Source: Macrostomum lignano
Lineage: Eukaryota
DNA: 64,000 bases
Assembly: GCA_002269645.1 (NCBI GenBank)
Contig: NIVC01000184.1
Span: 372,001 to 436,000, forward strand
Reading direction: 5' to 3'
In this document: positions 1 through 64,000 of the stretch, piece after piece
Layout of the letters: each line of letters opens with the position of its first letter
Position numbering within the stretch: position 1 is the first letter of the stretch
Program-made: the position numbers and the translations under genes
Notes under the pieces: model-generated
The model's input: the letters and a program-made list of their open reading frames with translations, nothing else
What the model was told of the DNA's origin: nothing
Database searches by the model: none

Positions 1-1246
1 TGACTTTTGAACTTCATCATGTTTTCTAGTGATATTTTCTAGTGAAAATTACTTTAACGAACGAAAGAGGAAAATTGCCGATAAGCCTATAAAGCTAAAG
101 CCTAAAGGCTATAGCGGAGTATAGGACATGATTATTATCCTAAGCTGTGAGGCTAAATAAATTCTAAATTAAAAATAAAAAAACGCAATAGACAAAGATG
201 ACATTAATTAGGACTAAGTAGTCACTGTACTACTACTACTACTACTAGCTAGTGCTGGCGCTAGTTTACGGCTACGGGACGTTTCGGTGAACAGACGTTA
301 GGTTAAAGGATCATTTTCGGTTAAAAATCCAAAAAAAAGTTTATAAATAATAAATAATAAAACATTGTGCTACAAGTCAAATGCTACTTTTTAGCACAAA
401 ATTCACCATTAAGCTGTAAAGAAAAGCTTATTTGTTATAGTGCCGTTAACTAAAAAAGTAACGTCCTTTACTGCTATATGTTAGCGTGAGGTCCCCCGTG
501 CAGCAATCCGACATTTGGCGACGTCGCTAAACGTTTCCGACACTTATAGAAATCTGCAAGTATGACAGACATGCACTTTTACATAAAACTGACGTTTAAC
601 CGACGTATGACGTCGCGATGTAATGTAAATTGAAAAGTATGTGTACATTATGTTGTCAGACGTCGATTTCTTCAACAGCCACCCCAGATTGATGTACGGG
701 TGGCTGTTATGTTATTTTGGATCTTATAAATATAAGCTCTGCTTCTCACCATTGCGTGAGTGAATAGTTATAGTACTCCAAGGCATTTTGACAAATATAT
801 GCACATGTACAGTGTACGTACATGTAGATGCATGCACGCAATTGAGCTCGATATCTTGCAGCTGCTCATAAATTGATGAACGAAAATTTCCGTCGAGTAT
901 AACGCAATCATATGAATCTTTATTTTTTCTGTGGCCATTTTTGTTTTCTATACTTTTTCTCGATGGTTATTTTTTCGAAACTTTATCCGTTTAATTTCCT
1001 ACCTTTATCCGAAACAACCAGTTTTTTCGATAATATTACTACTATATAACCGAAACGTCCCGTTGCCCTAGTTTACTAGTTAGCTTTAGCTAGTCAAATA
1101 TTTTGGATGTACATGTACGAGCTAGATTAATGAGTTGCGATAAGCTGCCCTCGATCTAGAGGCCAGTTGAATTTAACGTGCGCATCTGTAGTTATGCCAC
1201 TACTTCTATAGTTGTGGGCTATAATTATCCTAGACTACATGATTAC

Positions 1247-1463
1247 CAGTAGTAGATTCTAGAGGTCTTAGGGGGTACACGACTTTTTACACGTCAAAAA
1301 ACGCGGCCACACGCGGAACAGCCACACACCGAAAAACCACGTTAAACAATTATTTGATCTAAATCAGTTGTGTAAGCGTGTAATTAAAGTGACTGTACGA
1401 GGCCAAAACCTTAGCTATGCAATCCGCTAGCTCCCTACTTTAAAAATCCTGGATCAGCCACTG
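1247..1463. mobile_element. Possible hAT-like MITE
   Basis: Imperfect TIRs CAGTAGTAGATTCTAG (1247) and, reverse-complemented, CAGTGGCTGATCCAGG (ending 1463); no TSD found. Confidence 0.3.
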
Positions 1464-1546
1464 CCTCCAGATGTCGAGGAGTGCAGATTGTGATGAGGAC
1501 GCACTTTTTCCCAAATTCCACGCTAGCACATGCGCTCTAAACTTGC

Positions 1547-3442
1547 TAGCCTACTAACAGCAGGCTAGCAAGCTTTTTTTTGTTTTCGTAATTTTTCTAG
1601 AATTCATACTAGTAGGACTTTTGTAGCTTTATGAATCTGCCATACTTGTAGTTATAAAAACATGGGCGCGGTTTTTTGCGGCTTTCGGGTCATAAATTAT
1701 TGCTTTTGAGCTGGTCTGACAGCCACCTGCGCCTCACTCAATGCTGAGGCTGGCGCCATGCAGATGGTCTGAGGGGATGCGGGCGGTAGCTTTTTTCTCA
1801 TCATTTATGACAGGCCATCAGATTTATGAGGTCAGGGCCTATTGTTCGTGTTCACTCAAGCGTTCATTGACAGTTCTGACAGCTATGCGTTTTACCCCTA
1901 AAAGTACTTTGGGATTAGTGAATTCTCTTCATCATCTTCACTTTCTACTTAATAAAACCTTTCTAACGTATTTTTTTCATAATTTTTGTAATTCCTACGC
2001 GAAAGGTCATAAACCATTGTGCAGCGATGTTGAGAGATTTATGACCGCACCTGTCGTATTTTTATGGCCCCAAAGGAACTGATAGGATCTCTTGGTCACG
2101 TGAGTTTGGGTGGCAACAAGCTCGGCCAATCAGAAAATTCCACGTCAGTTATAACAAATCGGCTCAGCCAATCAGAATCGAGGTATTCCATTATAACAAA
2201 TTGCGGTCCAGTTGGCGGCTTTTTAAACCGATGTTTAAAAAATGACTGCCAGATTTAACCTTCTCACTGAATCACTTCACACTTCAGATTGAATCGGAGT
2301 AATTAGACTACTAACAGTATTATTGAATGATTTCTGCCTCAATAACAGCACTGCTGAACAAAATGAGCAAAAGTGCGCGCCTAATCCAGCTACTGAAATA
2401 GGGGACAGATAAGGAATCACCCAATCAAGCAAGTCTAGGTAGCCTCTCACCCAACCAATCAGAAACTCAATAGCCGGAGACCAGGTAATCCACCGTGACC
2501 GAATCAGCTTAGTGCTTCGCAGCTGTAGGCCCGGGACGATTCTGTCACAATCGCTGCAGATAGCCAGCAGGTGATTTTCTTAACCTCGATGTTTGATGCA
2601 GTCGACCGGGTGAGACGTCCTTGATGATGAGGGGGGTTGTCGCAATCCGGGGATCAAGAGACGACGGTGGTGACTCCGGAATGGGAGCCGCCACCGTAAA
2701 GCGGGTCGAGTCCCCGGAGCCCGAAGGCGTAGAACAGTCGAGTCCGAGCGGGCCAAAAACATCGGTTTAAGTAGCCGCCAACTGGACCGCAATTTGTTAA
2801 AATGGAACACTTCGACACTGATTGGCTGAGCCGATTTGTTATAACTGACGTGGAATTTTCTGATTGGCTGAGCTTGTTGCCACCCAAACTCACGTGACCA
2901 GTTCCCTAGGGGCCATAAAAATACGCCAGGTGTTGTCATAAATGATTCAACATCGCTGCACAATGATTTATGACCTTTCGCGTAGGAATTACAACAAATA
3001 ATGAAAAAACATGCATTAGAAAGATCTTATTAAGTAGAAGATGAAGATGGTGAAGAGAAATCGCTAATCGCCAATCCCAAAGTACTTTTAGGGGTTAAAA
3101 GCGTAGCTGTCAGAGCTGTCACACGCTTGAGTGAACACGAACAATAGGCCCTGACCTCATAAATCTGATGGCGTGTCGAAAATGATGAGAAAAAGCTACC
3201 GCCCGCATCCTCTCAGTCCATGTGGCGCCAGCCTCAACTCTGAATGAGGCGCTGGTGGCTGTTAGACCAGCTCACAAGCAATGATTTATGATCCCAAAAG
3301 TAGCGAAAACCGCGCCTATATTATAGTGACTACAGGTATGGCAAAATCATATAGCTAAAGAAATTCTAGTAGTATGAATTCTAGGAAAATTACATAAAAG
3401 GAAGAAAAATGCCGATAGCCTGCTCTCAGTGATCAGTAGCCT
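1547..3442. mobile_element. Non-autonomous foldback-type DNA element with ~690 bp TIRs (TAG...CTA hairpin termini, Academ-like)
   Basis: 1547-2237 is the reverse complement of ~2755-3442 at high identity, with a ~520 bp non-coding core between them. The terminus TAGCCTACTAACAGCAGGCTA is itself a hairpin. Second copy at 47726-49355. Confidence 0.85.
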
Positions 3443-4139
3443 GATCAAGATTTACGATGATTGTCAGCCCATTTACCAGCGGTGTGTATATTTTACAATA
3501 AACTGCCATTTGGTAGTTTAGAAATTATAAACAGAGTATATAGCTTGAGTAACATGCAGTGCGCCTTCAAATTCAGTAAGGGATCGAAGAATTCGGTCCA
3601 AAAGGAACATGAGAAGGTCGCGGAACGCATGTACATGCACACGAGTAGACGAAATAACGCATGTAGAAAATTGTTCAAAAAATAATAAGCAGTGCTTATA
3701 TTTGAGATTCTCAGTTCACAGCCAGTGGAATTTCATTGTAATAATTATTCCATTACCATAAATGAATGCAAAACACTAAACCCATCGAGTTTATCTGATA
3801 GAGATACGAGCTAAACTATAATGCACTTTTAGAACGCAGAAATTTAAAACGCAATATGCCTATACGATGGTATTTAATGTTTTCCCACGTACAATTGTAG
3901 GTTATTTCTTTCCATGAACTGTGAGCAATATATTGTAAAGGGTCTGTCGACTGAAGCTCATAAGTTGGAGTCCCTAATTGTCCCCTTGCTAGTTCTGTTC
4001 TATCCCAGGCCCAGGTTTTTGTCACTTTTTGCCAAACCCAGCTTTCTGGTGTCACTGTGAGTATAATGACCTATCATTTGTGTACATAGGCCCCACTCTA
4101 TGAGCTTTAGTTGACAGGTCCTTCAACAGCAATAACAAG

Positions 4140-4904
4140 CTAAACATCTGAAATGAGAGGTGCCCTACTGGAGGCCGAGTGGTTTCTTTGCCGTCGCAGT
4201 CTCCATCGGCCAGCTGCACCGTCGAGTCCCGTCGAATTGCATCCAAACGGCTCCGATTGATCGTCGTCAAGCGAGTGAATCGGTGGCATCTCGATGACCA
4301 CTTCGCCAGGCGATCGAATGGACATCTGATCGGATTGATAGCCGCCGTTGCCACCTCCGCGACCACCAACGATTCGAACTGCCGTCGTGTCGAATTCGAT
4401 CATCGACTGGCGACGCGCATAGTCCGACACCTCCAACTTGATCACGTTCTGCCTGCCAGTAAACTCGCTGGCGTTGAATTCGCGCGCAATGTCGATGCCT
4501 TTTCGAACGATGTCTTCCAGTTTGACGCTTTCGCTGCTGCCAGTCGAGGCTGCCGATAAAGTTTTGCTTCCGCGGGATGCGGCAAGACTCAGCAGTGTCG
4601 CTTTCTTTGGCTGAGGCCGAGTCTGGGGCTTTGTTGGCATCGGTGCCGGCTGTGCCTGCTCAGCTGACGTCTCCAACGGAGCCGGAATGATTCCATCTTC
4701 GTCGCTGATTGTGCGATCCATCTTCAGAGCGGCTACTAATTCGGAGTCCGTAATAATAGAATTGGCGGCAGAAACGCCCTGACAACTGCCGTAGTATCTG
4801 TGTCTATTTTGCGTTCGCAGCAGAGCTGTGCGGTCTGATGTGCTTAGAGGCGTGCTCTGGTCGACTGCACCGCGGCTCGGGCTAACCAACTCGGCCGAGA
4901 ACAT
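4140..4904 (-). CDS. Orphan 254-aa ORF, S/P/G-rich and probably disordered (single exon or terminal exon)
   Basis: ATG start, GC-rich stop-free 765 bp in AT-rich surroundings; no recognisable domain. Confidence 0.55.
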   Translation of the reverse strand: MFSAELVSPSRGAVDQSTPLSTSDRTALLRTQNRHRYYGSCQGVSAANSIITDSELVAALKMDRTISDEDGIIPAPLETSAEQAQPAPMPTKPQTRPQPKKATLLSLAASRGSKTLSAASTGSSESVKLEDIVRKGIDIAREFNASEFTGRQNVIKLEVSDYARRQSMIEFDTTAVRIVGGRGGGNGGYQSDQMSIRSPGEVVIEMPPIHSLDDDQSEPFGCNSTGLDGAAGRWRLRRQRNHSASSRAPLISDV

Positions 4905-5272
4905 AACAACTTTTGTAGCTAGCCAAGTTATATAGGACTGAGAATTGCAGTGCAGTGCCGTGCCGTGCAGTCCCCGAAAACGCGTTTGTACGCCAGTTAT
5001 TCTAGGAAAGGCAAAAATTTAGATTTGCAACTTGGCCTGCGAGCAGTTCAGAGGAGAGAAGGGTTGCGACAGATCGAACGAGAGCAGCGCTCTAGGGGTG
5101 GAGGGAAGGGGGTGTCGTGCAGTCCGGTGCACGTGGAATCGAAAAAAGCTGCTTTGGCCTATTTTGAAGTTACAGGGCAATTGGCACAATGTGCGCATAT
5201 AATTTAATCTATACTATTTGGTGCGTAATTCAAATCGTGTATGTACGTGCATGCAATAACTGCTTGAATCCG

Positions 5273-5385
5273 GTTCACGTTACCGCCAGTAGCTCCGCAA
5301 TCAATGTGAAGTCAGTTCAGGTCCGTCTTTTAAAAATTGATTGGAGCAATCTTTGACCCACGGAGCTACTGGCGGTAACGTGAAC
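5273..5385. repeat. Perfect 25-bp inverted repeat with 63-bp spacer (mini-MITE or hairpin)
   Basis: GTTCACGTTACCGCCAGTAGCTCCG at 5273-5297 and its exact reverse complement at 5361-5385. Confidence 0.85.
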
Positions 5386-5567
5386 AAAGCAATATACTCG
5401 TACTACCAGGTAGTTAATGCAGCTAGCAGTGAGCACAATAGTTTTCATATTGTAGTACAAGTACGAGCTAATAATAATCGTATTAAAGATTTTCTATTGA
5501 ATATCGTCGGCTGCTCGTTAGATTTTATGGGCATGGTAGTTGTCAGACGCATTCAAAACTTATTTTT

Positions 5568-6214
<647 letters not shown>

Positions 6215-7299
6215 TAGAGGAACACGCCTAGTTTCATTGGATATCAAATCATAATTTAACTTACCTGCAGATTTTTTCCAGCAATAGGATTAAATATATT
6301 TAGGAAACATTGTTAGCTAGGCGGCTTAAATTTTCAGGTAAAAGTTTAATTAAATGAAGGCACAAAGGAAGGCTATATATAGAGGGTAAGACAGCAAAAT
6401 GTGCGTGTATGCAGTTGATAACAAGCGCTATGGCTAGTAGCCCTTACCTTTCAGAGGAATGAACGCATTGCAGTAGCTACTTCTGCAAGTACATGCTTAT
6501 AACCTTGAGCACAAACGCGAAAAGACAAAAAAATTAAACTATACTCTGTGTGGTTGAATACGCAGGCTCGAATATCTGAACAAATCAGAAGATCTTAGGC
6601 GTGGTGAGAGTTGCAATGTAAGAGTCCTATAGTTCTGTCTGTAAATCACCGCCTCTACTGTGCGTTCTCTCAGAATTGTAGTTGTCTGTACAGCCTTAAA
6701 TATGGCTATAACTCATTTTCTTCTCAAAGCAAACGAAAGCAAGCAGGAAAGAAAACTATAGCCACTCAGATGGCTGAGAGGTTTCAACGTGAGACCACTG
6801 CTGGGGTTGTAGGCTTGTGCTTCTCAGAGCAGTAGAGAGTGAGGTAGAGATTAGAATGGAGGTTTGTGGGTGCACGTTTTGGAATTGATTGACTGCTTCA
6901 GCTCATGCATTTGCCTGTACCTATCTCTCTCTGTCACTTCCCTCCCGATCTTGAACTGAGCTAAGGAAATAATTGTCTCACTGCAGCGAAGGGGCTACAA
7001 AATCTGCCGTTCTCAAGCCGTAGACCGCACGTGCAGTTTGCACGCATTTTGCTTGCTTCAGACCACGATCAATCGTAAATGTACTGTGTCTCATTCAAGT
7101 CATTCAAGTACCAGTAGCACAGCTCGACTCATTGGTTTTATGTGTCTATTTTGGTCATTCTTGGCTCATTGACAAAATAATAAAACAGATTCATGAAATC
7201 ACTGAGTCTAGTGGCCATTTTTATGATTTTTAGGCACAAGACGTGTAGGTTGAATAGTACACGGCGCCCTCTGATTTTCCCATTAACGCCCGCAAAGCA

Positions 7300-8620
7300 T
7301 GGGTATTGCTATTATTGTGCCATAGACATTTGTGTCCTTGACAAAGTGGGATAGAATAATCGGGCGTTAAATGTCATTAAACTACAGATATGATGGTTCA
7401 CACTAAATTCCTAGGCTCCTTCTTTTCTAGTAGAACGATAGTCTATGGCCAAACCTCACTAAAAAACTAAGCCTGAGAACTCAAAACGAGGCCTGTTAAC
7501 CGGTTAACAGGCCTAATAACAAGGCCTGAGAACATTTTAGAACGACTATAATTTGTCAGTTAGTCCATTAGAAGTATAAACTATCAACAGCAGTAAAGAC
7601 CGATTCATTCTTGCCGATTTACTCGAACATGATTTCTACGCTGTTGGTGTCACCGTGGACAGTCATGCGCATCTTCTTGGTAGTACCCTCAGACACGACA
7701 TCTTGCTCATTGGTCCGCCCATTGGACTCCACGGCTCCTCCGGCGTGTAGAGCGTAGGTCATACGCGAATGATCCTGGACGTCTAGCCGTATGTACCTCT
7801 CTATTGCGTTGGACGAATGTCCAGTGACGCGGGCTATATCGTCCCTAGCCAGTCCAGCCCGATGCAACCTGCTGGCACAAGTCTTCCTTAGAGACTGGTT
7901 TGAGAATTTACCATCCGTAGACACGGGTTTGGTGATATTCGCCACAATTGGAGTCGAGAGTATGCCGGCCGATAGGTAGACACAGATAGACCGCAGGCGT
8001 CTCCATGAAGCAGTTTGGTTTGCCTCTCCTGAAACCAGTCGTCAAATTGCTTTAGTGCCCATCGTTCCTTCCGGCGTGTCGATTGCGGCACAGCAGCGTC
8101 AATCCTTTCAGCAAACTCGTTATCGGACAGTAAAGCAAATCTAGAAGCCTCGTTTTCTCTCAATTCAATGTCATTCAACCAGTCGAAAGCGAGTTCCAAG
8201 TCGTGTTCCATGATTCTCAGTTCTCTCTGATTTCCTGTAGCTGCCCAAACCTTTCCTTTCTCGCTTTTAATTTAAGCATCGAATCTTTTACTTTAATTTT
8301 TGTCTATGGTTAAATGTGGGGGCTGCGCCCCCACACCCCCGCTTTTGACGAATACCTCTCTCCCACTCCCAGTCGCTTCCAATATCTGTAGATTAAGTAC
8401 GATCTTCGTCTGTTCTTTTGGTGTCTATGGCAGAAAGACGTCGGAGGCAATTCTAAGGCCTCGGCTTCGCCTCGGCCTGAGAACAGCGTCCTCGGCCTTT
8501 CTCTGCCATAGGAACCAAAAGAACAGACAAATAGTCTATACTTAACTGCCCGCTAATTTGCATTAAAGTAAGTTCCTGCAAGCGGCTTAAATGTAGTCTA
8601 TGGCATTAAAAGGCAAGAAT
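7300..8620 (-). mobile_element. Crypton-like tyrosine-recombinase DNA transposon, internally deleted
   Basis: YR remnant at 7619-8211 flanked by palindromes, GCCTGAGAAC repeats and several GTCTATGG motifs; boundaries approximate. Confidence 0.65.
7619..8211 (-). pseudogene. DUF3504/Crypton tyrosine recombinase remnant (N-terminus fused to catalytic C-terminus)
   Basis: The N-terminal part RFALLSDNEF...STRRKERWALKQFDDWFQER (8211-~7985) joins out of frame to NQSLRKTCASRLHRAG...IARVTGHS...IERY (7945-7619), the H(Q)SLR...TGH...Y catalytic box; the middle of the domain is missing. Confidence 0.8.
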
Positions 8621-9713
8621 AAGTGCCCAGCGGGCACAAAGGTCATGGTACAATATAAAAAATTACCATAGAATCCTTATTTTCTAAACGAAAAGCTTTT
8701 TGAATGTCAAGAAGAACCAAGGCAAGACATATCAGAAGATGAACACTGAGTCTCCTTTCTATCGAAAGCAGTAACAACTTTTTGTGCTGAAAAATGAAAA
8801 AAATGAAAAAACTTCAGTAGTCCTTGGCTCTCAGACGCACTTACCAAATAGAATTGGTAACAGCTTGTACAAAAATTAGCAATAAACTGCTAATACATAG
8901 TTCTACGTACTCATAAGACGTAGCTACATGTACAACTGCAGTGTTAACGCTCGAGCAAGATTTCTTGTTGCTAGACGTGAGTGGCTATCGCGACTAACTT
9001 TGATGTTATGACTTCTGAAAAAAACACAAACCGATTTATCTCACTATCAGCCGTGTAAACAGATGCGAGCGCATTATGAGAGTTAAAAGGGCTCAGATTT
9101 AATCGCACCGAACTATCGGAAGTTAAAAATTAACTATACAAACTTTGAGTCATAATTTATTGTGCGCTTTGAATTAAATAGGACTAATCAAAAGGATTTT
9201 TTTAATGCAAAAAGATTGTAAAACTTTGTTTAAACCCATTTAAGCGTTGTTAGCGTAAGTACTGTAAATGTTAGTACAACAGTACAGCATGTGGTTCTGA
9301 TTTTTTTACAAATGTCTGTTCTAGATCTCACATCGTCAGAAGTAATTAGCTAACGACAAAAAGGTAGATAGAGGAGGAGAGGGATGAAACTTCCCATTCT
9401 CTACAGCTCAGATAAATGACAGGAAAAATGGCAAATATAGAAATCTTATATGCATTATGCATACACATTTATTTATAAACCGGCTTCGACTATTAGGCAG
9501 TTCGAATTTCATCAAGCCTTAGAGAGCTGAAGTACTCTTTGCCTGCAGTTGCTAATGCTTTTCATTTACCTTTGAACAGCAGCACAAAGGTATTGCCAGT
9601 GCCAGTGCAAGTTCAAGCGAAGTTGGAGAAGTGCGGGAAATGCGGCAACGGGTGGCTGATAACAAACCAGCACGATCAACGTCAACAGATAAAGATTACG
9701 TCAGATGATTGGA

Positions 9714-10760
<1,047 letters not shown>

Positions 10761-11369
10761 ACAAGATCCCAGGGTGCTCCTAGTCACTAAAAGTACTGCC
10801 AATGATTGCAAAAATGCTTTATCCCGACCCCACCCAACTGCCGCGTCAATCACAGCACACGTCGGTAAACGGAACAGTCGTTATCCAAATCTTTAGACAA
10901 GCTAAACCCCACCTGATTATCGCGCCCTGTCGAACTAGAAAAAAATTCCTCTCCAAGCTGAACTCGAGATAAATTAAAAGTGCGCTCGTCTGTCGCTAGG
11001 CAGCTTTGCTCTTAGCAACAATATTCGAACTGATTGATGAGCGGGAAGCAGTGTTGGATTAAGGCGCGCCGGACCGAATCTACAAAAAATCCTGCAAGGC
11101 CTCGTATTTGCGAGTGTGAGCCTATTGCAGGGTTGGGTATACTACATGTACGCTACGATAACAAAACCAACACGCGGAATAGAGGATCAAGAGTAACTCT
11201 CGTGTGTTCCTTTTCTTAGAGGATTTCTCAAGCGCACCTGTTAATACAATGATAAATTCCGCCGCATTTTACCCGCAATAGGTTTTCCTAGAAATTATTG
11301 AGTGCAGAGGTTGGCTCCTGTTTTACAGAAGCTTCTGTTCTGTGCAGCGGACACCTTACAGGGATAGTT

Positions 11370-11977
11370 ACCTGTCCAACAGGTATAGCGACCTGTCCAA
11401 CAGGTATAGCGACCTGTCCAACAGGTATAGCGACCTGTCCAACAGGTATAGCGACCTGTCCAACAGGTATAGCGACCTGTCTAACAGGTATAGCGACCTG
11501 TCTAACAGGTATAGTGACCTGTCTAACAGGTATAGCGACCTGTCTAACAGGTATAGCGACCTGTCCAACAGGTATAGCGACCTGTCCAACAGATATAGCG
11601 ACCTGTCTAACAGGTATAGCGACCTGTCTAACAGGTATAGTGACCTGTCTAACAGGTATAGCGACCTGTCTAACAGGTATAGCGACCTGTCCAACAGGTA
11701 TAGCGACCTGTCCAACAGATATAGTGACCTATCCAACAGGTATAGCGACCTGTACAACAGGTATAGCGACCTGTCCAACAGGTATAGCGACCTGTCCAAC
11801 AGGTATAGCGACCTGTACAACAGGTATAGCGACCTGTACAACAGGTATAGCGACCTGTCCAACAGGTATAGCGACCTGTCCAACAGGTATAGCGACCTGT
11901 ACAACAGGTATAGCGACCTGTCCAACAGGTATAGCGACCTGTCCAACAGGTATAGCGACCTGTCCAACAGGTATAGC
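11370..11977. repeat. 21-bp minisatellite with internally palindromic unit
   Basis: ~29 copies of ACCTGTCCAACAGGTATAGCG; ACCTGT and ACAGGT are reverse complements. Confidence 0.97.
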
Positions 11978-13769
11978 AAACTTGTCTCAGTGCGATACTC
12001 GTCCAAGTATTTATTTAATATTTCTTACATTTGTTGAAATTCAGCCATTATTTCAATTTAAGGAAGTCACACATGTAGTATGCATTTTTAATAAAAGGTT
12101 CATTTCTCAGCACGGTTAAATTAGATTATAGTTGCCTTGCAGTAAGACAAACAAAATGTTGTTTTTTTATAATGTCAAAAAATCTATAAATTGCATGCAT
12201 TGCGCGTCAGAATATGCGCTGCACAATCTTTGATCAAAGATTCTGTGTGCTCTGCATCTGTCTGCGTGAAAGGGAGCCGCTTATTAAGGCAGGATAGAGG
12301 GGCCACAGGGGTAGAAGGGGATTGAGATAATCGAATAATGACAGATGGCTTCATCGCGCAAGCAAGGACTCGATGAGGAGGCTGCAGGTTTCATGGACTT
12401 CTATGACGGAGCGCCTAGACTCGATATATTTTCATAAGATTTTCTCGTATAGCCAATACACTGCAGTAATGGCTGCAGATTTTCTATAACAAGAACTAAG
12501 AATAGCATCGTCTCGAAAAAACGAAATATCATATCGTTGAAAACTGATTAAGCGTCTGGTTGTAATGAAATTTGCGACGGATGATCGACGATATGATACT
12601 TCACTCCGCTAATAATACTTGTGGTTGCTTCTTGTGACGACTTAAGGTAAGACGACTCAAGAACACACGCGAGGTTACACTCTCGCGAATATTGACACAA
12701 TCTGAACTGACTTTCGTATAGACTTTCCCTGTTATGCAACTCTGTTTCAAATTTCATTTTTATCAAAATTTTAAAAAGCATATATCCTAGGATACTGTAA
12801 TACTGTAATACTGTAATACTGTAATACTGTAATACGAGGGTTGGCCCTCGCGCATGGGTGTGAATGGCACATGAACCCCCCCGGCTAATTTCTCATGCAC
12901 AACCCCAAATAATTATGATTGGCGCGCACGGAATTGAACCGGGGGTCGTGGCGAGTGAATATGACGAGTTTATCATCCGAACGAAAATTTCAGAGCATTA
13001 AAAGTCTCGAATTCGAAGGACCGACTAGCTCATTGTTTTAATTCCAGACAACTAAATTTAGGAGTCCATGGTCGGTCCGGTGCAAAACAGGCTAAGTATA
13101 TCAGCCCACAGTTGCTAGCATTGAGGCCAGCGAATCCGTGAGCAGCTCGAAACAATATCGCTTCAGCTCACCGGGGGGGGGGGGGTAGGCAGACGGGTTA
13201 GCTCACCCCTCCTGATGGGAAGTGTAGAGAGCTGGGCTATCTTCGCCTCATCACATTTGTGTACGCGCATACGATAGCACAGGAAGCAGTAAAATATATA
13301 AGGCAGGTGTGACTCGTACGAGAGCAGCTCTTGACCGAAGCACAGTACAGTCGACAGGATTTTATAATCTGGAGCGTTTCAGGTAAGAATACTCGAAATA
13401 TAAACCCCTTTCAGAAAGTGCGCCAAAAAAGCGCCCAAAGGGGTCGAAAGGGAGCCATGACTAGTCGAGTCCATGCCACCGTGAACCCATGGTCTAGTCG
13501 CGTATTTTTCCTCTAGTGGAATGCCTGACAAGTCCGCGCAAATGGGCGAGCTCATTTTTTGCATCCTTTCGGCGATAACTCTTGGCAAATTTATGAAATA
13601 AAATTTCTAACAAACAATAAATAAGTTAACGTCAGTAGGGAGATGTGAAATGGCACTTTGAATTTTAGGTGCTGATTTCCTGGTCATATCAGATAGCAGA
13701 GTTGGAAAATTAGCGGAATTTTTTGTTAACAAGCAACAGCTGCCTCTTTTGCTTCTTTAGCTAGCAGCC

Positions 13770-13989
13770 ATGCATTCGAGCCGACAGCCGCAGACGCCGC
13801 CGCCGCCGCCTCCGACTCCACCGAGCTCGACGCCGTCGTCGCAGGCTCCACAGAGGCAGGGCCAGCCGCCGCCTCTAATGCGACAAACGTCCAACGTTGA
13901 AATGCTGGTGCAAAACGAATTTGGCGTTGCTCAGGAGGTAGAGATCGACGGTGAACTGCCGGAGGCCCAGCAGATGGCCGGGCTTCGCG
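13770..13989 (+). CDS. Orphan two-exon gene, exon 1 (Pro-rich N-terminus)
   Basis: Upstream acceptor TTCTTTAG, ATG at 13770, donor G|GTGAGT after 13989 (phase 1). Confidence 0.7.
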
Positions 13990-14129
13990 GTGAGTTGCAA
14001 TTAAACAAAAAGTGACATATTTAAACAAAAATATATTGTGTTGTATTAAAAGCATTTTTAATTTAATAACTTTAAAAATATTTTAGAAGAATCCTAACAA
14101 CTACATAATACCTAGTCGATGATTTAGTT

Positions 14130-14585
14130 GAAAGTGGGGTTGGGAGGGGCCAATAAACAATCGATAATAATAAAGTGGGAGGGGTAGCCGGGTTAGGAAA
14201 GTGGGGTTGGGACTGAGGGGCCAATAAACAGTCGATAACAATAAAGTGGGAGGGGTAGCAGGATAGGAAAGTGGGGTTGGGACTGAGGGGCCAATAGACA
14301 GTCGATAACAATAAAGTCGGAGGGGTAGCAGTATAGGAAAGTGGGGTTGGGACTGAGGGGCCAATAGACAGTCGATAACAATAAAGTGGGGGGGGGTAGC
14401 AGGGATAGGAAAGTGGGGTTGGGACTGAGGGGCCAATAGACAGTCGATAACAATAAAGTCGGAGGGGTAGCAGTATAGGAAAGTGGGGTTGGGACTGAGG
14501 GGCCAATAAACAGTTGATAACAATGAAGTGGGGGGGGGGGTAGCAGGGATAGGAAAGTGGGGTTGGGACTGAGGGGCCAATAAAC
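14130..14585. repeat. 70-bp G-rich intronic minisatellite
   Basis: ~6.5 copies (AAAGTGGGG at 14198, 14268, 14338); multiple G3-G8 runs. Confidence 0.95.
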
Positions 14586-15354
14586 AACAATGGATAGTCT
14601 AAGAAAATCAAGAGGGGAAGGTTAGCAGGGCGGGAAACAGGGGGGCTGTGGCTGAGGGACCAACTATTCAAGAAAATGAACGCCCATCAATGCCCAGTGT
14701 AGAGAGGTTTAACAAGGATAAGAAAGTGGTGGGGTTGGGGTATGCGGTCCCGAACGGCAGTAAATCGATAAAGAGTTAATTATCGATTAATTAAAGCGTC
14801 GGTCGGGAGGAGATGTCAGGGGGGGCTAGAAAAGCAATCCTTAACCATAGCATAACTCCAGCAGACCATCTAAATGAATTAATTTACTGGTAGTTGTGCA
14901 TGCGACAGTGAAATAAATAGCTGTTTATTAGGCAAAATCAATAGGAATTGGTTCAGTACTTCAGTAAGAGCGAAAATACATGTAAGCTTCTTAATAAGTG
15001 CGTCTATTTTTGTCTCGTATTTGAACTAACCAGCTGTAGCATAAACATATTTTTTCCTAAAACGCCAAAAAAGCTAAAAGGAGTGAAAAAGTGAAGCTCA
15101 TAAATTAGTGCTGTGACTCCTGTTCGATAGACGTCTAAGACAAAACTCTCAGTTATTTGTTTCCATTTTTGGCACTTCCTTAAAATTTTATGGCCTTTTA
15201 TAATTTTTAGACCTGATATACATCATATAACACAATAAATTTTTGCCTTTCTGTATACATGAATGTGAGAATGGTGTTGTTGTAGCAGAACGGCAACGCT
15301 CTCCGACTCAGTTCGATCTAATTCCCAATTACTCAACTGTAGTCTAAGGCGAAC

Positions 15355-15565
15355 CGAGCCGCACTAGCTGTTGGTCTAGCGCGGCGCTCTGGTGTGCCAG
15401 CGGCCCAGGCTCGATTCCAAGTGCAGTCACATTAATTTGGGCCAAATAGAAATCTCGGCTTGGCTCTGCTCGTGCAATCAACGCCCTTGAGGGCCAACCC
15501 CCAAGGCACAGTGAAGTGTACATGCCTAACGATGAATAAAGTTAGGGCCGCTGTACACTCTTTTA
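15355..15565 (+). mobile_element. tRNA-derived SINE, family B
   Basis: A/B-box-like head (GGCTCGATTCC); body shared with 49645-49840. Confidence 0.7.
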
Positions 15566-17535
15566 ACTAAACTATTTGCGCGCTTGTCTGCCTGCTCAAG
15601 GGGAGTCGGCGTAATGGGCAGTAATGCCCCTCGTAGGTTGTTTGACAATGTCGCTTTAGGTGCACCAGGATGCACACAGACCCCTGCATTTAACTAAACT
15701 ATCTAGCACTGTGGTCTTTGTTTGTGACAAATTATATAGTCGCTTTCACACCTGAGCTTGCCCACCGTATTACTGATGAGTTGCTATACCTCAGTTTATC
15801 AGCCCTATAATGATACTATGGGACAATATTTATTTCACTACGGCTAGTTGTTGTCTCACTCCTTGAGATATGAGCAGAACTGCAGCAGAGCTAAAACATC
15901 TCTACAATGGGACAGGAAAAGCAAAATTACGACAAAGCTGCATGGATGAAGCAGTAGCAAAAAGTTTCGGGTCACAGTCAGTCGTGTTGACTTTATAATT
16001 AGAGAGCTCGAGTTTCTTCTCAGGGTTGCAGAGGCCGGGGCTGAGAAAAAAGACAAGAAACATTATTTTGCAGAGCATGCAGCTCGAGAACGCTAATCAT
16101 TATAGAAGCCTGCTGCCTCTTTGACTGCAGCCCCGTCTCCCTATCCGATGCTACTGCAAAGTCATCTCTCAAACAAGCAATCTCTTTAGCCTCAATATCT
16201 TGTTGAAGATCCTGAACCTCTGTTAGACCCATGATGAACGAGAAATACTTTTGAATCAATTTGGAGATTAAAGGAATGATATGAAATCTATATTTTGTCA
16301 AAAAGGCGATGTATATAAATGAAGTGTGCTCCTTTGCGTAGTATCCGGTTTACACACAGCATCCAAGGATGGATTTGACTCCGAGTTGATGCAGCCACTC
16401 CTTGTTCAATACCGCGGGCATTGGCAGACAAAGTGCTGGGAATTTTCATTGTCTAAACATTAGAAGGGGGCAAGGAGCCGACGGGAGCTGGAACGTTCCT
16501 CTCTTAGCCAGAGTCGGGCAGATTGTTGCCCTTGCTAGAATCCTGAGTTGCCCCGGGATTTCTTGGCGGTGCAGCTTAGGGCTCGCTGAGCGACCTGGCT
16601 GTCGTAGTGGATGATAATCGTCTTTCTAATAGCGCACTTGCGTTGCTGCAACACAGTTCTGCGGCGCCAGGAGCTGATAGCAAGGATTTTTTCTGAAAGA
16701 CGCTGGAGAGTCTTTTAGTATGCAGGGTGTGGATTGCACTCACACAAATTTTGATTAAGATGCAGATCCCAAAGCTAGGTGAGGCCGTCTTCCAGGGAGC
16801 CATCTTTGAATCAGTGGACCTCTTCTGAAAGTTTCAATGGTCGTTGACGTCCTAATGAAGGGTGATCTAGAACTGTACGCCGAGCCAAGAACTGGAGGTT
16901 CTAGGCTCGGCGTACGGCATCCAAGAGAATGCTCAGACTCTTGCAAGGTCAGAGTGCGGCAGAAGCTGACGCTTCGCTATGGCTCTATAAAGCTTTGAAT
17001 TGGACCGCTCGAAGTGATGATCATGCGACACGCACGCCCCTGTGCACCTTCTGAGAGCCTCAAAACATGTCTTAATCCACAGGGAGATAGCCCAAAATTA
17101 TTCCACCGTATGAAACTGCTGGTTTAAGTCTGGCGGTTAGGTTCCACAAGAGGCGTACCAAAGGTCCTACACAGCTGCGATAGGATTGCAAAGGCTTTTT
17201 TTACTTTTGGCTTGAACCTTTGACTTCTGGCTTTTTTCGCTCTGCTCTTTGCTCGGGGGCGGAGCACTGCCGTCTCAGGCTCTCTGAAACCAAAAACTGC
17301 CGAGATTACGTTCACCAGCAGAGTTAAATAGCAAAGCCGTCGGCTCACGCTTTGCAGAAAAGAAATCTTCCTCTGTAAATAAAATTGGGGGGGGGCTAAT
17401 GTTGTCTCTCATGGTCTGATGGTTCCGACGCCACAGTAGTGACGTCATAAGCTTATCCGGCCAAGGGATCAAGGTGAGCATCCTGGAGGAGCTCCAGCTG
17501 GCTCCACTGCCAACTTTTCCCCCTAACCCTCGCAG

Positions 17536-17855
17536 GACTCAACCGGAAGAAGCAGCGCGTCGAGCAGCGAGTGATCCGCCGACGCAATTCCGAGCTGACC
17601 GCCAACATGATTCGCTCGTCGGCTGCCCAGCGGAGGCGTCAATTCACCACTCTGCTGGAGGAGCATCGCCTGATCGTGCAGAGGCTGGAGCAGATGCAGC
17701 TCGCTGCTGCTGCAGCAGCCGCCACCGAGGATGAAGCTGGCGACTCTCAGAGGGCACCAAGTCTGGCTGAGATCGCCGAGAACAACGCCACGGCCGAGAG
17801 GCAAAGCGAAGATGTTGCAGTTGAGAGCAAATGCGACGAGTCCGATGTTAAATAA
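17536..17855 (+). CDS. Orphan two-exon gene, exon 2 (basic helical region plus acidic tail); 179 aa in total
   Basis: Acceptor CCTCGCAG|GA, phase 1 matching exon 1; reads AGLR-G-LNRKKQRVEQRVIRRRNSEL...DVK-stop. Confidence 0.7.
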
Positions 17856-18377
17856 GGATGTCTGAATGTCGAATGAGCGCTGTTGAATTGCCAGTACGCG
17901 TAAATGCATGACATGAGGGTTTGGGAAAGTGAATCTGGTCAATAATATTATACTACTATATACAGTCGGTAACACTTCTGTAGTTACGGTGTAACATCCA
18001 ATGCCGGAACGTGTAATTTTTTCGAAACTAAAGTAATGCTTCACGTACACTAACTTAATTTTTATTAGACATTCCTACCATGGGAAAGCTGTGTAAAAAT
18101 TTGGTGAAAGTAAAACTTTGTCTAATACTCGCTTCATTATATAGCAGGGAACGCGATTAATAAAAAGTTATCAATATTTTAAGCTTTATTATCGATATAA
18201 GTGTTAAAATTATACAGTACTGAGTTTCTTAACCATTCTTTTCTTGCATAAACATAACTTATACTTAGAAAGTAACCTCACAACCGACTGTTTTCAATTA
18301 CACTCGCAGTAAAAGTTGTTTAATGGACTCGACGAAGTTTGCCTTAAAGTGGTCTAAACATGCTATGTAGGAATTGA

Positions 18378-21300
18378 CTGCAGATTCAAGAACTGAGGGT
18401 AGAGTAGAGAGGCTGCAGATTCAAGAACTGAGGGTAGAGTAGAGAGGCTGCAGATTCAAGAAATGAGGGTACAGTAGAGAGGCTGCAAATTCAAGAACTG
18501 AGGGTAGAGTAGAGAGGCTGCAGATTCAAGAACTGAGGGTACAGTAGAGAGGCTGCAGATTCAAGAACTGAGGGTAGAGTAGAGAGGCTGCAGATTCAAA
18601 AACTGAGGGTAGAGTAGAGAGGCTGCAGGTTCAAGAACTGAGGGTAGAGTAGAGAGGCTGCAGATTCAAGAACTGAGGGTAGAGTAGAGGCTGCAGATTC
18701 AAGAACTGAGGGTAGAGTAGAGGCTGCAGATTCAAGAACTGAGGGTAGAGTAGAGAAACTGCAGATTCAAGAGCTGAGGGTAGAGTAGAGAGGCTGCAGA
18801 TTCAAGAACTGAGGGTAGAGTAGAGAGGCTGCAGATTCAAAAACTGAGGGTGGAGTAGAGAGGCTGCAGATTCAAGAACTGAGAGTATAGTAGAGAGGCT
18901 GCAGATTCAAGAGCTGAGGGTAGAGTAGAAAGGCTGCAGATTCAAAAACTGAGGGTAGAGTAGAGAGGCTGCAGATTCAAGAACTGAGGGTAGAGTAGAG
19001 AGGCTGCAGATTCAAGAACTGAGGGTAGAGTAGAGAGGCTGCAGATTCAAGAGCTGAGGGTAGAGTAGAGAGGCTGCAGATTCAAGAACTGACGGTAGAG
19101 TAGAGAGGCTGCAGGTTCAAGAACTGAGGGATGGAGTAGAGGCTGCAGATTCAAGAACTGAGGGTAGAGTAGAGAGGCTGCAGATTCAAGAAATGAGGGT
19201 AGAGTAGAGAGGCTGCAGATTCAAGAAATGAGGGTAGAGTAGAAAGGCTGCAGATTCAAGAACTGAGGGTAGAGTAGAGAGGCTGCAGATTCAAGAACTG
19301 AGAGTAGAGTAGAGAGGCTGCAGATTCAAGAACTGACGGTAGAGTAGAAAGGCTGCAGATTCAAGAACTGAGGGTAGAGTAGAGAGGCCGCAGATTCAAG
19401 AACTGAGGGTAGAGTAGAGAGGCTGCAGATTCAAGAACTGAGAGTATAGTAGAGAGGCTGCAGGTTCAAGAACTGAGGGTAGAGTAGAGAGGCTGCAGAT
19501 TCAAGAGCTGAGGGTAGAGTAGAGGCTGCAAATTCAAGAACTCAGAGTAGAGTAGAGAGGCTGCAGGTTCAAGAACTCAGGGTAGAGTAGAGAGGCTGCA
19601 GGTTCAAGAACTGAGGGTAGAGTAGAGAGGCTGCAGATTCAAGAAATGAGGGTAGAGTAGAGAGGCTGCAGGTTCAAGAACTGAGGGTAGAGTAGAGAGG
19701 CTGCAGATTCAAGAAATGAGGGTACAGTAGAGAGGCTGCAAATTCAAGAACTGAGGGTAGAGTAGAGAGGCTGCAGATTCAAGAACTGAGGGTACAGTAG
19801 AGAGGCTGCAGATTCAAGAACTGAGGGTAGAGTAGAGAGGCTGCAGATTCAAAAACTGAGGGTAGAGTAGAGAGGCTGCAGGTTCAAGAACTGAGGGTAG
19901 AGTAGAGAGGCTGCAGATTCAAGAACTGAGGGTAGAGTAGAGGCTGCAGATTCAAGAACTGAGGGTAGAGTAGAGGCTGCAGATTCAAGAACTGAGGGTA
20001 GAGTAGAGAAACTGCAGATTCAAGAGCTGAGGGTAGAGTAGAGAGGCTGCAGATTCAAGAACTGAGGGTAGAGTAGAGAGGCTGCAGATTCAAAAACTGA
20101 GGGTAGAGTAGAGAGGCTGCAGATTCAAGAACTGAGAGTATAGTAGAGAGGCTGCAGATTCAAGAGCTGAGGGTAGAGTAGAGAGGCTGCAGATTCAAAA
20201 ACTGAGGGTAGAGTAGAGAGGCTGCAGATTCAAGAACTGAGGGTAGAGTAGAGAGGCTGCAGATTCAAGAACTGAGGGTAGAGTAGAGAGGCTGCAGATT
20301 CAAGAGCTGAGGGTAGAGTAGAGAGGCTGCAGATTCAAGAACTGACGGTAGAGTAGAGAGGCTGCAGGTTCAAGAACTGAGGGATGGAGTAGAGGCTGCA
20401 GATTCAAGAACTGAGGGTAGAGTAGAGAGGCTGCAGATTCAAGAAATGAGGGTAGAGTAGAGAGGCTGCAGATTCAAGAAATGAGGGTAGAGTAGAAAGG
20501 CTGCAGATTCAAGAACTGAGGGTAGAGTAGAGAGGCTGCAGATTCAAGAACTGAGAGTAGAGTAGAGAGGCTGCAGATTCAAGAACTGACGGTAGAGTAG
20601 AAAGGCTGCAGATTCAAGAACTGAGGGTAGAGTAGAGAGGCCGCAGATTCAAGAACTGAGGGTAGAGTAGAGAGGCTGCAGATTCAAGAACTGAGAGTAT
20701 AGTAGAGAGGCTGCAGGTTCAAGAACTGAGGGTAGAGTAGAGAGGCTGCAGATTCAAGAGCTGAGGGTAGAGTAGAGGCTGCAAATTCAAGAACTCAGAG
20801 TAGAGTAGAGAGGCTGCAGGTTCAAGAACTCAGGGTAGAGTAGAGAGGCTGCAGGTTCAAGAACTGAGGGTAGAGTAGAGAGGCTGCAGATTCAAGAAAT
20901 GAGGGTAGAGTAGAGAGGCTGCAGGTTCAAGAACTGAGGGTAGAGTAGAGAGGCTGCAGATTCAAGAAATGAGGGTAGAGTAGAGAGGCTGCAGGTTCAA
21001 GAACTGAGGGTAGAGTAGAGAGGCTGCAGATTCAAGAACTGAGGGTAGAGTAGAGAGGCTGCAGATTCAAGAACTGAGGGTAGAGTAGAGAGGCTGCAGA
21101 TTCAAGAAATGAGGGTACAGTAGAGAGGCTGCAAATTCAAGAACTGAGGGTAGAGTAGAGAGGCTGCAGATTCAAGAACTGAGGGTACAGTAGAGAGGCT
21201 GCAGATTCAAGAACTGAGGGTAGAGTAGAGAGGCTGCAGATTCAAAACTGAGGGTAGAGTAGAGAGGCTGCAGGTTCAAGAACTGAGGGTAGAGTAGAGA

Positions 21301-24300
21301 GGCTGCAGATTCAAGAACTGAGGGTAGAGTAGAGGCTGCAGATTCAAGAACTGAGGGTAGAGTAGAGGCTGCAGATTCAAGAACTGAGGGTAGAGTAGAG
21401 AAACTGCAGATTCAAGAGCTGAGGGTAGAGTAGAGAGGCTGCAGATTCAAGAAATGAGGGTAGAGTAGAGAGGCTGCAGATTCAAAAACTGAGGGTAGAG
21501 TAGAGAGGCTGCAGATTCAAGAACTGAGAGTATAGTAGAGAGGCTGCAGATTCAAGAGCTGAGGGTAGAGTAGAGAGGCTGCAGATTCAAAACTGAGGGT
21601 AGAGTAGAGAGGCTGCAGATTCAAGAACTGAGGGTAGAGTAGAGAGGCTGCAGATTCAAGAACTGAGGGTAGAGTAGAGAGGCTGCAGATTCAAGAACTG
21701 AGGGTAGAGTAGAGAGGCTGCAGATTCAAGAACTGACGGTAGAGTAGAGAGGCTGCAGGTTCAAGAACTGAGGGATGGAGTAGAGGCTGCAGATTCAAGA
21801 ACTGAGGGTAGAGTAGAGAGGCTGCAGATTCAAGAAATGAGGGTAGAGTAGAGAGGCTGCAGATTCAAGAAATGAGGGTAGAGTAGAAAGGCTGCAGATT
21901 CAAGAACTGAGGGTAGAGTAGAGAGGCTGCAGATTCAAGAACTGAGAGTAGAGTAGAGAGGCTGCAGATTCAAGAACTGACGGTAGAGTAGAAAGGCTGC
22001 AGATTCAAGAACTGAGGGTAGAGTAGAGAGGCCGCAGATTCAAGAACTGAGGGTAGAGTAGAGAGGCTGCAGATTCAAGAACTGAGAGTATAGTAGAGAG
22101 GCTGCAGGTTCAAGAACTGAGGGTAGAGTAGAGAGGCTGCAGATTCAAGAGCTGAGGGTAGAGTAGAGGCTGCAAATTCAAGAACTCAGAGTAGAGTAGA
22201 GAGGCTGCAGGTTCAAGAACTCAGGGTAGAGTAGAGAGGCTGCAGTTCAAGAACTGAGGGTAGAGTAGAGAGGCTGCAGATTCAAGAAATGAGGGTAGAG
22301 TAGAGAGGCTGCAGGTTCAAGAACTGAGGGTAGAGTAGAGAGGCTGCAGATTCAAGAAATGAGGGTAGAGTAGAGAGGCTGCAGGTTCAAGAACTGAGGG
22401 TAGAGTAGAGAGGCTGCAGATTCAAGAACTGAGGGTAGAGTAGAGAGGCTGCAGATTCAAGAACTGAGGGTAGAGTAGAGAGGCTGCAGGTTCAAGAACT
22501 GAGGGTAGAGTAGAGAGGCTGCAGATTCAAGAACTGAGGGATGAGTAGAGGCTGCAGATTCAAGAACTGAGGGTAGAGTAGAGAGGCTGCAGATTCAAGA
22601 ACTGAGGGTAGAGTAGAGAAACTGCAGATTCAAGAACTGAGAGTATAGTAGAGAGGCTGCAGATTCAAGAACTGAGGGTAGAGTAGAGAGGCTGCAGATT
22701 CAAGAACTGAGGGTAGAGTAGAGAGGCTGCAGATTCAAGAACTGAGGGTAGAGTAGAGAGGCTGCAGATTCAAGAACTGAGGGTAGAGTAGAGAGGCTGC
22801 AGATTCAAGAGCTGAGGGTAGAGTAGAGAGGCTGCAGATTCAAGAACTGAGGGTAGAGTAGAGAGGCTGCAGGTTCAAGAACTGAGGGTAGAGTAGAGAG
22901 GCTGCAGATTCAAGAACTGAGGGAGAGTAGAGGCTGCAGATTCAAGAACTGAGGGTAGAGTAGAGAGGCTGCAGATTCAAGAACTGAGGGTAGAGTAGAG
23001 AGGCTGCAGATTCAAGAACTGAGGGTAGAGTAGAGAGGCTGCAGATTCAAGAACTGAGGGTAGAGTAGAGAGGCTGCAGATTCAAGAACTGAGGGTAGAG
23101 TAGAGAGGCTGCAGATTCAAGAACTGAGGGTAGAGTAGAGAGGCTGCAGATTCAAGAACTGAGGGAGAGTAGAGGCTGCAGATTCAAGAACTGAGGGTAG
23201 AGTAGAGAGGCTGCAGATTCAAGAAATGAGGGTAGAGTAGAGAGGCTGCAGATTCAAGAACTGAGGGTAGAGTAGAAGGCTGCAGATTCAAGAACTGAGG
23301 GTAGAGTAGAGAGGCTGCAGATTCAAGAACTGAGAGTAGAGTAGAGAGGCTGCAGATTCAAGAACTGAGGTAGAGTAGAAGGCTGCAGATTCAAGAACTG
23401 AGGGTAGAGTAGAGAGGCTGCAGATTCAAGAACTGAGGGTAGAGTAGAGAGGCTGCAGATTCAAGAACTGAGAGTATAGTAGAGAGGCTGCAGATTCAAG
23501 AACTGAGGGTAGAGTAGAGAGGCTGCAGATTCAAGAACTGAGGGTAGAGTAGAGGCTGCAATTCAAGAACTGAGGGTAGAGTAGAGAGGCTGCAGGTTCA
23601 AGAACTGAGGGTAGAGTAGAGAGGCTGCAGATTCAAGAACTGAGGGTAGAGTAGAGAGGCTGCAGATTCAAGAACTGAGGGTAGAGTAGAGAGGCTGCAG
23701 ATTCAAGAACTGAGGGTAGAGTAGAGAGGCTGCAGATTCAAGAAATGAGGGTAGAGTAGAGAGGCTGCAGATTCAAGAACTGAGGGTAGAGTAGAGAGGC
23801 TGCAGATTCAAGAACTGAGGGTAGAGTAGAGAGGCTGCAGATTCAAGAACTGAGGGTAGAGTAGAGAGGCTGCAGATTCAAGAAATGAGGGTAGAGTAGA
23901 GAGGCTGCAATTCAAGAACTGAGGGTAGAGTAGAGAGGCTGCAGATTCAAGAACTGAGGGTACAGTAGAGAGGCTGCAGATTCAAGAACTGAGGGTAGAG
24001 TAGAGAGGCTGCAGATTCAAAACTGAGGGTAGAGTAGAGAGGCTGCAGATTCAAGAACTGAGGGTAGAGTAGAGAGGCTGCAGATTCAAGAACTGAGGGT
24101 AGAGTAGAGGCTGCAGATTCAAGAACTGAGGGTAGAGTAGAGGCTGCAGATTCAAGAACTGAGGGTAGAGTAGAGAGGCTGCAGATTCAAGAACTGAGGG
24201 TAGAGTAGAGAGGCTGCAGATTCAAGAACTGAGGGTAGAGTAGAGAGGCTGCAGATTCAAAACTGAGGGTAGAGTAGAGAGGCTGCAGATTCAAGAACTG

Positions 24301-26593
24301 AGGTATAGTAGAGAGGCTGCAGATTCAAGAGCTGAGGGTAGAGTAGAGAGGCTGCAGATTCAAAACTGAGGGTAGAGTAGAGAGGCTGCAGATTCAAGAA
24401 CTGAGGGTAGAGTAGAGAGGCTGCAGATTCAAGAACTGAGGGTAGAGTAGAGAGGCTGCAGATTCAAGAGCTGAGGGTAGAGTAGAGAGGCTGCAGATTC
24501 AAGAACTGAGGTAGAGTAGAGAGGCTGCAGATTCAAGAACTGAGGGAGAGTAGAGGCTGCAGATTCAAGAACTGAGGGTAGAGTAGAGAGGCTGCAGATT
24601 CAAGAAATGAGGGTAGAGTAGAGAGGCTGCAGATTCAAGAAATGAGGGTAGAGTAGAAGGCTGCAGATTCAAGAACTGAGGTAGAGTAGAGAGGCTGCAG
24701 ATTCAAGAACTGAGTAGAGTAGAGAGGCTGCAGATTCAAGAACTGAGGTAGAGTAGAAGGCTGCAGATTCAAGAACTGAGGGTAGAGTAGAGAGGCTGCA
24801 GATTCAAGAACTGAGGGTAGAGTAGAGAGGCTGCAGATTCAAGAACTGAGAGTATAGTAGAGAGGCTGCAGGTTCAAGAACTGAGGGTAGAGTAGAGAGG
24901 CTGCAGATTCAAGAGCTGAGGGTAGAGTAGAGGCTGCAAATTCAAGAACTCAGAGTAGAGTAGAGTAGAGAGGCTGCAGGTTCAAGAACTCAGGGTAGAG
25001 TAGAGAGGCTGCAGGTTCAAGAACTGAGGGTAGAGTAGAGAGGCTGCAGATTCAAGAAATGAGGGTAGAGTAGAGAGGCTGCAGATTCAAGAACTGAGGG
25101 TAGAGTAGAGAGGCTGCAGATTCAAGAACTGAGGGTAGAGTAGAGAGGCTGCAGATTCAAGAACTGAGGGTAGAGTAGAGAGGCTGCAGATTCAAGAACT
25201 GAGGGTAGAGTAGAGAGGCTGCAGATTCAAGAACTGAGGGTAGAGTAGAGAGGCTGCAGATTCAAGAACTGAGGGTAGAGTAGAGAGGCTGCAGATTCAA
25301 GAACTGAGGGATGAGTAGAGGCTGCAGATTCAAGAACTGAGGGTAGAGTAGAGAGGCTGCAGATTCAAGAACTGAGGGTAGAGTAGAGAGGCTGCAGATT
25401 CAAGAACTGAGGTATAGTAGAGAGGCTGCAGATTCAAGAACTGAGGGTAGAGTAGAGAGGCTGCAGATTCAAGAACTGAGGGTAGAGTAGAGAGGCTGCA
25501 GATTCAAGAACTGAGGTATAGTAGAGAGGCTGCAGATTCAAGAACTGAGGGTAGAGTAGAGAGGCTGCAGATTCAAGAACTGAGGGTAGAGTAGAGAGGC
25601 TGCAGGTTCAAGAACTGAGGGTAGAGTAGAGAGGCTGCAGGTTCAAGAACTGAGGGTAGAGTAGAGAGGCTGCAGATTCAAGAACTGAGGGAGAGTAGAG
25701 GCTGCAGATTCAAGAACTGAGGGTAGAGTAGAGAGGCTGCAGATTCAAGAACTGAGGGTAGAGTAGAGAGGCTGCAGATTCAAGAACTGAGGGTAGAGTA
25801 GAGAGGCTGCAGATTCAAGAACTGAGGGTAGAGTAGAGAGGCTGCAGATTCAAGAACTGAGGGTAGAGTAGAGAGGCTGCAGATTCAAGAACTGAGGGTA
25901 GAGTAGAGAGGCTGCAGATTCAAGAACTGAGGGATGAGTAGAGGCTGCAGATTCAAGAACTGAGGGTAGAGTAGAAAAACTGCAGATTCAAGAACTGAGG
26001 GTAGAGTAGAGAGGCTGCAGATTCAAGAACTGAGGGTAGAGTAGAGAGGCTGCAGATTCAAGAACTGAGGGATGGAGTAGAGGCTGCAGATTCAAGAACT
26101 GAGGGTAGAGTAGAAAAACTACAGATTCAAGAACTGAGGGTAGAGTAGAGAGGCTGCAGATTCAAGAACTGAGGGATGAGTAGAGGCTGCAGATTCAAGA
26201 ACTGAGGGTAGAGTAGAAAAACTACAGATTCAAGAACTGAGGGTAGAGTAGAGAAACTGCAGATTCAAGAACTGAGGGTAGAGTAGAGAAACTGCAGATT
26301 CAAAAACTGAGGGTAGAGTAGAGAAACTGCAGATTCAAGAACTGAGGGTAGAGTAGAGAAACTGCAGATTCAAGAACTGAGGGTAGAGTAGAGAAACTGC
26401 AGATTCAAGAACTGAGGGTAGAGTAGAGAAACTGCAGATTCAAGAACTGAGGGTAGAGTAGAGAAACTGCAGATTCAAGAACTGAGGGTACAGTAGAGAG
26501 GCTGCAGGTTCAAGAACTGAGGGTAGAGTAGAGAGGCTGCAGATTCAAGAACTGAGGGTACAGTAGAGAAACTGCAGATTCAAGAACTGAGGG
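18378..26593. repeat. 35-bp satellite array (~235 monomers) with higher-order repeat
   Basis: Unit CTGCAGATTCAAGAACTGAGGGTAGAGTAGAGAGG; diagnostic variants recur at 1253 and ~1391 bp spacing. Confidence 0.99.
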
Positions 26594-27566
26594 GAAGAGC
26601 GGTCAAAGAAATTCGCAAAGTTACATGTACCCCTTGAGCACTGGGCAAGAATTTCGACCCCTGCCATAATTACAAAGCGGAGATGCAAAGGCAGAACGCA
26701 CAGACTTCCTCAGAGCGCACAGAGCCGTTTAGCTTGTGAAGCCACTGTGGTTGTCGCCTTTGAGTGTAAATATTTTCTTTGTCTCCAGACGGATCTGTAA
26801 TCATGTAAATCATAAATTATAATGCATCAGCTCGACCTATCAATTTTTACACAAGTATTCATGCGGAACTATAATTTCCGATGGGGCAGGAATGGGATAA
26901 AAATCGAAGTTAATTAGGCTGTAAATATTTATGTAGCTACTGACACATGGCCTAGCTGTGCTGAAAAGGCACAAGAGACCGGCGCCGGCTAAACTTATTA
27001 AAAATGATGCCACATTTTTATTCAAACTTTGTGCCTCAACGCTTCAGCCGCTCTATAGCATATCAGAGTGGTATTTTCTCATCTACGCTCTTATAATAAA
27101 AGTTAACCCTTTGTCTCGAAAGCTAAGCCAACAGGCCTACTGGTATGAAAATATTAACAACTTCGGGTAGATCAGAGGTAAATTTCCCGATTGCTCAAAT
27201 CAAATCTTTCTTCTAGTAGCAAAAATACATGTAGCGAAATCCGTTGAAGCAGCCGTTTACTTCAAGTACTTTAGTGCATTAAATGTACGATTTCTTTACC
27301 AAAACCACTCGGATGCGTTCGAGAACTTAAGAAATAACAAACGACAACAAAAATGTCGACTGCTCCATTGAGTTTTGTATTTCCCAGAAAAGAGAACACA
27401 TTTATTGATGCGAATTTTTGTTAAAAAAATGACGCATATGTAAATAGAAACTATATACAAATTGCTTTGTTGGCTTGAGAATAAATAAATGCTAGATAAA
27501 AAGCCTTGAAAAAAAGTAAACTGTACTTACACATTTAGCAGTGACGTCTAGAAAATTAATGCTCAC

Positions 27567-27666
27567 CTTTATATTAGTTAAATGCGAGTCAACGTAGTTC
27601 TCCGCATTGGCTGCTTCAAGGATGCTCTTCAGTTTAGGAGACACTTGCCAACTTGAGAGGTCGTGC
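27567..27666 (-). CDS. Secreted alpha/beta-hydrolase, N-half exon 6 (HDLSSWQVSPKLKSILEAANAENYVDSHLTNIK)
   Basis: Acceptor TTGCAG|G and donor AAG|GTGAGC; phase 2 in, phase 0 out; not in the ORF track because it is short. Confidence 0.85.
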
Positions 27667-28274
27667 CTGCAACACAGGGTTTTATTTATATAGCCTCTTC
27701 ATGTTGTATGAAATAGAAGTGAAATCGAAATTTAGTTAGTGTGATGATGATGATGATGACACAAGCTCTGCACCTGCCAACAGCACAATTCACCTGAGTT
27801 CTGACCACAGACACTGAATAACTAGATGGGCCACTTAGCACATTTGCGTGTAAACTACTTTCAGTTCAGTAGTAAGTTAAACAGAAGCATTTTAATGTAT
27901 TTTTAAAGCCAAGGCTCACTTATTGACTCTTACCCCCACTTAAACCTCCAACCGCGCCTTTCCACACTACCCCCGCCCCACCCCAATTTTTAATGCCTTT
28001 CTCGGAATTCCAGCCTAAAGCGACCATGTACATTTCAGTGGACTGGCCAATGTACATTATTGCTGAACCAATTAGCAATTTGTTTACGCCTGCAAGCTTG
28101 GGCTTCTAAATCTAAAATTATCAGTCATTTCAGCTGCCTTATTTTTATAAAATAGCTTATGTATTCTTCTTTGCTACTGAAGTGAGAGTAGAAAGCTGTT
28201 TTACTAAGTATACACGCTTGAGTGGCTGGCCTATCTAAGCTATTTTAGTAATCTGTGGCTCTGAATGACCACGA

Positions 28275-28392
28275 ACTTGAGAAGCCGTGCCTGCAACACA
28301 GGGTTTTATTTATATAGCCTCTTCATGTTGTATGAAATAGAAGTGAAATCGAAATTTAGTTTGTGTGATGATGATGATGATGACACAAGCTC
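28275..28392 (-). repeat. Local ~118-bp duplicate of the exon-6 splice acceptor region
   Basis: Near-identical to 27651-27768, including TTGCAG|GCAC and the (ATG)n run. Confidence 0.9.
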
Positions 28393-28807
28393 GCTAGCTC
28401 GCTACTCCATAGCTCCATAGCTCGCTACTAAACTGGGGGCATTTCACAAGTTCTCAAAACTTCACAATCTCTGAAAGTACCAGTAGTACTAGAAAGTTTT
28501 TTTGTTTTTTTTTATTTTTTGCTTTTTTAACTGCACTTTCTGAGTGCGAGTTTTTTTCTGCAGTAATTAACGTACCGAAAAACTTGTGCTTCTGAAATTT
28601 GGAGCTTGTGAAAGCGACCCATTAAACTAGAACGGTACTTATCGAATTCAAAGTTTTAAGAACATCGGAAATGGTTATTAAATCGTTTGATATTCGGAGA
28701 TATACGAGTATTAGGAATTTAGTGCGAAAAAACTGAAAACTTCCTTGAATTTGAAAGTGTCCGGTTAAGGTTCTGTGAACCCGCGTGAAAGCGGCACTGG
28801 AACTTAC

Positions 28808-29342
28808 CTAAAGTACACATTATTATCGCCGTAGTCTTCTTTGCGCAGCCAGCCAGACAGAGAAGCAACCCCAATAGCCCGGCCTGGCCAGTGCGTTGCC
28901 AGCACGAGAGCTCCGTGTCCGCCCATGGAGTGTCCGAGGAACACCAGTCGATCTGGGTCGGCCGCTGGCAATTCGACAGTGGCAACTTCAGCCAAAACTT
29001 CTACAGCTCGCATTGCGGTCAACGCGCCGGTCCCTCCCAGTTGTGCGCCCCGTGACGACTTGGCGCCAACAGCCAAGCGCCGGAAATTCCAAATCTATAA
29101 CCGGCGCTGGCGTCTCTACCAGCCTCTATAAACTTGTGACTATCGGCTTGATCCTCAGGCTTAATACTGGTGCCGTGTAGGCTGACTACGATTGGCAATC
29201 GAACCGCTTGCGATTTCTGACTGCGACCGGTGCCGCCCTGCCACTCTATCGGAGCAATCGCGGCAGCTCGCTGCACCGAGCCGTCGTGATCAACGAATGT
29301 GAACAGCACGCTCTGGTCTGGCCTGCGACAGCGGAGGGTCAC
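28808..29342 (-). CDS. Secreted alpha/beta-hydrolase, N-half exon 5 (nucleophile GHSMG); 1-bp frameshift at ~29027-29030
   Basis: LFTFVDHDGSVQRAA...SLHGT...QADSHK...RHGAHNWEG / GALTAMRA...GHSMGGHG...WLRKEDYGDNN; splice sites and phases fit only if one base is added in CCGG. Confidence 0.85.
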
Positions 29343-29484
29343 CTGCGTGGAAATGGAGAAAAGATTGCGATGAATATTTCTGCTTTTTTACTTCCGGTAC
29401 TTCCCAGCAGTATTCTTACTTGTACTTGGTAGCAGTATTTACTACTTTTACAAGCACCAACTACAAAATGTAAAAACCTACAAT

Positions 29485-29735
29485 GGGGTTGTAGCCTAGT
29501 ACGTGGTTAGAGCGTCGAACTCTTGACCCGCTCGTGGCAACTTTTATCCTTGAGCAAGGCACTTAACTCTGCATTGCTTCAGTTCACCCAGCTGTAAAAT
29601 GGGTGCCAGCATTAGCTGGGGTAACTGAGGGTGCGTGTGGCGATATCCAGTTACTGCATGCACTGAATAGCCGTACGCAGCCTTCAGATGCGCCGCGCAA
29701 TAGCTGCGGCTGAGATTTCGGTTGCACATCCGCCC
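29485..29735 (+). mobile_element. tRNA-derived CORE-like SINE, family A
   Basis: tRNA-like head followed by CCTTGAGCAAGGCACTTAAC...CAGTTCACCCAGCTGTAAAATGGG (resembles MIR/CORE); homologous to 34725-35050 and 52383-52525. Confidence 0.8.
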
Positions 29736-29740
29736 ATTTA

Positions 29741-29905
29741 GCAACTTCCTACCGGTACTTCCCACCAGTAGCAACTTCCTACCGGTACTTCCCACCAGTA
29801 GCTACTTCCTACCGGTACTTCCCACCAGTAACTACTTCCTACCGGTACTTCCCACCAGTAGCTACTTCCTACTGGTACTTCCCACCAGTAGCTACTTCCT
29901 ATCGG
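29741..29905. repeat. 30-bp intronic minisatellite
   Basis: ~5.5 copies of GCAACTTCCTACCGGTACTTCCCACCAGTA. Confidence 0.93.
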
Positions 29906-29946
29906 TAATTCCTACTTTTACGCCGTGCCTGTACCTCCCAACCTAC

Positions 29947-30460
29947 CTGCATTTCTTGAGCCGGTCCGGAATCTTTACAGCTGAGCCGCAGCTTAAGCCG
30001 TAGGCTGTCGCCAGAGGCTTTGCAAGCGGCTCGGCGATCTTTCCCACCAGTACCGCCGCCTGTCAGTTGCAAGTCACCCGCTATAAAGCCCAGCTGACCA
30101 GGCGCGAGATCTTTAGACGGAATGGGCTTAGTTGGTCCCATCCGGCAATCAATCTTATCCCCGCTGCAATCAAGGCGACAGCTGAGAGCTCCGCCAGTTC
30201 GCAGGCTGACAACTGGCACAAAAATTGGCGCCGATGCTCCCGTTAAAAACGCGGCGTCTTGTCCTTCTAGTAGCAGCAAATCGGGCAGAAAATCCGGCGG
30301 CCAAGCTCGAAACTTTGATCCTGTCGCCGCTGCAGAGACGAAACGGCACGACACTGCGGCGGCCTGTTTACCGCGAACTCGTGCCGCTAACAGGTGAACA
30401 CCTCGGCGATTGGTTAGCAATCGCCCGGCAACCGAGGAGACCGCTCGGCCGCGCATGTAG
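29947..30460 (-). CDS. Secreted alpha/beta-hydrolase, N-half exon 4
   Basis: Acceptor ATTTTAG|C, donor CAG|GTAGGT; phase 2 in, phase 0 out; contains PDLL and LAPGQ family motifs. Confidence 0.85.
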
Positions 30461-30544
30461 CTAAAATAGTATTTAAAAAATAATGCTAATCCTGACTCAT
30501 GCTACTAATAGTAGATAAAAAATGATAATGGAGAGAGAACCTAC

Positions 30545-31194
30545 CGATCGGCGGATAGATCGACGACGTCATCAACCGTTACAGCAGCCGGTCCGTCGCA
30601 CACAAGACTCCATTGTAAATCAGTTTTGTGGTCGTCAGCGTCGTTAATCTCCTTAGTCGTGTACACACCGCCAATGAGCCAGCCCTGGAATTCCAGGGCA
30701 GCCGTAGAGCCCAGACTGTTGACCAGTTCACCCCAAGGAACTTCAGGAGCCAGTCGGATCACTCCATTCGAGTCGATGGTATCAACTGGCGTCCACTCCA
30801 TCGTAGAGGAATAGAAAAATTCCGTGAAAAGTTTTCGACGATCAAAATTCTCCGATCGAAGCATCACCGTGGCGACGGCATTTGGCAGGCTGCCAAAAGC
30901 TGACAGCACCGGATCGGCGTCCAGCTCCCCCGTTCCGATGGGAAACCAGCCGAACCGATGCCAGTCCTCAATCGATGGAGCAGCATCACCTGACTCGACA
31001 GTAGATGCAGCCTCTTTGTAGACGAGTTCCGCCAAGTCCCGCTCGTCCAATTCCAGCAGACAATCGGCCAGGGCCAGACGAAGTTTTCGCAGACGATTCA
31101 GCCGCCTGCGACGCACCTTAGTCGACGATGAGGCAGCTTTAGTGGCAGCGACTGTCGCTTGAGTCACTTCGTTGATTAGGCAGACAATGTGTGG
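30545..31194 (-). CDS. Secreted alpha/beta-hydrolase, N-half exon 3
   Basis: Acceptor TTTTAG|CCA, donor CG|GTAGGT; contains WFPIGTGELDADP and FQGW motifs typical of the family N-terminus. Confidence 0.85.
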
Positions 31195-31687
31195 CTAAAA
31201 CAATGCGTAAAATTTAATAAATATAAGCACGATGGCTGTGGCCTGGTGGGCATCTCAGGCCTTTAGCGACATCGTCCAACAACCATCGCCAGGCACGAAT
31301 TCATACACACGCTCACACAGGGTGCACCAACGGTCCTGACTTTCTAATCGTCAGGTATGTACACTCTGTGACTTGGGGGTGGCTCTCATGGGCCCTCAAC
31401 GCCAATTTTCCTGCATAAGCCCCAAATGAATGTGGCCACACAGAATCGAACCACGAGTCGTGGTGCGAAAGTCAAACGTATTTACCTCTGAGCTGCTCTG
31501 CTTCCAATAACGAGCTAATTGACAGACTAATGCATGGAATACAAGACTTGCGCTCTATGCTTGAGATTATCACACAATAATTGCGCCCAAAAACATGCGA
31601 GTCTGTCATGGTTGGGCCAGTGCCCACAAACGCCCCCTGCAAAGCAAACTAATTCAAACATTCAATGCGGGATCAATCTGAACTCAC

Positions 31688-31846
31688 CCGGATGTCCCAG
31701 TCGGAAAGTCGGGCAGCTGCGAAAGCCAACGGCGAAAGCTCAGCGGCACCGGCGCGGTCTTTCCTCTGGCAGGGCGGCCATCCGCGTTGCTGGGCCAAAT
31801 CAGTCAGCTGGCCGGATGATGGGGTAGAGCTGGATGCTGGGACCAG
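31688..31846 (-). CDS. Secreted alpha/beta-hydrolase, N-half exon 2
   Basis: Acceptor TTTCCAG|CTG, donor CGG|GTGAGT; 53 codons, phase 0/0, in frame with exon 3. Confidence 0.7.
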
Positions 31847-31923
31847 CTGGAAATAGAGATAGGTAGATACATGTTACATAGGTAAGAGAACTCACACCCA
31901 ATTCAATATTTGAACCAACTCAC

Positions 31924-31983
31924 CAATAGAGACAGGCATAGGAGCACTGATCTGTCGAAACTTATACGACCGATGTTGCTCTC
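31924..31983 (-). CDS. Secreted alpha/beta-hydrolase, most 5' exon found (start of signal/anchor-like hydrophobic stretch)
   Basis: Acceptor TTTTTTCAG|GAG, donor TTG|GTGAGT; ESNIGRISFDRSVLLCLSLL continues LVPASS in the next exon; start codon not identified. Confidence 0.6.
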
Positions 31984-32072
31984 CTGAAAAAAATTCATTT
32001 CATTTTGTGTCTCAATTAAATTGAGCAGATTCAAGTAGAAACTGGATACAGGAACGGGCTTTCTCAGAAACT

Positions 32073-32842
32073 GAGAATCTGGGAGGCTGGCCCAGCAACT
32101 GAGGATCTGGGAGGCTGGCCCAGCAACTGAGGATCTGGGAGGCTGGCCCAGCAACTGAAGTTCTGGGAGATGGTGGCCCAGCAACTGGGATCTGGGAGGC
32201 TGGCCCAGCAACTGAGGATCTGAGAGGCTGGCCCAGCAACTGAAGTTCTGGGAGATGGTGGCCTAGCAACTGGGATCTGGGAGGCTGGCCTAGCAACTAA
32301 GGATCTGGGAGGCTGGCCCAGCAACTGAGGATCTGGGAGGCTGGCCCAGCAACTGACACTCTGGGAGGCTGGCCCAACAACTGAGGATCTGGGAGGCTGG
32401 CCCAACAACTGAGGATCTGGGAGGCTGGCCCAGCAACTGAGGATCTGGGAGGCTGGCCCAGCAACTGAGGATCTGGGAGGCTGGCCCAACAACTGAGGAT
32501 CTGGGAGGCCGACCCAGCAACTGAGGATCTGGGAGGCTGGCCCAGCAACTGAGGATCTGGGAGGCTGGCCCAGCAACTGAGGATCTGGGAGGCTAGCCCA
32601 GCAACTGACACTCTGGGAGGCTGGCCCAACAACTGACACTCTGGAAGGCTGGCCCAGCAACTGAGAATCTGGGAGGTGAGCCCAGCAACTGAGGATCTGA
32701 GAGGCTGGCCCAGCAACTGACACTCTGGGAGGCTGGCCCAGCAACTGAGAATCTGGGAGGCTGGCCCAGCAACTGAGGATCTGGGAGGCTGGCCCAGCAA
32801 CTGACACTCTGGGAGGCTGGCCCAGCAACTGAGGATCTGGGG
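32073..32842. repeat. 28-bp minisatellite
   Basis: ~27 copies of GAGGATCTGGGAGGCTGGCCCAGCAACT with variants. Confidence 0.97.
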
Positions 32843-33339
32843 ATTTGAGAGAGTGAAAATTCAATTTGAGCATAGCATGACAGCCTAAAAATGAGACCTG
32901 TGCTGATATACTACTTCTAAGTACGGATGAGACGTACACTTCTGTTTTTGTAGATGAATAGCTTGTCATATCTATTACAACCAGCGTCTTAAAACGTATT
33001 TTATGACTATTAGCAAAATGTAATATCTCTGTAAAATACCTTATCAGTTTTAAAAAAAATAGCGTGAGCCAGTCCATTGGACTCAAGAAATAATTCAACA
33101 GAAATGGTAGCCATTCCTTTGTTTATTACATTTTTATTCAACAATTTGCAAGTTAAATCAATACTAAAATTATCATTAGTGACCAAAAAATGAACGTTGT
33201 GTGCGTGGGGCAAGTTAATGTTACTAAATTTTTCCAGAGTTTCTAAGAAATTAACCAACAACTTGTCTTTCTTTATAAAACGATTTGCAAAAAGAGCTTC
33301 CTTAAAGAAAAGTAAGCAAACAAGCAAACATCATAAACA

Positions 33340-34052
33340 GTCACTCAACATCATCATAAACAGTCACTCTTAACATCATAAAAAACAGTCACTCAGCATC
33401 ATCAACAGTCACTCAGCATCATCAACAGTCACTCAGCATCATTAACAGTCACTCAGCATCATCATCAACAGTCACTCAGCAATCATCAACAGTCACTCAG
33501 CATCATCATCAACAGGATCACTCAGCATCATCAACAGTCACTCAGCATCATCAACAGTCACTCAGCATCATCATCAACAGTCACTCAGCATCATCAACAG
33601 TCACTCAGCATCATCATCAACAGTCACTCAGCATCATCAACAGTCACTCAGCATCATCATCAACAGTCACTCAACATCATCATAAACAGTCACTCAACAT
33701 CATCATCAACAGTCACTCAGCATCATCAACAGTCACTCAGCATCATCATCAACAGTCACTCAACATCATCATAAACAGTCACTCAGCATCAACAACAGTC
33801 ACTCAGCATCATCATCAACAGTCACTCAACATCATCATTAACAGTCACTCTTAACATCATAAAAAACAGTAACTCAGCATCATCAACAGTCACTCAGCAT
33901 CATCATCAGTCACTCAGCATCATCATAAACAGTCAATCAACATCATCATAAACAGTCACTCAGCATCATCAACATCATCAAAAACAGTCACTCAGCATCA
34001 TCAACAGTCACTCAGCATCATCAACAGTCACTCAGCATCATCAAACAGTCAC
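33340..34052. repeat. 20/23-bp minisatellite starting at the hydrolase stop codon
   Basis: AACAGTCACTCAGCATCATC(ATC), ~30 copies; the TGA stop lies inside the terminal unit. Confidence 0.95.
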
Positions 34053-34587
34053 TGCACGCAAACGCAGGACGACAACTCGTTTCTAAATTGCCAATGGTTG
34101 TCATAGTAACCAGCGCAAGAAAACCCGCCCGGCCCGGCCGCACTAGCGGTCTCTAATCCGCCTTTGATCACTAGGTAGTCCGGCAGCCAATTGCTGAACG
34201 GCGAGCGCGCCATGGGCGGAATTGTTGGCGAGCTCAGACCAATGACTGCGTCACGTAGGCCGCGACTGTCGATGGCAAGGAACACCAGGGCGACACCGTC
34301 GGGATCCTCCAGACCAGCCGGAGCCAGGCTGACAAACGCGGATCCGGGCGTCGCTGCAACTAACGGAGCCAAAGCGCATTTCCAACGGCGCATTTGAAGC
34401 TTTTCGTCATCGATAAAATCTTGACCAGCCGAAGAATTCCAACCGCCGAGAAAGATGAAGTTTTTAATGCCGAGCGAGTTTAGCTCGCCGCGACGTTGCC
34501 AAGTTAATACGGGCGAGGGAGTGTCCGAGGTTAGCAGAAACTGATTGGCCAAGAATACGGCCAAGCTTTCCGGACAGATGGCCGGAT
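34049..34587 (-). CDS. Secreted alpha/beta-hydrolase, C-half terminal exon
   Basis: Acceptor TTCCACAG|AT (phase 1); LAVFLANQFLLTSD...PTIPPMARSPFSNWLPD...GPGG..CAGYYDNHW...stop. Confidence 0.9.
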
Positions 34588-34724
34588 CTGTGGAAGTAAA
34601 GAAAAGCATTGGTTTCAAACGATTCAGAATTATCAAATTAACATTATCACTATGTGAACATATAACGCTAAGTAAGTGCTGCGTAAAATACAGCATTCAC
34701 GCTGTGAAGTTTTGTTAATGTTGA

Positions 34725-35050
34725 TAATAATAATAATAATAATAATTGATTTCACCTGCTCCAATTAGGACAGATGTGCAACCGACAGCTCAGCCGCAGC
34801 TATTGCGCGGCGCATCTGAAGGCTGCGTACGGCTGTTCAGTCCAAGGACTGCGGGGTCGCCACACACACCCTCAATTACCCTCAGTTACCCCAGCTAAAG
34901 CTGGCACCCATTTTACAGCTGGGTGAACTGAAGCAATGCATAATTAAGTGTCTTACTCAAGGACACAAATTGTTTCAGTGGGATCGGGAATCGAACCCCC
35001 GACCTCCCAGTCGTGAGTCGGACGCTTTAACCACTATAGGCTACAACCCC
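34725..35050 (-). mobile_element. tRNA-derived CORE-like SINE, family A, full length with (ATT)n tail
   Basis: Head GGGGTTGTAGCCTATAGTGG (A box), GGTTCGATTCC (B box), CORE-like block, (AAT)n at 34725-34746. Confidence 0.85.
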
Positions 35051-35539
35051 TGTTAATGTTGAGAATACACACTCAACACACACTAATCTTATGCTTAGAC
35101 TAAACTTATCTATCTTAGCTCGCAGGAATATGGGCACAGTCCTAAAACTGATATATGATAATTAAATGCTATGAGCGCAAAAACAGGGTTTGAGAGTGTG
35201 CTTAGGGAAAGAGGGGCAGACTGATAAACACATAAACAAGGCTGGAGAGAGAAAACGTAAAGTATAGATAAGAACAGAAAAATGAGCCCTGGAAGCGGGG
35301 TTTAGCGACCAACATGCAGGGTGAGGAGATGAGAATTAAACACACGCACTGAGAGAGACAGCCAATCAGAACGCAGATGGACGAACGGAGAGCAAGGAGC
35401 GCAAAAAACAGACAAACACACAGCGGAGACAGGAGCCTCAGTGCAAATGCACGTAATCACGACAGGAGGATTACTTTACAATACTTTACATTACGAGATT
35501 ATTACACACAACTGCAAATTAATCTCAAGTAGTACGCAC

Positions 35540-35906
35540 CAAATAGAATGGCAAAAGGCTGCTCCGCGACCCGGCGCATCGGTCCTAGTTGACTCTCAAG
35601 TCGCACTATTCTATCCCAGTTGTCACCTGACTGAATCTGTTGATCATCGGCATCAAATTTTCGACACTTCCAATCGCCATAACTACTAGAGAAATTTGAC
35701 TGCCAATTTCTGAGGCACTTCACTGTCAAAAATTTTTTTGGAGTCTCTGTTGCCGAATCTGTCAGCAAATCAACGTCTTGACCGTCAACACTTTTAAACT
35801 GATCAATGGAGTAGGCATTTTGGGATTGCAAGTCAAAATTGGCTGTGAACTGCAGAACATTTTCAGTTGTAACCACTGCCATTGCATTGGTATCATCCGA
35901 TTCAAC
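35540..35906 (-). CDS. Secreted alpha/beta-hydrolase, C-half exon 3
   Basis: Acceptor CTTCAG|GTT, donor G|GTGCGT; contains VTTENVLQF and LGPMRRVAEQPFAILFG motifs; phase 0 in, phase 1 out. Confidence 0.85.
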
Positions 35907-36759
35907 CTGAAGTTTAAACAGAAAAAAACAGAATCCGGTATCAATCATGGTTAGGTAAAGTGAGCTGCGTATGTCTATTCTTCATCTGATCTTTACTACA
36001 ATACTGAAAGCTTGTCGTCTGATTATAGTAGGAACAGTCTAAATGGCTTAGCTTGATTAAAGAGACGGTACGTGCTCGTAAATCGAACTGTTGCCATTTA
36101 CTTCTCTTAGTCAAGTTTTACCGCCCCTTAAGTATATAACACAGATACCAGAATAGCCAGAATGCACTCGCAAAAATGCACTCATCTACTCGTTTTCAGT
36201 AGCAAAGTAAGCGTTTTATAGCGTCAGCTACAATCGCCTCTGGCTTTCCACAAGCAACCCCCCCCATTAAATTAACATATTCATCCTGTTCTACCGACTC
36301 CAGACTAACTCAGACTCTAATTTGGGTCCATGAGAATTGCCTCTACGCGACGAACCAAAAAATGCGTCACACCCTTTGCCGACGGCTGGCTGGCACGATT
36401 TCGTGCCAAGTGCATGAGTGTCAGAATTTCTACCCCCGTTCCAGACGGCAGCTAGCTTCACAAGTACACCCGTATGTAGCAAAGCCGCTAAACCAAAAGA
36501 TAATTTGTCTATGGCTGGGGACCAAATGCTATGGCTGCATGTCTTTCATTCATGAGAAAACCTTACAGGGGAATATGGAAAGGGCACTATTTTCGGCCAT
36601 AGATTTTTATTGAAATCACTGTCGTGCTCATAATAGTTCTGCCAAGGACCTGCTTCTGAAATACAGAAACAGTCTTATTATAAAATTGGATATTTTTATC
36701 CTCTGTCTACCCAAAGCACCAAGCATTTCGCTCCTGAGAATCATTACAAGGCGTTAGAC

Positions 36760-37427
36760 TTTGACGGAGACTCGGAGTGAGCTGGTTCACTGCTAATGAT
36801 GAGTCAATTGACGGATCCAAAGTTGAAAATCCCCACAGTGACCAAGAAGAAGGGCAGGATGAGTTAATCGTAGGAGAACAGTGGCATCTAGTTGATGATG
36901 GCGCTGATGCCAGGCCAGCACCTCTGCCTGAGTTCCTCGGAGTACCAGGAGTCAGGCCCGATTTGCAGCTTCCTGAGATCGCCGACGGTAACGAGAGTGA
37001 TTTTATCAAGCTGCACGAGGGCTGAGCAATAAGTTTCAGATTTCAGAATCTGATTTTGTCAGATTTTGTCAGCCGCCTCTCAACTATGCACATCCGGAAA
37101 CTTATTGCTCAGCCCTCGTATTTGACGGACGGGTTGATGGAGAACATCCAGAACTGGACAAACGCAAAGGTTTGGAAGACCTATGAGGATAACTTTGACG
37201 GTGGAACAGTCCCAAATTTTGTGCTGAACTGGAAGGACTGCATGGTTAATGAAGTAAGAAAATTGATCGGAATTGTTTTGCTGATTGGACTGGACAAGAA
37301 GCCTGAAATATCGAGCTATTGGTCGCAAGATCCGTCTTATCACTGTGCATTTCTTGCTGAGCCTTGTTCTCTTCCTAGAGACAGGTTCAAGCAGCTGATT
37401 TCGTCTGCATTGCCCTCCAATGGTTAG
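36760..37427 (+). mobile_element. piggyBac (PGBD4-like) transposase N-terminal fragment, degenerate, intronic
   Basis: PEFLGVPG...DFIKL; TDGLMENIQNWTN; WKDCMVNEVRKLIGIVLLIGLDKKPEISSYWSQDP...LPRDRFKQL; frameshifted, TIRs not found. Confidence 0.8.
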
Positions 37428-38044
37428 TAAGTCTTAATAGAGATTTACCCGATCAAAACGTTTCGATGGTAACTGTGCACCAAATGCATATTTTTTGCGG
37501 GCTTTCATTTCTTTATACATGCAGGGGTACATCGGTGAGCTATTGATTCATGCATGTCATGCCGCTTGGTCCACTAAATCTCTTTATTAAGACTTTTTAA
37601 GCATAGGAGGGCAATTCGCTCGCGGGCAATTCTCGTGCCCGCTTGTGCCTGTAATTGACCTATTTCCTTACTGCTCTCTCATTGGCTGAGCTGGATTGGG
37701 CCTGCCCCCTAGCCTAGGTTCGCCCGCCCGTCTTGCGTTCACAAGTGTACATCAAGTTAAATTCTTGTTGATTCTTAACCCCATATGCTCCCGAGGCTAC
37801 AGACCCCGAGGAAGGAAAGAAAATTTTAGCAGCCACATTAAATTGAAGTGACACTGCGCAGACAAACTACTTAATAATGAGTAGACGCTCTACTTTTATT
37901 GCGAAAAGTGACACATCTAGATATATTCTAGTATCTGTGGTACAAATTCCTATGACGTCTTTTACGTCACTGGACTCGTTTAACTGGCTGAAGACCACGT
38001 ATTTCGTTGTCTGTTGTGTGGTACATACTGGTATCAAGTATTGA

Positions 38045-38230
38045 GAGGAGAGAATAGCTCAAGGTTTAACGTGTCTGTCCTCGCGCCAAAGACCTTGGGT
38101 TCGATACCGCACGCTTCGATACCGCCGGAGTGGACATGGCTGCTAGCCTTCTTCATGGTTGGGGTTAACTGTTGCCTCGACTTGTGGCAGTTCTTAAAGT
38201 CGTGCAACTAAGCAACTAGCTCATATACCA
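38045..38230 (+). mobile_element. tRNA-like SINE head (third family) in intron
   Basis: TAGCTCAAGG A-box and GGTTCGATACC B-box motifs, no complete cloverleaf. Confidence 0.4.
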
Positions 38231-38267
38231 GGTATATAATACGCTAAATTTAATACGCTAAACTTAC

Positions 38268-38535
38268 CTTTAAACTGCTAAAAAGCGACGGATATATTTG
38301 CCTATCAATTCGGAATCCGTGCAACGACCCGGTGAAAGACGGATTATAAGTTGTCAAGGTGAACGGGTCCTTAGCAGCAGCAATAGAAGAGTACTTATCA
38401 GATGCACTTTTCCCAGAGCAGTCTGAAGCGCCTCGCTTGCAATATCCTTGGTCAGAGTTCTTAGACAAAGAGATTGCTTCCCGCAGAAATTTTTGCACCT
38501 GTTCATCGTTCATCACTCCGCCATCGTTTGGTCGC
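38268..38535 (-). CDS. Secreted alpha/beta-hydrolase, C-half exon 2
   Basis: Acceptor CTAATCAG|G, donor AAG|GTAAGT; RPNDGGVMND...FTLTTYNPSFTGSLHGFRI; phase 2 in, phase 0 out. Confidence 0.9.
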
Positions 38536-38694
38536 CTGATTAGATAGAAAAATTCAAATAATTCGTGAATTTTTAATTTAAAGTATGTGCGGCTTCTTCG
38601 GTGGCAGCCATCTATTAGCAAATTAATCCCACAGCACAGAGGCCAACACCCTGTGTGCAACACCCTATCATCACCCGCCACTTTTTAGAGAATC

Positions 38695-39085
38695 GAGGGC
38701 AGCAAAAATTCTGGGCGCAACCCCTCCCCCCCACACTTCACTCGTCAGGCAATTGAGAGCAATAAAATTCTGGGTGCAACCCCTCACTCTCCACTCCCCA
38801 GGCAATCGAGAGCAATAAAATCTGGGTGCAACCCCTCACCCTCCACTCGCCAGGCATCGAGAGCAATAAAATTCTGGGTGCAACCCCTCACTCTCCACTC
38901 CCCGGGCAATCGAGAGCAATAAAATCTGGGTGCAACCCCTCACTCTCCACTCCCCAGGCAATTGGAAGCAATAAACTTCTGAGCGCACCCTTAACCTTTA
39001 TTCCCTAGGCAAGTTGGGCAATAAAATTCTGGGCGCAACCCCTCACCCTGCACCCCCCACGCAATTTGGAACAATGAAATTCTGA
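38695..39085. repeat. ~53-bp intronic minisatellite
   Basis: ~7 copies of GAGAGCAATAAAATTCTGGGTGCAACCCCTCACTCTCCACTCCCCAGGCAATC. Confidence 0.9.
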
Positions 39086-39152
39086 GTGAGTGCAAGCTAA
39101 ATATTTCCTTGTGTCAATTAAGGAGTGCAGATAGATAAACAAATATTATTAC

Positions 39153-39304
39153 CGAGTATCCCACCACCAATGACCTTGACCTGACACCTCGTCAAAGGTG
39201 ACGCGGGTGGCATTGATGGAAGCGAGCTGGCGGGCCAGTCGACGCAGATAATATGGCGGCACCACTCGATCATTGCTGCCGACTCGAAGGAAAATAGGTA
39301 GCCC
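39153..39304 (-). CDS. Secreted alpha/beta-hydrolase, C-half exon 1 (putative catalytic Asp and His)
   Basis: Acceptor CTTCGCAG|GGG (phase 0), donor CG|GTAATA; GLPIFLRVGSNDRVVPP...GQGHWWWDT. Confidence 0.9.
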
Positions 39305-42300
39305 CTGCGAAGGTAGAATTTTTATTAGTAAACTCGATAACGATATTGTTTTAATATTAAAGTACAAGTGGATAGATGATTTGCAGCTTCTGACAGAGTT
39401 ATCACATTGATTTGATAAGCAAAACTTTACATTAAAATCAATGAGCAGACTTCACAAGCTTATATAGAAAACATGCAACAATATTGGGTTTTGAGTTGAA
39501 TTACACAATAGACTCATAGCCGTAGGCCAATATGGAAACAGTTTGAAAAATAAAAAAGTCGATAGCCAGATTGGCCAAGTCAGGTAAGTGTTGTGCATGT
39601 ACAATATAAATATTTACACAACAAAATAAAGGTAAGTTTAGCTCAGTCAAAGCAATCCTAACACCAGTTGCTCAAGGCAGCCTTGACACATTGCTTTGGC
39701 AACATAGCAAAGCTGAAATAAAATTAGCTGAAAAGTTATTTTGAATTTTGATCATGACAAAATTTAAGTCTTAACAAAGCATAAAACAAATTGCTAAAAC
39801 TGTTTTTGACCAAGAAATGTTTTTCCTATGTTCAATATTTAACAAACTGTGTTAAATAAGCAAGGTACCTTACCACAAAACTATTGTAAGTCCATTCTAA
39901 AAAGGGTTATTTTTTGCTATTTTAGCTCTAATATATGGAACTTAGCTTAAGAACCTAGAAAAAGTTAGTTAAGAGTAATAAATATTGCAAAATATTAGTA
40001 TCCAATTATAGATAAATCTGATGAGTTTGATATTAAAGTGGTATTTAAAAAGATTTTATTGATAATTGACCATTTAAAGTAGTAGATTATAAAATGTCTT
40101 GATAGGTTTCTGATTGAAAATTTAGGTCTGAGGATTGTTTACTTTAAGTATAATTAGCATTTAAGCTTTCAAACAGAAAATATAATTTAGTATACCATAA
40201 ACATAGACATAGGATCAGGTAATAGGCATTTAATTTTTATTTGTACTAGTGCTATGCCTTTATAATAGTATACTCGAATGTTCTTTCAATGTAATAACTG
40301 TATCTTTCTTAGAAACTGAATCTACGCGAAACGCTAAATAATAGTTTGTTTTAATGCGCGAAATAAATTGGGGAAATAATTTTTTGTTATAAATGTATCG
40401 GGAATTCAGGGGTATATATAGGAGCGGTTTTGCGACAAATATACTCCAACTGTCTTTTACCCGTGAGCAAATAATTGCGAACAGAATAAGCAGTTCAATC
40501 TAAACCATTTCAAAGTCTTTGAGCTAAATAGCAACTTATTCATTTGCAAAACCTGTGAAACGATTCTAAGAAATTTGCTAAGAGAAGGGAATTGGGACTA
40601 ATTCTTGGAGATATACTAAGAGAGGCGCCATGACCCTCTAGTCTCGGTGAACGCCCGATTAGGACTATACACTAATACATATACCAGTACTAGACCGCTC
40701 AGGCCATAAGCTACCAGAACGCTACCAGAAAGCTACCCAGAAATATTTAAATGAAATTCTAAGAAATAGTTAGGGAGTAGAAACAAGTATAATCAGGATA
40801 ACTTTAGTTGGCAAACAGGAAGAATCACCCCTGTAACAACTTGGTGGCAATAGTGAGATAGTTGGAGGACAGAAGTAAGCCCTGCGACAACTTTGGTTAC
40901 AGCGGTAGGATTTTGTACCGTACGGGAATACCCCTACGACACATTAGATATTAACAAAATTCAGGCCTTATTTATATTAACACCATTCAAAAAATTATTT
41001 GAACAAATAACACCTAGGCCTAATTGTGCAGTGGCACTAAATATTTTAAGCTTTAAATTTCTAGATGCTGTTTTTTATGTTTAAATGTATATATACATAT
41101 TATTCTGTGCTATTGTATAAGACACAAAAAATTATGCATTAGCATGGGCACCATATATAATGTTTAATTTCTAGATGGCTGCTTTTGGATTTAGGTTTAG
41201 ATGTATACTTATTATCCTGCTCTATTGTACAAGACGCTTAAAATTATGGTAAAATTACAAAAAAACTAGTTTAACTACCTTACACTTACACCTTTGCTAG
41301 GCCTACAGCTGTACAGTACAGGTACTACACTTACACTACAGGCTACAATAAAAAATAGACTCAGAGAGTTAGTTCAATAGGTCTATATGTATATTGAAAT
41401 ACAATACAATTTTACATTTTTAATTTTGTATCTAATAAGTAAACGCTACAAGCCTTGGTTAAATAGTTCAAACTCATAGCTAAGCTTTGTCACCTAAAGC
41501 TTGTCACGTGAGCACCAGCAATTTTATTAAAGGGGGGCTAAAATTGCAAGTTAAACTGGTATCTGTAGCAAGATTCGTGGCTTTTTAAGAAGCAATCATA
41601 ACTTAAATTTTTCTGCCCTTGGTTTTTAGGACATGTTAGATCAAAATTAGCTAATTTCTTTCCTTACTAACTGAGTTAAGTTATATGCAAGAAATACTTT
41701 GTTATTTCTCACCTACGCGTGACTTCAAATCCATAAAACTAGACCTGCATGCATGTCGATCTTAATTATCGCTTTTAGCTGTCGATCGATCTACCATGAA
41801 TTGATTTAATGATCAAAATGAAGTAGAAAGACGCTGCACTCGGTTTTCCTATAATTATAAATGAGCTGCAGGCCAGTAAGGAAGATATATATTGTCGTAT
41901 CGCTATCTAGAGCACAGTTAGAGTAGTACGCAGCAACTCTTGAGAGATCGGATTCTTCCAGCTCCAGCACAGATTTTTCTCGACCGAATTTTTCGATGGC
42001 GAAATTCCATTCAGTGCTATTCGTTCTCTTGATCATACTAATACAACAATACGACAAATAAGCGTTCCTTACCATCAGCTTCAGCTCATTTAAAAAATGA
42101 ATTAATAGAGAGTAAAGAAAAGAAATAGACAGTCCATTATTCAAACTGAAATTCTTACATGCATCGTTATCAGAATCAACCAGACAAATCGTTTCCTCAA
42201 CAACAAAGAATTTATCCAATATGCACTCTCACTTCTTATCGATCCAGCATGGAGCCACATCGACGACTGCATAAATGTACATGTACACACATTCGGTCTT

Positions 42301-42727
42301 TAATAATAACTTGATTCGCCGGGGCGTAGCCTGAAGGGTCAATGAGGCCGCCCCCAGGCTGGGATAAAATTATAGGCCCCTTGTAGGTTCGGCGCCCTTC
42401 TTGATGGGGTTTCGGCCTTTTCGGCCCTTTTCGGGAAGCCTTCGGGCCTTAGCTGTCTCAGAAATAAATCAGTTAGAGTCCTAACCCCCCCACTCCTGTC
42501 AGATGGTCAGCCCCATGGTAGCTTGATCTTGTGGCGAGCAGTCTAGGTCCTATAGCTAAGAGAAGGAAAGCGAGAGACAAACAGGGAGAATTTTGAAGGT
42601 AGAGATCAGCTAATCTGCAGATTAACTAACCCGCTGCCACCAGCCCGTGCGTCCTGGCTCACCAAACCGGAACTTTCGAAATCGGGCTTCTGACTAGAGG
42701 GGACTTAACACTTACCTGCCAACTAGT

Positions 42728-43884
42728 TGTTGTGTCGTGACTAGGAGCCCGTAAAAGGGCCGTTCGTCTAACTAACCTTTTCTTACTTTTTCTTACTACT
42801 CTACTTTAAGTAGTGCAGTTAATAAATTATTCGTATATTGTATTGTGAAACGTATTTTTAATCACGTGTGTCACGTTATTGGCGTGGTGACTACAACCCT
42901 TAAAAGGGCCGTTTTGACGAGAATTGTCGCTAAGTCGTTGTAGTCCAAAAGTAATTGTGAAGTCAATTCTTGCGAAGCGGATTGTGTAGCGGAGCACTTG
43001 GCGTATAAAGGCAGGGGACTGCCGTAAGCTAATTTATTTTCGTTATTAATATGATAATTGATTAATGTCAATACAAAACTTATAGCGTTCTGGTTCTGGG
43101 GCACTGGCGGCTGCAACAATGGTTTTGAATGCAATTGGAGTTATGAAGTCAAGTAGTTAGCGAAAGATGCAGTGGCGACGCAACGTGGTAAGTGATGGCG
43201 GTGAGCATGCACAGTGATGGCAGTGTGTAGCAAGTAGACAGGCAGACAAGTAGTGGCGAGATTGGGCGTTTAGCCCGTGGCAGTACACGGTGGAGTAAGA
43301 GTGCGTAAACAGGCTGGCCCAGACAGAGGGGGCCGTGGCGAGAGATAAGGAGGCACGAGGCAGACAGGAGAGAGAAGGAAAACAAGAGGCCACGAAGCGA
43401 AGAAAAGTGAAAAAAACCCCAGCCCGCCGCCAGGCGGGGTTAATAAAGGAGCGCAGGAGGGTTAACATAATATATGCGGAGAGTTATCATTGGCTGGCGA
43501 GGGAAAAACAAGAAACAGAAATTATCGATCGCGCGTGACTCTACAGGCGTACGCAAAGCTTACAAAGTACGCAGTGATTTAGAAATTGATACAGATTAGT
43601 TGCGCGCTACTACAAGTAAACGTGAGAATACACAATTGGAAATTTTTAAATAAGAAATTGTAAGGAAAATTGTAGTCCAACGGCCCTTTTGCGGGACCAC
43701 TTTAAACTAGCAACGTCACAACGTGACATTTTGGCGGTTGAATTTTTCGATCGTGTAACAATTTACTGTTAAATATCAAATATAAGCGCGGGTTGCCCTA
43801 AGTGGAGCTCGCACTTTTTTTCCGGCAAAAATTCTTACCTGCCACGTACTCGTGTTTCCTGTGTTAGTCTGTTGAGACACCACA
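42728..43884 (+). repeat. 5' LTR (interrupted by nested solo LTR)
   Basis: 42820-42868 plus 43721-43884 match 47080-47284. Confidence 0.9.
42869..43720 (-). mobile_element. Nested solo LTR of a related family, antisense
   Basis: TGTCACGTT...AACGTCACA termini, 5-bp TSD ACGTG (42864-68, 43721-25); the empty site is visible in the 3' LTR. Confidence 0.85.
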
Positions 43885-43885
43885 T

Positions 43886-43899
43886 TGGCGACGAGGATG
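43886..43899 (+). promoter_or_regulatory. Primer-binding site, tRNA-Ser(GCU)-type, overlapping the gag ATG
   Basis: TGGCGACGAGGATG is complementary to the 3' end ...CATCCTCGTCGCCA of tRNA-Ser(GCU). Confidence 0.85.
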
Positions 43900-44690
43900 A
43901 GCGGACCCAGCCTTCCAGCACCAGCGTCTTTCCTTCCCGTGAGCGGCCAACCGGCAGTCCCGTGGCCACGATGGCTGGACGCGTTCGAATTCTTCTACAC
44001 GGCATCCCAGTTTCGCGAGCCGGAGGGGCAATCCGAGGCAGAACCCACAAAGAGGAATCTACTGCTCCACCTGCTCGGATTCGAAGGCCAGCGCATTTCC
44101 AAGGCGAGGCAAGCACTCACGGAGGGAGATTCCTTCAAGGAGACGAAGGCAAAGCTGGACGGGATCTTCGGAGAGAAGCCCAACGTGATGGTGGCTCGCT
44201 TCCGATTCCGCCAACGACACCAGCTGCCCGGCGAAGACGCGGAGTCCTTGGTGGCCGCGCTCAGGGAGCTGGCCGAGCCCTGCGAGTACGGAAATCTCCG
44301 AGACCAGCTCATCAGAGACCAACTGGCAGAGAAGACTGGCAGCGCTCGCATCCGGGAGCGACTGCTGACGGAAGACGCGGCTACTCTCACGCTGGAAAGG
44401 GCCCTCGCCATCGCCGTCACCATCGAGAAGGCGTCAAAAAGCTGTCAGGCTCTGATGGGCACAACGGAGCCCGTGCACGCGGTCCGGCAGGCGCAGAAGC
44501 CAAAGGCGAAGTGGAGTGGCGCGGCGAAGCCAGCTAAGAAAGGCCAGCAAAGTCGACCCGCCGCCAAGGCCTGCTCTCGCTGCGGACGCAGTCACGGCGA
44601 CGGCAACTGCCCAGCGAAGGGGCAGTCCTGCAACAACTGCGGCAAGATGAACCATTTCAGCCGTTGCTGCCGGAGCAAGGCGCTCCAAGT
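43897..44690 (+). pseudogene. gag: gag with tandem zinc knuckles
   Basis: WPRWLDAFEFF...RFRFRQRHQLPGE...CEYG...RDQL; CSRCGRSH...CPAKGQSCNNCGKMNHFSRCC. Confidence 0.9.
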
Positions 44691-47080
44691 TGACCGGCCA
44701 GGCTCAGGACGGCCCGGACGAGGCGGTCACTATATACGCCGTGCAGGGAGACGGTGAGATCCGTGCGCAGCTGCGGCTCGGACAAGCAGAGGTGCCGGTC
44801 AATACTCTGATCGACTGCGGCGCCAAGGTGTCACTGTTGAACGCCGACACGGCCGCGCTCCTGACCGACGTGCTACCTCAGCCGACAACGATGAAGCTGC
44901 GCGCATACGGCGGCAAGCTGATCGATCTCGTGGGCCAAGCGGTGGTTCCCGTTAAGCACAACAATTCCGCTCGCTGCAACACCTATTCTACATCGCGAAG
45001 CACGGCGACAACATCGCAGGTCGAGACCTCATGGATAAGCTTGGTTTCCATGTGAGCCTCTCCGAGGACGTCAGCGAGGTGAACAGCGTCGCGGAGCAGC
45101 TAGAGGCGCGGTTCCCAGCGGCCTTTAGCGAGCAGATCGGCTGCTGCAGCGGAGCCGTGCACAAGCCCGTCATCGACCCCTCCGTGCCGCCAGTGCGCCA
45201 GCCTGTGCGTCGTCTACCGCTGGCCAAGCAGCAGCTGGTGGAGGCTGAGCTCGACAAACTGGAGGCGGCTGGCATCATCGAGCGAGTCGACTCGAGTCGC
45301 TGGGTGTCAAACCTGGTGACCACCACCAAAAAGGACGGCAGCATCAGGGTCTGCGTCGATATCCGGGAGCCCAACAAGGCGGGGATATGCGATCAACACC
45401 CGATGCCCCAGCTGGACGACATCGCTGCCAAGATCAAGGGGGCCAAAGGACAGATCTTCAGCAAGGTGGACCTGAAGGCCGGCTACATGCAGATAGAGCT
45501 GCACGAGTCTTCGCGCGACCTGACAGCCTTCATCACGCACAAGGGCCTATACAGGTACTGCCGAGTGCCGTTCGGTTTGACGTCAGCGCCTGCGGCGTTC
45601 CAGCGCATGCTCGACGATCTGGTGGCCGACCTGGACGGCGTGGAGCACATCCTCGACAATTTCATCATCTTCGATGCCACCACGACGGAGCACGACCGCT
45701 GTTTGGAGGCTCTACTGCGGCGACTCAGTGACAGGGGCTTGACAGTGAACAAGCAGAAATGCGAGTTCCGACGGCCGCAGATCGAATTCTTCGGCTTCCT
45801 AGTTTCCGGCGACGGGTTCCGTGTTGGCGATTCGCGTACGCGTGCTTTCGAAGAGATCCGGGCTCCAACCTCCCAGAAGGAGCTGCAGTCGTTCCTGGGC
45901 GCCGCCAACTTCCTCAGGCGTTTCATCCCACACTTCTCGGACACCACGGAGCCGCTGCGCAAGCTGCTTAAGGCCGACGCGGAGTTCAGCTGGTCCGAAG
46001 AGTGCCAGCATTCTTTCGACGCGCTGAAGCAGGCGGTCAGCAGCCCGCCAGTTCTGGCTTTGTTCGACCCGCAGCCGTCACGATTGTCACTACGGACGCC
46101 AGCTCAGTCGCCCTGGGCGCCCAGCTGTCCCAGCTGCAGGACGGCGTCGAGCGGCCGATCGCCTTTGCCGCCCGAGCGCTCACAGAGACCGAGCGGCGCT
46201 ACGCAGCCAACGAACGAGAAGCCCTGGCGTGTCTCTGGGCCATGGAAAAGTGGCACTTTGAGCTCAGAACGGATCATCAGTCTCTGCGGCAGCTGCTGAT
46301 GGGACCCAGCGGCACCGGGCACCGGCCGCTCCGCATCCACAGGTGGTGCGATAGGTTCCAACAGTATGATTTCCACGTCCGCTATCTACCCGGCATGGCC
46401 GACCTCCTGTCCCGGTGGAGCAACGGCTTCGACATGAACTTCGTCCAGCTGCCCGACACCGCGATGCCCAGGGTGCCTGCGTTGTCACTGTCCGAGCTGG
46501 CGGAGGCGACGACCAAGGACGAGACGCTGCGACGGGTGCGGCAACACGTGCTAAACGGTGACTGGCCCAGGCGCACAGCAGACCCCGAGCTCAAGCCGTA
46601 CCTGCTGGCGCGACAACACCTAAGCGTCTGGCACGACGCTTCCTGCCTGGCGTTTCAGGAGCGAGCCGTCATTCCGGCGGAGCTGAGGCGCGGCGTCTTG
46701 GAACAGGCGCACACCGGACACCCAGGCGTGGTGCGCACAAAACAGATCCTGCGAGAGTCCGTTTGGTGGCCGCGACTCGACGCTGACGTCGAAACCTTCA
46801 TCAGGGGCTGCGGCGCGTGTGAGACGGCGCAGAAGAACTTCAAGCTGCACCCAGCGCCGCTGCAGCCGATCGAGTGGCCCGCGGGTCCGTGGGAGGAGAT
46901 CGCCGTCGACATCGTCGGTGAACTGCACGAAACGCCGCAATCGTCCCGGTTCCTGCTGGTGGCTACGGACCTGCATAGCAAGTGGCCGGAGGTCTTCGCC
47001 ACGGCTAGCGTCACAACCGAAACCGTCTGCAAGGTGATGTGGTCCCTGTTCGCTCGCTGGGGTCTCTGCAAGAAGGTCAT
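44690..47080 (+). pseudogene. pol: pol (protease-RT-RNase H-integrase), frameshifted and truncated
   Basis: LIDCGA protease; KVDLKAGYMQI, PFGLTSAP and ILDNFII RT motifs; TDASSVALGAQL; HTGHPG...CGAC zinc finger; IAVDIVG integrase cut off at WGLCKKV; frame changes at ~44980 and ~46075. Confidence 0.92.
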
Positions 47081-47284
47081 AAATTTATTCGTATATTGTA
47101 TTGTGAAACGTATTTTTAATCGCGTGACATTTTGGCGGTTGAATTTATCGATCGTGCAACAATTTACTGTTAAATATCAAATATAAGCGCGGGTTGCCCT
47201 AAGTGGAGCTCGCACTTTTTTCCGGCAAAAAGTCTTACCTGCCACGTACTCGTGTTTCCTGTGTTAGTCTGTTGAGACACCACA
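47080..47284 (+). repeat. 3' LTR, 5'-truncated by deletion
   Basis: Directly abuts the truncated integrase; no PPT or first ~95 bp of the LTR. Confidence 0.88.
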
Positions 47285-47725
47285 CTAGTGTCTTTTTGCT
47301 GTCAATCTCGAAGTCATAGCCGATGATAAGGGACAACTGCTGGGACTTGATCGCATTGGCTATGCAGGTACAGAGGGGACTGGTGCAGGGGATTCTTGCG
47401 GTGGCGAGCCTATGGGGTAGCTACATGTAGTATTACATTGCTAAATACGAGGAATTGTGCGTTTGGTTTTCAACGTGCTAACCAGCCTCTCGTAGCGCTG
47501 ATGATAGACTAACTCGAACCTCAGAGACCGCATGATTCAATACCCGAGCCGCTTGGCGAATCTAGAGTACACAGAGTACATCTCTAGCGCAGATTTTGCA
47601 ATATTGGCAATTTTGCTAACTGATTTGATAGATTGATTGACTGAGAACTGCCTTGCCATTGGTCCACTGTGACCGGCGCCTACTAGCTTAGCTGCTCATC
47701 TGAGCCATCGGCGAACAAAGAAATA

Positions 47726-49355
47726 AAACCGATAAAAATAACTGTCAGATTTAACCTTCTCACTGAATCACTTCACACTTCATATTGAATTGGAGTAATC
47801 AGACTACTAACAGTATTATTAAGTGATTTCTGCCTCAATAAAAGCGCTACTGAAAAAATGAGCAAAAGTGTGCACCTAATCCAGCTACTGCAATAGGGGA
47901 CAGATAAGGAATCACCCAATCAAGCAAGTCTAGGTAGCCTCTCACCCAACCAATCAGAAACTCAACAGCCGGAGACCAGGTAATCCCAGTGACCGAATCA
48001 GCTTAGTGCTTCGCAGCTGTAGGCCCGGGATGATGCTGATGTCACAATCTTCGCTGATAGCTAGCAGGTGATGATCTTTAACCTTGATGTTCGCTGCTGA
48101 CGACCGGGGGGATTCGTCCTTGATGATGACGGGGGAGTCGCGATCCGGGGATCAAGAGACGACGGTCGCATGTAGCAGCCGGGTGTCAGGTGACAGGTGA
48201 CCGGCCAAGTTTTAGTCTGAGCGGGCCAGAAACGCCGGTTTTTATAGCCGCCAACTGGACCGCAATTTGTTATAATGAAAAACCTCGACGCTGATTGGCT
48301 GAGCCGATTTGTTATAACTGACATGGAATTTTCTGATTGGCTGAGCTTGTTGCCACCCAAACTCACGTGACCAGAAGATCCTATCAGTTCCCTCGGGGCC
48401 AAAAAAATACACCAGGTGCAGTCATAAATCACTCACAATCGCTACACAATGATTTATGACCTTTCGCGAAGGAATGATAAAAGATAATGAAAAAATATAC
48501 ATTAGAAAGATCTTATTAAGTAGAAAGTGAAGATAATGAAGAGAAATCGCTAATCGCTAATCCCAACGTACTTTTAGGGGTAAAACGCATAGCTGTCAGA
48601 GCTGTCACACGCTTGAGTAAACACGAACAATAGGCCCTGACCTCATAAATCTGATGGCCTGTCAAAAATTATGAGAAAAAAGCTACCGCCCGCATCCCCT
48701 CAGACCATCTGCATGGCGCCAGCCTCAGCATTGAGTGAGGCGCAGGTGGCTGTCAGACCAGCTCAAAAGCGATGATTTATGACCCCAAAAGTAGCGAAAA
48801 CCGCGCCTATGTTATTATAACTACAAGTATGGCAAAATTATATAGCTACAAAAGTTCTACTAGTGTGAAGTCTAGCAACACAACAACAACAAGTTACGCC
48901 CCAGGGTCGATGTTGGGCGTCACAGGTCGCGCCTCAGAGCACGGGAGCGGAGAAAGGCCGGTCCACCGGCCTGGTCGGGGGCGCCAGCATCGGCCAGCAG
49001 GCAGTCCGGATACCGCCGAGTGCGCGCCTGCCCCCGCCGGAAAGGCGCCGGGAGCGCAAGCAGCAGCGTTTCCTGCGCCGGCTCGGGGCAGTACGCCTCA
49101 GCGCGGATGAGGTGGCCTGCCAGCTGGAGCCGCCGGCGGCGGAGCAGATCGCTGGGCGGGCCAGGCGAGCTCGGGCGTACAGCGCCACGTTGGTGACATG
49201 CTCGCCGCCGCTGATCTTGAAGGCAGCGAAGGCATGAATTCTAGGAAAATTACATAAAAAGGAGAAAAATGCCCATAGCCTGCTGTTAGTAGGCTAACTA
49301 GTAAGTTTGGAGCCCATGTGCGCGCGTGAAATTTGGAAAAAAAGTGCGTCCTCAT
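47726..49355. mobile_element. Second copy of the long-TIR foldback element (left TIR missing)
   Basis: 47726-48230 matches core 2225-2755 and 48240-49296 matches the right TIR; interrupted by a LINE fragment. Confidence 0.88.
48868..49236 (-). mobile_element. 5'-truncated RTE-like LINE 3' fragment with (TTG)n tail
   Basis: Minus strand encodes LRRRRLQLAGHLIRAE...RRGQARTRRYPDCLLAD; tail TTGTTGTTGTTG; flanked by TGAAGTCTAG/TGAATTCTAG (TSD-like); absent from copy 1. Confidence 0.8.
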
Positions 49356-49644
49356 CACTCTTCCAAATTTTAAATGTAAAAGTTAGCCAACAACTACTGT
49401 ACTTTGTGAGACGATTTCGTACTTTGATGTTGGCGCCTTTTTGAAACTGGATCGAGCCCCCCGATATGTCACATTGAGGTGGTACCTCGATCGATCTGGT
49501 CACGTTGCTCCGTGCTGGCGCCCCCATTAAGACATATTATCTAGCTCCCACCCTGATCTTCCGACTGACATTTACAAAAAATTAACAACCATCATGCTTG
49601 AACTGTATAGTATAAACACCTTTATATGCATTATTATGTCGAGG

Positions 49645-49840
49645 GGGAGTCGTAGCCTACTAGTGGTCTAGCGCGGCACTAGTTCTTATGATTCCAAGTG
49701 CAGTCACATTAATTTGGGGCTAAATTGGAACCTCGGCTTGGCTCTGCTCGTGCAATTGACGCCCTTTGAGGGCCAACCCCTTAGGTACACTGAAGTATAC
49801 ATGCCTAATGATAAAAAAGGTTAGGGCCGCTGTACACTCG
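49645..49840 (+). mobile_element. tRNA-derived SINE, family B
   Basis: Homologous to 15355-15565, with a deletion in the tRNA head. Confidence 0.7.
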
Positions 49841-49904
49841 TGTGTGAGTGCAGGTGCCTGTGCGTATGCATGACACGCGCTTGTGTGCCTTCTCACGGAA
49901 GCCG

Positions 49905-50225
49905 GGAGATCGACGTCGATGGACGTCGGGAACGTCGGCCAGACGTCGCCAACGTCGGATCGCTGTAATAGCTGACTGCTTTGCCCAAGTACAGCTGTCA
50001 GTCAACAAGTCAAGTGTCACGATCGTAATGTCAATGTTGAACAAGGGTCTACGAGCTACGACGTTTGCCAGAGGGACGTTTGCAAGCGGCAACTTGTTAA
50101 AGAATTGTGCCCTCTCTAGGCGTACATGTACTTGCATTTGAAAACTAAAACTGCAACTGCATACTGCAAACGTCGGCTGGCAAACGTCGGCTGGCAAACG
50201 TCGGCTGGAAAACGTCGATATCCCG
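49905..50225. repeat. Cluster of (A)ACGTCGG subterminal-type repeats (possible EnSpm/CACTA-like non-autonomous element)
   Basis: GACGTCG/AACGTCGG repeated ~10 times, including (AAACGTCGGCTGGC)x3; a similar ACGTC-rich patch lies at 495-665. Confidence 0.4.
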
Positions 50226-51080
50226 TTGAACCAACAACAGGATATATAATGTTCAACATTTGTTAAAATTTTGTTTGTTCAACATTGACATAGTCATCTT
50301 GACACCTTAAATAACTCTATTAAGGGCTGTTCATGGTACATAGCCTAATGATGTCTACAATAATTCAGATTCTTCTTTTGCAAAAAGCATTTGACTGTTG
50401 TTTTATCACTTAGCTAACTATACCGCTAGTATATAGTTCAGCACGTATGCGAACTATTCTGCTCCTTACATACATAATTTGGGTAGCCTAAAGCCAATTT
50501 TAAAATGACTACAGCTAGACTCATGATTATTACTGCGCCCATGGAACGGGCATTTGAAATGTCTCGAAACTTCTTCCTGTTATTGGAAAGGAGAGCTCAA
50601 ACAGGGAGGGGTGGAATCGCGCGCTTCTTTAGAGAAGGTTGTATAGCTACTCTGATCGAACCCACTGCATTGTTTGCCTGGAAGCGCATGGAGTGGGTTG
50701 TTCGTCTCCACGCCCCTCCACCTTCCCAACTCCTTATACTGTGCATTGATACTCGCGATTCTGCTGGTACCACACCTCCGCGCCATGGTGCAGTGGGCAG
50801 TCACGGGGAATTTCCCAAAATGGTCCATAGCTATAGACTGCAGTTCCTGAATGCATGGACGAAGTAACTTTGGTAGTGTCGAAGTCCATGCATGCAGGAA
50901 GGAGGTGGAGTGGTATGGCTGAGTCTCTCTGGTCGATAGCAGCTGGTTTTTTGACTTAGGAATAATCGAAACCATTTTAAGAACCTGCAGGCTCGCCCGC
51001 AAAGCTCCCGGCTAATTCACTTCAGTTTAACTCTCCTGGTTTCTAGTGGAATATCTTAACCTAACTAAATCTTAGCAGTG

Positions 51081-51129
51081 ATGAAGCTCATCTTTCTACT
51101 AGCTATCGTGGCCGTTGCAGCCATCTGCC
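51081..51129 (+). CDS. Secreted lysine-rich protein, exon 1 (signal peptide)
   Basis: MKLIFLLAIVAVAAIC, donor C|GTAAGT, phase 1. Confidence 0.88.
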
Positions 51130-51233
51130 GTAAGTAAAATTCTATGATGATCCATGTAGTTTGCGCGTTCTACGACGCATCTCACCAAGCATTTAGTTAA
51201 GTCAAAACTTTTCTAATCTAATCTGTCTTTTAG

Positions 51234-51644
51234 TCGGCGAATCGGCTCCAACTAGAAACAACATGCTTGCAATGGCGACAAGCAAGAAAGCCGGCAAGAA
51301 GGGGGATGCAAAAACTAAAAAGATTGCCAAGGAGGTCGCCACGAAGGTCGCCACGAAGGTCGCCACGAAGGTCGCCACGAAGGTCGCCAAGAAGGTCGCC
51401 AAGAAGGAATCCAAGAAGGTCGCCAAGAAGGTCGCCAAGAAGGAATCCAAGAAAGCCGCCAAGAAGGGCGGAAAGAAAGGCGCCAAGAAAGGAAAGAAGG
51501 CCAAGAAGGGAAAGAAGGCCAAGAAAGGAAAGAAGGCCAAGAAAGGAAAGAAGGCCAAGAAAGGAAAAAAGGGCAAGAAGGGAAAAAAGGGCAAGAAGGG
51601 CGGCAAGAAAGGCGGTAAAACTGCTCCTGGATGGGATTTTGATT
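51234..51644 (+). CDS. Secreted lysine-rich protein, exon 2 (VATK/VAKK/AKKGKK repeats)
   Basis: Acceptor TCTTTTAG|TC in frame (L-GESAPTRNN...); donor GAT T|GTGAGT. Confidence 0.88.
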
Positions 51645-51725
51645 GTGAGTACTCTCTGCTGAAACATGTCCCATGAGTAAATTAGCAACCACTATAGTAC
51701 ATCAGCAAAAACCTTCAAATTTTAG

Positions 51726-51730
51726 ATTAA
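51726..51730 (+). CDS. Secreted lysine-rich protein, probable micro terminal exon (Y-stop)
   Basis: Acceptor AAATTTTAG|ATTAA gives ...WDFDY-stop (154 aa); unspliced read-through to 51676 is the alternative. Confidence 0.55.
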
Positions 51731-52382
51731 GCCCGACAACATTCAAGCGACATCAACTCAATCTTGCCTATCAACCGTGGCCTAGAAGAAAAGCATGCAG
51801 TTTACATTATGCCGAAAATTCTGAAAGGAACCATTGGGAACCTTTTTTAAAAGTATCAAGTACGACACTCATATTGGACGCTTATATTTAAATTAATAGG
51901 TGAAAATTTCTTTCTATGTGGTGTTCAGTTCCTCGTTTGATAGGTAGGGATTCAATACTTGTTGAAATGATGATTTTTACATAAAATTTAATTAAAGTCA
52001 ATAAATTTAACAAAAATAAATGAAATTGGTTTTAAGAAGTTATAAAATTAGGATTGGGACCTTGGAAGCTTTAAAATCTCTAGATTGTTTGTAAACAATT
52101 TTTCGTTAAATTTGTTTAATTATTTTTAAATCCGAAAAATATCATGTTTGTTCTTTGCTTATAAGTACAGCAGTTTAAAGCTCTAATGATCCTATAAGCA
52201 GGCCGTCTTATTTATTTAACATTTTCACTGTACATTCTTTCCTTACTACTCAATAGTACGCAAGGAAGGAATCAAAATAAAAACTCGATTTTCCTCATGA
52301 AAATTGTACAAGCGTAAGCTATGTGCACTTCTGGATTCTATATTTTCTCTATGAAATTTCTCTATCAACTTCTCCTATGTGA

Positions 52383-52525
52383 AGCACCCATTTTACAGCT
52401 TGGGTGAGCTGAAGAAATGCAGAGGTAGGTGTCTTCCTCAAGGACACAAATTGTTCCAAGCGGGTCGAGAATCGAACCCCCGACCTTTTAGTCGTGAGTT
52501 CGACGCTCAACTACTAGACTATATT
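52383..52525 (-). mobile_element. CORE-like SINE family A, partial
   Basis: tRNA head plus CORE-like block homologous to 34890-35050. Confidence 0.7.
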
Positions 52526-53299
52526 GTCAAATGGTCTAGACAACAAGTGAGACAAAACACTAAAGATTGCTATCATAGCCAGAGCACATTAATGGCTAAT
52601 TATCTGACAAAAATTACACATTGCTTATCTAATTAATTAGCATTCAAAAGGTTCGTTCTAAACCATTAATGCGTCGTCCATGGCTCAAACTGATGGGTTT
52701 GCGACTTCATAACTTCATAAGGACACTGGAAAAGTTTCTTCTACAAGCTAAATTCGAACATTCATTCGGTCTTAATCGCTTTAAAATAATGTCGTCGACA
52801 GTCATACTTGGGAATTCGCGACATTAATATTTAAAAGCTCTATTAGCGGTATGAAACGTTTCACCTGCCAAAGACATAAATGCATGACGTAATACAGTTG
52901 AATTCGTTGATACATAGATAAAATAGGTACATAAAATACATTGATAGAGACATAAATAGAACAGGGACAATGAAATGTTTCTCTACAACACAAATGGGTA
53001 CATAGATTACCGGTAACCTAAACAACGTGACTTTTGCATGCCGTATCCCTCGTTGTTTTTGCATGTATACCCTACCTGTATTTTGAAGTCAGCGTTTTTA
53101 GCCAGTACTGCAATTATGTGGCATTTTATACATTTGAGTATGAGAAATGTACACAAAACTACATTCTATATTCGCCTATAGTATTAATTAAGCAGAGTTA
53201 TGATCCCACTTTGACTGCGCCATCCGTCTTAAGCCTAACAAGAACTCATCACTAACAGGAGCATTTCTAAGCTGCAGTATACCCCCTTCCGACGCGCCC

Positions 53300-53385
53300 G
53301 AGAAAACGACGCGCCCGCCTCCAGTCCGGGTTGCTGTATCACAAACACCCGGCTTCTTCTGGAGGGAGCAGTCCATCGCCAACTT
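53300..53385 (-). pseudogene. Relic fragment of the PAN/C-type lectin family
   Basis: Encodes RRSRVFVIQQPGLEAGAS versus RRGRVFVKQQPGLEAGAL in the intact paralogue. Confidence 0.7.
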
Positions 53386-54612
53386 TCTTACCTAACAGCG
53401 CCAATTGGTATGCACATGCTGGTTAATGTCATTTGAGGCGAATCAAGCACCCGCCTTAGTGGGCGGGGACCGGTGGCGCGGCGTCATCTATTTGTGCAAA
53501 CAGACATCAAACACAGTAAAGACACCACTAAATACGATCATATTTGAGCCGCAGTTAAGCCTGCATCTACCATCGCATGGTACAGAGGAACGATTCGATA
53601 TCAGCCGTAAAACTCTAGTCCAGTTCAGTGTCACAGATACCCATCATTTGTCAAGCGATTAAAAAGTGTCAATAAAAGAATTGAAAACAGCGATGGATCC
53701 ATTTTAAGTAACTTTTTGTGAAAAATTCCAGCTCCCTATGTTATACAACTGAAAGGTAAAAGTTTAAAGCCGGCAAACTTCAATAAAAGCTTAATGGCTA
53801 GCAGTAGATTCGGTCAGTCTTTGTATGACTCGTAAGATTTCTGAGCTAAAAGTAGCGCTAATGGGCAATAGCCCGTTTAAACTGCGATCAAACGGACCCA
53901 GATTTTATTTGATCACGCGGCGTAGTACATTTTTAAACCTCTCCATCGCTTACCCGTACAATAATTTTGGTAATTTTACAATTTTACACTATGCCGATGA
54001 GTGACGATGCTCTGTATATTAAAATTGTATTAAAAACTAACGAAGGTAATTGGTTTTAAATTCAGGGGAACAAAAAAGAGTCTGAAGAAGAAGTACCCTT
54101 TTGTCAGCGACGCGTCCATCCATGTCGGGTACGACGATTAACGTCGGAATGTTGCACGGGTTTGTACATTGGTCGAGCGATTTTCTGGCTCCTTCATGGC
54201 GATGTGAATGAGACTTGAGTTTTAAATGCCTTGTTTTTATATGCGTCGCATGCAGTCCACATAAGGTACTAAGTCGAAAAGCATAGAAATTGCTGTTTCA
54301 CCACTGCAATACGCTCGTACCAGTCGAGATTTTGCTGGAAAATTTTTAATTTTACTAACAAATAAATCTAGAGACCAAATAGTAATGAAGAACTCGATTT
54401 TAGATTTAGCTATCTATTCCATTTATTTTCCTGGATATTTTTTTACATTTACTGCTGCACTTGTTCACTTTTTCCAACAAAAAGTTGTTCTTTAATTTAG
54501 ATGTGCACACAATATTTCAAAAACCATCAAGCTATCCATTGTCATGAAAACTTAGAAAAAGGCTTTGCTCAATATCTGCTTCACACGCATGCACAGGATG
54601 CAGTTAGTTTAG

Positions 54613-55359
54613 TCAGTTAAATGGCGACACGCACTCGCACAGGGCATTCAAGGCGTAATTTTCCGGAACATCGACCAGGTTTTTTACGTTCGGTACGCGA
54701 GCTACAAAACTTTCACTTCCGCCACCGTTATTGGGATCAGGTTTGCACCACAGGCTGCCGTCAATGGGGATGTTGCAGCCGACCCAGTGCCAGCCTCCGG
54801 CGGGTTCAGCGCTGCCGGCTTGCTGCAACCCTCCGAGATAGAAGGCCTCTCCTGAGCTGCGCAAATCGTGAATCTCGTCTACGTGGCTCATCTCGGTAGC
54901 GTCCACCACATCCGCCATGATCACCAGACCGCTCTCCGACTCGCACTTCTGTCTGCTCTCTGACCAGATTCTAGTGGTGTTGTACACCTTGTACTTCACT
55001 CCGCACAGGTCGTCTCCGTAGCCAGACGGACACAGCGCGCCCGCCTCGAGTCCCGGCTGCTGCTTCACAAACACCCGGCCTCTCCTGGAGCAGCCGCAGT
55101 CCCTCACCGACTTGCTGCACTTGTCGAACACGAACAGCTGGCACGGACCGTCAGCCAGGCTGAACGCCTGACAGCGCCGGTTTCGGTTGCACAGAGTGGC
55201 GCACCCGATCTCAGAGTGCGAGCCACCTAGAGTCTCAATAAAGTCGCTCCTGATGCACAGGTAGCCGGTGATCAGGTTGTAGGCGTCCTGCATCGCAGCT
55301 GGAGCTTGCAGAGACAGCAGAGCCAAAATGACTTTTGATTGGAGTCCGAGTGCTTTCAT
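54613..55359 (-). CDS. Secreted PAN/apple + C-type lectin domain protein (intact, intronless, 248 aa)
   Basis: Signal peptide; CATLCNRNRRCQAFSL...CQLF apple motif; WSESRQKCE, FYLGG, GWHWV, LVDV and ALCE C-type lectin motifs. Confidence 0.92.
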   Translation of the reverse strand: MKALGLQSKVILALLSLQAPAAMQDAYNLITGYLCIRSDFIETLGGSHSEIGCATLCNRNRRCQAFSLADGPCQLFVFDKCSKSVRDCGCSRRGRVFVKQQPGLEAGALCPSGYGDDLCGVKYKVYNTTRIWSESRQKCESESGLVIMADVVDATEMSHVDEIHDLRSSGEAFYLGGLQQAGSAEPAGGWHWVGCNIPIDGSLWCKPDPNNGGGSESFVARVPNVKNLVDVPENYALNALCECVSPFN

Positions 55360-55619
55360 TGTAGATTTTGGCTACTTTGAGCTTGTTGTCATAAAAGGTG
55401 CTTGATGTTACAGCAAGAACAATCTGATGCATCGCCAGCCCGTGCTTGTGCATGCATTTTATACGGCTCGAGTTGCAGTCACTCATTGGTTGAATGATGA
55501 TGAGCGAACCGCCAATCCCATTGTTTGGGATGCCAATTGTTACTGGTTGGAGGATTTGTGTTTAGTGAATCAAATACACACGTCCATATTTCATATGTAC
55601 ATTATAGTAACTATTCTGC

Positions 55620-56250
55620 CTCATCTATTCTCTCCAGTCTCTGGGAGTCGAAGAAAATGGTGAACACACTCTTCCTGTTTCTGAAACCTGCCTTCATGAT
55701 CTTCAGGCCTGAGTTAGCTTCGGTCAATCAGACTATGTTGGACTGCTTGTCCTTCACCGTGATGGAGAAAATCCAACATTCGTCGCCTGTCATTATGTCA
55801 GCCAGCCTTCTGGAGCCGTTGGGCTTGAGCATCTGCAGCCACTGCAGTCGGCAGAAACGCACACGCTGTGAGCATGAATGCGGCACCAAACGCGCGCATA
55901 TGTCTTGGTGCGGTCAAACTGCTCATATGCATGATTTTGTGAGCGGCTGCCGTTGCTCACACCAAGCTAGTATAGCCAACCTTAGCGTTAGGCTCCGCTT
56001 CAGCTCAGGCTACACCGACCCCCTCGGTAACAGTCGTCCGATCAGGTCATTCAGATTGGCTCTCGTCTGGGACACTTAATCAACCATCGGAAACGATATT
56101 GGCGCATCCAGCGCGCAACGGGTGTGAAATGACGGTGGAACTTCATCAAAACTCTTTGCCCCAGCAGCATGCGCTTTTAAACTAAACAGCGAATTTTTTA
56201 TGATTCCATGGAGAAGCTAAAAAACTGGAGATGGTTAGAGACGCTATGCA
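55620..56250 (-). mobile_element. Mariner transposase remnant
   Basis: Degenerate TVARW, KICARLVPH, IMTGDECWI (first catalytic Asp box) and KSVFTIFFD motifs with stops and frameshifts. Confidence 0.8.
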
Positions 56251-57289
56251 GTCAAACAGACTACGAGCGTAGTTGAAGCAATTCATGTATTGGAATGAAG
56301 CTCCATTCAGTGCAAGCTAGAGTGTGTCTGTCTGGCCTGTCACTTTTATAGATATGATACCAGTCTGCTATACTATAGTTTTCCCAGAAATTTTCTCCGT
56401 TTTCTTCTGTCTCCTGGGAAAGCAGCATATTGCAGTTATTTTTCGACTCAATGGCAGCTGTCATTGTCACAGTTCCAATTCAAAGTTTATTTGTCATTTT
56501 TAGCTATTCTTGTAGAGGATTTTTTGCAGTAGAAAACTTACGCCGCTTATTATCCCGTGTTACCTGAGAAATTAACTGTCAGTTTTAGGAGGCTTGTAAA
56601 ATTTAGTCAGTTTTTCGTTTTTTGGCAACAATCATCTTCGAGCGTATTAGCTCTGATCACCTTTTTATGAGCGAAGATTAAAATTGCAAATTAAGCAAAT
56701 TGTCTTTCTGAGGTGTCTCACAAGGAATCTATGTTAAAGAATGATAAGAAAGATGCTGCACCAGACAAAACTTGCCTACTATGTGCAACATGACCTCCCC
56801 TAGCAAATATAGCTTGTTTAAGTTATAGTTGCTTCGTTCTACGAGTAATTGCAAGAACAAACAACGATTTCAAAATTGAGATACCAACAGAAATTCCTGA
56901 GCAGACTCAACACGGAACGACTCGACATTAATTGTCAGTGGTTACGTAGTTGTCCACCTTCGAATATCAATAATTGGCTCTTCATTCTTCTCTTCAGACT
57001 CGTTCTCATCGCAATCAAATGGTGCATTGGCACCACACAATGGATTTACGAAAAAAAATTAACGATAAAAAATACAATCCGTGTGTTCATGCAAATCTTG
57101 CCTCATTCCATATTAGTGGGGAAAGAGCCTTAAAGCTTTTGTTTGGAGTTGACAGTTCCTTTTATTGTTTTGCCATTACCAAATAACTGAAACTTCGCAC
57201 TCGTGTCTAGGTCCTTGCCGCACTGAGTCAGTGTGTAATATACATCTTCTATTACTTCTGCGTAATATCTGCTCAATTATAACTTTAAG

Positions 57290-58020
57290 TCAGTTGAATA
57301 GCGACACGCACTCGCAGAGGACATTCCTGGGGTAGCTATCAGGAACATCGACGAGTTTGTTCATTCCCGGAAAATAAGCCACGACGTTTTCCAAGCCGCC
57401 ACCGTTGGGCTCTACAGCCGCCCACAGGCTGTCGTCAATGGGGATGTTGCAGCCAACCCAGTGCCAGCCTCCGGGGGGTTCAGCGCTGCCGGCTGGCTGA
57501 AACCCTCCGAGGTAGAAAGGCGCTTCAGGACTGCGCACACCATGAATCTCGTCTACGTGGCTCATCTCGGTAGCGTCCACCACATCCGCCATGATCACCA
57601 GACCGCTCTCCGACTCGCACTTCTGTCTGCTCTCTGACCAGATTCTAGTGGTGTTGTACACCTTGTACTTCACTCCGCACAGGTCGTCTCCGTAGCCAGA
57701 CGGACACAGCGCGCCCGCCTCGAGTCCCGGCTGCTGCTTCAAAAACACCCGGCCTCTCCTGGAGCAGCCACAGTCCCTCACCGACTTGCTGCACTTGTCG
57801 AACACGAACAGCTGGCACGGACCGTCAGCCAGGCTGAACGCCTGACAGCGCCGGTTTCGGTTGCACAGAGCGGCGCACCCGATCTCAGAGTGCGAGCCAC
57901 CTGGAGTCTCAATGAATTAAAGTCGCTCCTGATGCACAGGTAGCCGGTGATCAGGTTGTAGGCGTCTTGCATCGCAGCTGGAGCTTGCAGAGACAGCAGA
58001 ACCAAAAGGAGCGTCATCAT
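57290..58020 (-). pseudogene. PAN/apple + C-type lectin paralogue with 5-bp insertion frameshift at ~57914
   Basis: Near-identical to the 5' part of 54613-55359; CAATGAATTAAAGTCG versus CAATAAAGTCG; EPN motif in the lectin domain. Confidence 0.85.
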
Positions 58021-58037
58021 TGTCGGCTGATTTTCCA

Positions 58038-58240
58038 TGCAAGAATGGCATTCTTGCACTCTTTTGCGTGCAGGAATGGATGTCTATGGTAAAATCTCAC
58101 TGAAAAAGCATTAGGCGCAGAATGCATTCCTGCACGGTTTTGTGCATTCCTGCACGATGAATCATCCGACAATGGAATTCCTTCACGTTCACTCGTGCGT
58201 GAAGGACATCGTGCACTCGTGACCGTGCAGGAATATATCA
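58038..58240. repeat. Cluster of ATTCCTGCACG-type motifs in both orientations, including a 21-bp palindrome
   Basis: TGCAAGAATG-G-CATTCTTGCA at 58038-58058 followed by ~6 further copies. Confidence 0.7.
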
Positions 58241-60728
58241 TTGTTACATGCAGGTATGGTTTATTTGAACTTATTATCATAAACGATGCTGAAGAGTATT
58301 GCTACAGTAAGCACAAGCTGATGATGCATCAACAAGCTGCGTGCTTGTGCATGCATTTCATGCAATATGATAAACAGTCGCTCATAGGTTGAATTGGACC
58401 GTTTATAAAAAAAGCTTTTTTATTTGTTGCATCTGCTTTTGAAGATAAATGTTGATATCAGGCAATGGGAGTTTTTATGCAGGTCCTATATGGGCGTGCT
58501 ATTTTGATTGGATGCTGAGAACTTAGCTAATTCATGCATGTAAAAATATCCTTTTTTGCATAAGTTATGCGTATACATGTGCAGTGCTCATACAAATGGT
58601 TCCGGAGCAAATATTGTCTTCACATCTGTATACTTTGTCAATAAAGCTTTCTTGCTGCTAAGTTCGGTACACACAGCGTATATAAGGAAACTCTTTCGAT
58701 GAAAAAACTTTATTATTGATGCATGCATGTGACACGTGCGATACGTGTGAATGCAGTTAAGTTACATGTATATACGTAATTTAACGCTTAATTTTAAACA
58801 TTGGAATCAATTAGTACACAATTCTTGCACCCATATTGCTTCAGTCAGTTGCATGATTTTACTTGTATATATTATATAGCACCAAGAGTTTTCAATCTCG
58901 CCAGCTGGTAGTATTTTTATTCATTGCATTGATTCATGATAATAAAAGTTGCACCGAATGGATTTTCAAATTCTTTACAATTGCAGTACATTCGGAAAGA
59001 TATATAAGAATGAAACTTAATTTACAATGAAAAGAGAAATAAAAGCCATCATTGGATAAAAGTACGCATTCAGATCTTTTAATCTCGATGTACGAGACAA
59101 TTTATGCATGAATAGGATCAATTAAAAGGATATTTCTCATTTCTTGATTCGTCGACCTGCCAAGAGTTAATGGCATTTAGTGGCATACTACACTTTTGAT
59201 AAGAGAATCGAACTGTTTTTTAAATTATTAACTGTACATATAATTAACAATGTACAAGTAGTCATATGCTATGAACTATATAACGTTTGTCTTATTGATG
59301 TTGTTCTGGAGGTTCATATTTTTTTATACGAGCTCGTATTTTTGGGGTTTTTACTAATTTAATTGTACATGTATTTTTTCATTATTTAATGTACATGAGC
59401 CAACCCCCCTCTCTCTCTGCTAACCTCACCCCCACGTTAAATATTAATTAAAAAGGTCGTGATTTTGGTAAGCGTGCTTTTTGCTAAGTGGTGGTTTGTT
59501 TTTGTTTGCCTGCGCGAGAACGCAGAGGTATTGAAGGCTACAAACATCCGATTTTTGCCTACTTAACTATTTTTCGGTTTTGAAGAGTTACTCGATTTAA
59601 CAGATGTATTCCGCCAAGCCTGTTCGACCTACCACTGTTTGAATGTTTCCTATGCTTATGATGGAACGTGCAGGTGCCCATTTTTATATCTAAAAGCTAA
59701 TTGGAAGCCTATGGGGCACATTTCTATGAATATTCGTTATATCACGCCGATTTTGGCGTTATCGAGATACTGTATCAAATTAAACATTTCAACAGTTTGC
59801 GCGAATTTAACTTGCTTTGATGTTGGCAATTTTAATTAATTTTTCAGTCGGGGCCATTGCGTGTTAAACTTTACTTCTGACTGAAGCAGTTTACCGAACG
59901 TGTTAAGTTTGCTTCTGTTTGCACTCCATTTTCATATTGAACTTTTAACTGCTTCTTTAAACTTCGAACTTATAACTTCAAACAAAATGTAAGTTTGAAG
60001 AAGTATGTGAACAAGTAATAATGTAAAAAGCAAGTTTTATCATGAGTACTCTAATTTGCTATGCGCATTTTGAAAATTCGAAACAGATTAAACGAATGTA
60101 TAATTTGAGTTATTAGGTGAAATAGCAGATACTTTAATTTTAATTGGGTAATATTTGATAGTATAGTATATACTGTATAGATTTAGCATTCAGGGTTTAA
60201 GCCAATCACCATTGAGACTAAGATTTTTTACTACTAGCTGTAAAGTTTTGGCTAGATCTTATAGTACACCTTTCTATATATATAACTATGTAAGGATGAA
60301 TAAATTTAGGTATTTTTTACAAATCAATATACACATAAAGTTAAATATATAGTTATTGAAAAAAATCATGATGTATCTAGCTAGGGGCCTAGTACTCGTA
60401 TTAATGTATTTGAACAATCAGGAACTGGATTTATTGTTTCTTTTATAACTAAAGCCAATAAGCATATGTTTATTTGAATTGCATGATACTAATAAAATGC
60501 CTATAGAAACTTCTTTTTATCTAAAACCCTTGGTTAGATTTCAATTTCTTAAAAATCTTTGTTTCCAGTCAAATTTTTGCTTTTTTACTGAAATTCAGCT
60601 CTAGACTACTAGTAAAATATATTAGTGTTAAAAATTTAAGTTAAATTAAATTTGGACTTAACATTTTAATTAGAAAATTTTGCTACTCTTCATTGATTTT
60701 AAAACTTCAACTTTTCAGAGTTGTTTAT

Positions 60729-60855
60729 ATGGCGCACAAAGATGCCTTAGACCTGAAGCTCACAAAGGAGTTACAAGACATTCTCAGCAATAAGCCATAT
60801 AAGCTTTCAAAAGAGTTCAGTCAAGATGATCTGGCAATTGACAATAAATTCTTAG
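60729..60855 (+). CDS. NUDT18: Nudix hydrolase NUDT18-like, coding exon 1
   Basis: ATG after acceptor TTTTCAG; donor G|GTAATT, phase 1 matching the next exon. Confidence 0.7.
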
Positions 60856-60914
60856 GTAATTCAACATTTACTTGATAACCTTGATTGTACTTTAGATTAC
60901 AATTAATTTACATA

Positions 60915-63507
60915 TATATATTATATATATATTAAGACGCAGAGGGGAGGCCCCTTGCGCGCACGCGTTCGCAGAACAGGCGGGAGGGGCAGGCAGCAGC
61001 AGCCTGAGGGGTCAGCTCAAGCGCCTGCAAGTCAGCGATGAGGCAGTTCATTAGGGTGGCAGTGCGAGCCTGGCCACGGCGCAATTGTTCGGTCGGCCGG
61101 TGCAGCATGGCCAGGGCCAGAGGGACGGGCGCGCCGCGACCCAGGGTCCGTAGGCAGTGGCCCAGCAGCATCTGGCGGCGCCGGCGCAGTATGGCACTCA
61201 GGGGCGGAGTTCCGGCGCGGGCCATCAGAGCGTTGGTCGGCAGGCGATCCGGATAGTGCACGCCCAGCGCGTAGCGCAGCAGCGATCGGTAAAGCGCGTC
61301 TAGGGCTCGCTCTCGCGTTTCGGTCAGCGGCACAGCCTCCATGCCGTACAGAAGAATCGGCTCGACGGCCGTGCGAAACAGGCGCACCTTCAGGTCGTCT
61401 CTGGCAGCTGAATTAAAAACGTTCCTGAGGAGGTGAGCGGCGCGCCAGGCCTGATTCCTCCTGTCGGAGACAATCGCATCGGGGCTCATCACCAGGGCGC
61501 CGAGGTACCGGAAGTCCTCGCACACCGCGATGCGATCTCCATTGGGCAGCGTTAGAGTTGGGGCGGTATTCGTGCCCACGTGCAGCGCCTCCGTCTTGCG
61601 AGCATTCACCAGCAGCCCAACACGGGCGCCCTCGTCGCACAGCCTTGTGAGAGCGCGCTGGGCCGCAGCTGGGTCGCGGCAGAGCAGCGCGATGTCGTCA
61701 GCATACGCGAGAGCGGGAAGCGAAACATCAGGGTGTCTGGAGCTTCGGCGTGGGACCAGCAAGTAGCTGTCATCCTCGCGGAGGGACCGACGAAGCACGT
61801 AGTCCACAACCACGAGGAAGAGCAGAGGAGCCAGCGTGTCACCCTGAAGAACGCCTGAGCTGGTGCCGAACTCTTCTGTGGGGCCGTCGCTCGACATGAC
61901 AAAAGCCCTGGAGTCGCGGTAGAGGTCCATCACCGCACTCACCAGCGCAGCAGGCACGCCATATTGCGATAGAAGCCACCGATCGCAGGCCTGGACACCG
62001 AGTCAAACGCCTTGCGAAAGTCGACGAAGATGATTGACACGGAGCGCTGGCGGGTCTTGCAGGCCTCGATGACAGAGCGGATGGTGGCAACCTGCTCGGT
62101 GGTGGACCTACCCGGGCGGAAGCCGCTTTGGAGGCTCAGCAGCAGCGGGTTGAGGCCGGGCAGCAGGCGGTTGCGCAGAATTGCGTTCAGCAGCTTCGGC
62201 GTTGTGCATTCCAGTGCGATGCCCCGCTGGTTGTCCAGGCTGGTGGAGGCGCCTTTCTTCGGGATGGAGACGATCTTGGAGGTGCGCCATTGCTGAGGAG
62301 CTGAGGCGGTCTCGTTGCCTCCAAGGCTGCAGTGTTTGTTCAGCAGGCTGGTGATGGTTGGGGTGAGTTCGGGCAGCTTCAGGACCCTGGGAGGGATGGC
62401 GTCCACCCCAGCGGCGGCATCAGCTCGCATGGTCCTCAGTGCTCGGTCAACCTCGCCTGCAGTGATGGGGCCGGTGTTGAAGGCGCTCGGCTGGGCTGGA
62501 GTGAAGTCCGGGATTGGCAGAAGAGGCGCAGTTGGAGCGGGCGCGTTGAGCACCTCGCGGTAGTGGGCGGCCAGTAGAGCCTTGCGGTGCTCGGTGGAAT
62601 CGGCGCCGACGATGGTGCTGGGCCTGGGTTTCCTGCCTGTCAGCTGGTTGATGGCCCTCCAGGCAGCGCTATGGCGGCAGTTGTCAGTGGCGAGTTGGAT
62701 TTCGCTCACAACCTCTTCGATGAAGGCTTCAGTCCGTTGGGCGTAGATGCGCTGCAGCTCGTCCCTGGCAGCACTGGACTGGTCGCTGTCATGGCCGTGG
62801 AGTGCAGCAGTGCTCTGCACATGCCGCCTTGCCTGGGAGATGACGGGATCGCGGTCCCACAGTGTCTTTGGATGGTTTGCCTGTCTCCGTGGGAGAAGCG
62901 CTGCAGCATCCTCAACAGCGTGATGGAAAGACTCGAAGGACTCGGCTGGAGCAGGAGTGGCGGCAAGCAGCTTGCGAAGGAAGGCCTGCCGCGTGTCCGG
63001 GTTTCTCAGGTCGGCCCAGAGCGGGTGAGGTGGCGCAGGCCGGAGCTTTTGCCAGTGCAGGTCGAAGTCGCATGCCACCAGGCGGTGATCAGATTGAACG
63101 CAGTCGGGGCGGATATTGAGGACTCTGCGCACCCTGGACCTCAGACCAATTGGGCAGAGAATCCAGTCCAGCCGAGTGGTTCGCCCGTTGGGACCAGAGA
63201 AAGTTGGGAGCTTGCTGAAGCGCTGTTGCAAGGTGCCGTTGACAGTTATCAGATCTCTGGCCTGGATAAAACTAGATAGAAAAGGAGAGTTGGCATTGGG
63301 GGTGCCACAGCTGTTCTTTACCAAGCGGCCGTCAGCTGGCAGTGGCGAGTTGAAGTCACCAGCGACAATGACAGAATCACGAGCAGGGAGGGAATCAAGC
63401 GTGCAGCCCAGGGTGTCGTAAAGGGCTTCTGTCTCAGATGGATCTTCGCTGGTCCGAGGGGCCGTTGGGGCATAGACGCAGATGACTTGCAGATGAATTG
63501 CAGACGC
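60915..63507 (-). mobile_element. RTE-like LINE, 5'-truncated (APE endonuclease + RT), in NUDT18 intron 1
   Basis: VYAPT, GDFN and SDH endonuclease motifs; FVDFRKAFDSV, QGDTLAP and YADD RT motifs; (TA)n tail right after the stop; 10-bp TSD AATTTACATA (60905-14, 63508-17); one frameshift at ~61975. Confidence 0.95.
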
Positions 63508-63620
63508 AATTTACATAGCTACCTTGTATTTCAAGCATACTACATTTGTTAAACAATTACTGCTAAAAATTTTAAGAAAATTATACTGTAATTTAACGAG
63601 TGTCACATTTTCACGGTCAG

Positions 63621-63787
63621 GTCTAGACCACGACATTCCAAAGCTGGGTCGCAGCAAAGCTGTGATCGTTTCCGGCATAGTATTCTCTGCCAACCGCGAC
63701 GTTGCAATGATCCAGGAGGCCAAACCATCTGCCCGAGGCCTCTGGTACCTGCCGGCTGGCAGACTCGAACTTAATGAGTCATTGGAA
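63621..63787 (+). CDS. NUDT18: Nudix hydrolase NUDT18-like, coding exon 2
   Basis: VAMIQEAKPSARGLWYLPAGRLELNESLE matches the NUDT18 motif IQEAK...WYLPAGR.E..E; donor GAA|GTAAGC; gene continues beyond the window. Confidence 0.85.
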
Positions 63788-64000
63788 GTAAGCAATAACT
63801 GCAATAGTTATTTACCATTATTTTAAATGATCTGCAAACATTGATCTTTAAAAAGTAAAGCATTAGTGTGCATTCAAGAGAATCATCTTGCCTATCTGAA
63901 ACACTGTTTGTGTCCCTGAAAATATTGTTTAATAAACTTTTTTTACCTAAAGGGCCAGATACAGAATCTAGCACAGGACTGCGGGCCAGAGGGGAGAGGA

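What the first reader, a model, noticed from the sequence alone, without database searches (positions are those of the whole stretch)
27567..39304. Circularly permuted hydrolase gene: C-terminal exons lie upstream of N-terminal exons and the catalytic triad is split
Seen: ten minus-strand exons with canonical GT-AG sites reconstruct one ~1100-aa ARB_06907-like/peptidase S9-like protein, and I found each exon only once in the 64 kb. In transcription order the C-half (39304-34049, ending in the stop) comes first. The N-half (31983-27567) follows about 2 kb later. The last N-half exon ends ...HLTNIK (phase 0, donor GTGAGC) and the first C-half exon starts GLPIFLRVG (phase 0), which is the expected family junction. 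The GHSMG serine is in the N-half; the putative Asp (GSND) and His (GHWW) are in the C-half. Inference, with alternatives: (a) junction of a head-to-tail tandem duplication whose other halves lie outside the window, which needs a >25 kb intron containing other genes on each side; (b) misassembly near the 8 kb satellite; (c) a genuinely permuted locus restored at RNA level. For (c), a read-through transcript back-spliced 27567->39304 gives a circle holding the full ORF, which spliced-leader trans-splicing and polyadenylation in the 32-34 kb gap could linearise; cis-independent trans-splicing is another route.
Basis: partly seen in the sequence, partly recalled or inferred. Interest (0 to 1): 0.85.

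Follow-up and report, generated by a model that had tools for sequence, protein, structure and literature searches.

The report
Split, order-swapped flatworm hydrolase gene
In the flatworm Macrostomum lignano, a conserved esterase-type gene has been broken inside one intron and its back half now lies in front of its front half, so ordinary RNA processing gives two separate messages rather than one enzyme; whether the animal re-joins them at the RNA level is untested but easy to test.

Summary
The window is M. lignano Mlig_3_7 contig NIVC01000184.1.

- **Exons.** Ten minus-strand GT-AG exons encode a 678-aa N-half (31998..27567) and a 441-aa C-half (39304..34049). Each occurs once, and the C-half lies upstream.
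- **Ancestral form.** Lingula and Elysia carry the same gene in normal order, with a short phase-0 intron exactly at the NIK|GLP junction.
- **Catalytic triad.** It is split: Ser is in the N-half, Asp and His are in exon C1.
- **Frameshift.** It is probably a consensus error.
- **Not a misassembly.** A second, 1-2% diverged copy on contig NIVC01000749.1 shows the same order: C end, spacer, N-half, satellite, then the same downstream DNA.
- **No tandem partner.** None lies between -5.9 kb and 64 kb, and no annotated M. lignano protein spans the junction.
- **Public annotation.** It treats the halves as two genes sharing one transcription-unit name. The sequence shows poly(A) signals after the C-half, an SL-type acceptor at 31983, and a poly(A) signal 160 nt past the orphan donor.

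Best reading: a genuine gene fission with order reversal, expressed as a two-gene SL-resolved unit. RNA-level re-joining has no sequence support, but only RNA data can exclude it.

The parts
39153..39304 (-). Exon C1. First exon of the C-half, with an orphan 3' splice site (cag|GGG, phase 0). Encodes GLPIFLRVGSND...GQGHWWWDTR, with the catalytic Asp (39271-39269) and His (39172-39170).
   Evidence: The orthologous 152-nt exon in Lingula has the same phases.
38268..38535 (-). Exon C2. The annotated CDS of Mlig010965g1 (P0035) starts at the internal ATG at 38513.
35540..35906 (-). Exon C3
34049..34587 (-). Exon C4, with the family's natural C-terminus and TGA stop (34051-34049).
31999..34048 (-). 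Spacer between the C-half stop and the N-half start. It holds a 20-23-bp tandem array (33329-34053), a 487-bp unique segment with two AATAAA signals (33138-33133 and 33127-33122), and a 28-bp tandem array (32065-32841). About 570 nt is non-repeat.
   Evidence: The spacer is conserved in the second copy.
31984..31989 (-). TTTCAG acceptor matching the M. lignano SL trans-splice motif YTNCAG. The exon then starts at 31983. In the two other copies the last three bases read ATG instead of CAG.
   Evidence: motif and SL sequence from PMC8629364. Model P0041 starts exactly at the equivalent base.
31924..31998 (-). Exon E1 (genomic ATG at 31998; signal-peptide-like N-terminus).
31688..31846 (-). Exon E2
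30545..31194 (-). Exon E3
29947..30460 (-). Exon E4
28808..29342 (-). Exon E5, with the nucleophile elbow GHSMGG (Ser codon 28929-28927). A 1-nt deletion at 29029 shifts the frame in this copy only.
27567..27666 (-). Exon E6. Last N-half exon, ending ...HLTNIK in phase 0.
27401..27566 (-). Orphan 5' splice site GTGAGC (27566-27561). A read-through tail VSINFLDVTAKCVSTVYFFSRLFI* follows (stop at 27494-27492), then AATAAA at 27406-27401. This is the likely 3' end of the N-half mRNA.
18378..26593 (.). 35-bp satellite (about 236 copies), about 1 kb downstream of the orphan donor. It is present at the same place in both arms of contig 749, there 1.3 kb and 5.4 kb long.
37056..37427 (+). piggyBac-type transposase fragment inside the C2-C3 intron. 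This is the intron where the palindrome of the related contig has its centre.

Best explanation
This is a real genomic rearrangement of an ancestrally collinear, secreted esterase-D-like alpha/beta-hydrolase gene of about 1,120 aa.

**What happened.** The gene was broken inside its conserved phase-0 intron between exons E6 and C1. The 3' half (C1-C4) now lies about 2 kb upstream of the 5' half (E1-E6) on the same strand.

**How it is expressed.** The two halves behave as a two-gene, operon-like transcription unit of the kind common in M. lignano.
- The upstream C-half message ends at the poly(A) signals near 33.13 kb.
- The downstream N-half message starts at the SL-type acceptor at 31983. The flatworm SL ends in AUG, which would be in frame there. 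The genomic ATG at 31998 is the alternative start.
- The N-half message runs through the now partnerless donor at 27567, adds 24 codons, and ends after the AATAAA at 27406.

**Consequence.** Ordinary processing gives an N-half protein carrying the Ser but lacking the last two core strands, the Asp and the His. It also gives a separate C-half product. It does not give a complete enzyme.

**Likely origin.** A head-to-tail duplication (N-C-N-C), from which only the inner C-N part survived or was copied. An equivalent three-break swap would give the same result.

**Shown versus inferred.** Shown: the arrangement, its presence in two diverged copies, the collinear orthologues, the split triad, the processing signals, and the two-gene annotation. 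Inferred: use of the SL site, the separate proteins, and the origin.
For: **Identity and arrangement**
- The window is 100% identical to NIVC01000184.1.

**Ancestral state**
- Lingula (L005) and Elysia (L006) have N then C on one strand, with introns of about 250 bp and about 740 bp at the same codon boundary. The Lingula exon C1 has identical phases.
- Homologues P0003, P0008, P0012 and P0028 run straight across the junction.

**Real, not an artefact**
- Contig NIVC01000749.1 carries the same order (C end, spacer, N-half, satellite, then the same downstream DNA) in two arms. One arm differs by 1-2% in substitutions throughout.
- Gene models from the older ML2 assembly are also N-only (P0042) and C-only starting exactly at GLPIF (P0045, P0046).

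**Two messages**
- NCBI genes Mlig010965g1 (C-half) and g2 (N-half) share a name prefix. So do Mlig011572g1 (C end) and g2 (N-half) on the other contig.
- Prefixes are given to transcription units clustered at 95% identity, and the units are cut into genes at SL and poly(A) evidence (PMC5730564). The halves share no sequence, so a shared prefix implies one unit covering both.
- AATAAA lies at 33138 and 33127. The acceptor TTTCAG|GAG matches the SL motif, and the SL ends in ATG.
- Model P0041 begins at the first base after that site. All three N-half models read through the donor into ...NIKVSINF...*.
- The repeat-adjusted spacer of about 570 nt is below the 1-kb operon threshold used in PMC8629364.

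**Break inside the catalytic domain:**
Against: - **Both halves look constrained, which is awkward if they are dead fragments.** Between the two copies the N-half has 13 synonymous and 15 non-synonymous differences (pN/pS 0.39, binomial p=0.016). Exon C4 has 0 differences in 538 nt against 7/946 in the adjacent intron. The numbers are small, and overall exon divergence (1.38%) is close to intron divergence (1.52%).
- **The orphan sites are still good.** The orphan donor and acceptor both keep consensus sequence and compatible phase.
- **The C-half has no obvious way to start.** It has no ATG of its own before the Asp/His exon, and no plausible new signal-peptide exon lies in the 4.4 kb upstream.
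- **No RNA data were seen.** SL use and poly(A) sites are inferred from motifs and from model boundaries. Standard genome-guided assembly cannot report a non-collinear junction, so its absence from the annotation is weak evidence.
- **Model starts disagree.** Two of the three N-half models start 15 nt downstream of the acceptor. The acceptor AG is present only in the window copy.
Confidence: 0.6

Rival explanations
1. RNA-level repair. The partnerless donor at 27567 is spliced to the partnerless acceptor at 39304, restoring a full-length hydrolase mRNA. This could happen between two pre-mRNA molecules (genic trans-splicing, as in C. elegans eri-6/7) or by back-splicing of a C-to-N read-through transcript.
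For: - The phases are compatible (0/0), and both sites keep consensus sequence.
- The halves appear to be co-transcribed in one unit.
- There is modest purifying selection on both halves after the rearrangement.
- The catalytic residues and the HWWWDT/NDGG motifs are intact.
- The organism has an active trans-splicing machinery.
- eri-6/7 is a precedent for repair of a rearranged gene.
Against: - No inverted or complementary repeat links the 1 kb after the donor, or the 6 kb beyond the satellite, to the 4.5 kb before the acceptor. The best match is 13 nt, at chance level. eri-6/7 depends on about 930-bp repeats.
- A poly(A) signal lies 160 nt past the donor, and two more lie between the halves.
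- All RNA-based N-half models retain the sequence after the donor.
- The annotated C-half CDS starts at 38513. That implies an in-frame stop upstream, so exon C1 is not spliced in that model.
- The ML2 models use an alternative donor that deletes the His motif.
- An orphan acceptor in this animal is expected to take the abundant SL instead.
- The prior is low.
Confidence: 0.1
2. Junction of a head-to-tail tandem duplication. The other halves lie outside the window and are reached by giant introns. Alternatively, a normal collinear copy exists elsewhere and this locus is only a partial segmental copy.
For: - Tandem duplication is the simplest way to place a C-half directly before an N-half.
- The genome is rich in recent duplications: 312 Mb duplicated, per PMC5730564.
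- The assembly around this locus is visibly imperfect, with a mosaic of copies and a palindromic contig.
Against: - No second C-half lies in window 1-27566 or in the 5.86 kb beyond it (L004). No second N-half lies in 39305-64000.
- The introns would have to exceed 33 kb and 24.7 kb, against a mean of 1.1-1.4 kb. They would also contain a same-strand annotated gene and retroelements.
- On the 709-kb contig only one N-half protein and one C-half protein are annotated. No M. lignano protein in the 5.8-billion-protein collection spans the junction.
- The N-half models end by read-through rather than splicing onward.
Confidence: 0.12
3. Assembly artefact. The C-to-N adjacency, or the exit from the N-half into the satellite, is a false join.
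For: - This is a PacBio-era assembly.
- The window is a mosaic of two sequence versions, switching between 27993 and 27740.
- It has a 1-nt consensus-type deletion exactly at a site that differs between the versions.
- Contig 749 is an odd palindrome.
- An 8-kb satellite lies next to the break.
Against: - The adjacency recurs in three contig regions representing two sequence versions that differ by substitutions all along the junction region.
- The DNA after the satellite is the same in all three regions, although the satellite lengths differ.
- The annotated transcription units cross the C-to-N spacer at two loci.
- The independent ML2 models are split the same way.
- Only contig 184 supports the link between exons C1-C2 and C3-C4, apart from ML2 model P0045.
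Confidence: 0.04
4. Two-subunit enzyme. The halves are translated separately (the C-half from an SL-supplied AUG at the phase-0 acceptor of C1) and reassemble non-covalently into an active hydrolase.
For: - The SL ends in AUG. Spliced at 39304, it would be in frame and give M-GLPIFLRVG....
- The ML2 models begin exactly at that base.
- There is constraint on both halves.
Against: - The break cuts through the central sheet of the alpha/beta fold, between strand 6 and strand 7.
- The N-half has a signal-peptide-like start and the family is secreted, whereas the C-half would have no signal peptide. The two would therefore be made in different compartments.
- The C1 acceptor TCGCAG does not fit the YTNCAG SL motif.
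- The Mlig_3_7 CDS starts downstream of C1.
Confidence: 0.05

Closest known systems
C. elegans eri-6/7 (rearranged helicase gene repaired by genic trans-splicing; PMC11414722, Fischer & Ruvkun 2008 as cited there)
   Same: - An ancestrally single gene was broken in an intron by a structural rearrangement.
- The break left a 5' part ending in a donor and a 3' part starting with an acceptor.
- Transposon remnants lie in the locus.
- The host has an SL trans-splicing machinery.
   Different: - In eri-6/7 the 5' part is inverted, not moved behind the 3' part.
- About 930-bp repeats tether the two pre-mRNAs, and the fused mRNA has been demonstrated.
- Here no tethering repeats exist and no fused mRNA is known.
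SL-resolved operons (multi-gene transcription units) of Macrostomum lignano (PMC5730564, PMC8629364)
   Same: - The genes lie on the same strand.
- The repeat-adjusted spacer is under 1 kb.
- Poly(A) signals follow the upstream gene.
- A YTNCAG acceptor precedes the downstream gene.
- Both genes carry one transcription-unit name.
   Different: The two cistrons are the two halves of one ancestral gene, in reversed order. I know of no described operon of that kind.
Circular permutation of proteins by tandem duplication and end loss (the 'permutation by duplication' model; from general knowledge)
   Same: A head-to-tail duplicate places the C-terminal part directly before an N-terminal part. Loss of the outer parts leaves C before N.
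   Different: In true permutants the two parts fuse into one reading frame and fold as one chain. Here a stop codon, 2 kb of spacer, poly(A) signals and a new start separate them.
Esterase D / S-formylglutathione hydrolase-like alpha/beta hydrolases (Pfam PF00756 Esterase, PF00326 Peptidase_S9; database name 'uncharacterized secreted protein ARB_06907-like')
   Same: - GHSMGG nucleophile elbow.
- Ser-Asp-His order.
- The fold matches 3ls2, 3fcx and 3i6y (Foldseek E 1e-12 to 1e-13).
   Different: - The protein is much larger, about 1,120 aa.
- About 450 aa at the N-terminus and about 380 aa at the C-terminus match no Pfam family.
- The substrate is unknown.
Exon-scrambled or back-spliced circular RNAs
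   Same: A downstream donor joined to an upstream acceptor on one transcript would give exactly the NIK|GLP junction.
   Different: - Back-splicing is usually helped by inverted repeats in the flanking introns. None lies near these sites.
- The only inverted pair (1597-2236 and 48230-48875) lies 25 kb and 9 kb away.
- The circle would have to escape three poly(A) signals.

Membership tests
alpha/beta-hydrolase, esterase-D-like (Pfam clan of PF00756 / PF00326) | Nucleophile elbow G-x-S-x-G after strand 5 | tested here: met
   GHSMGG is in exon E5. It aligns to the elbow of LC-Est1C and of S-formylglutathione hydrolases.
alpha/beta-hydrolase, esterase-D-like (Pfam clan of PF00756 / PF00326) | Acid after strand 7 and His after strand 8, in the order Ser-Asp-His | tested here: met
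   - GSND and GQGH are in exon C1.
- Peptidase_S9 profile positions 57-209 of 213 match residues 590-749 of the re-joined protein.
- The model places them after strands 216-221 and 247-252.
- The pairwise alignment of this part to 3wyd is weak on its own.
alpha/beta-hydrolase, esterase-D-like (Pfam clan of PF00756 / PF00326) | Overall fold | tested here: met
   AlphaFold2 pLDDT 83.6, pTM 0.86. Foldseek top hits are 3ls2, 3fcx and 3i6y, probability 1.00, TM 0.55-0.62. This holds only for the re-joined sequence. Neither half contains the whole domain.
Circularly permuted protein / gene | One continuous reading frame encoding the C-terminal part followed by the N-terminal part | tested here: not met
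   TGA at 34051-34049 is followed by 2,065 nt of spacer with tandem repeats and AATAAA signals. The N-half has its own start.
SL-resolved operon of M. lignano | Adjacent same-strand genes with a repeat-adjusted distance under 1 kb | tested here: met
   2,065 nt minus 720 nt and 777 nt of tandem arrays leaves about 570 nt. The criterion is from PMC8629364.
SL-resolved operon of M. lignano | Downstream gene receives the spliced leader | tested here: inconclusive
   - TTTCAG|GAG fits the YTNCAG motif, and model P0041 starts at that base.
- No SL-containing reads could be examined.
- Models P0040 and P0001 start 15 nt further on.
- The AG is replaced by TG in the two other copies.
SL-resolved operon of M. 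lignano | One primary transcript covers both genes | tested here: inconclusive
   This is inferred from the shared name prefixes Mlig010965 g1/g2 and Mlig011572 g1/g2 and the naming rule in PMC5730564. No read coverage was seen.
Genic trans-splicing of a rearranged gene (eri-6/7 type) | 5' part ending in an unpaired donor, and 3' part starting with an unpaired acceptor, in compatible phase | tested here: met
Genic trans-splicing of a rearranged gene (eri-6/7 type) | Repeats that let the two pre-mRNAs base-pair next to the splice sites | tested here: not met
   blastn with word size 9, 39305-43800 against 26594-27566 and against 12000-18377, gave only chance matches of at most 18 nt.
Genic trans-splicing of a rearranged gene (eri-6/7 type) | A mature mRNA carrying the re-joined junction | not testable with these tools
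   No M. lignano RNA reads or transcript assemblies are available here. No protein in the searched collections spans the junction.
Tandem-duplication junction | A second N-half upstream and a second C-half downstream on the same strand | tested here: not met
   None was found from 5.86 kb below the window start to 64000. DNA beyond that range could not be read.

The most novel reading that the evidence does not exclude
M. lignano restores a full-length, catalytically complete hydrolase mRNA from a genomically order-swapped gene. It would do so by splicing the orphan donor at 27567 to the orphan acceptor at 39304, either between two transcripts or by back-splicing within the C-to-N transcription unit. 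It would be the first known animal gene whose exon order is un-permuted at the RNA level.
Probability: 0.1. Interest if true: 0.85.

Novelty: new variant of a known kind. Interest (0 to 1): 0.42.

Why it matters
**If the ordinary reading holds.** This is a clean, datable example of gene fission with order reversal. The break lies in a conserved intron. Both fragments are still transcribed from one SL-resolved unit and still appear mildly constrained. It would illustrate how SL trans-splicing, with a leader that supplies its own AUG, can keep fragments of broken genes expressed.

**If the halves are re-joined.** It would be a second, mechanistically different case of RNA-level repair of a rearranged gene, after eri-6/7. 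It would occur in a transgenesis-capable flatworm.

**Testability.** Either outcome can be decided in an afternoon with public RNA-seq data.

**For annotators.** Three points matter:
- Mlig010965g1 and g2 are halves of one ancestral gene.
- The frameshift at 29029 is probably a consensus error.
- Contig NIVC01000749.1 contains a suspicious palindrome.

Tried and rejected
1. **Extra, diverged copies of any exon.** I searched the window and the 5.86 kb beyond its start with tblastn at E<=5 and with distant homologues as queries. Nothing turned up. A 66-aa hit at 41823-41659 (E=2.4) is noise.
2. **Complementary or inverted repeats next to the orphan splice sites.** None found.
3. **A new ATG plus signal-peptide exon that could splice in phase 0 into C1.** Within 4.4 kb upstream only one poor candidate exists, at 42260-42159.
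4. **Walking further along the contig.** Only one window-encoded product (4140-4904) is on record, which added 5.86 kb. The ORF at 54613-55359 is not on record.
5. **Gene names Mlig010965, Mlig011572 and Mlig025679 in papers and supplements.** No occurrences.
6. **Literature on non-collinear transcripts or circular RNA in Macrostomum.** None found.
7. **Treating contigs 184 and 749 as three independent copies.** Rejected. Substitution patterns show only two sequence versions, A and B. The window is A from 35854 to 27993 and B from 27740 downward.
8. **Taking the frameshift as evidence of pseudogenisation.** Rejected as unsafe. It lies exactly at a G/C difference between A and B, in a contig that mixes both.
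9. **My first guess that the paralogues at 54.6 kb and 57.3 kb are C-type lectins.** Pfam does not support it.

Full report
**Source of the window.** The N-half ORFs hit 'hypothetical protein BOX15_Mlig010965g3, partial [Macrostomum lignano]' at 100% identity. The locus fetched for the C-half protein P0035 (NIVC01000184.1, 396049-420513, reversed) is 100% identical to window 48513..24049. The window is therefore Mlig_3_7 (GCA_002269645.1) contig NIVC01000184.1, positions 372001-436000. M. lignano is a free-living flatworm with spliced-leader (SL) trans-splicing and many multi-gene transcription units (PMC5730564 and PMC8629364).

**Check of the observation.** tblastn with the M. lignano models and with collinear homologues maps the N-terminal 678 residues to 31998..27567 and the C-terminal 441 residues to 39304..34049. 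Both are on the minus strand, so the C-half is transcribed first.
- Exact matching of the protein models to the three frames gives ten exons, all with AG and GT boundaries: E1-E6 and C1-C4 (coordinates in 'parts').
- E6 ends ...HLTNIK|GTGAGC in phase 0. C1 begins CAG|GGG CTA CCT (GLP...) in phase 0.
- A permissive tblastn (E<=5) finds no further copy of any exon in the window.

- The genomic ATG is at 31998. Position 31983 is the first base after a TTTCAG acceptor.
- The window copy lacks one base at 29029, so its frame closes at ...HNWEGPAR*, and the NCBI model P0040 (563 aa) stops there. At that position one related copy has G and the other has C. The window contig is a mosaic of those two versions. 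A consensus error is therefore more likely than a real frameshift.

**The catalytic triad is split.**
- GHSMGG (Ser codon 28929-28927) lies in E5. GSND (Asp 39271-39269) and GQGH (His 39172-39170) lie in C1.
- In the re-joined protein, Pfam Peptidase_S9 passes its threshold over residues 590-749, across the junction at 678|679. Pfam Esterase covers 555-690.
- An AlphaFold2 model of the re-joined domain, built with 20 homologues, has pLDDT 83.6 and pTM 0.86. The junction falls between helix 204-211 and strand 216-221. That strand is followed by the Asp, a helix, strand 247-252 and the His.
- Foldseek places the model with esterase D / S-formylglutathione hydrolases (3ls2, 3fcx, 3i6y; E about 1e-13).
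- The break therefore runs through the core sheet, and neither half holds a complete domain.

**The ancestral state is collinear.**
- Homologues from Elysia (P0003) and several metagenomic proteins (P0008, P0012, P0028) read straight across the junction.
- The genomic loci of Lingula (L005) and Elysia (L006) have N-half exons followed by C-half exons on one strand. Their introns at the same codon boundary are about 250 bp and about 740 bp.
- In Lingula the sequence is ...AATCTCAAG|gtgtga, and exon C1 has the same start and end phases as in M. lignano.
- The M. lignano order is therefore derived, and the break lies in a conserved intron.

**Not an assembly artefact.** P0001 and P0041 come from a second contig, NIVC01000749.1 (L001, L003).
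- That contig is a palindrome: N-half, spacer and C end, inverted, then C part, spacer and N-half. Its centre is in the C2-C3 intron.
- Counting substitutions shows only two sequence versions. Version A is the right arm of contig 749 and window 35854..27993. Version B is the left arm and window 27740 downward.
- A and B differ by 1-2% in the N-half and its introns, and by 1.4% in the unique part of the spacer.
- Both versions have C4, the same spacer, the N-half, the 35-bp satellite, and then the same DNA as window 18444..12036. The satellite lengths are 8.2, 1.3 and 5.4 kb.
- Gene models from the older ML2 assembly are also N-only (P0042) or C-only, beginning exactly at GLPIF (P0045, three identical entries; P0046).
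- One caveat: only contig 184, and model P0045, link exons C1-C2 to C3-C4.

**Tandem-duplication test.**
- No second C-half lies in window 1-27566 or in the 5.86 kb beyond the window start (L004). No second N-half lies in 39305-64000.
- The required introns would exceed 33 kb and 24.7 kb, against a mean of 1.1-1.4 kb. They would contain a same-strand annotated gene (4140-4904), an LTR retroelement, a LINE and two paralogous Cys-rich genes.
- The protein clusters contain only three N-half and three C-half NCBI proteins, none spanning the junction. Only one of each is on the 709-kb contig.
- All three RNA-based N-half models read through the donor into VSINFLDVTAKCVSTVYFFSRLFI* instead of splicing to a downstream exon.

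**Expression anatomy.**
- The NCBI names pair the halves. Mlig010965g1 (C-half) and g2 (N-half) are on contig 184. Mlig011572g1 (C end) and g2 (N-half) are on the left arm of contig 749.
- According to PMC5730564, prefixes are shared by transcription units clustered at 95% identity. The TBONE pipeline cuts units into genes at mapped SL and poly(A) signals.
- The halves have no sequence in common. A shared prefix therefore implies a unit that covers both. This is an inference.
- After the C-half stop comes a 20-23-bp tandem array, then a 487-bp unique segment with AATAAA at 33138 and 33127, then a 28-bp array, then TTTCAG|GAG at 31984/31983.
- The published SL acceptor motif is YTNCAG. The SL (CGGTCTCTTACTGCGAAGACTCAATTTATTGCATG) ends in ATG, which would be in frame at 31983. 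Flatworm SL AUGs are known to start translation (Cheng et al. 2006, as cited in PMC9851317).
- Model P0041 begins exactly at the equivalent base.
- The repeat-adjusted spacer is about 570 nt, below the 1-kb operon criterion.
- Downstream of the orphan donor, the stop is at 27494-27492 and AATAAA is at 27406.
- The annotated C-half CDS (P0035, flagged complete) starts at the ATG at 38513 in exon C2. A model containing C1 spliced to C2 would have had an open 441-codon frame. The annotated transcript therefore probably lacks that splice (inference).
- The ML2 models include C1 but use an alternative GT donor at 39185/39184, which removes SGQGHWWWDTR.

**Tests of RNA-level re-joining.**
- blastn (word size 9) was run between the 4.5 kb upstream of the C1 acceptor and the 1 kb downstream of the E6 donor, and also against the 6 kb beyond the satellite. 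Only chance matches appeared. This contrasts with the roughly 930-bp repeats that drive eri-6/7 trans-splicing.
- The only sizeable inverted pair in the window that brackets the locus is 1597-2236 and 48230-48875, which lie 25 kb and 9 kb away.
- No convincing upstream ATG plus signal-peptide exon for the C-half exists.
- None of this excludes trans-splicing. Genome-guided assemblers cannot report such junctions, and I had no reads.

**Selection.**
- Between A and B the N-half CDS (2,034 nt, open in both) has 13 synonymous and 15 non-synonymous differences: pS 0.025, pN 0.0099, ratio 0.39, binomial p=0.016.
- Exon C4 has 0/538 differences against 7/946 in the neighbouring intron.
- Overall exon divergence (1.38%) is close to intron divergence (1.52%). 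The constraint is therefore modest and the numbers are small.
- Even so, this argues that the halves were not simply dead throughout the time since A and B separated. It is the main point in favour of some retained function.

**Conclusion.**
- The best-supported reading (confidence about 0.6) is a genuine fission with order reversal of a conserved secreted hydrolase gene. It most likely derives from the inner C-N part of a head-to-tail duplicate, and is now expressed as a two-gene SL-resolved unit whose ordinary products cannot form the complete enzyme.
- The rivals are listed with probabilities of 0.12 (tandem partners or a collinear copy elsewhere), 0.10 (RNA-level repair), 0.05 (a two-subunit enzyme) and 0.04 (artefact).
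- The gene models are public, but I found no report that they are permuted halves of one gene.
- The locus is a good, cheap test case for RNA-level repair in a trans-splicing animal. On present evidence it is an unusual rearrangement, not a new mechanism.

Noticed in passing
window 29029 (exon E5): A 1-nt deletion relative to both related copies (G in one, C in the other) shifts the frame of the N-half in this contig only. It lies at a variant site in a contig that mixes the two versions, so it looks like a consensus error. The NCBI model P0040 is truncated by it.
   Followed up: yes
window 27993-27740, and the whole stretch 36434-14767: The window is a mosaic. It matches the right arm of contig NIVC01000749.1 at every variant site from 35854 to 27993. 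It matches the left arm from 27740 downward (99.9% over 18472-14767). This is either a haplotype or paralogue switch in the assembly, or a real recombinant.
   Followed up: yes
L001 5325-5455 / L003 (NIVC01000749.1, about 94.6-106.2 kb): Contig 749 holds a palindrome of the locus with 1-2% diverged arms. The centre lies in the C2-C3 intron (window equivalents 35726 and 36434), close to a piggyBac-type transposase fragment. Both arms lack exons C1 and C2. Whether it is real or an assembly join is not resolved.
   Followed up: partly
window 31986-31984; L001 and L003 equivalents: The acceptor CAG of the window (TTTTTTTCAG|GAGAGC) reads TTTTTTTATG|GAGAGC and TTTTTTCATG|GAGAGC in the other two copies. 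There a genomic ATG sits exactly where the SL's terminal AUG would be added, and the AG needed for trans-splicing is absent.
   Followed up: partly
window 18378-26593: An 8.2-kb satellite of a 35-bp unit (CTGCAGATTCAAGAACTGAGGGTAGAGTAGAGAGG, about 236 copies, strong GC and AT skew). The same array is 1.3 kb and 5.4 kb long in the two arms of contig 749.
   Followed up: partly
window 37056-37427 (+): A piggyBac-type transposase fragment (Pfam DDE_Tnp_1_7, E 2.7e-9) lies inside the 2.4-kb C2-C3 intron.
   Followed up: partly
window 29547-29730 and 34773-34963: An inverted repeat of about 190 bp (85% identity). One copy is in the E4-E5 intron of the N-half and the other in the C3-C4 intron of the C-half. 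It is probably a short dispersed element. It lies inside, not outside, the segment a back-splice would circularise.
   Followed up: no
window 1597-3384 and 47734-48875: A dispersed element of about 0.65-1.1 kb is present as an inverted pair (1597-2236 vs 48875-48230, 89.5%) and as direct copies (2238-2668 vs 47734-48166, and 2741-3384 vs 48214-48875). It lies far outside both orphan splice sites.
   Followed up: no
window 43722-47284 (+); 60932-63324 (-): A truncated LTR retroelement (RT, RNase H, integrase zinc domain; 163-bp terminal repeats 97.5% identical) and a LINE-type reverse transcriptase.
   Followed up: partly
window 54608-55328 and 57284-58007 (-): Two tandem, 90% identical ORFs for Cys-rich proteins with a signal-peptide-like start. 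They have no Pfam match, and the 248-aa ORF is not on record as an annotated product.
   Followed up: partly
L005 14160-14590 (Lingula anatina LFEI02000088.1): The Lingula RefSeq models are split at the same phase-0 intron. The N-half model reads through the donor (NLK|gtgtga gives V*). A separate 403-aa model starts at an internal ATG in the exon equivalent to C1, although the gene is collinear there. This intron may be poorly spliced or poorly supported in more than one species.
   Followed up: partly
window 39186-39153 (exon C1, 3' end): The UniProt/ML2 models P0045 and P0046 use an in-frame alternative GT donor at 39185/39184. It removes SGQGHWWWDTR, including the catalytic His. I cannot tell whether this reflects transcripts or only a predictor's choice.
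   Followed up: no
window 5568-6204, 9715-10763, 11358-11977, 14130-14586, 38727-39088, 51326-51489: Numerous micro- and minisatellites: (AGAC)n, (CAGA)n, and 21-bp, 70-bp, 52-bp and 12-bp units. The 52-bp array lies in the C1-C2 intron. The 12-bp array encodes a Lys/Ala-rich ORF.
   Followed up: no

What the first reader, a model, noticed from the sequence alone, without database searches (positions are those of the whole stretch)
51081..51730. Small secreted ultra-cationic protein with a graded lysine repeat architecture
Seen: the ORF track shows only a histone-H1-like K-rich ORF, but an upstream 49-nt exon supplies a classical signal peptide (MKLIFLLAIVAVAAICLGES/APT). The mature chain has about 57 Lys in ~134 residues and only ~6 acidic residues. 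It runs VATK x4, then VAKK/ESKK, then (AKKGKK)n and (GKK)n, ending in an aromatic/acidic tip WDFDY. There is no winged-helix globular domain, so it is not a linker histone. Inference: a candidate antimicrobial, adhesive/cement, rhabdite/mucus or seminal protein. K-rich secreted proteins are known in flatworm adhesion (Mlig-ap1), but this short architecture does not resemble a family I recognise.
Basis: partly seen in the sequence, partly recalled or inferred. Interest (0 to 1): 0.7.

Follow-up and report, generated by a model that had tools for sequence, protein, structure and literature searches.

The report
Small secreted polylysine-like flatworm protein
A compact three-exon gene in a Macrostomum-like flatworm genome most likely encodes a 154-residue secreted protein that is 43% lysine (net charge about +52) and has no detectable relatives. 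It is probably a gland-secreted polycation that binds negatively charged sugars or surfaces, but its expression and function could not be tested here.

Summary
Exons 51081-51129, 51234-51644 and 51726-51730 (+) join through GTAAGT/TTTTAG and GTGAGT/TTTTAG into a 465-nt CDS. It encodes a 20-residue signal-peptide-like leader and a 134-residue chain with 57 Lys and 6 acidic residues (14.1 kDa, net charge about +52). The chain runs VATKx4, then VAKK/ESKK, then (AKKGKK)n, then (GKK)n, and ends in WDFDY. Chance is unlikely. The leader ranks 3rd of 751 ATG-started peptides in the window. The only two GT[AG]AGT hexamers within about 1.3 kb sit at the two proposed donors. GC3 in the Lys frame (0.69) matches a neighbouring gene (0.71). 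No winged-helix or any Pfam domain was found, and there was no PDB match. No credible homologue appeared among 1.84 billion representative proteins, in the word-indexed searches or in the metagenome scans. Low complexity weakens these negatives. Neighbouring PAN/C-type-lectin genes place the window in a Macrostomum-like flatworm. The best reading is a taxon-restricted, disordered secreted polycation that acts by electrostatic binding to polyanions. Its closest functional analogues are the Lys/Arg-rich regions of flatworm adhesive proteins ap1 and ap3. No transcript, expression or functional evidence is available. Interest is moderate.

The parts
51081..51129 (+). Exon 1: start codon plus 16.3 codons, MKLIFLLAIVAVAAIC(L). 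This is the n- and h-regions of a signal peptide and ends in phase 1.
   Evidence: It is the only non-microsatellite peptide of 1668 ATGs to pass the signal-peptide filter and ranks 3rd of 751. There is an in-frame TAA 15 nt upstream.
51130..51233 (+). Intron 1, 104 nt, GTAAGT...CTGTCTTTTAG, phase 1. It lies just before the predicted cleavage site.
51234..51644 (+). Exon 2: the end of the signal peptide (LGES), a non-repetitive N-terminal stretch (APTRNNMLAMATSKKAGKKGDAKTKKIAKE), the Lys-repeat body and TAPGWDFD.
   Evidence: GC3 is 0.69 in this frame against 0.41-0.43 in the others.
51326..51489 (+). 12-nt tandem array (GCCAAGAAGGTC x13.7) encoding VATKx4, VAKK, ESKK, AAKK and GGKK tetrapeptides (25-50% Lys).
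   Evidence: (84% matches). The hydrophobic moment peaks at 90 degrees per residue.
51482..51615 (+). 18-nt (2 x 9-nt) tandem array encoding (AKKGKK)n, then (GKK)n and GGKK (67% Lys).
   Evidence: (94% matches for 51482-51597; 12-nt tail 51590-51615). The periodicity peaks at 120 degrees.
51645..51725 (+). Predicted intron 2, 81 nt, GTGAGT...AAATTTTAG, phase 1. It has less support than intron 1.
   Evidence: No better downstream acceptor or exon was found up to 54600.
51726..51730 (+). Coding start of exon 3: it completes Tyr154 and gives the TAA stop.
51991..52020 (+). Cluster of poly(A) signals (ATTAAA at 51991, AATAAA at 52000 and 52015). This is the likely 3' end, giving a 3' UTR of about 270-300 nt.
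   Evidence: Sequence.

Best explanation
This is a real, lineage-restricted, three-exon gene of a Macrostomum-like flatworm. It encodes a small secreted protein that is in effect a tethered polylysine.

Mechanism (inferred): the signal peptide directs the chain into the secretory pathway of a gland cell. The mature 14-kDa chain carries a net charge of about +52 and has no fold of its own. It has a moderately charged V/A/T/K block that could form an amphipathic helix, a 67%-Lys block, and a short aromatic/acidic cap (GWDFDY). It works by multivalent electrostatic binding to polyanions. Candidate partners are sulphated or acidic glycans of mucus, rhabdites or glue, negatively charged substrata, and cell-surface glycocalyx. 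It would condense or bridge these partners and become helical only when its charge is neutralised.

The most likely setting is a glue, cement or mucus secretion. There it would act like a miniature stand-alone version of the Lys/Arg-rich cohesive regions of flatworm adhesive proteins.

Shown here: the gene anatomy, the composition, the absence of any domain and the absence of any homologue. Inferred: secretion, disorder, the polyanion partner and the tissue.
For: Gene model: canonical splice sites and an in-frame leader. The leader is exceptional for the window. The only two GT[AG]AGT hexamers in the 1.3 kb around the gene are at the two donors. GC3 is 0.69 in the Lys frame against 0.71 in a neighbouring gene. 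The repeat periods are 12 and 18 nt. Differences between units are largely AAG/AAA and GGA/GGC third-position changes. Poly(A) signals follow. The locus is unique in the window and is not part of a transposon.

Physical character: 57 of 134 residues are Lys, pI is 10.9 and net charge is +52. AlphaFold gives a single helix over residues 23-125 with pLDDT 75 and pTM 0.31, so there is no tertiary fold. There is no Pfam domain.

Biological precedent in the same animals: Mlig-ap1 carries secreted Lys/Arg-rich regions that bind negatively charged sugars. Heparin blocks attachment, and free cationic peptide or lysine blocks detachment (PMC6410801). Other flatworms have stand-alone secreted Gly/Arg/Lys proteins, called ap3 (PMC9229212). 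Planarian rhabdites are built on sulphated glycosaminoglycans (PMC5450325). The neighbouring genes are secreted PAN/C-type lectins.
Against: There is no transcript, proteomic or expression evidence. Secretion rests on a rule-based reading of 20 residues. No orthologue was found, so there is no conservation evidence that the frame, the leader or the WDFDY tip is under selection. The repeat units are nearly identical, so the array is young and could belong to a recently born or neutrally evolving ORF. Known flatworm cohesive proteins are Arg-rich and more than 3000 aa long. This protein has one Arg and 154 aa. The tissue and the partner are unknown. AlphaFold's helix for a chain of +52 charge is not physically credible in isolation.
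Confidence: 0.42

Rival explanations
1. Host-defence polycation. The protein, or fragments cut from it at its many Lys-Lys sites, is secreted into mucus or the gut and kills or clumps microbes by binding their anionic envelopes.
For: It has a signal peptide and extreme positive charge. The VATK/VAKK block has a hydrophobic moment of 0.36-0.51 at 100 degrees in 18-residue windows and is predicted helical. It lies next to a tandem cluster of secreted PAN/C-type lectins, a gene type often used in innate recognition. From general knowledge, histone-H1-derived and polylysine-type polycations are antimicrobial.
Against: At 134 aa and +52 it is far outside the usual 12-50 aa and +2 to +9 of linear antimicrobial peptides. 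Over the whole 41-residue block the amphipathic signal is at 90 degrees, not 100 (0.64 against 0.01), so the hydrophobic stripe winds around a long helix. There is no acidic pro-region. No homologue exists among known antimicrobial peptide families. Adjacency to lectins does not show co-expression.
Confidence: 0.15
2. Seminal-fluid or other reproductive secretion (prostate, cement-gland or antrum product). The protein would be transferred with sperm or laid on eggs, where it binds sperm, partner tissue or eggshell. It could also serve as a Lys donor for quinone or oxidase cross-linking.
For: Macrostomum has many prostate-limited transcripts, most with predicted secretion signals (38 of 65 by SignalP; PMC5977470). 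The repeats look fast-evolving and no homologue is detectable, which fits reproductive proteins. Lys-rich substrates suit tyrosinase-type cross-linking, which has been proposed for flatworm secretions (PMC9229212).
Against: Nothing in the sequence is specific to reproduction. The Lys motifs of this protein were not found in the held supplementary files of the prostate screen, though those files may not carry protein sequences. There is no Tyr- or Gln-rich partner region.
Confidence: 0.1
3. Non-secreted nuclear basic protein (H1-tail-like or a sperm nuclear basic protein). It would be translated from the internal ATG at 51263, and the leader exon would be fortuitous.
For: The unspliced ORF 51263-51676 exists. 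Its composition (K, A, G) recalls H1 C-terminal tails. The internal ATG has a purine at -3.
Against: The leader and donor are improbable by chance. There is no winged-helix domain in the protein or in 2.6 kb upstream in any + frame. No H1, protamine or sperm nuclear basic protein hit appeared in 1.84 billion representatives or in the PDB. It has only 2 Pro and 1 Arg, unlike H1 tails or protamines.
Confidence: 0.07
4. No functional protein. A purine-rich coding-like minisatellite carries a fortuitous or very young ORF, which is either untranscribed or transcribed without function.
For: All six frames are open over the array. The window is full of tandem arrays that give long ORFs, for example the 21-mer array at 11358-11977, which is open in three frames. 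The units are 84-94% identical, so the array is young. No homologue exists anywhere.
Against: Several features coincide: an exceptional signal-peptide exon, two consensus donors at exactly the needed places, in-frame non-repetitive N- and C-terminal flanks, periods that are multiples of three, GC3 typical of the host's genes in one frame only, and downstream poly(A) signals.
Confidence: 0.15

Closest known systems
Lys/Arg-rich (KR or 'GRK') regions of the flatworm cohesive adhesive protein Mlig-ap1, and the stand-alone GRK proteins ap3 of Minona ileanae and Theama mediterranea (PMC6410801, PMC8621496, PMC9229212)
   Same: They come from the same group of animals. They carry a signal peptide. 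They are low-complexity tandem repeats dominated by Gly and basic residues, with extreme positive charge. They have no homologues outside flatworms. Their demonstrated or proposed action is binding of negatively charged glycans or lysine-binding Kringle domains.
   Different: Those regions are over 3,000 aa long and rich in Arg (plus His and Ser in Tmed-ap3), and in Macrostomum they flank a lectin/vWD/EGF core. This protein has 154 aa, one Arg and no His. It uses V/A/T/K and A/G/K units, has a graded design and ends in an aromatic/acidic tip. No sequence homology was detected, and its expression is unknown.
C-terminal domain of linker histone H1 (and H1-like sperm nuclear basic proteins)
   Same: About 40% Lys with Ala/Gly spacers. 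Intrinsically disordered, becoming helical on binding a polyanion (general knowledge). The first-stage ORF track looked 'H1-like'.
   Different: It has no winged-helix globular domain. It has an N-terminal signal peptide. It is almost free of Pro. It gave no hit to H1 families.
Polybasic Lys/Gly-rich cement proteins of the sandcastle worm (the Pc family), which coacervate with polyphosphoserine partners (general knowledge; reviewed in works cited in PMC6262867)
   Same: Small secreted, repetitive Lys/Gly-rich polycations whose job is electrostatic pairing with a polyanion inside secretory granules and in the glue.
   Different: They come from a different phylum. Those proteins are Tyr/DOPA-rich, and this one has a single Tyr. 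No polyanionic partner is known here. Homology was not tested directly, and none surfaced in the global searches.
Linear cationic alpha-helical antimicrobial peptides and polylysine-type polycations
   Same: Secreted and cationic, with a V/A/K block that is locally amphipathic.
   Different: This protein is 3-10 times longer and 5-25 times more charged. It has no pro-region, and its 67%-Lys tail is not amphipathic (moment about 0 at 100 degrees).
Planarian PROG-1 family of lysine-rich proteins of differentiating epidermis (PMC5750089)
   Same: Flatworm-specific proteins described as lysine-rich and linked to epidermal differentiation.
   Different: PROG-1 proteins are 10-19% Lys, with the Lys scattered, and have conserved Cys and Asp positions (PMC5750089). 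This protein is 43% Lys in tandem repeats and has no Cys in the mature chain.

Membership tests
Linker histone H1/H5 (Pfam PF00538) | Central winged-helix globular domain | tested here: not met
   There is no Pfam hit for the 154-aa protein. No Linker_histone hit appears in any + frame of 48500 to about 52600 at E<=1. AlphaFold shows one helix and no globular fold. No H1 appears among PDB hits.
Linker histone H1/H5 (Pfam PF00538) | Nuclear protein without a secretory leader | tested here: not met
   An N-terminal signal-peptide-like leader is supplied by a spliced exon. This is a rule-based call, not a SignalP result.
Sperm nuclear basic proteins / protamine-like | Arg-rich or H1-related sequence with detectable similarity to known members | tested here: not met
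   The mature chain has 1 Arg. No such hit appeared in 1.84 billion representatives, Pfam or the PDB. Low complexity limits sensitivity.
Flatworm cohesive GRK/KR proteins (Mlig-ap1 flanks, ap3) | Signal peptide plus a low-complexity region dominated by Gly, Arg and Lys | tested here: inconclusive
   The leader is present, and Gly plus Lys make up 56% of the mature chain, but Arg is 1 of 134 and Ala/Val/Thr are prominent. The family description comes from PMC6410801 and PMC9229212.
Flatworm cohesive GRK/KR proteins (Mlig-ap1 flanks, ap3) | Very large size (KR regions over 3,600 aa in Mlig-ap1; Tmed-ap3 is 3,700 aa) | tested here: not met
   The protein has 154 aa. The stop is reached with or without intron 2, and no convincing downstream exon exists.
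Flatworm cohesive GRK/KR proteins (Mlig-ap1 flanks, ap3) | Expression in adhesive gland cells and presence in footprints | not testable with these tools
   No expression data are available for this genome.
Linear cationic alpha-helical antimicrobial peptides | Short mature peptide (about 12-50 aa) with moderate charge and a continuous amphipathic helix | tested here: not met
   The mature chain is 134 aa with net charge +52. Over the 41-residue block the moment is 0.64 at 90 degrees and 0.01 at 100 degrees. The tail is about 0 at 100 degrees. Processing into shorter peptides is not excluded.
Planarian PROG-1 lysine-rich family | Scattered Lys (10-19%) with conserved Cys and Asp positions | tested here: not met
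   This protein is 42.5% Lys in tandem repeats and the mature chain has 0 Cys. The family features come from PMC5750089. No direct alignment was run.
Collagen-like (Gly-X-Y)n | Long uninterrupted run with Gly at every third residue | tested here: not met
   Only about 4-5 consecutive GKK triplets occur. In the AKKGKK units Ala replaces every second Gly. PDB hits to collagen-like peptides have E of 0.8-6.

The most novel reading that the evidence does not exclude
The protein is a previously unseen small soluble component of the macrostomid duo-gland or mucus system: a diffusible mini polycation. It would either pre-condense the polyanionic glycan cargo in secretory granules or tune attachment and release by competing with the large Lys/Arg-rich cohesive protein for anionic partners. 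This would tie in with the finding that added cationic peptides block detachment in M. lignano (PMC6410801). It would also be a natural, genetically encoded 'graded block polyelectrolyte' with an amphipathic block, a polylysine block and an aromatic/acidic cap.
Probability: 0.15. Interest if true: 0.65.

Novelty: new variant of a known kind. Interest (0 to 1): 0.4.

Why it matters
If it is expressed and secreted, this would be one of the most highly charged small secreted proteins described: 43% Lys and a charge of +52 on 14 kDa. It occurs in a group of animals whose reversible glue is already known to depend on Lys/Arg-rich protein and anionic glycan chemistry.

A 134-residue natural polycation with a built-in charge gradient can be synthesised and expressed, unlike the adhesive proteins of several thousand residues. 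It could therefore serve as a handle for testing charge-based attachment/release and granule-packing models, and as a template for biomimetic polyelectrolytes.

If instead it proves to be a young, unexpressed ORF on a minisatellite, it is an ordinary by-product of a repeat-rich genome.

Tried and rejected

2. Exhaustive phmmer of the exon-2 protein against 1.84 billion representatives: 4 hits, all repeat-against-repeat artefacts (AEEIAEPV, MATEMATN and PAPKVV repeats, and a Gly/Arg/Pro-rich collagen-like sequence).

3. The N-terminal 98 aa searched at E<=10: six tiny metagenomic ORFs with (ATKV)n-like runs and no shared leader or termini, rejected as chance.

4. Metagenome scans with back-translated peptides and with the KTAPGWDFD motif: nothing.

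5. Exact-sequence contig look-ups of the unspliced ORF, the neighbouring lectin and its best hit: not on record.

6. Pfam on the protein and on three-frame translations around it: nothing, apart from a spurious Yae1_N hit in an alternative frame of the repeat.

7. PDB sequence search: only compositional hits. No structure-library search was run, because a single low-pTM helix would give meaningless matches.

8. Rfam and tRNA scans of the window: empty.

9. Paralogues in the window: none.

10. Literature searches for the repeat motifs as text strings, and of the supplements of the prostate screen: no occurrences.

11. Considered and rejected: part of a transposon (the locus is unique and has no TE domain); an exon of a larger gene (in-frame stop 15 nt upstream of the ATG, and no credible downstream exon); a minus-strand Leu/Phe-rich ORF (no start, splice or leader evidence); a single-alpha-helix (E/K) domain (only 3 Glu).

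Full report
WHAT IS THERE. An ATG at 51081 has an in-frame TAA 15 nt upstream. It opens a 49-nt exon encoding MKLIFLLAIVAVAAIC plus one base, and the exon ends at a consensus donor, GTAAGT. After 104 nt, an acceptor (CTGTCTTTTAG) joins a 411-nt exon. That exon completes the leader (LGES) and continues with a 30-residue non-repetitive stretch, the Lys repeats and TAPGWDFD. A second consensus donor (GTGAGT) and an acceptor 81 nt later (AAATTTTAG) add Tyr and TAA.

The CDS is 465 nt and encodes 154 aa. After removal of a 20-residue leader, the chain has 134 residues: 57 K, 22 A, 18 G, 8 T, 8 V, 3 D, 3 E, 1 R and no Cys. It weighs 14.1 kDa, has pI 10.9 and carries a net charge of about +52. Tandem Repeats Finder reports a 12-nt unit x13.7 (51326-51489) and an 18-nt unit x6.4 (51482-51597). 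At the protein level these give VATKx4, then VAKK, ESKK, AAKK and GGKK, then (AKKGKK)n, then (GKK)n. Lys density rises from 25% to 50% to 67%.

IS IT MORE THAN CHANCE? An ORF over a tandem repeat proves nothing in this window. All six frames are open across the array. Unrelated arrays, such as the 21-mer x29.5 at 11358-11977, also give ORFs of over 200 aa in three frames. Independent features matter more.
- Of 1668 ATGs on both strands, the one at 51081 is the only non-microsatellite start whose first 16 residues pass a strict signal-peptide filter.
- On a looser score it ranks 3rd of 751. The leader of the neighbouring lectin also ranks high, which serves as a positive control.
- GT[AG]AGT occurs 23 times on the + strand of the whole window. 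Between 50900 and 52200 it occurs only twice, at exactly the two proposed donors.
- GC3 is 0.69 in the Lys frame and 0.41-0.43 in the other two frames. The adjacent lectin ORF has 0.71, and the window overall is 46% GC.
- Differences between repeat units are largely AAG/AAA and GGA/GGC, which are third positions in the Lys frame.
- Both repeat periods are multiples of three.
- ATTAAA and AATAAA signals follow at 51991-52020.

A phase-1 intron just before a signal-peptide cleavage site is also a common arrangement in animal secreted-protein genes (general knowledge). I put the chance that this is a genuine coding gene in the Lys frame with a secretory leader at about 0.75. Intron 2 is the weaker call. 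Without it the protein ends WDFDCEYSLLKHVP. No credible alternative downstream exon exists before the minus-strand lectin fragment at 53.3 kb.

WHERE IT SITS. The window is eukaryotic and rich in repeats. It holds satellites and microsatellites, pol pieces of a gypsy-type retrotransposon at about 45-47.2 kb, RT ORFs at 60.9-63.5 kb and a piggyBac-like fragment. No RNA genes were found. The stretch 50000-52380 is unique within the window and is flanked by dispersed repeats. The gene has no paralogue in the window.

Downstream and convergent lie two tandem genes for secreted PAN plus C-type-lectin-like proteins. One is intact at 54616-55359. The other, at 57293-57987, is 84% identical but shifts frame near 57917. 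There is also a fragment at 53310-53363. The intact lectin's best database hits are Macrostomum lignano 'C-type lectin domain-containing' proteins at 57% identity. No exact copy is on record. The source is therefore a macrostomid flatworm. It is probably not the annotated M. lignano proteome itself, though an unannotated paralogue cannot be excluded.

WHAT IT IS NOT. It is not a linker histone or a sperm nuclear basic protein.
- Pfam finds nothing in the protein.
- Pfam finds nothing in any + frame from 2.6 kb upstream to 1 kb downstream at E<=1, apart from a spurious hit in an alternative frame of the repeat.
- The PDB sequence search gives only compositional matches, with no H1.
- AlphaFold2 on the single sequence gives one continuous helix (residues 23-125 of exon 2) with mean pLDDT 75 and pTM 0.31. 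That is no globular fold, and the helix is not physically credible for a free chain of +52 charge.
- It is not collagen-like, because Gly-X-Y is interrupted.
- It is not a PROG-1-type planarian lysine-rich protein. Those have 10-19% scattered Lys and conserved Cys and Asp positions (PMC5750089).

RELATIVES. None were found.
- The word-indexed search of 5.8 billion proteins gave nothing at E<=1e-3.
- An exhaustive phmmer against 1.84 billion representatives gave four repeat-against-repeat artefacts.
- The N-terminal 98 residues at E<=10 gave six short metagenomic ORFs that share only (ATKV)n-like runs.
- Two metagenome scans were empty.

These negatives are weak evidence of absence. Composition correction suppresses Lys-rich matches. 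The source genome itself is evidently not in the collections. The informative non-repetitive parts are too short to reach significance in libraries of this size.

HOW IT PROBABLY WORKS. The architecture is leader, short neutral linker, V/A/T/K block, A/G/K block and GWDFDY cap.
- The tetrapeptide block has its hydrophobic moment at 90 degrees per residue (0.64). In 18-residue windows it reaches 0.36-0.51 at 100 degrees, so it is locally amphipathic if helical.
- The tripeptide block peaks at 120 degrees and is simply a polycation.
- With 43% Lys and no Cys, the chain should be disordered in solution. It should bind polyanions multivalently and gain helix on charge neutralisation, as H1 tails do (general knowledge).

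Flatworm biology offers clear anionic partners and precedents.
- In M. lignano the cohesive adhesive protein Mlig-ap1 carries over 3,600 residues of Lys/Arg-rich repeats. Heparin-like sugars block attachment. Free lysine, arginine or a cationic peptide block release (PMC6410801).
- In Minona and Theama the Gly/Arg/Lys repeats form a separate secreted protein, ap3, which is proposed to dock onto a Kringle-domain protein (PMC9229212, PMC8621496).
- Planarian rhabdites are scaffolded by sulphated glycosaminoglycans (PMC5450325).

I therefore favour a gland-secreted polycation that condenses or bridges anionic glycans or surfaces in glue, cement or mucus (confidence about 0.4). The rivals, with my confidence in each, are:
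- an antimicrobial polycation (0.15);
- a reproductive secretion (0.1);
- a non-secreted nuclear basic protein (0.07);
- a young non-functional ORF on a minisatellite (0.15).

Nothing computed here separates the first three. Only expression data and bench tests will.

NOVELTY AND SCORE. Secreted low-complexity polycations are a known kind in flatworms and in other adhesive or defensive systems. This one differs in several ways. It is about 20 times shorter than the flatworm cohesive proteins. It uses Lys only, with a single Arg. It has a graded two-period repeat design and an aromatic/acidic tip. It has no detectable homologue. I class it as a new variant of a known kind. Interest is moderate (0.4). 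The charge density is striking and the protein is experimentally tractable. However, orphan repeat-encoded secreted proteins are common in such genomes, and there is no evidence yet that this one is expressed.

Noticed in passing
window 53310-53363, 54616-55359, 57293-57987 (all - strand): A tandem cluster of secreted PAN/apple plus C-type-lectin-like genes. One copy is an intact 248-aa ORF. A second copy is 84% identical but changes frame near 57917, from either a frameshift or an assembly error. There is also a short third fragment. The best hits are Macrostomum lignano proteins at 57% identity, which identifies the window as a macrostomid flatworm.
   Followed up: partly
window about 44956-47183 (+): pol region of a gypsy-type LTR retrotransposon (RVT_1, RNase H, integrase zinc-binding and core domains), split over at least two overlapping frames and so probably degraded. 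It was not reconstructed.
   Followed up: no
window 60935-63510 (-): Two adjacent ORFs (356 and 523 codons stop-to-stop) that each match part of a reverse-transcriptase domain. This is probably a broken non-LTR or other retroelement.
   Followed up: no
window 37026-37424 (+) and 7622-8041 (-): A fragment of a piggyBac-like DDE transposase (E 3e-9), and a weak, sub-threshold match to a tyrosine-recombinase (phage-integrase) domain.
   Followed up: partly
window 28807-29094 (-): An isolated exon-like ORF with an esterase/lipase nucleophile-elbow motif (GHSMGG) and a Pfam 'Esterase' hit (E 2e-6). It is probably one exon of a host gene, and neighbouring exons were not mapped.
   Followed up: no
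window 18378-26593; 5568-6204; 9715-10763; 11358-11977; 32065-32841; 33329-34053: Very heavy tandem-repeat load: an 8.2-kb satellite of a 35-mer (x237), (AGAC)159, (CAGA)263, a 21-mer x29.5 that is open in three frames, and 28-mer and 20-23-mer arrays. These served here as a control showing that ORFs over repeats are not evidence of genes.
   Followed up: partly
window 50844-50900: A near-perfect palindrome (17-nt arms, 94% complementary, 23-nt spacer) about 180-240 nt upstream of the start codon of the Lys-rich gene. It might be a promoter-proximal element or a repeat relic.
   Followed up: no
window 48000-49360, 49690-49839, 52384-52516: Dispersed repeat copies flank the gene. They are 80-91% identical to 1490-3430, 15413-15560, 29521-29606 and 34904-35036. 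The gene therefore sits in a unique island of about 2.4 kb between interspersed repeats.
   Followed up: no
window 51267-51662 (+, frame +1 relative to the Lys frame): The same repeat read one base later gives an open Arg/Pro/Ser-rich frame (SPRR repeats) that superficially resembles protamine or SPKK-type motifs. GC3 (0.43) and the splice frame argue that it is not the coding frame.
   Followed up: yes
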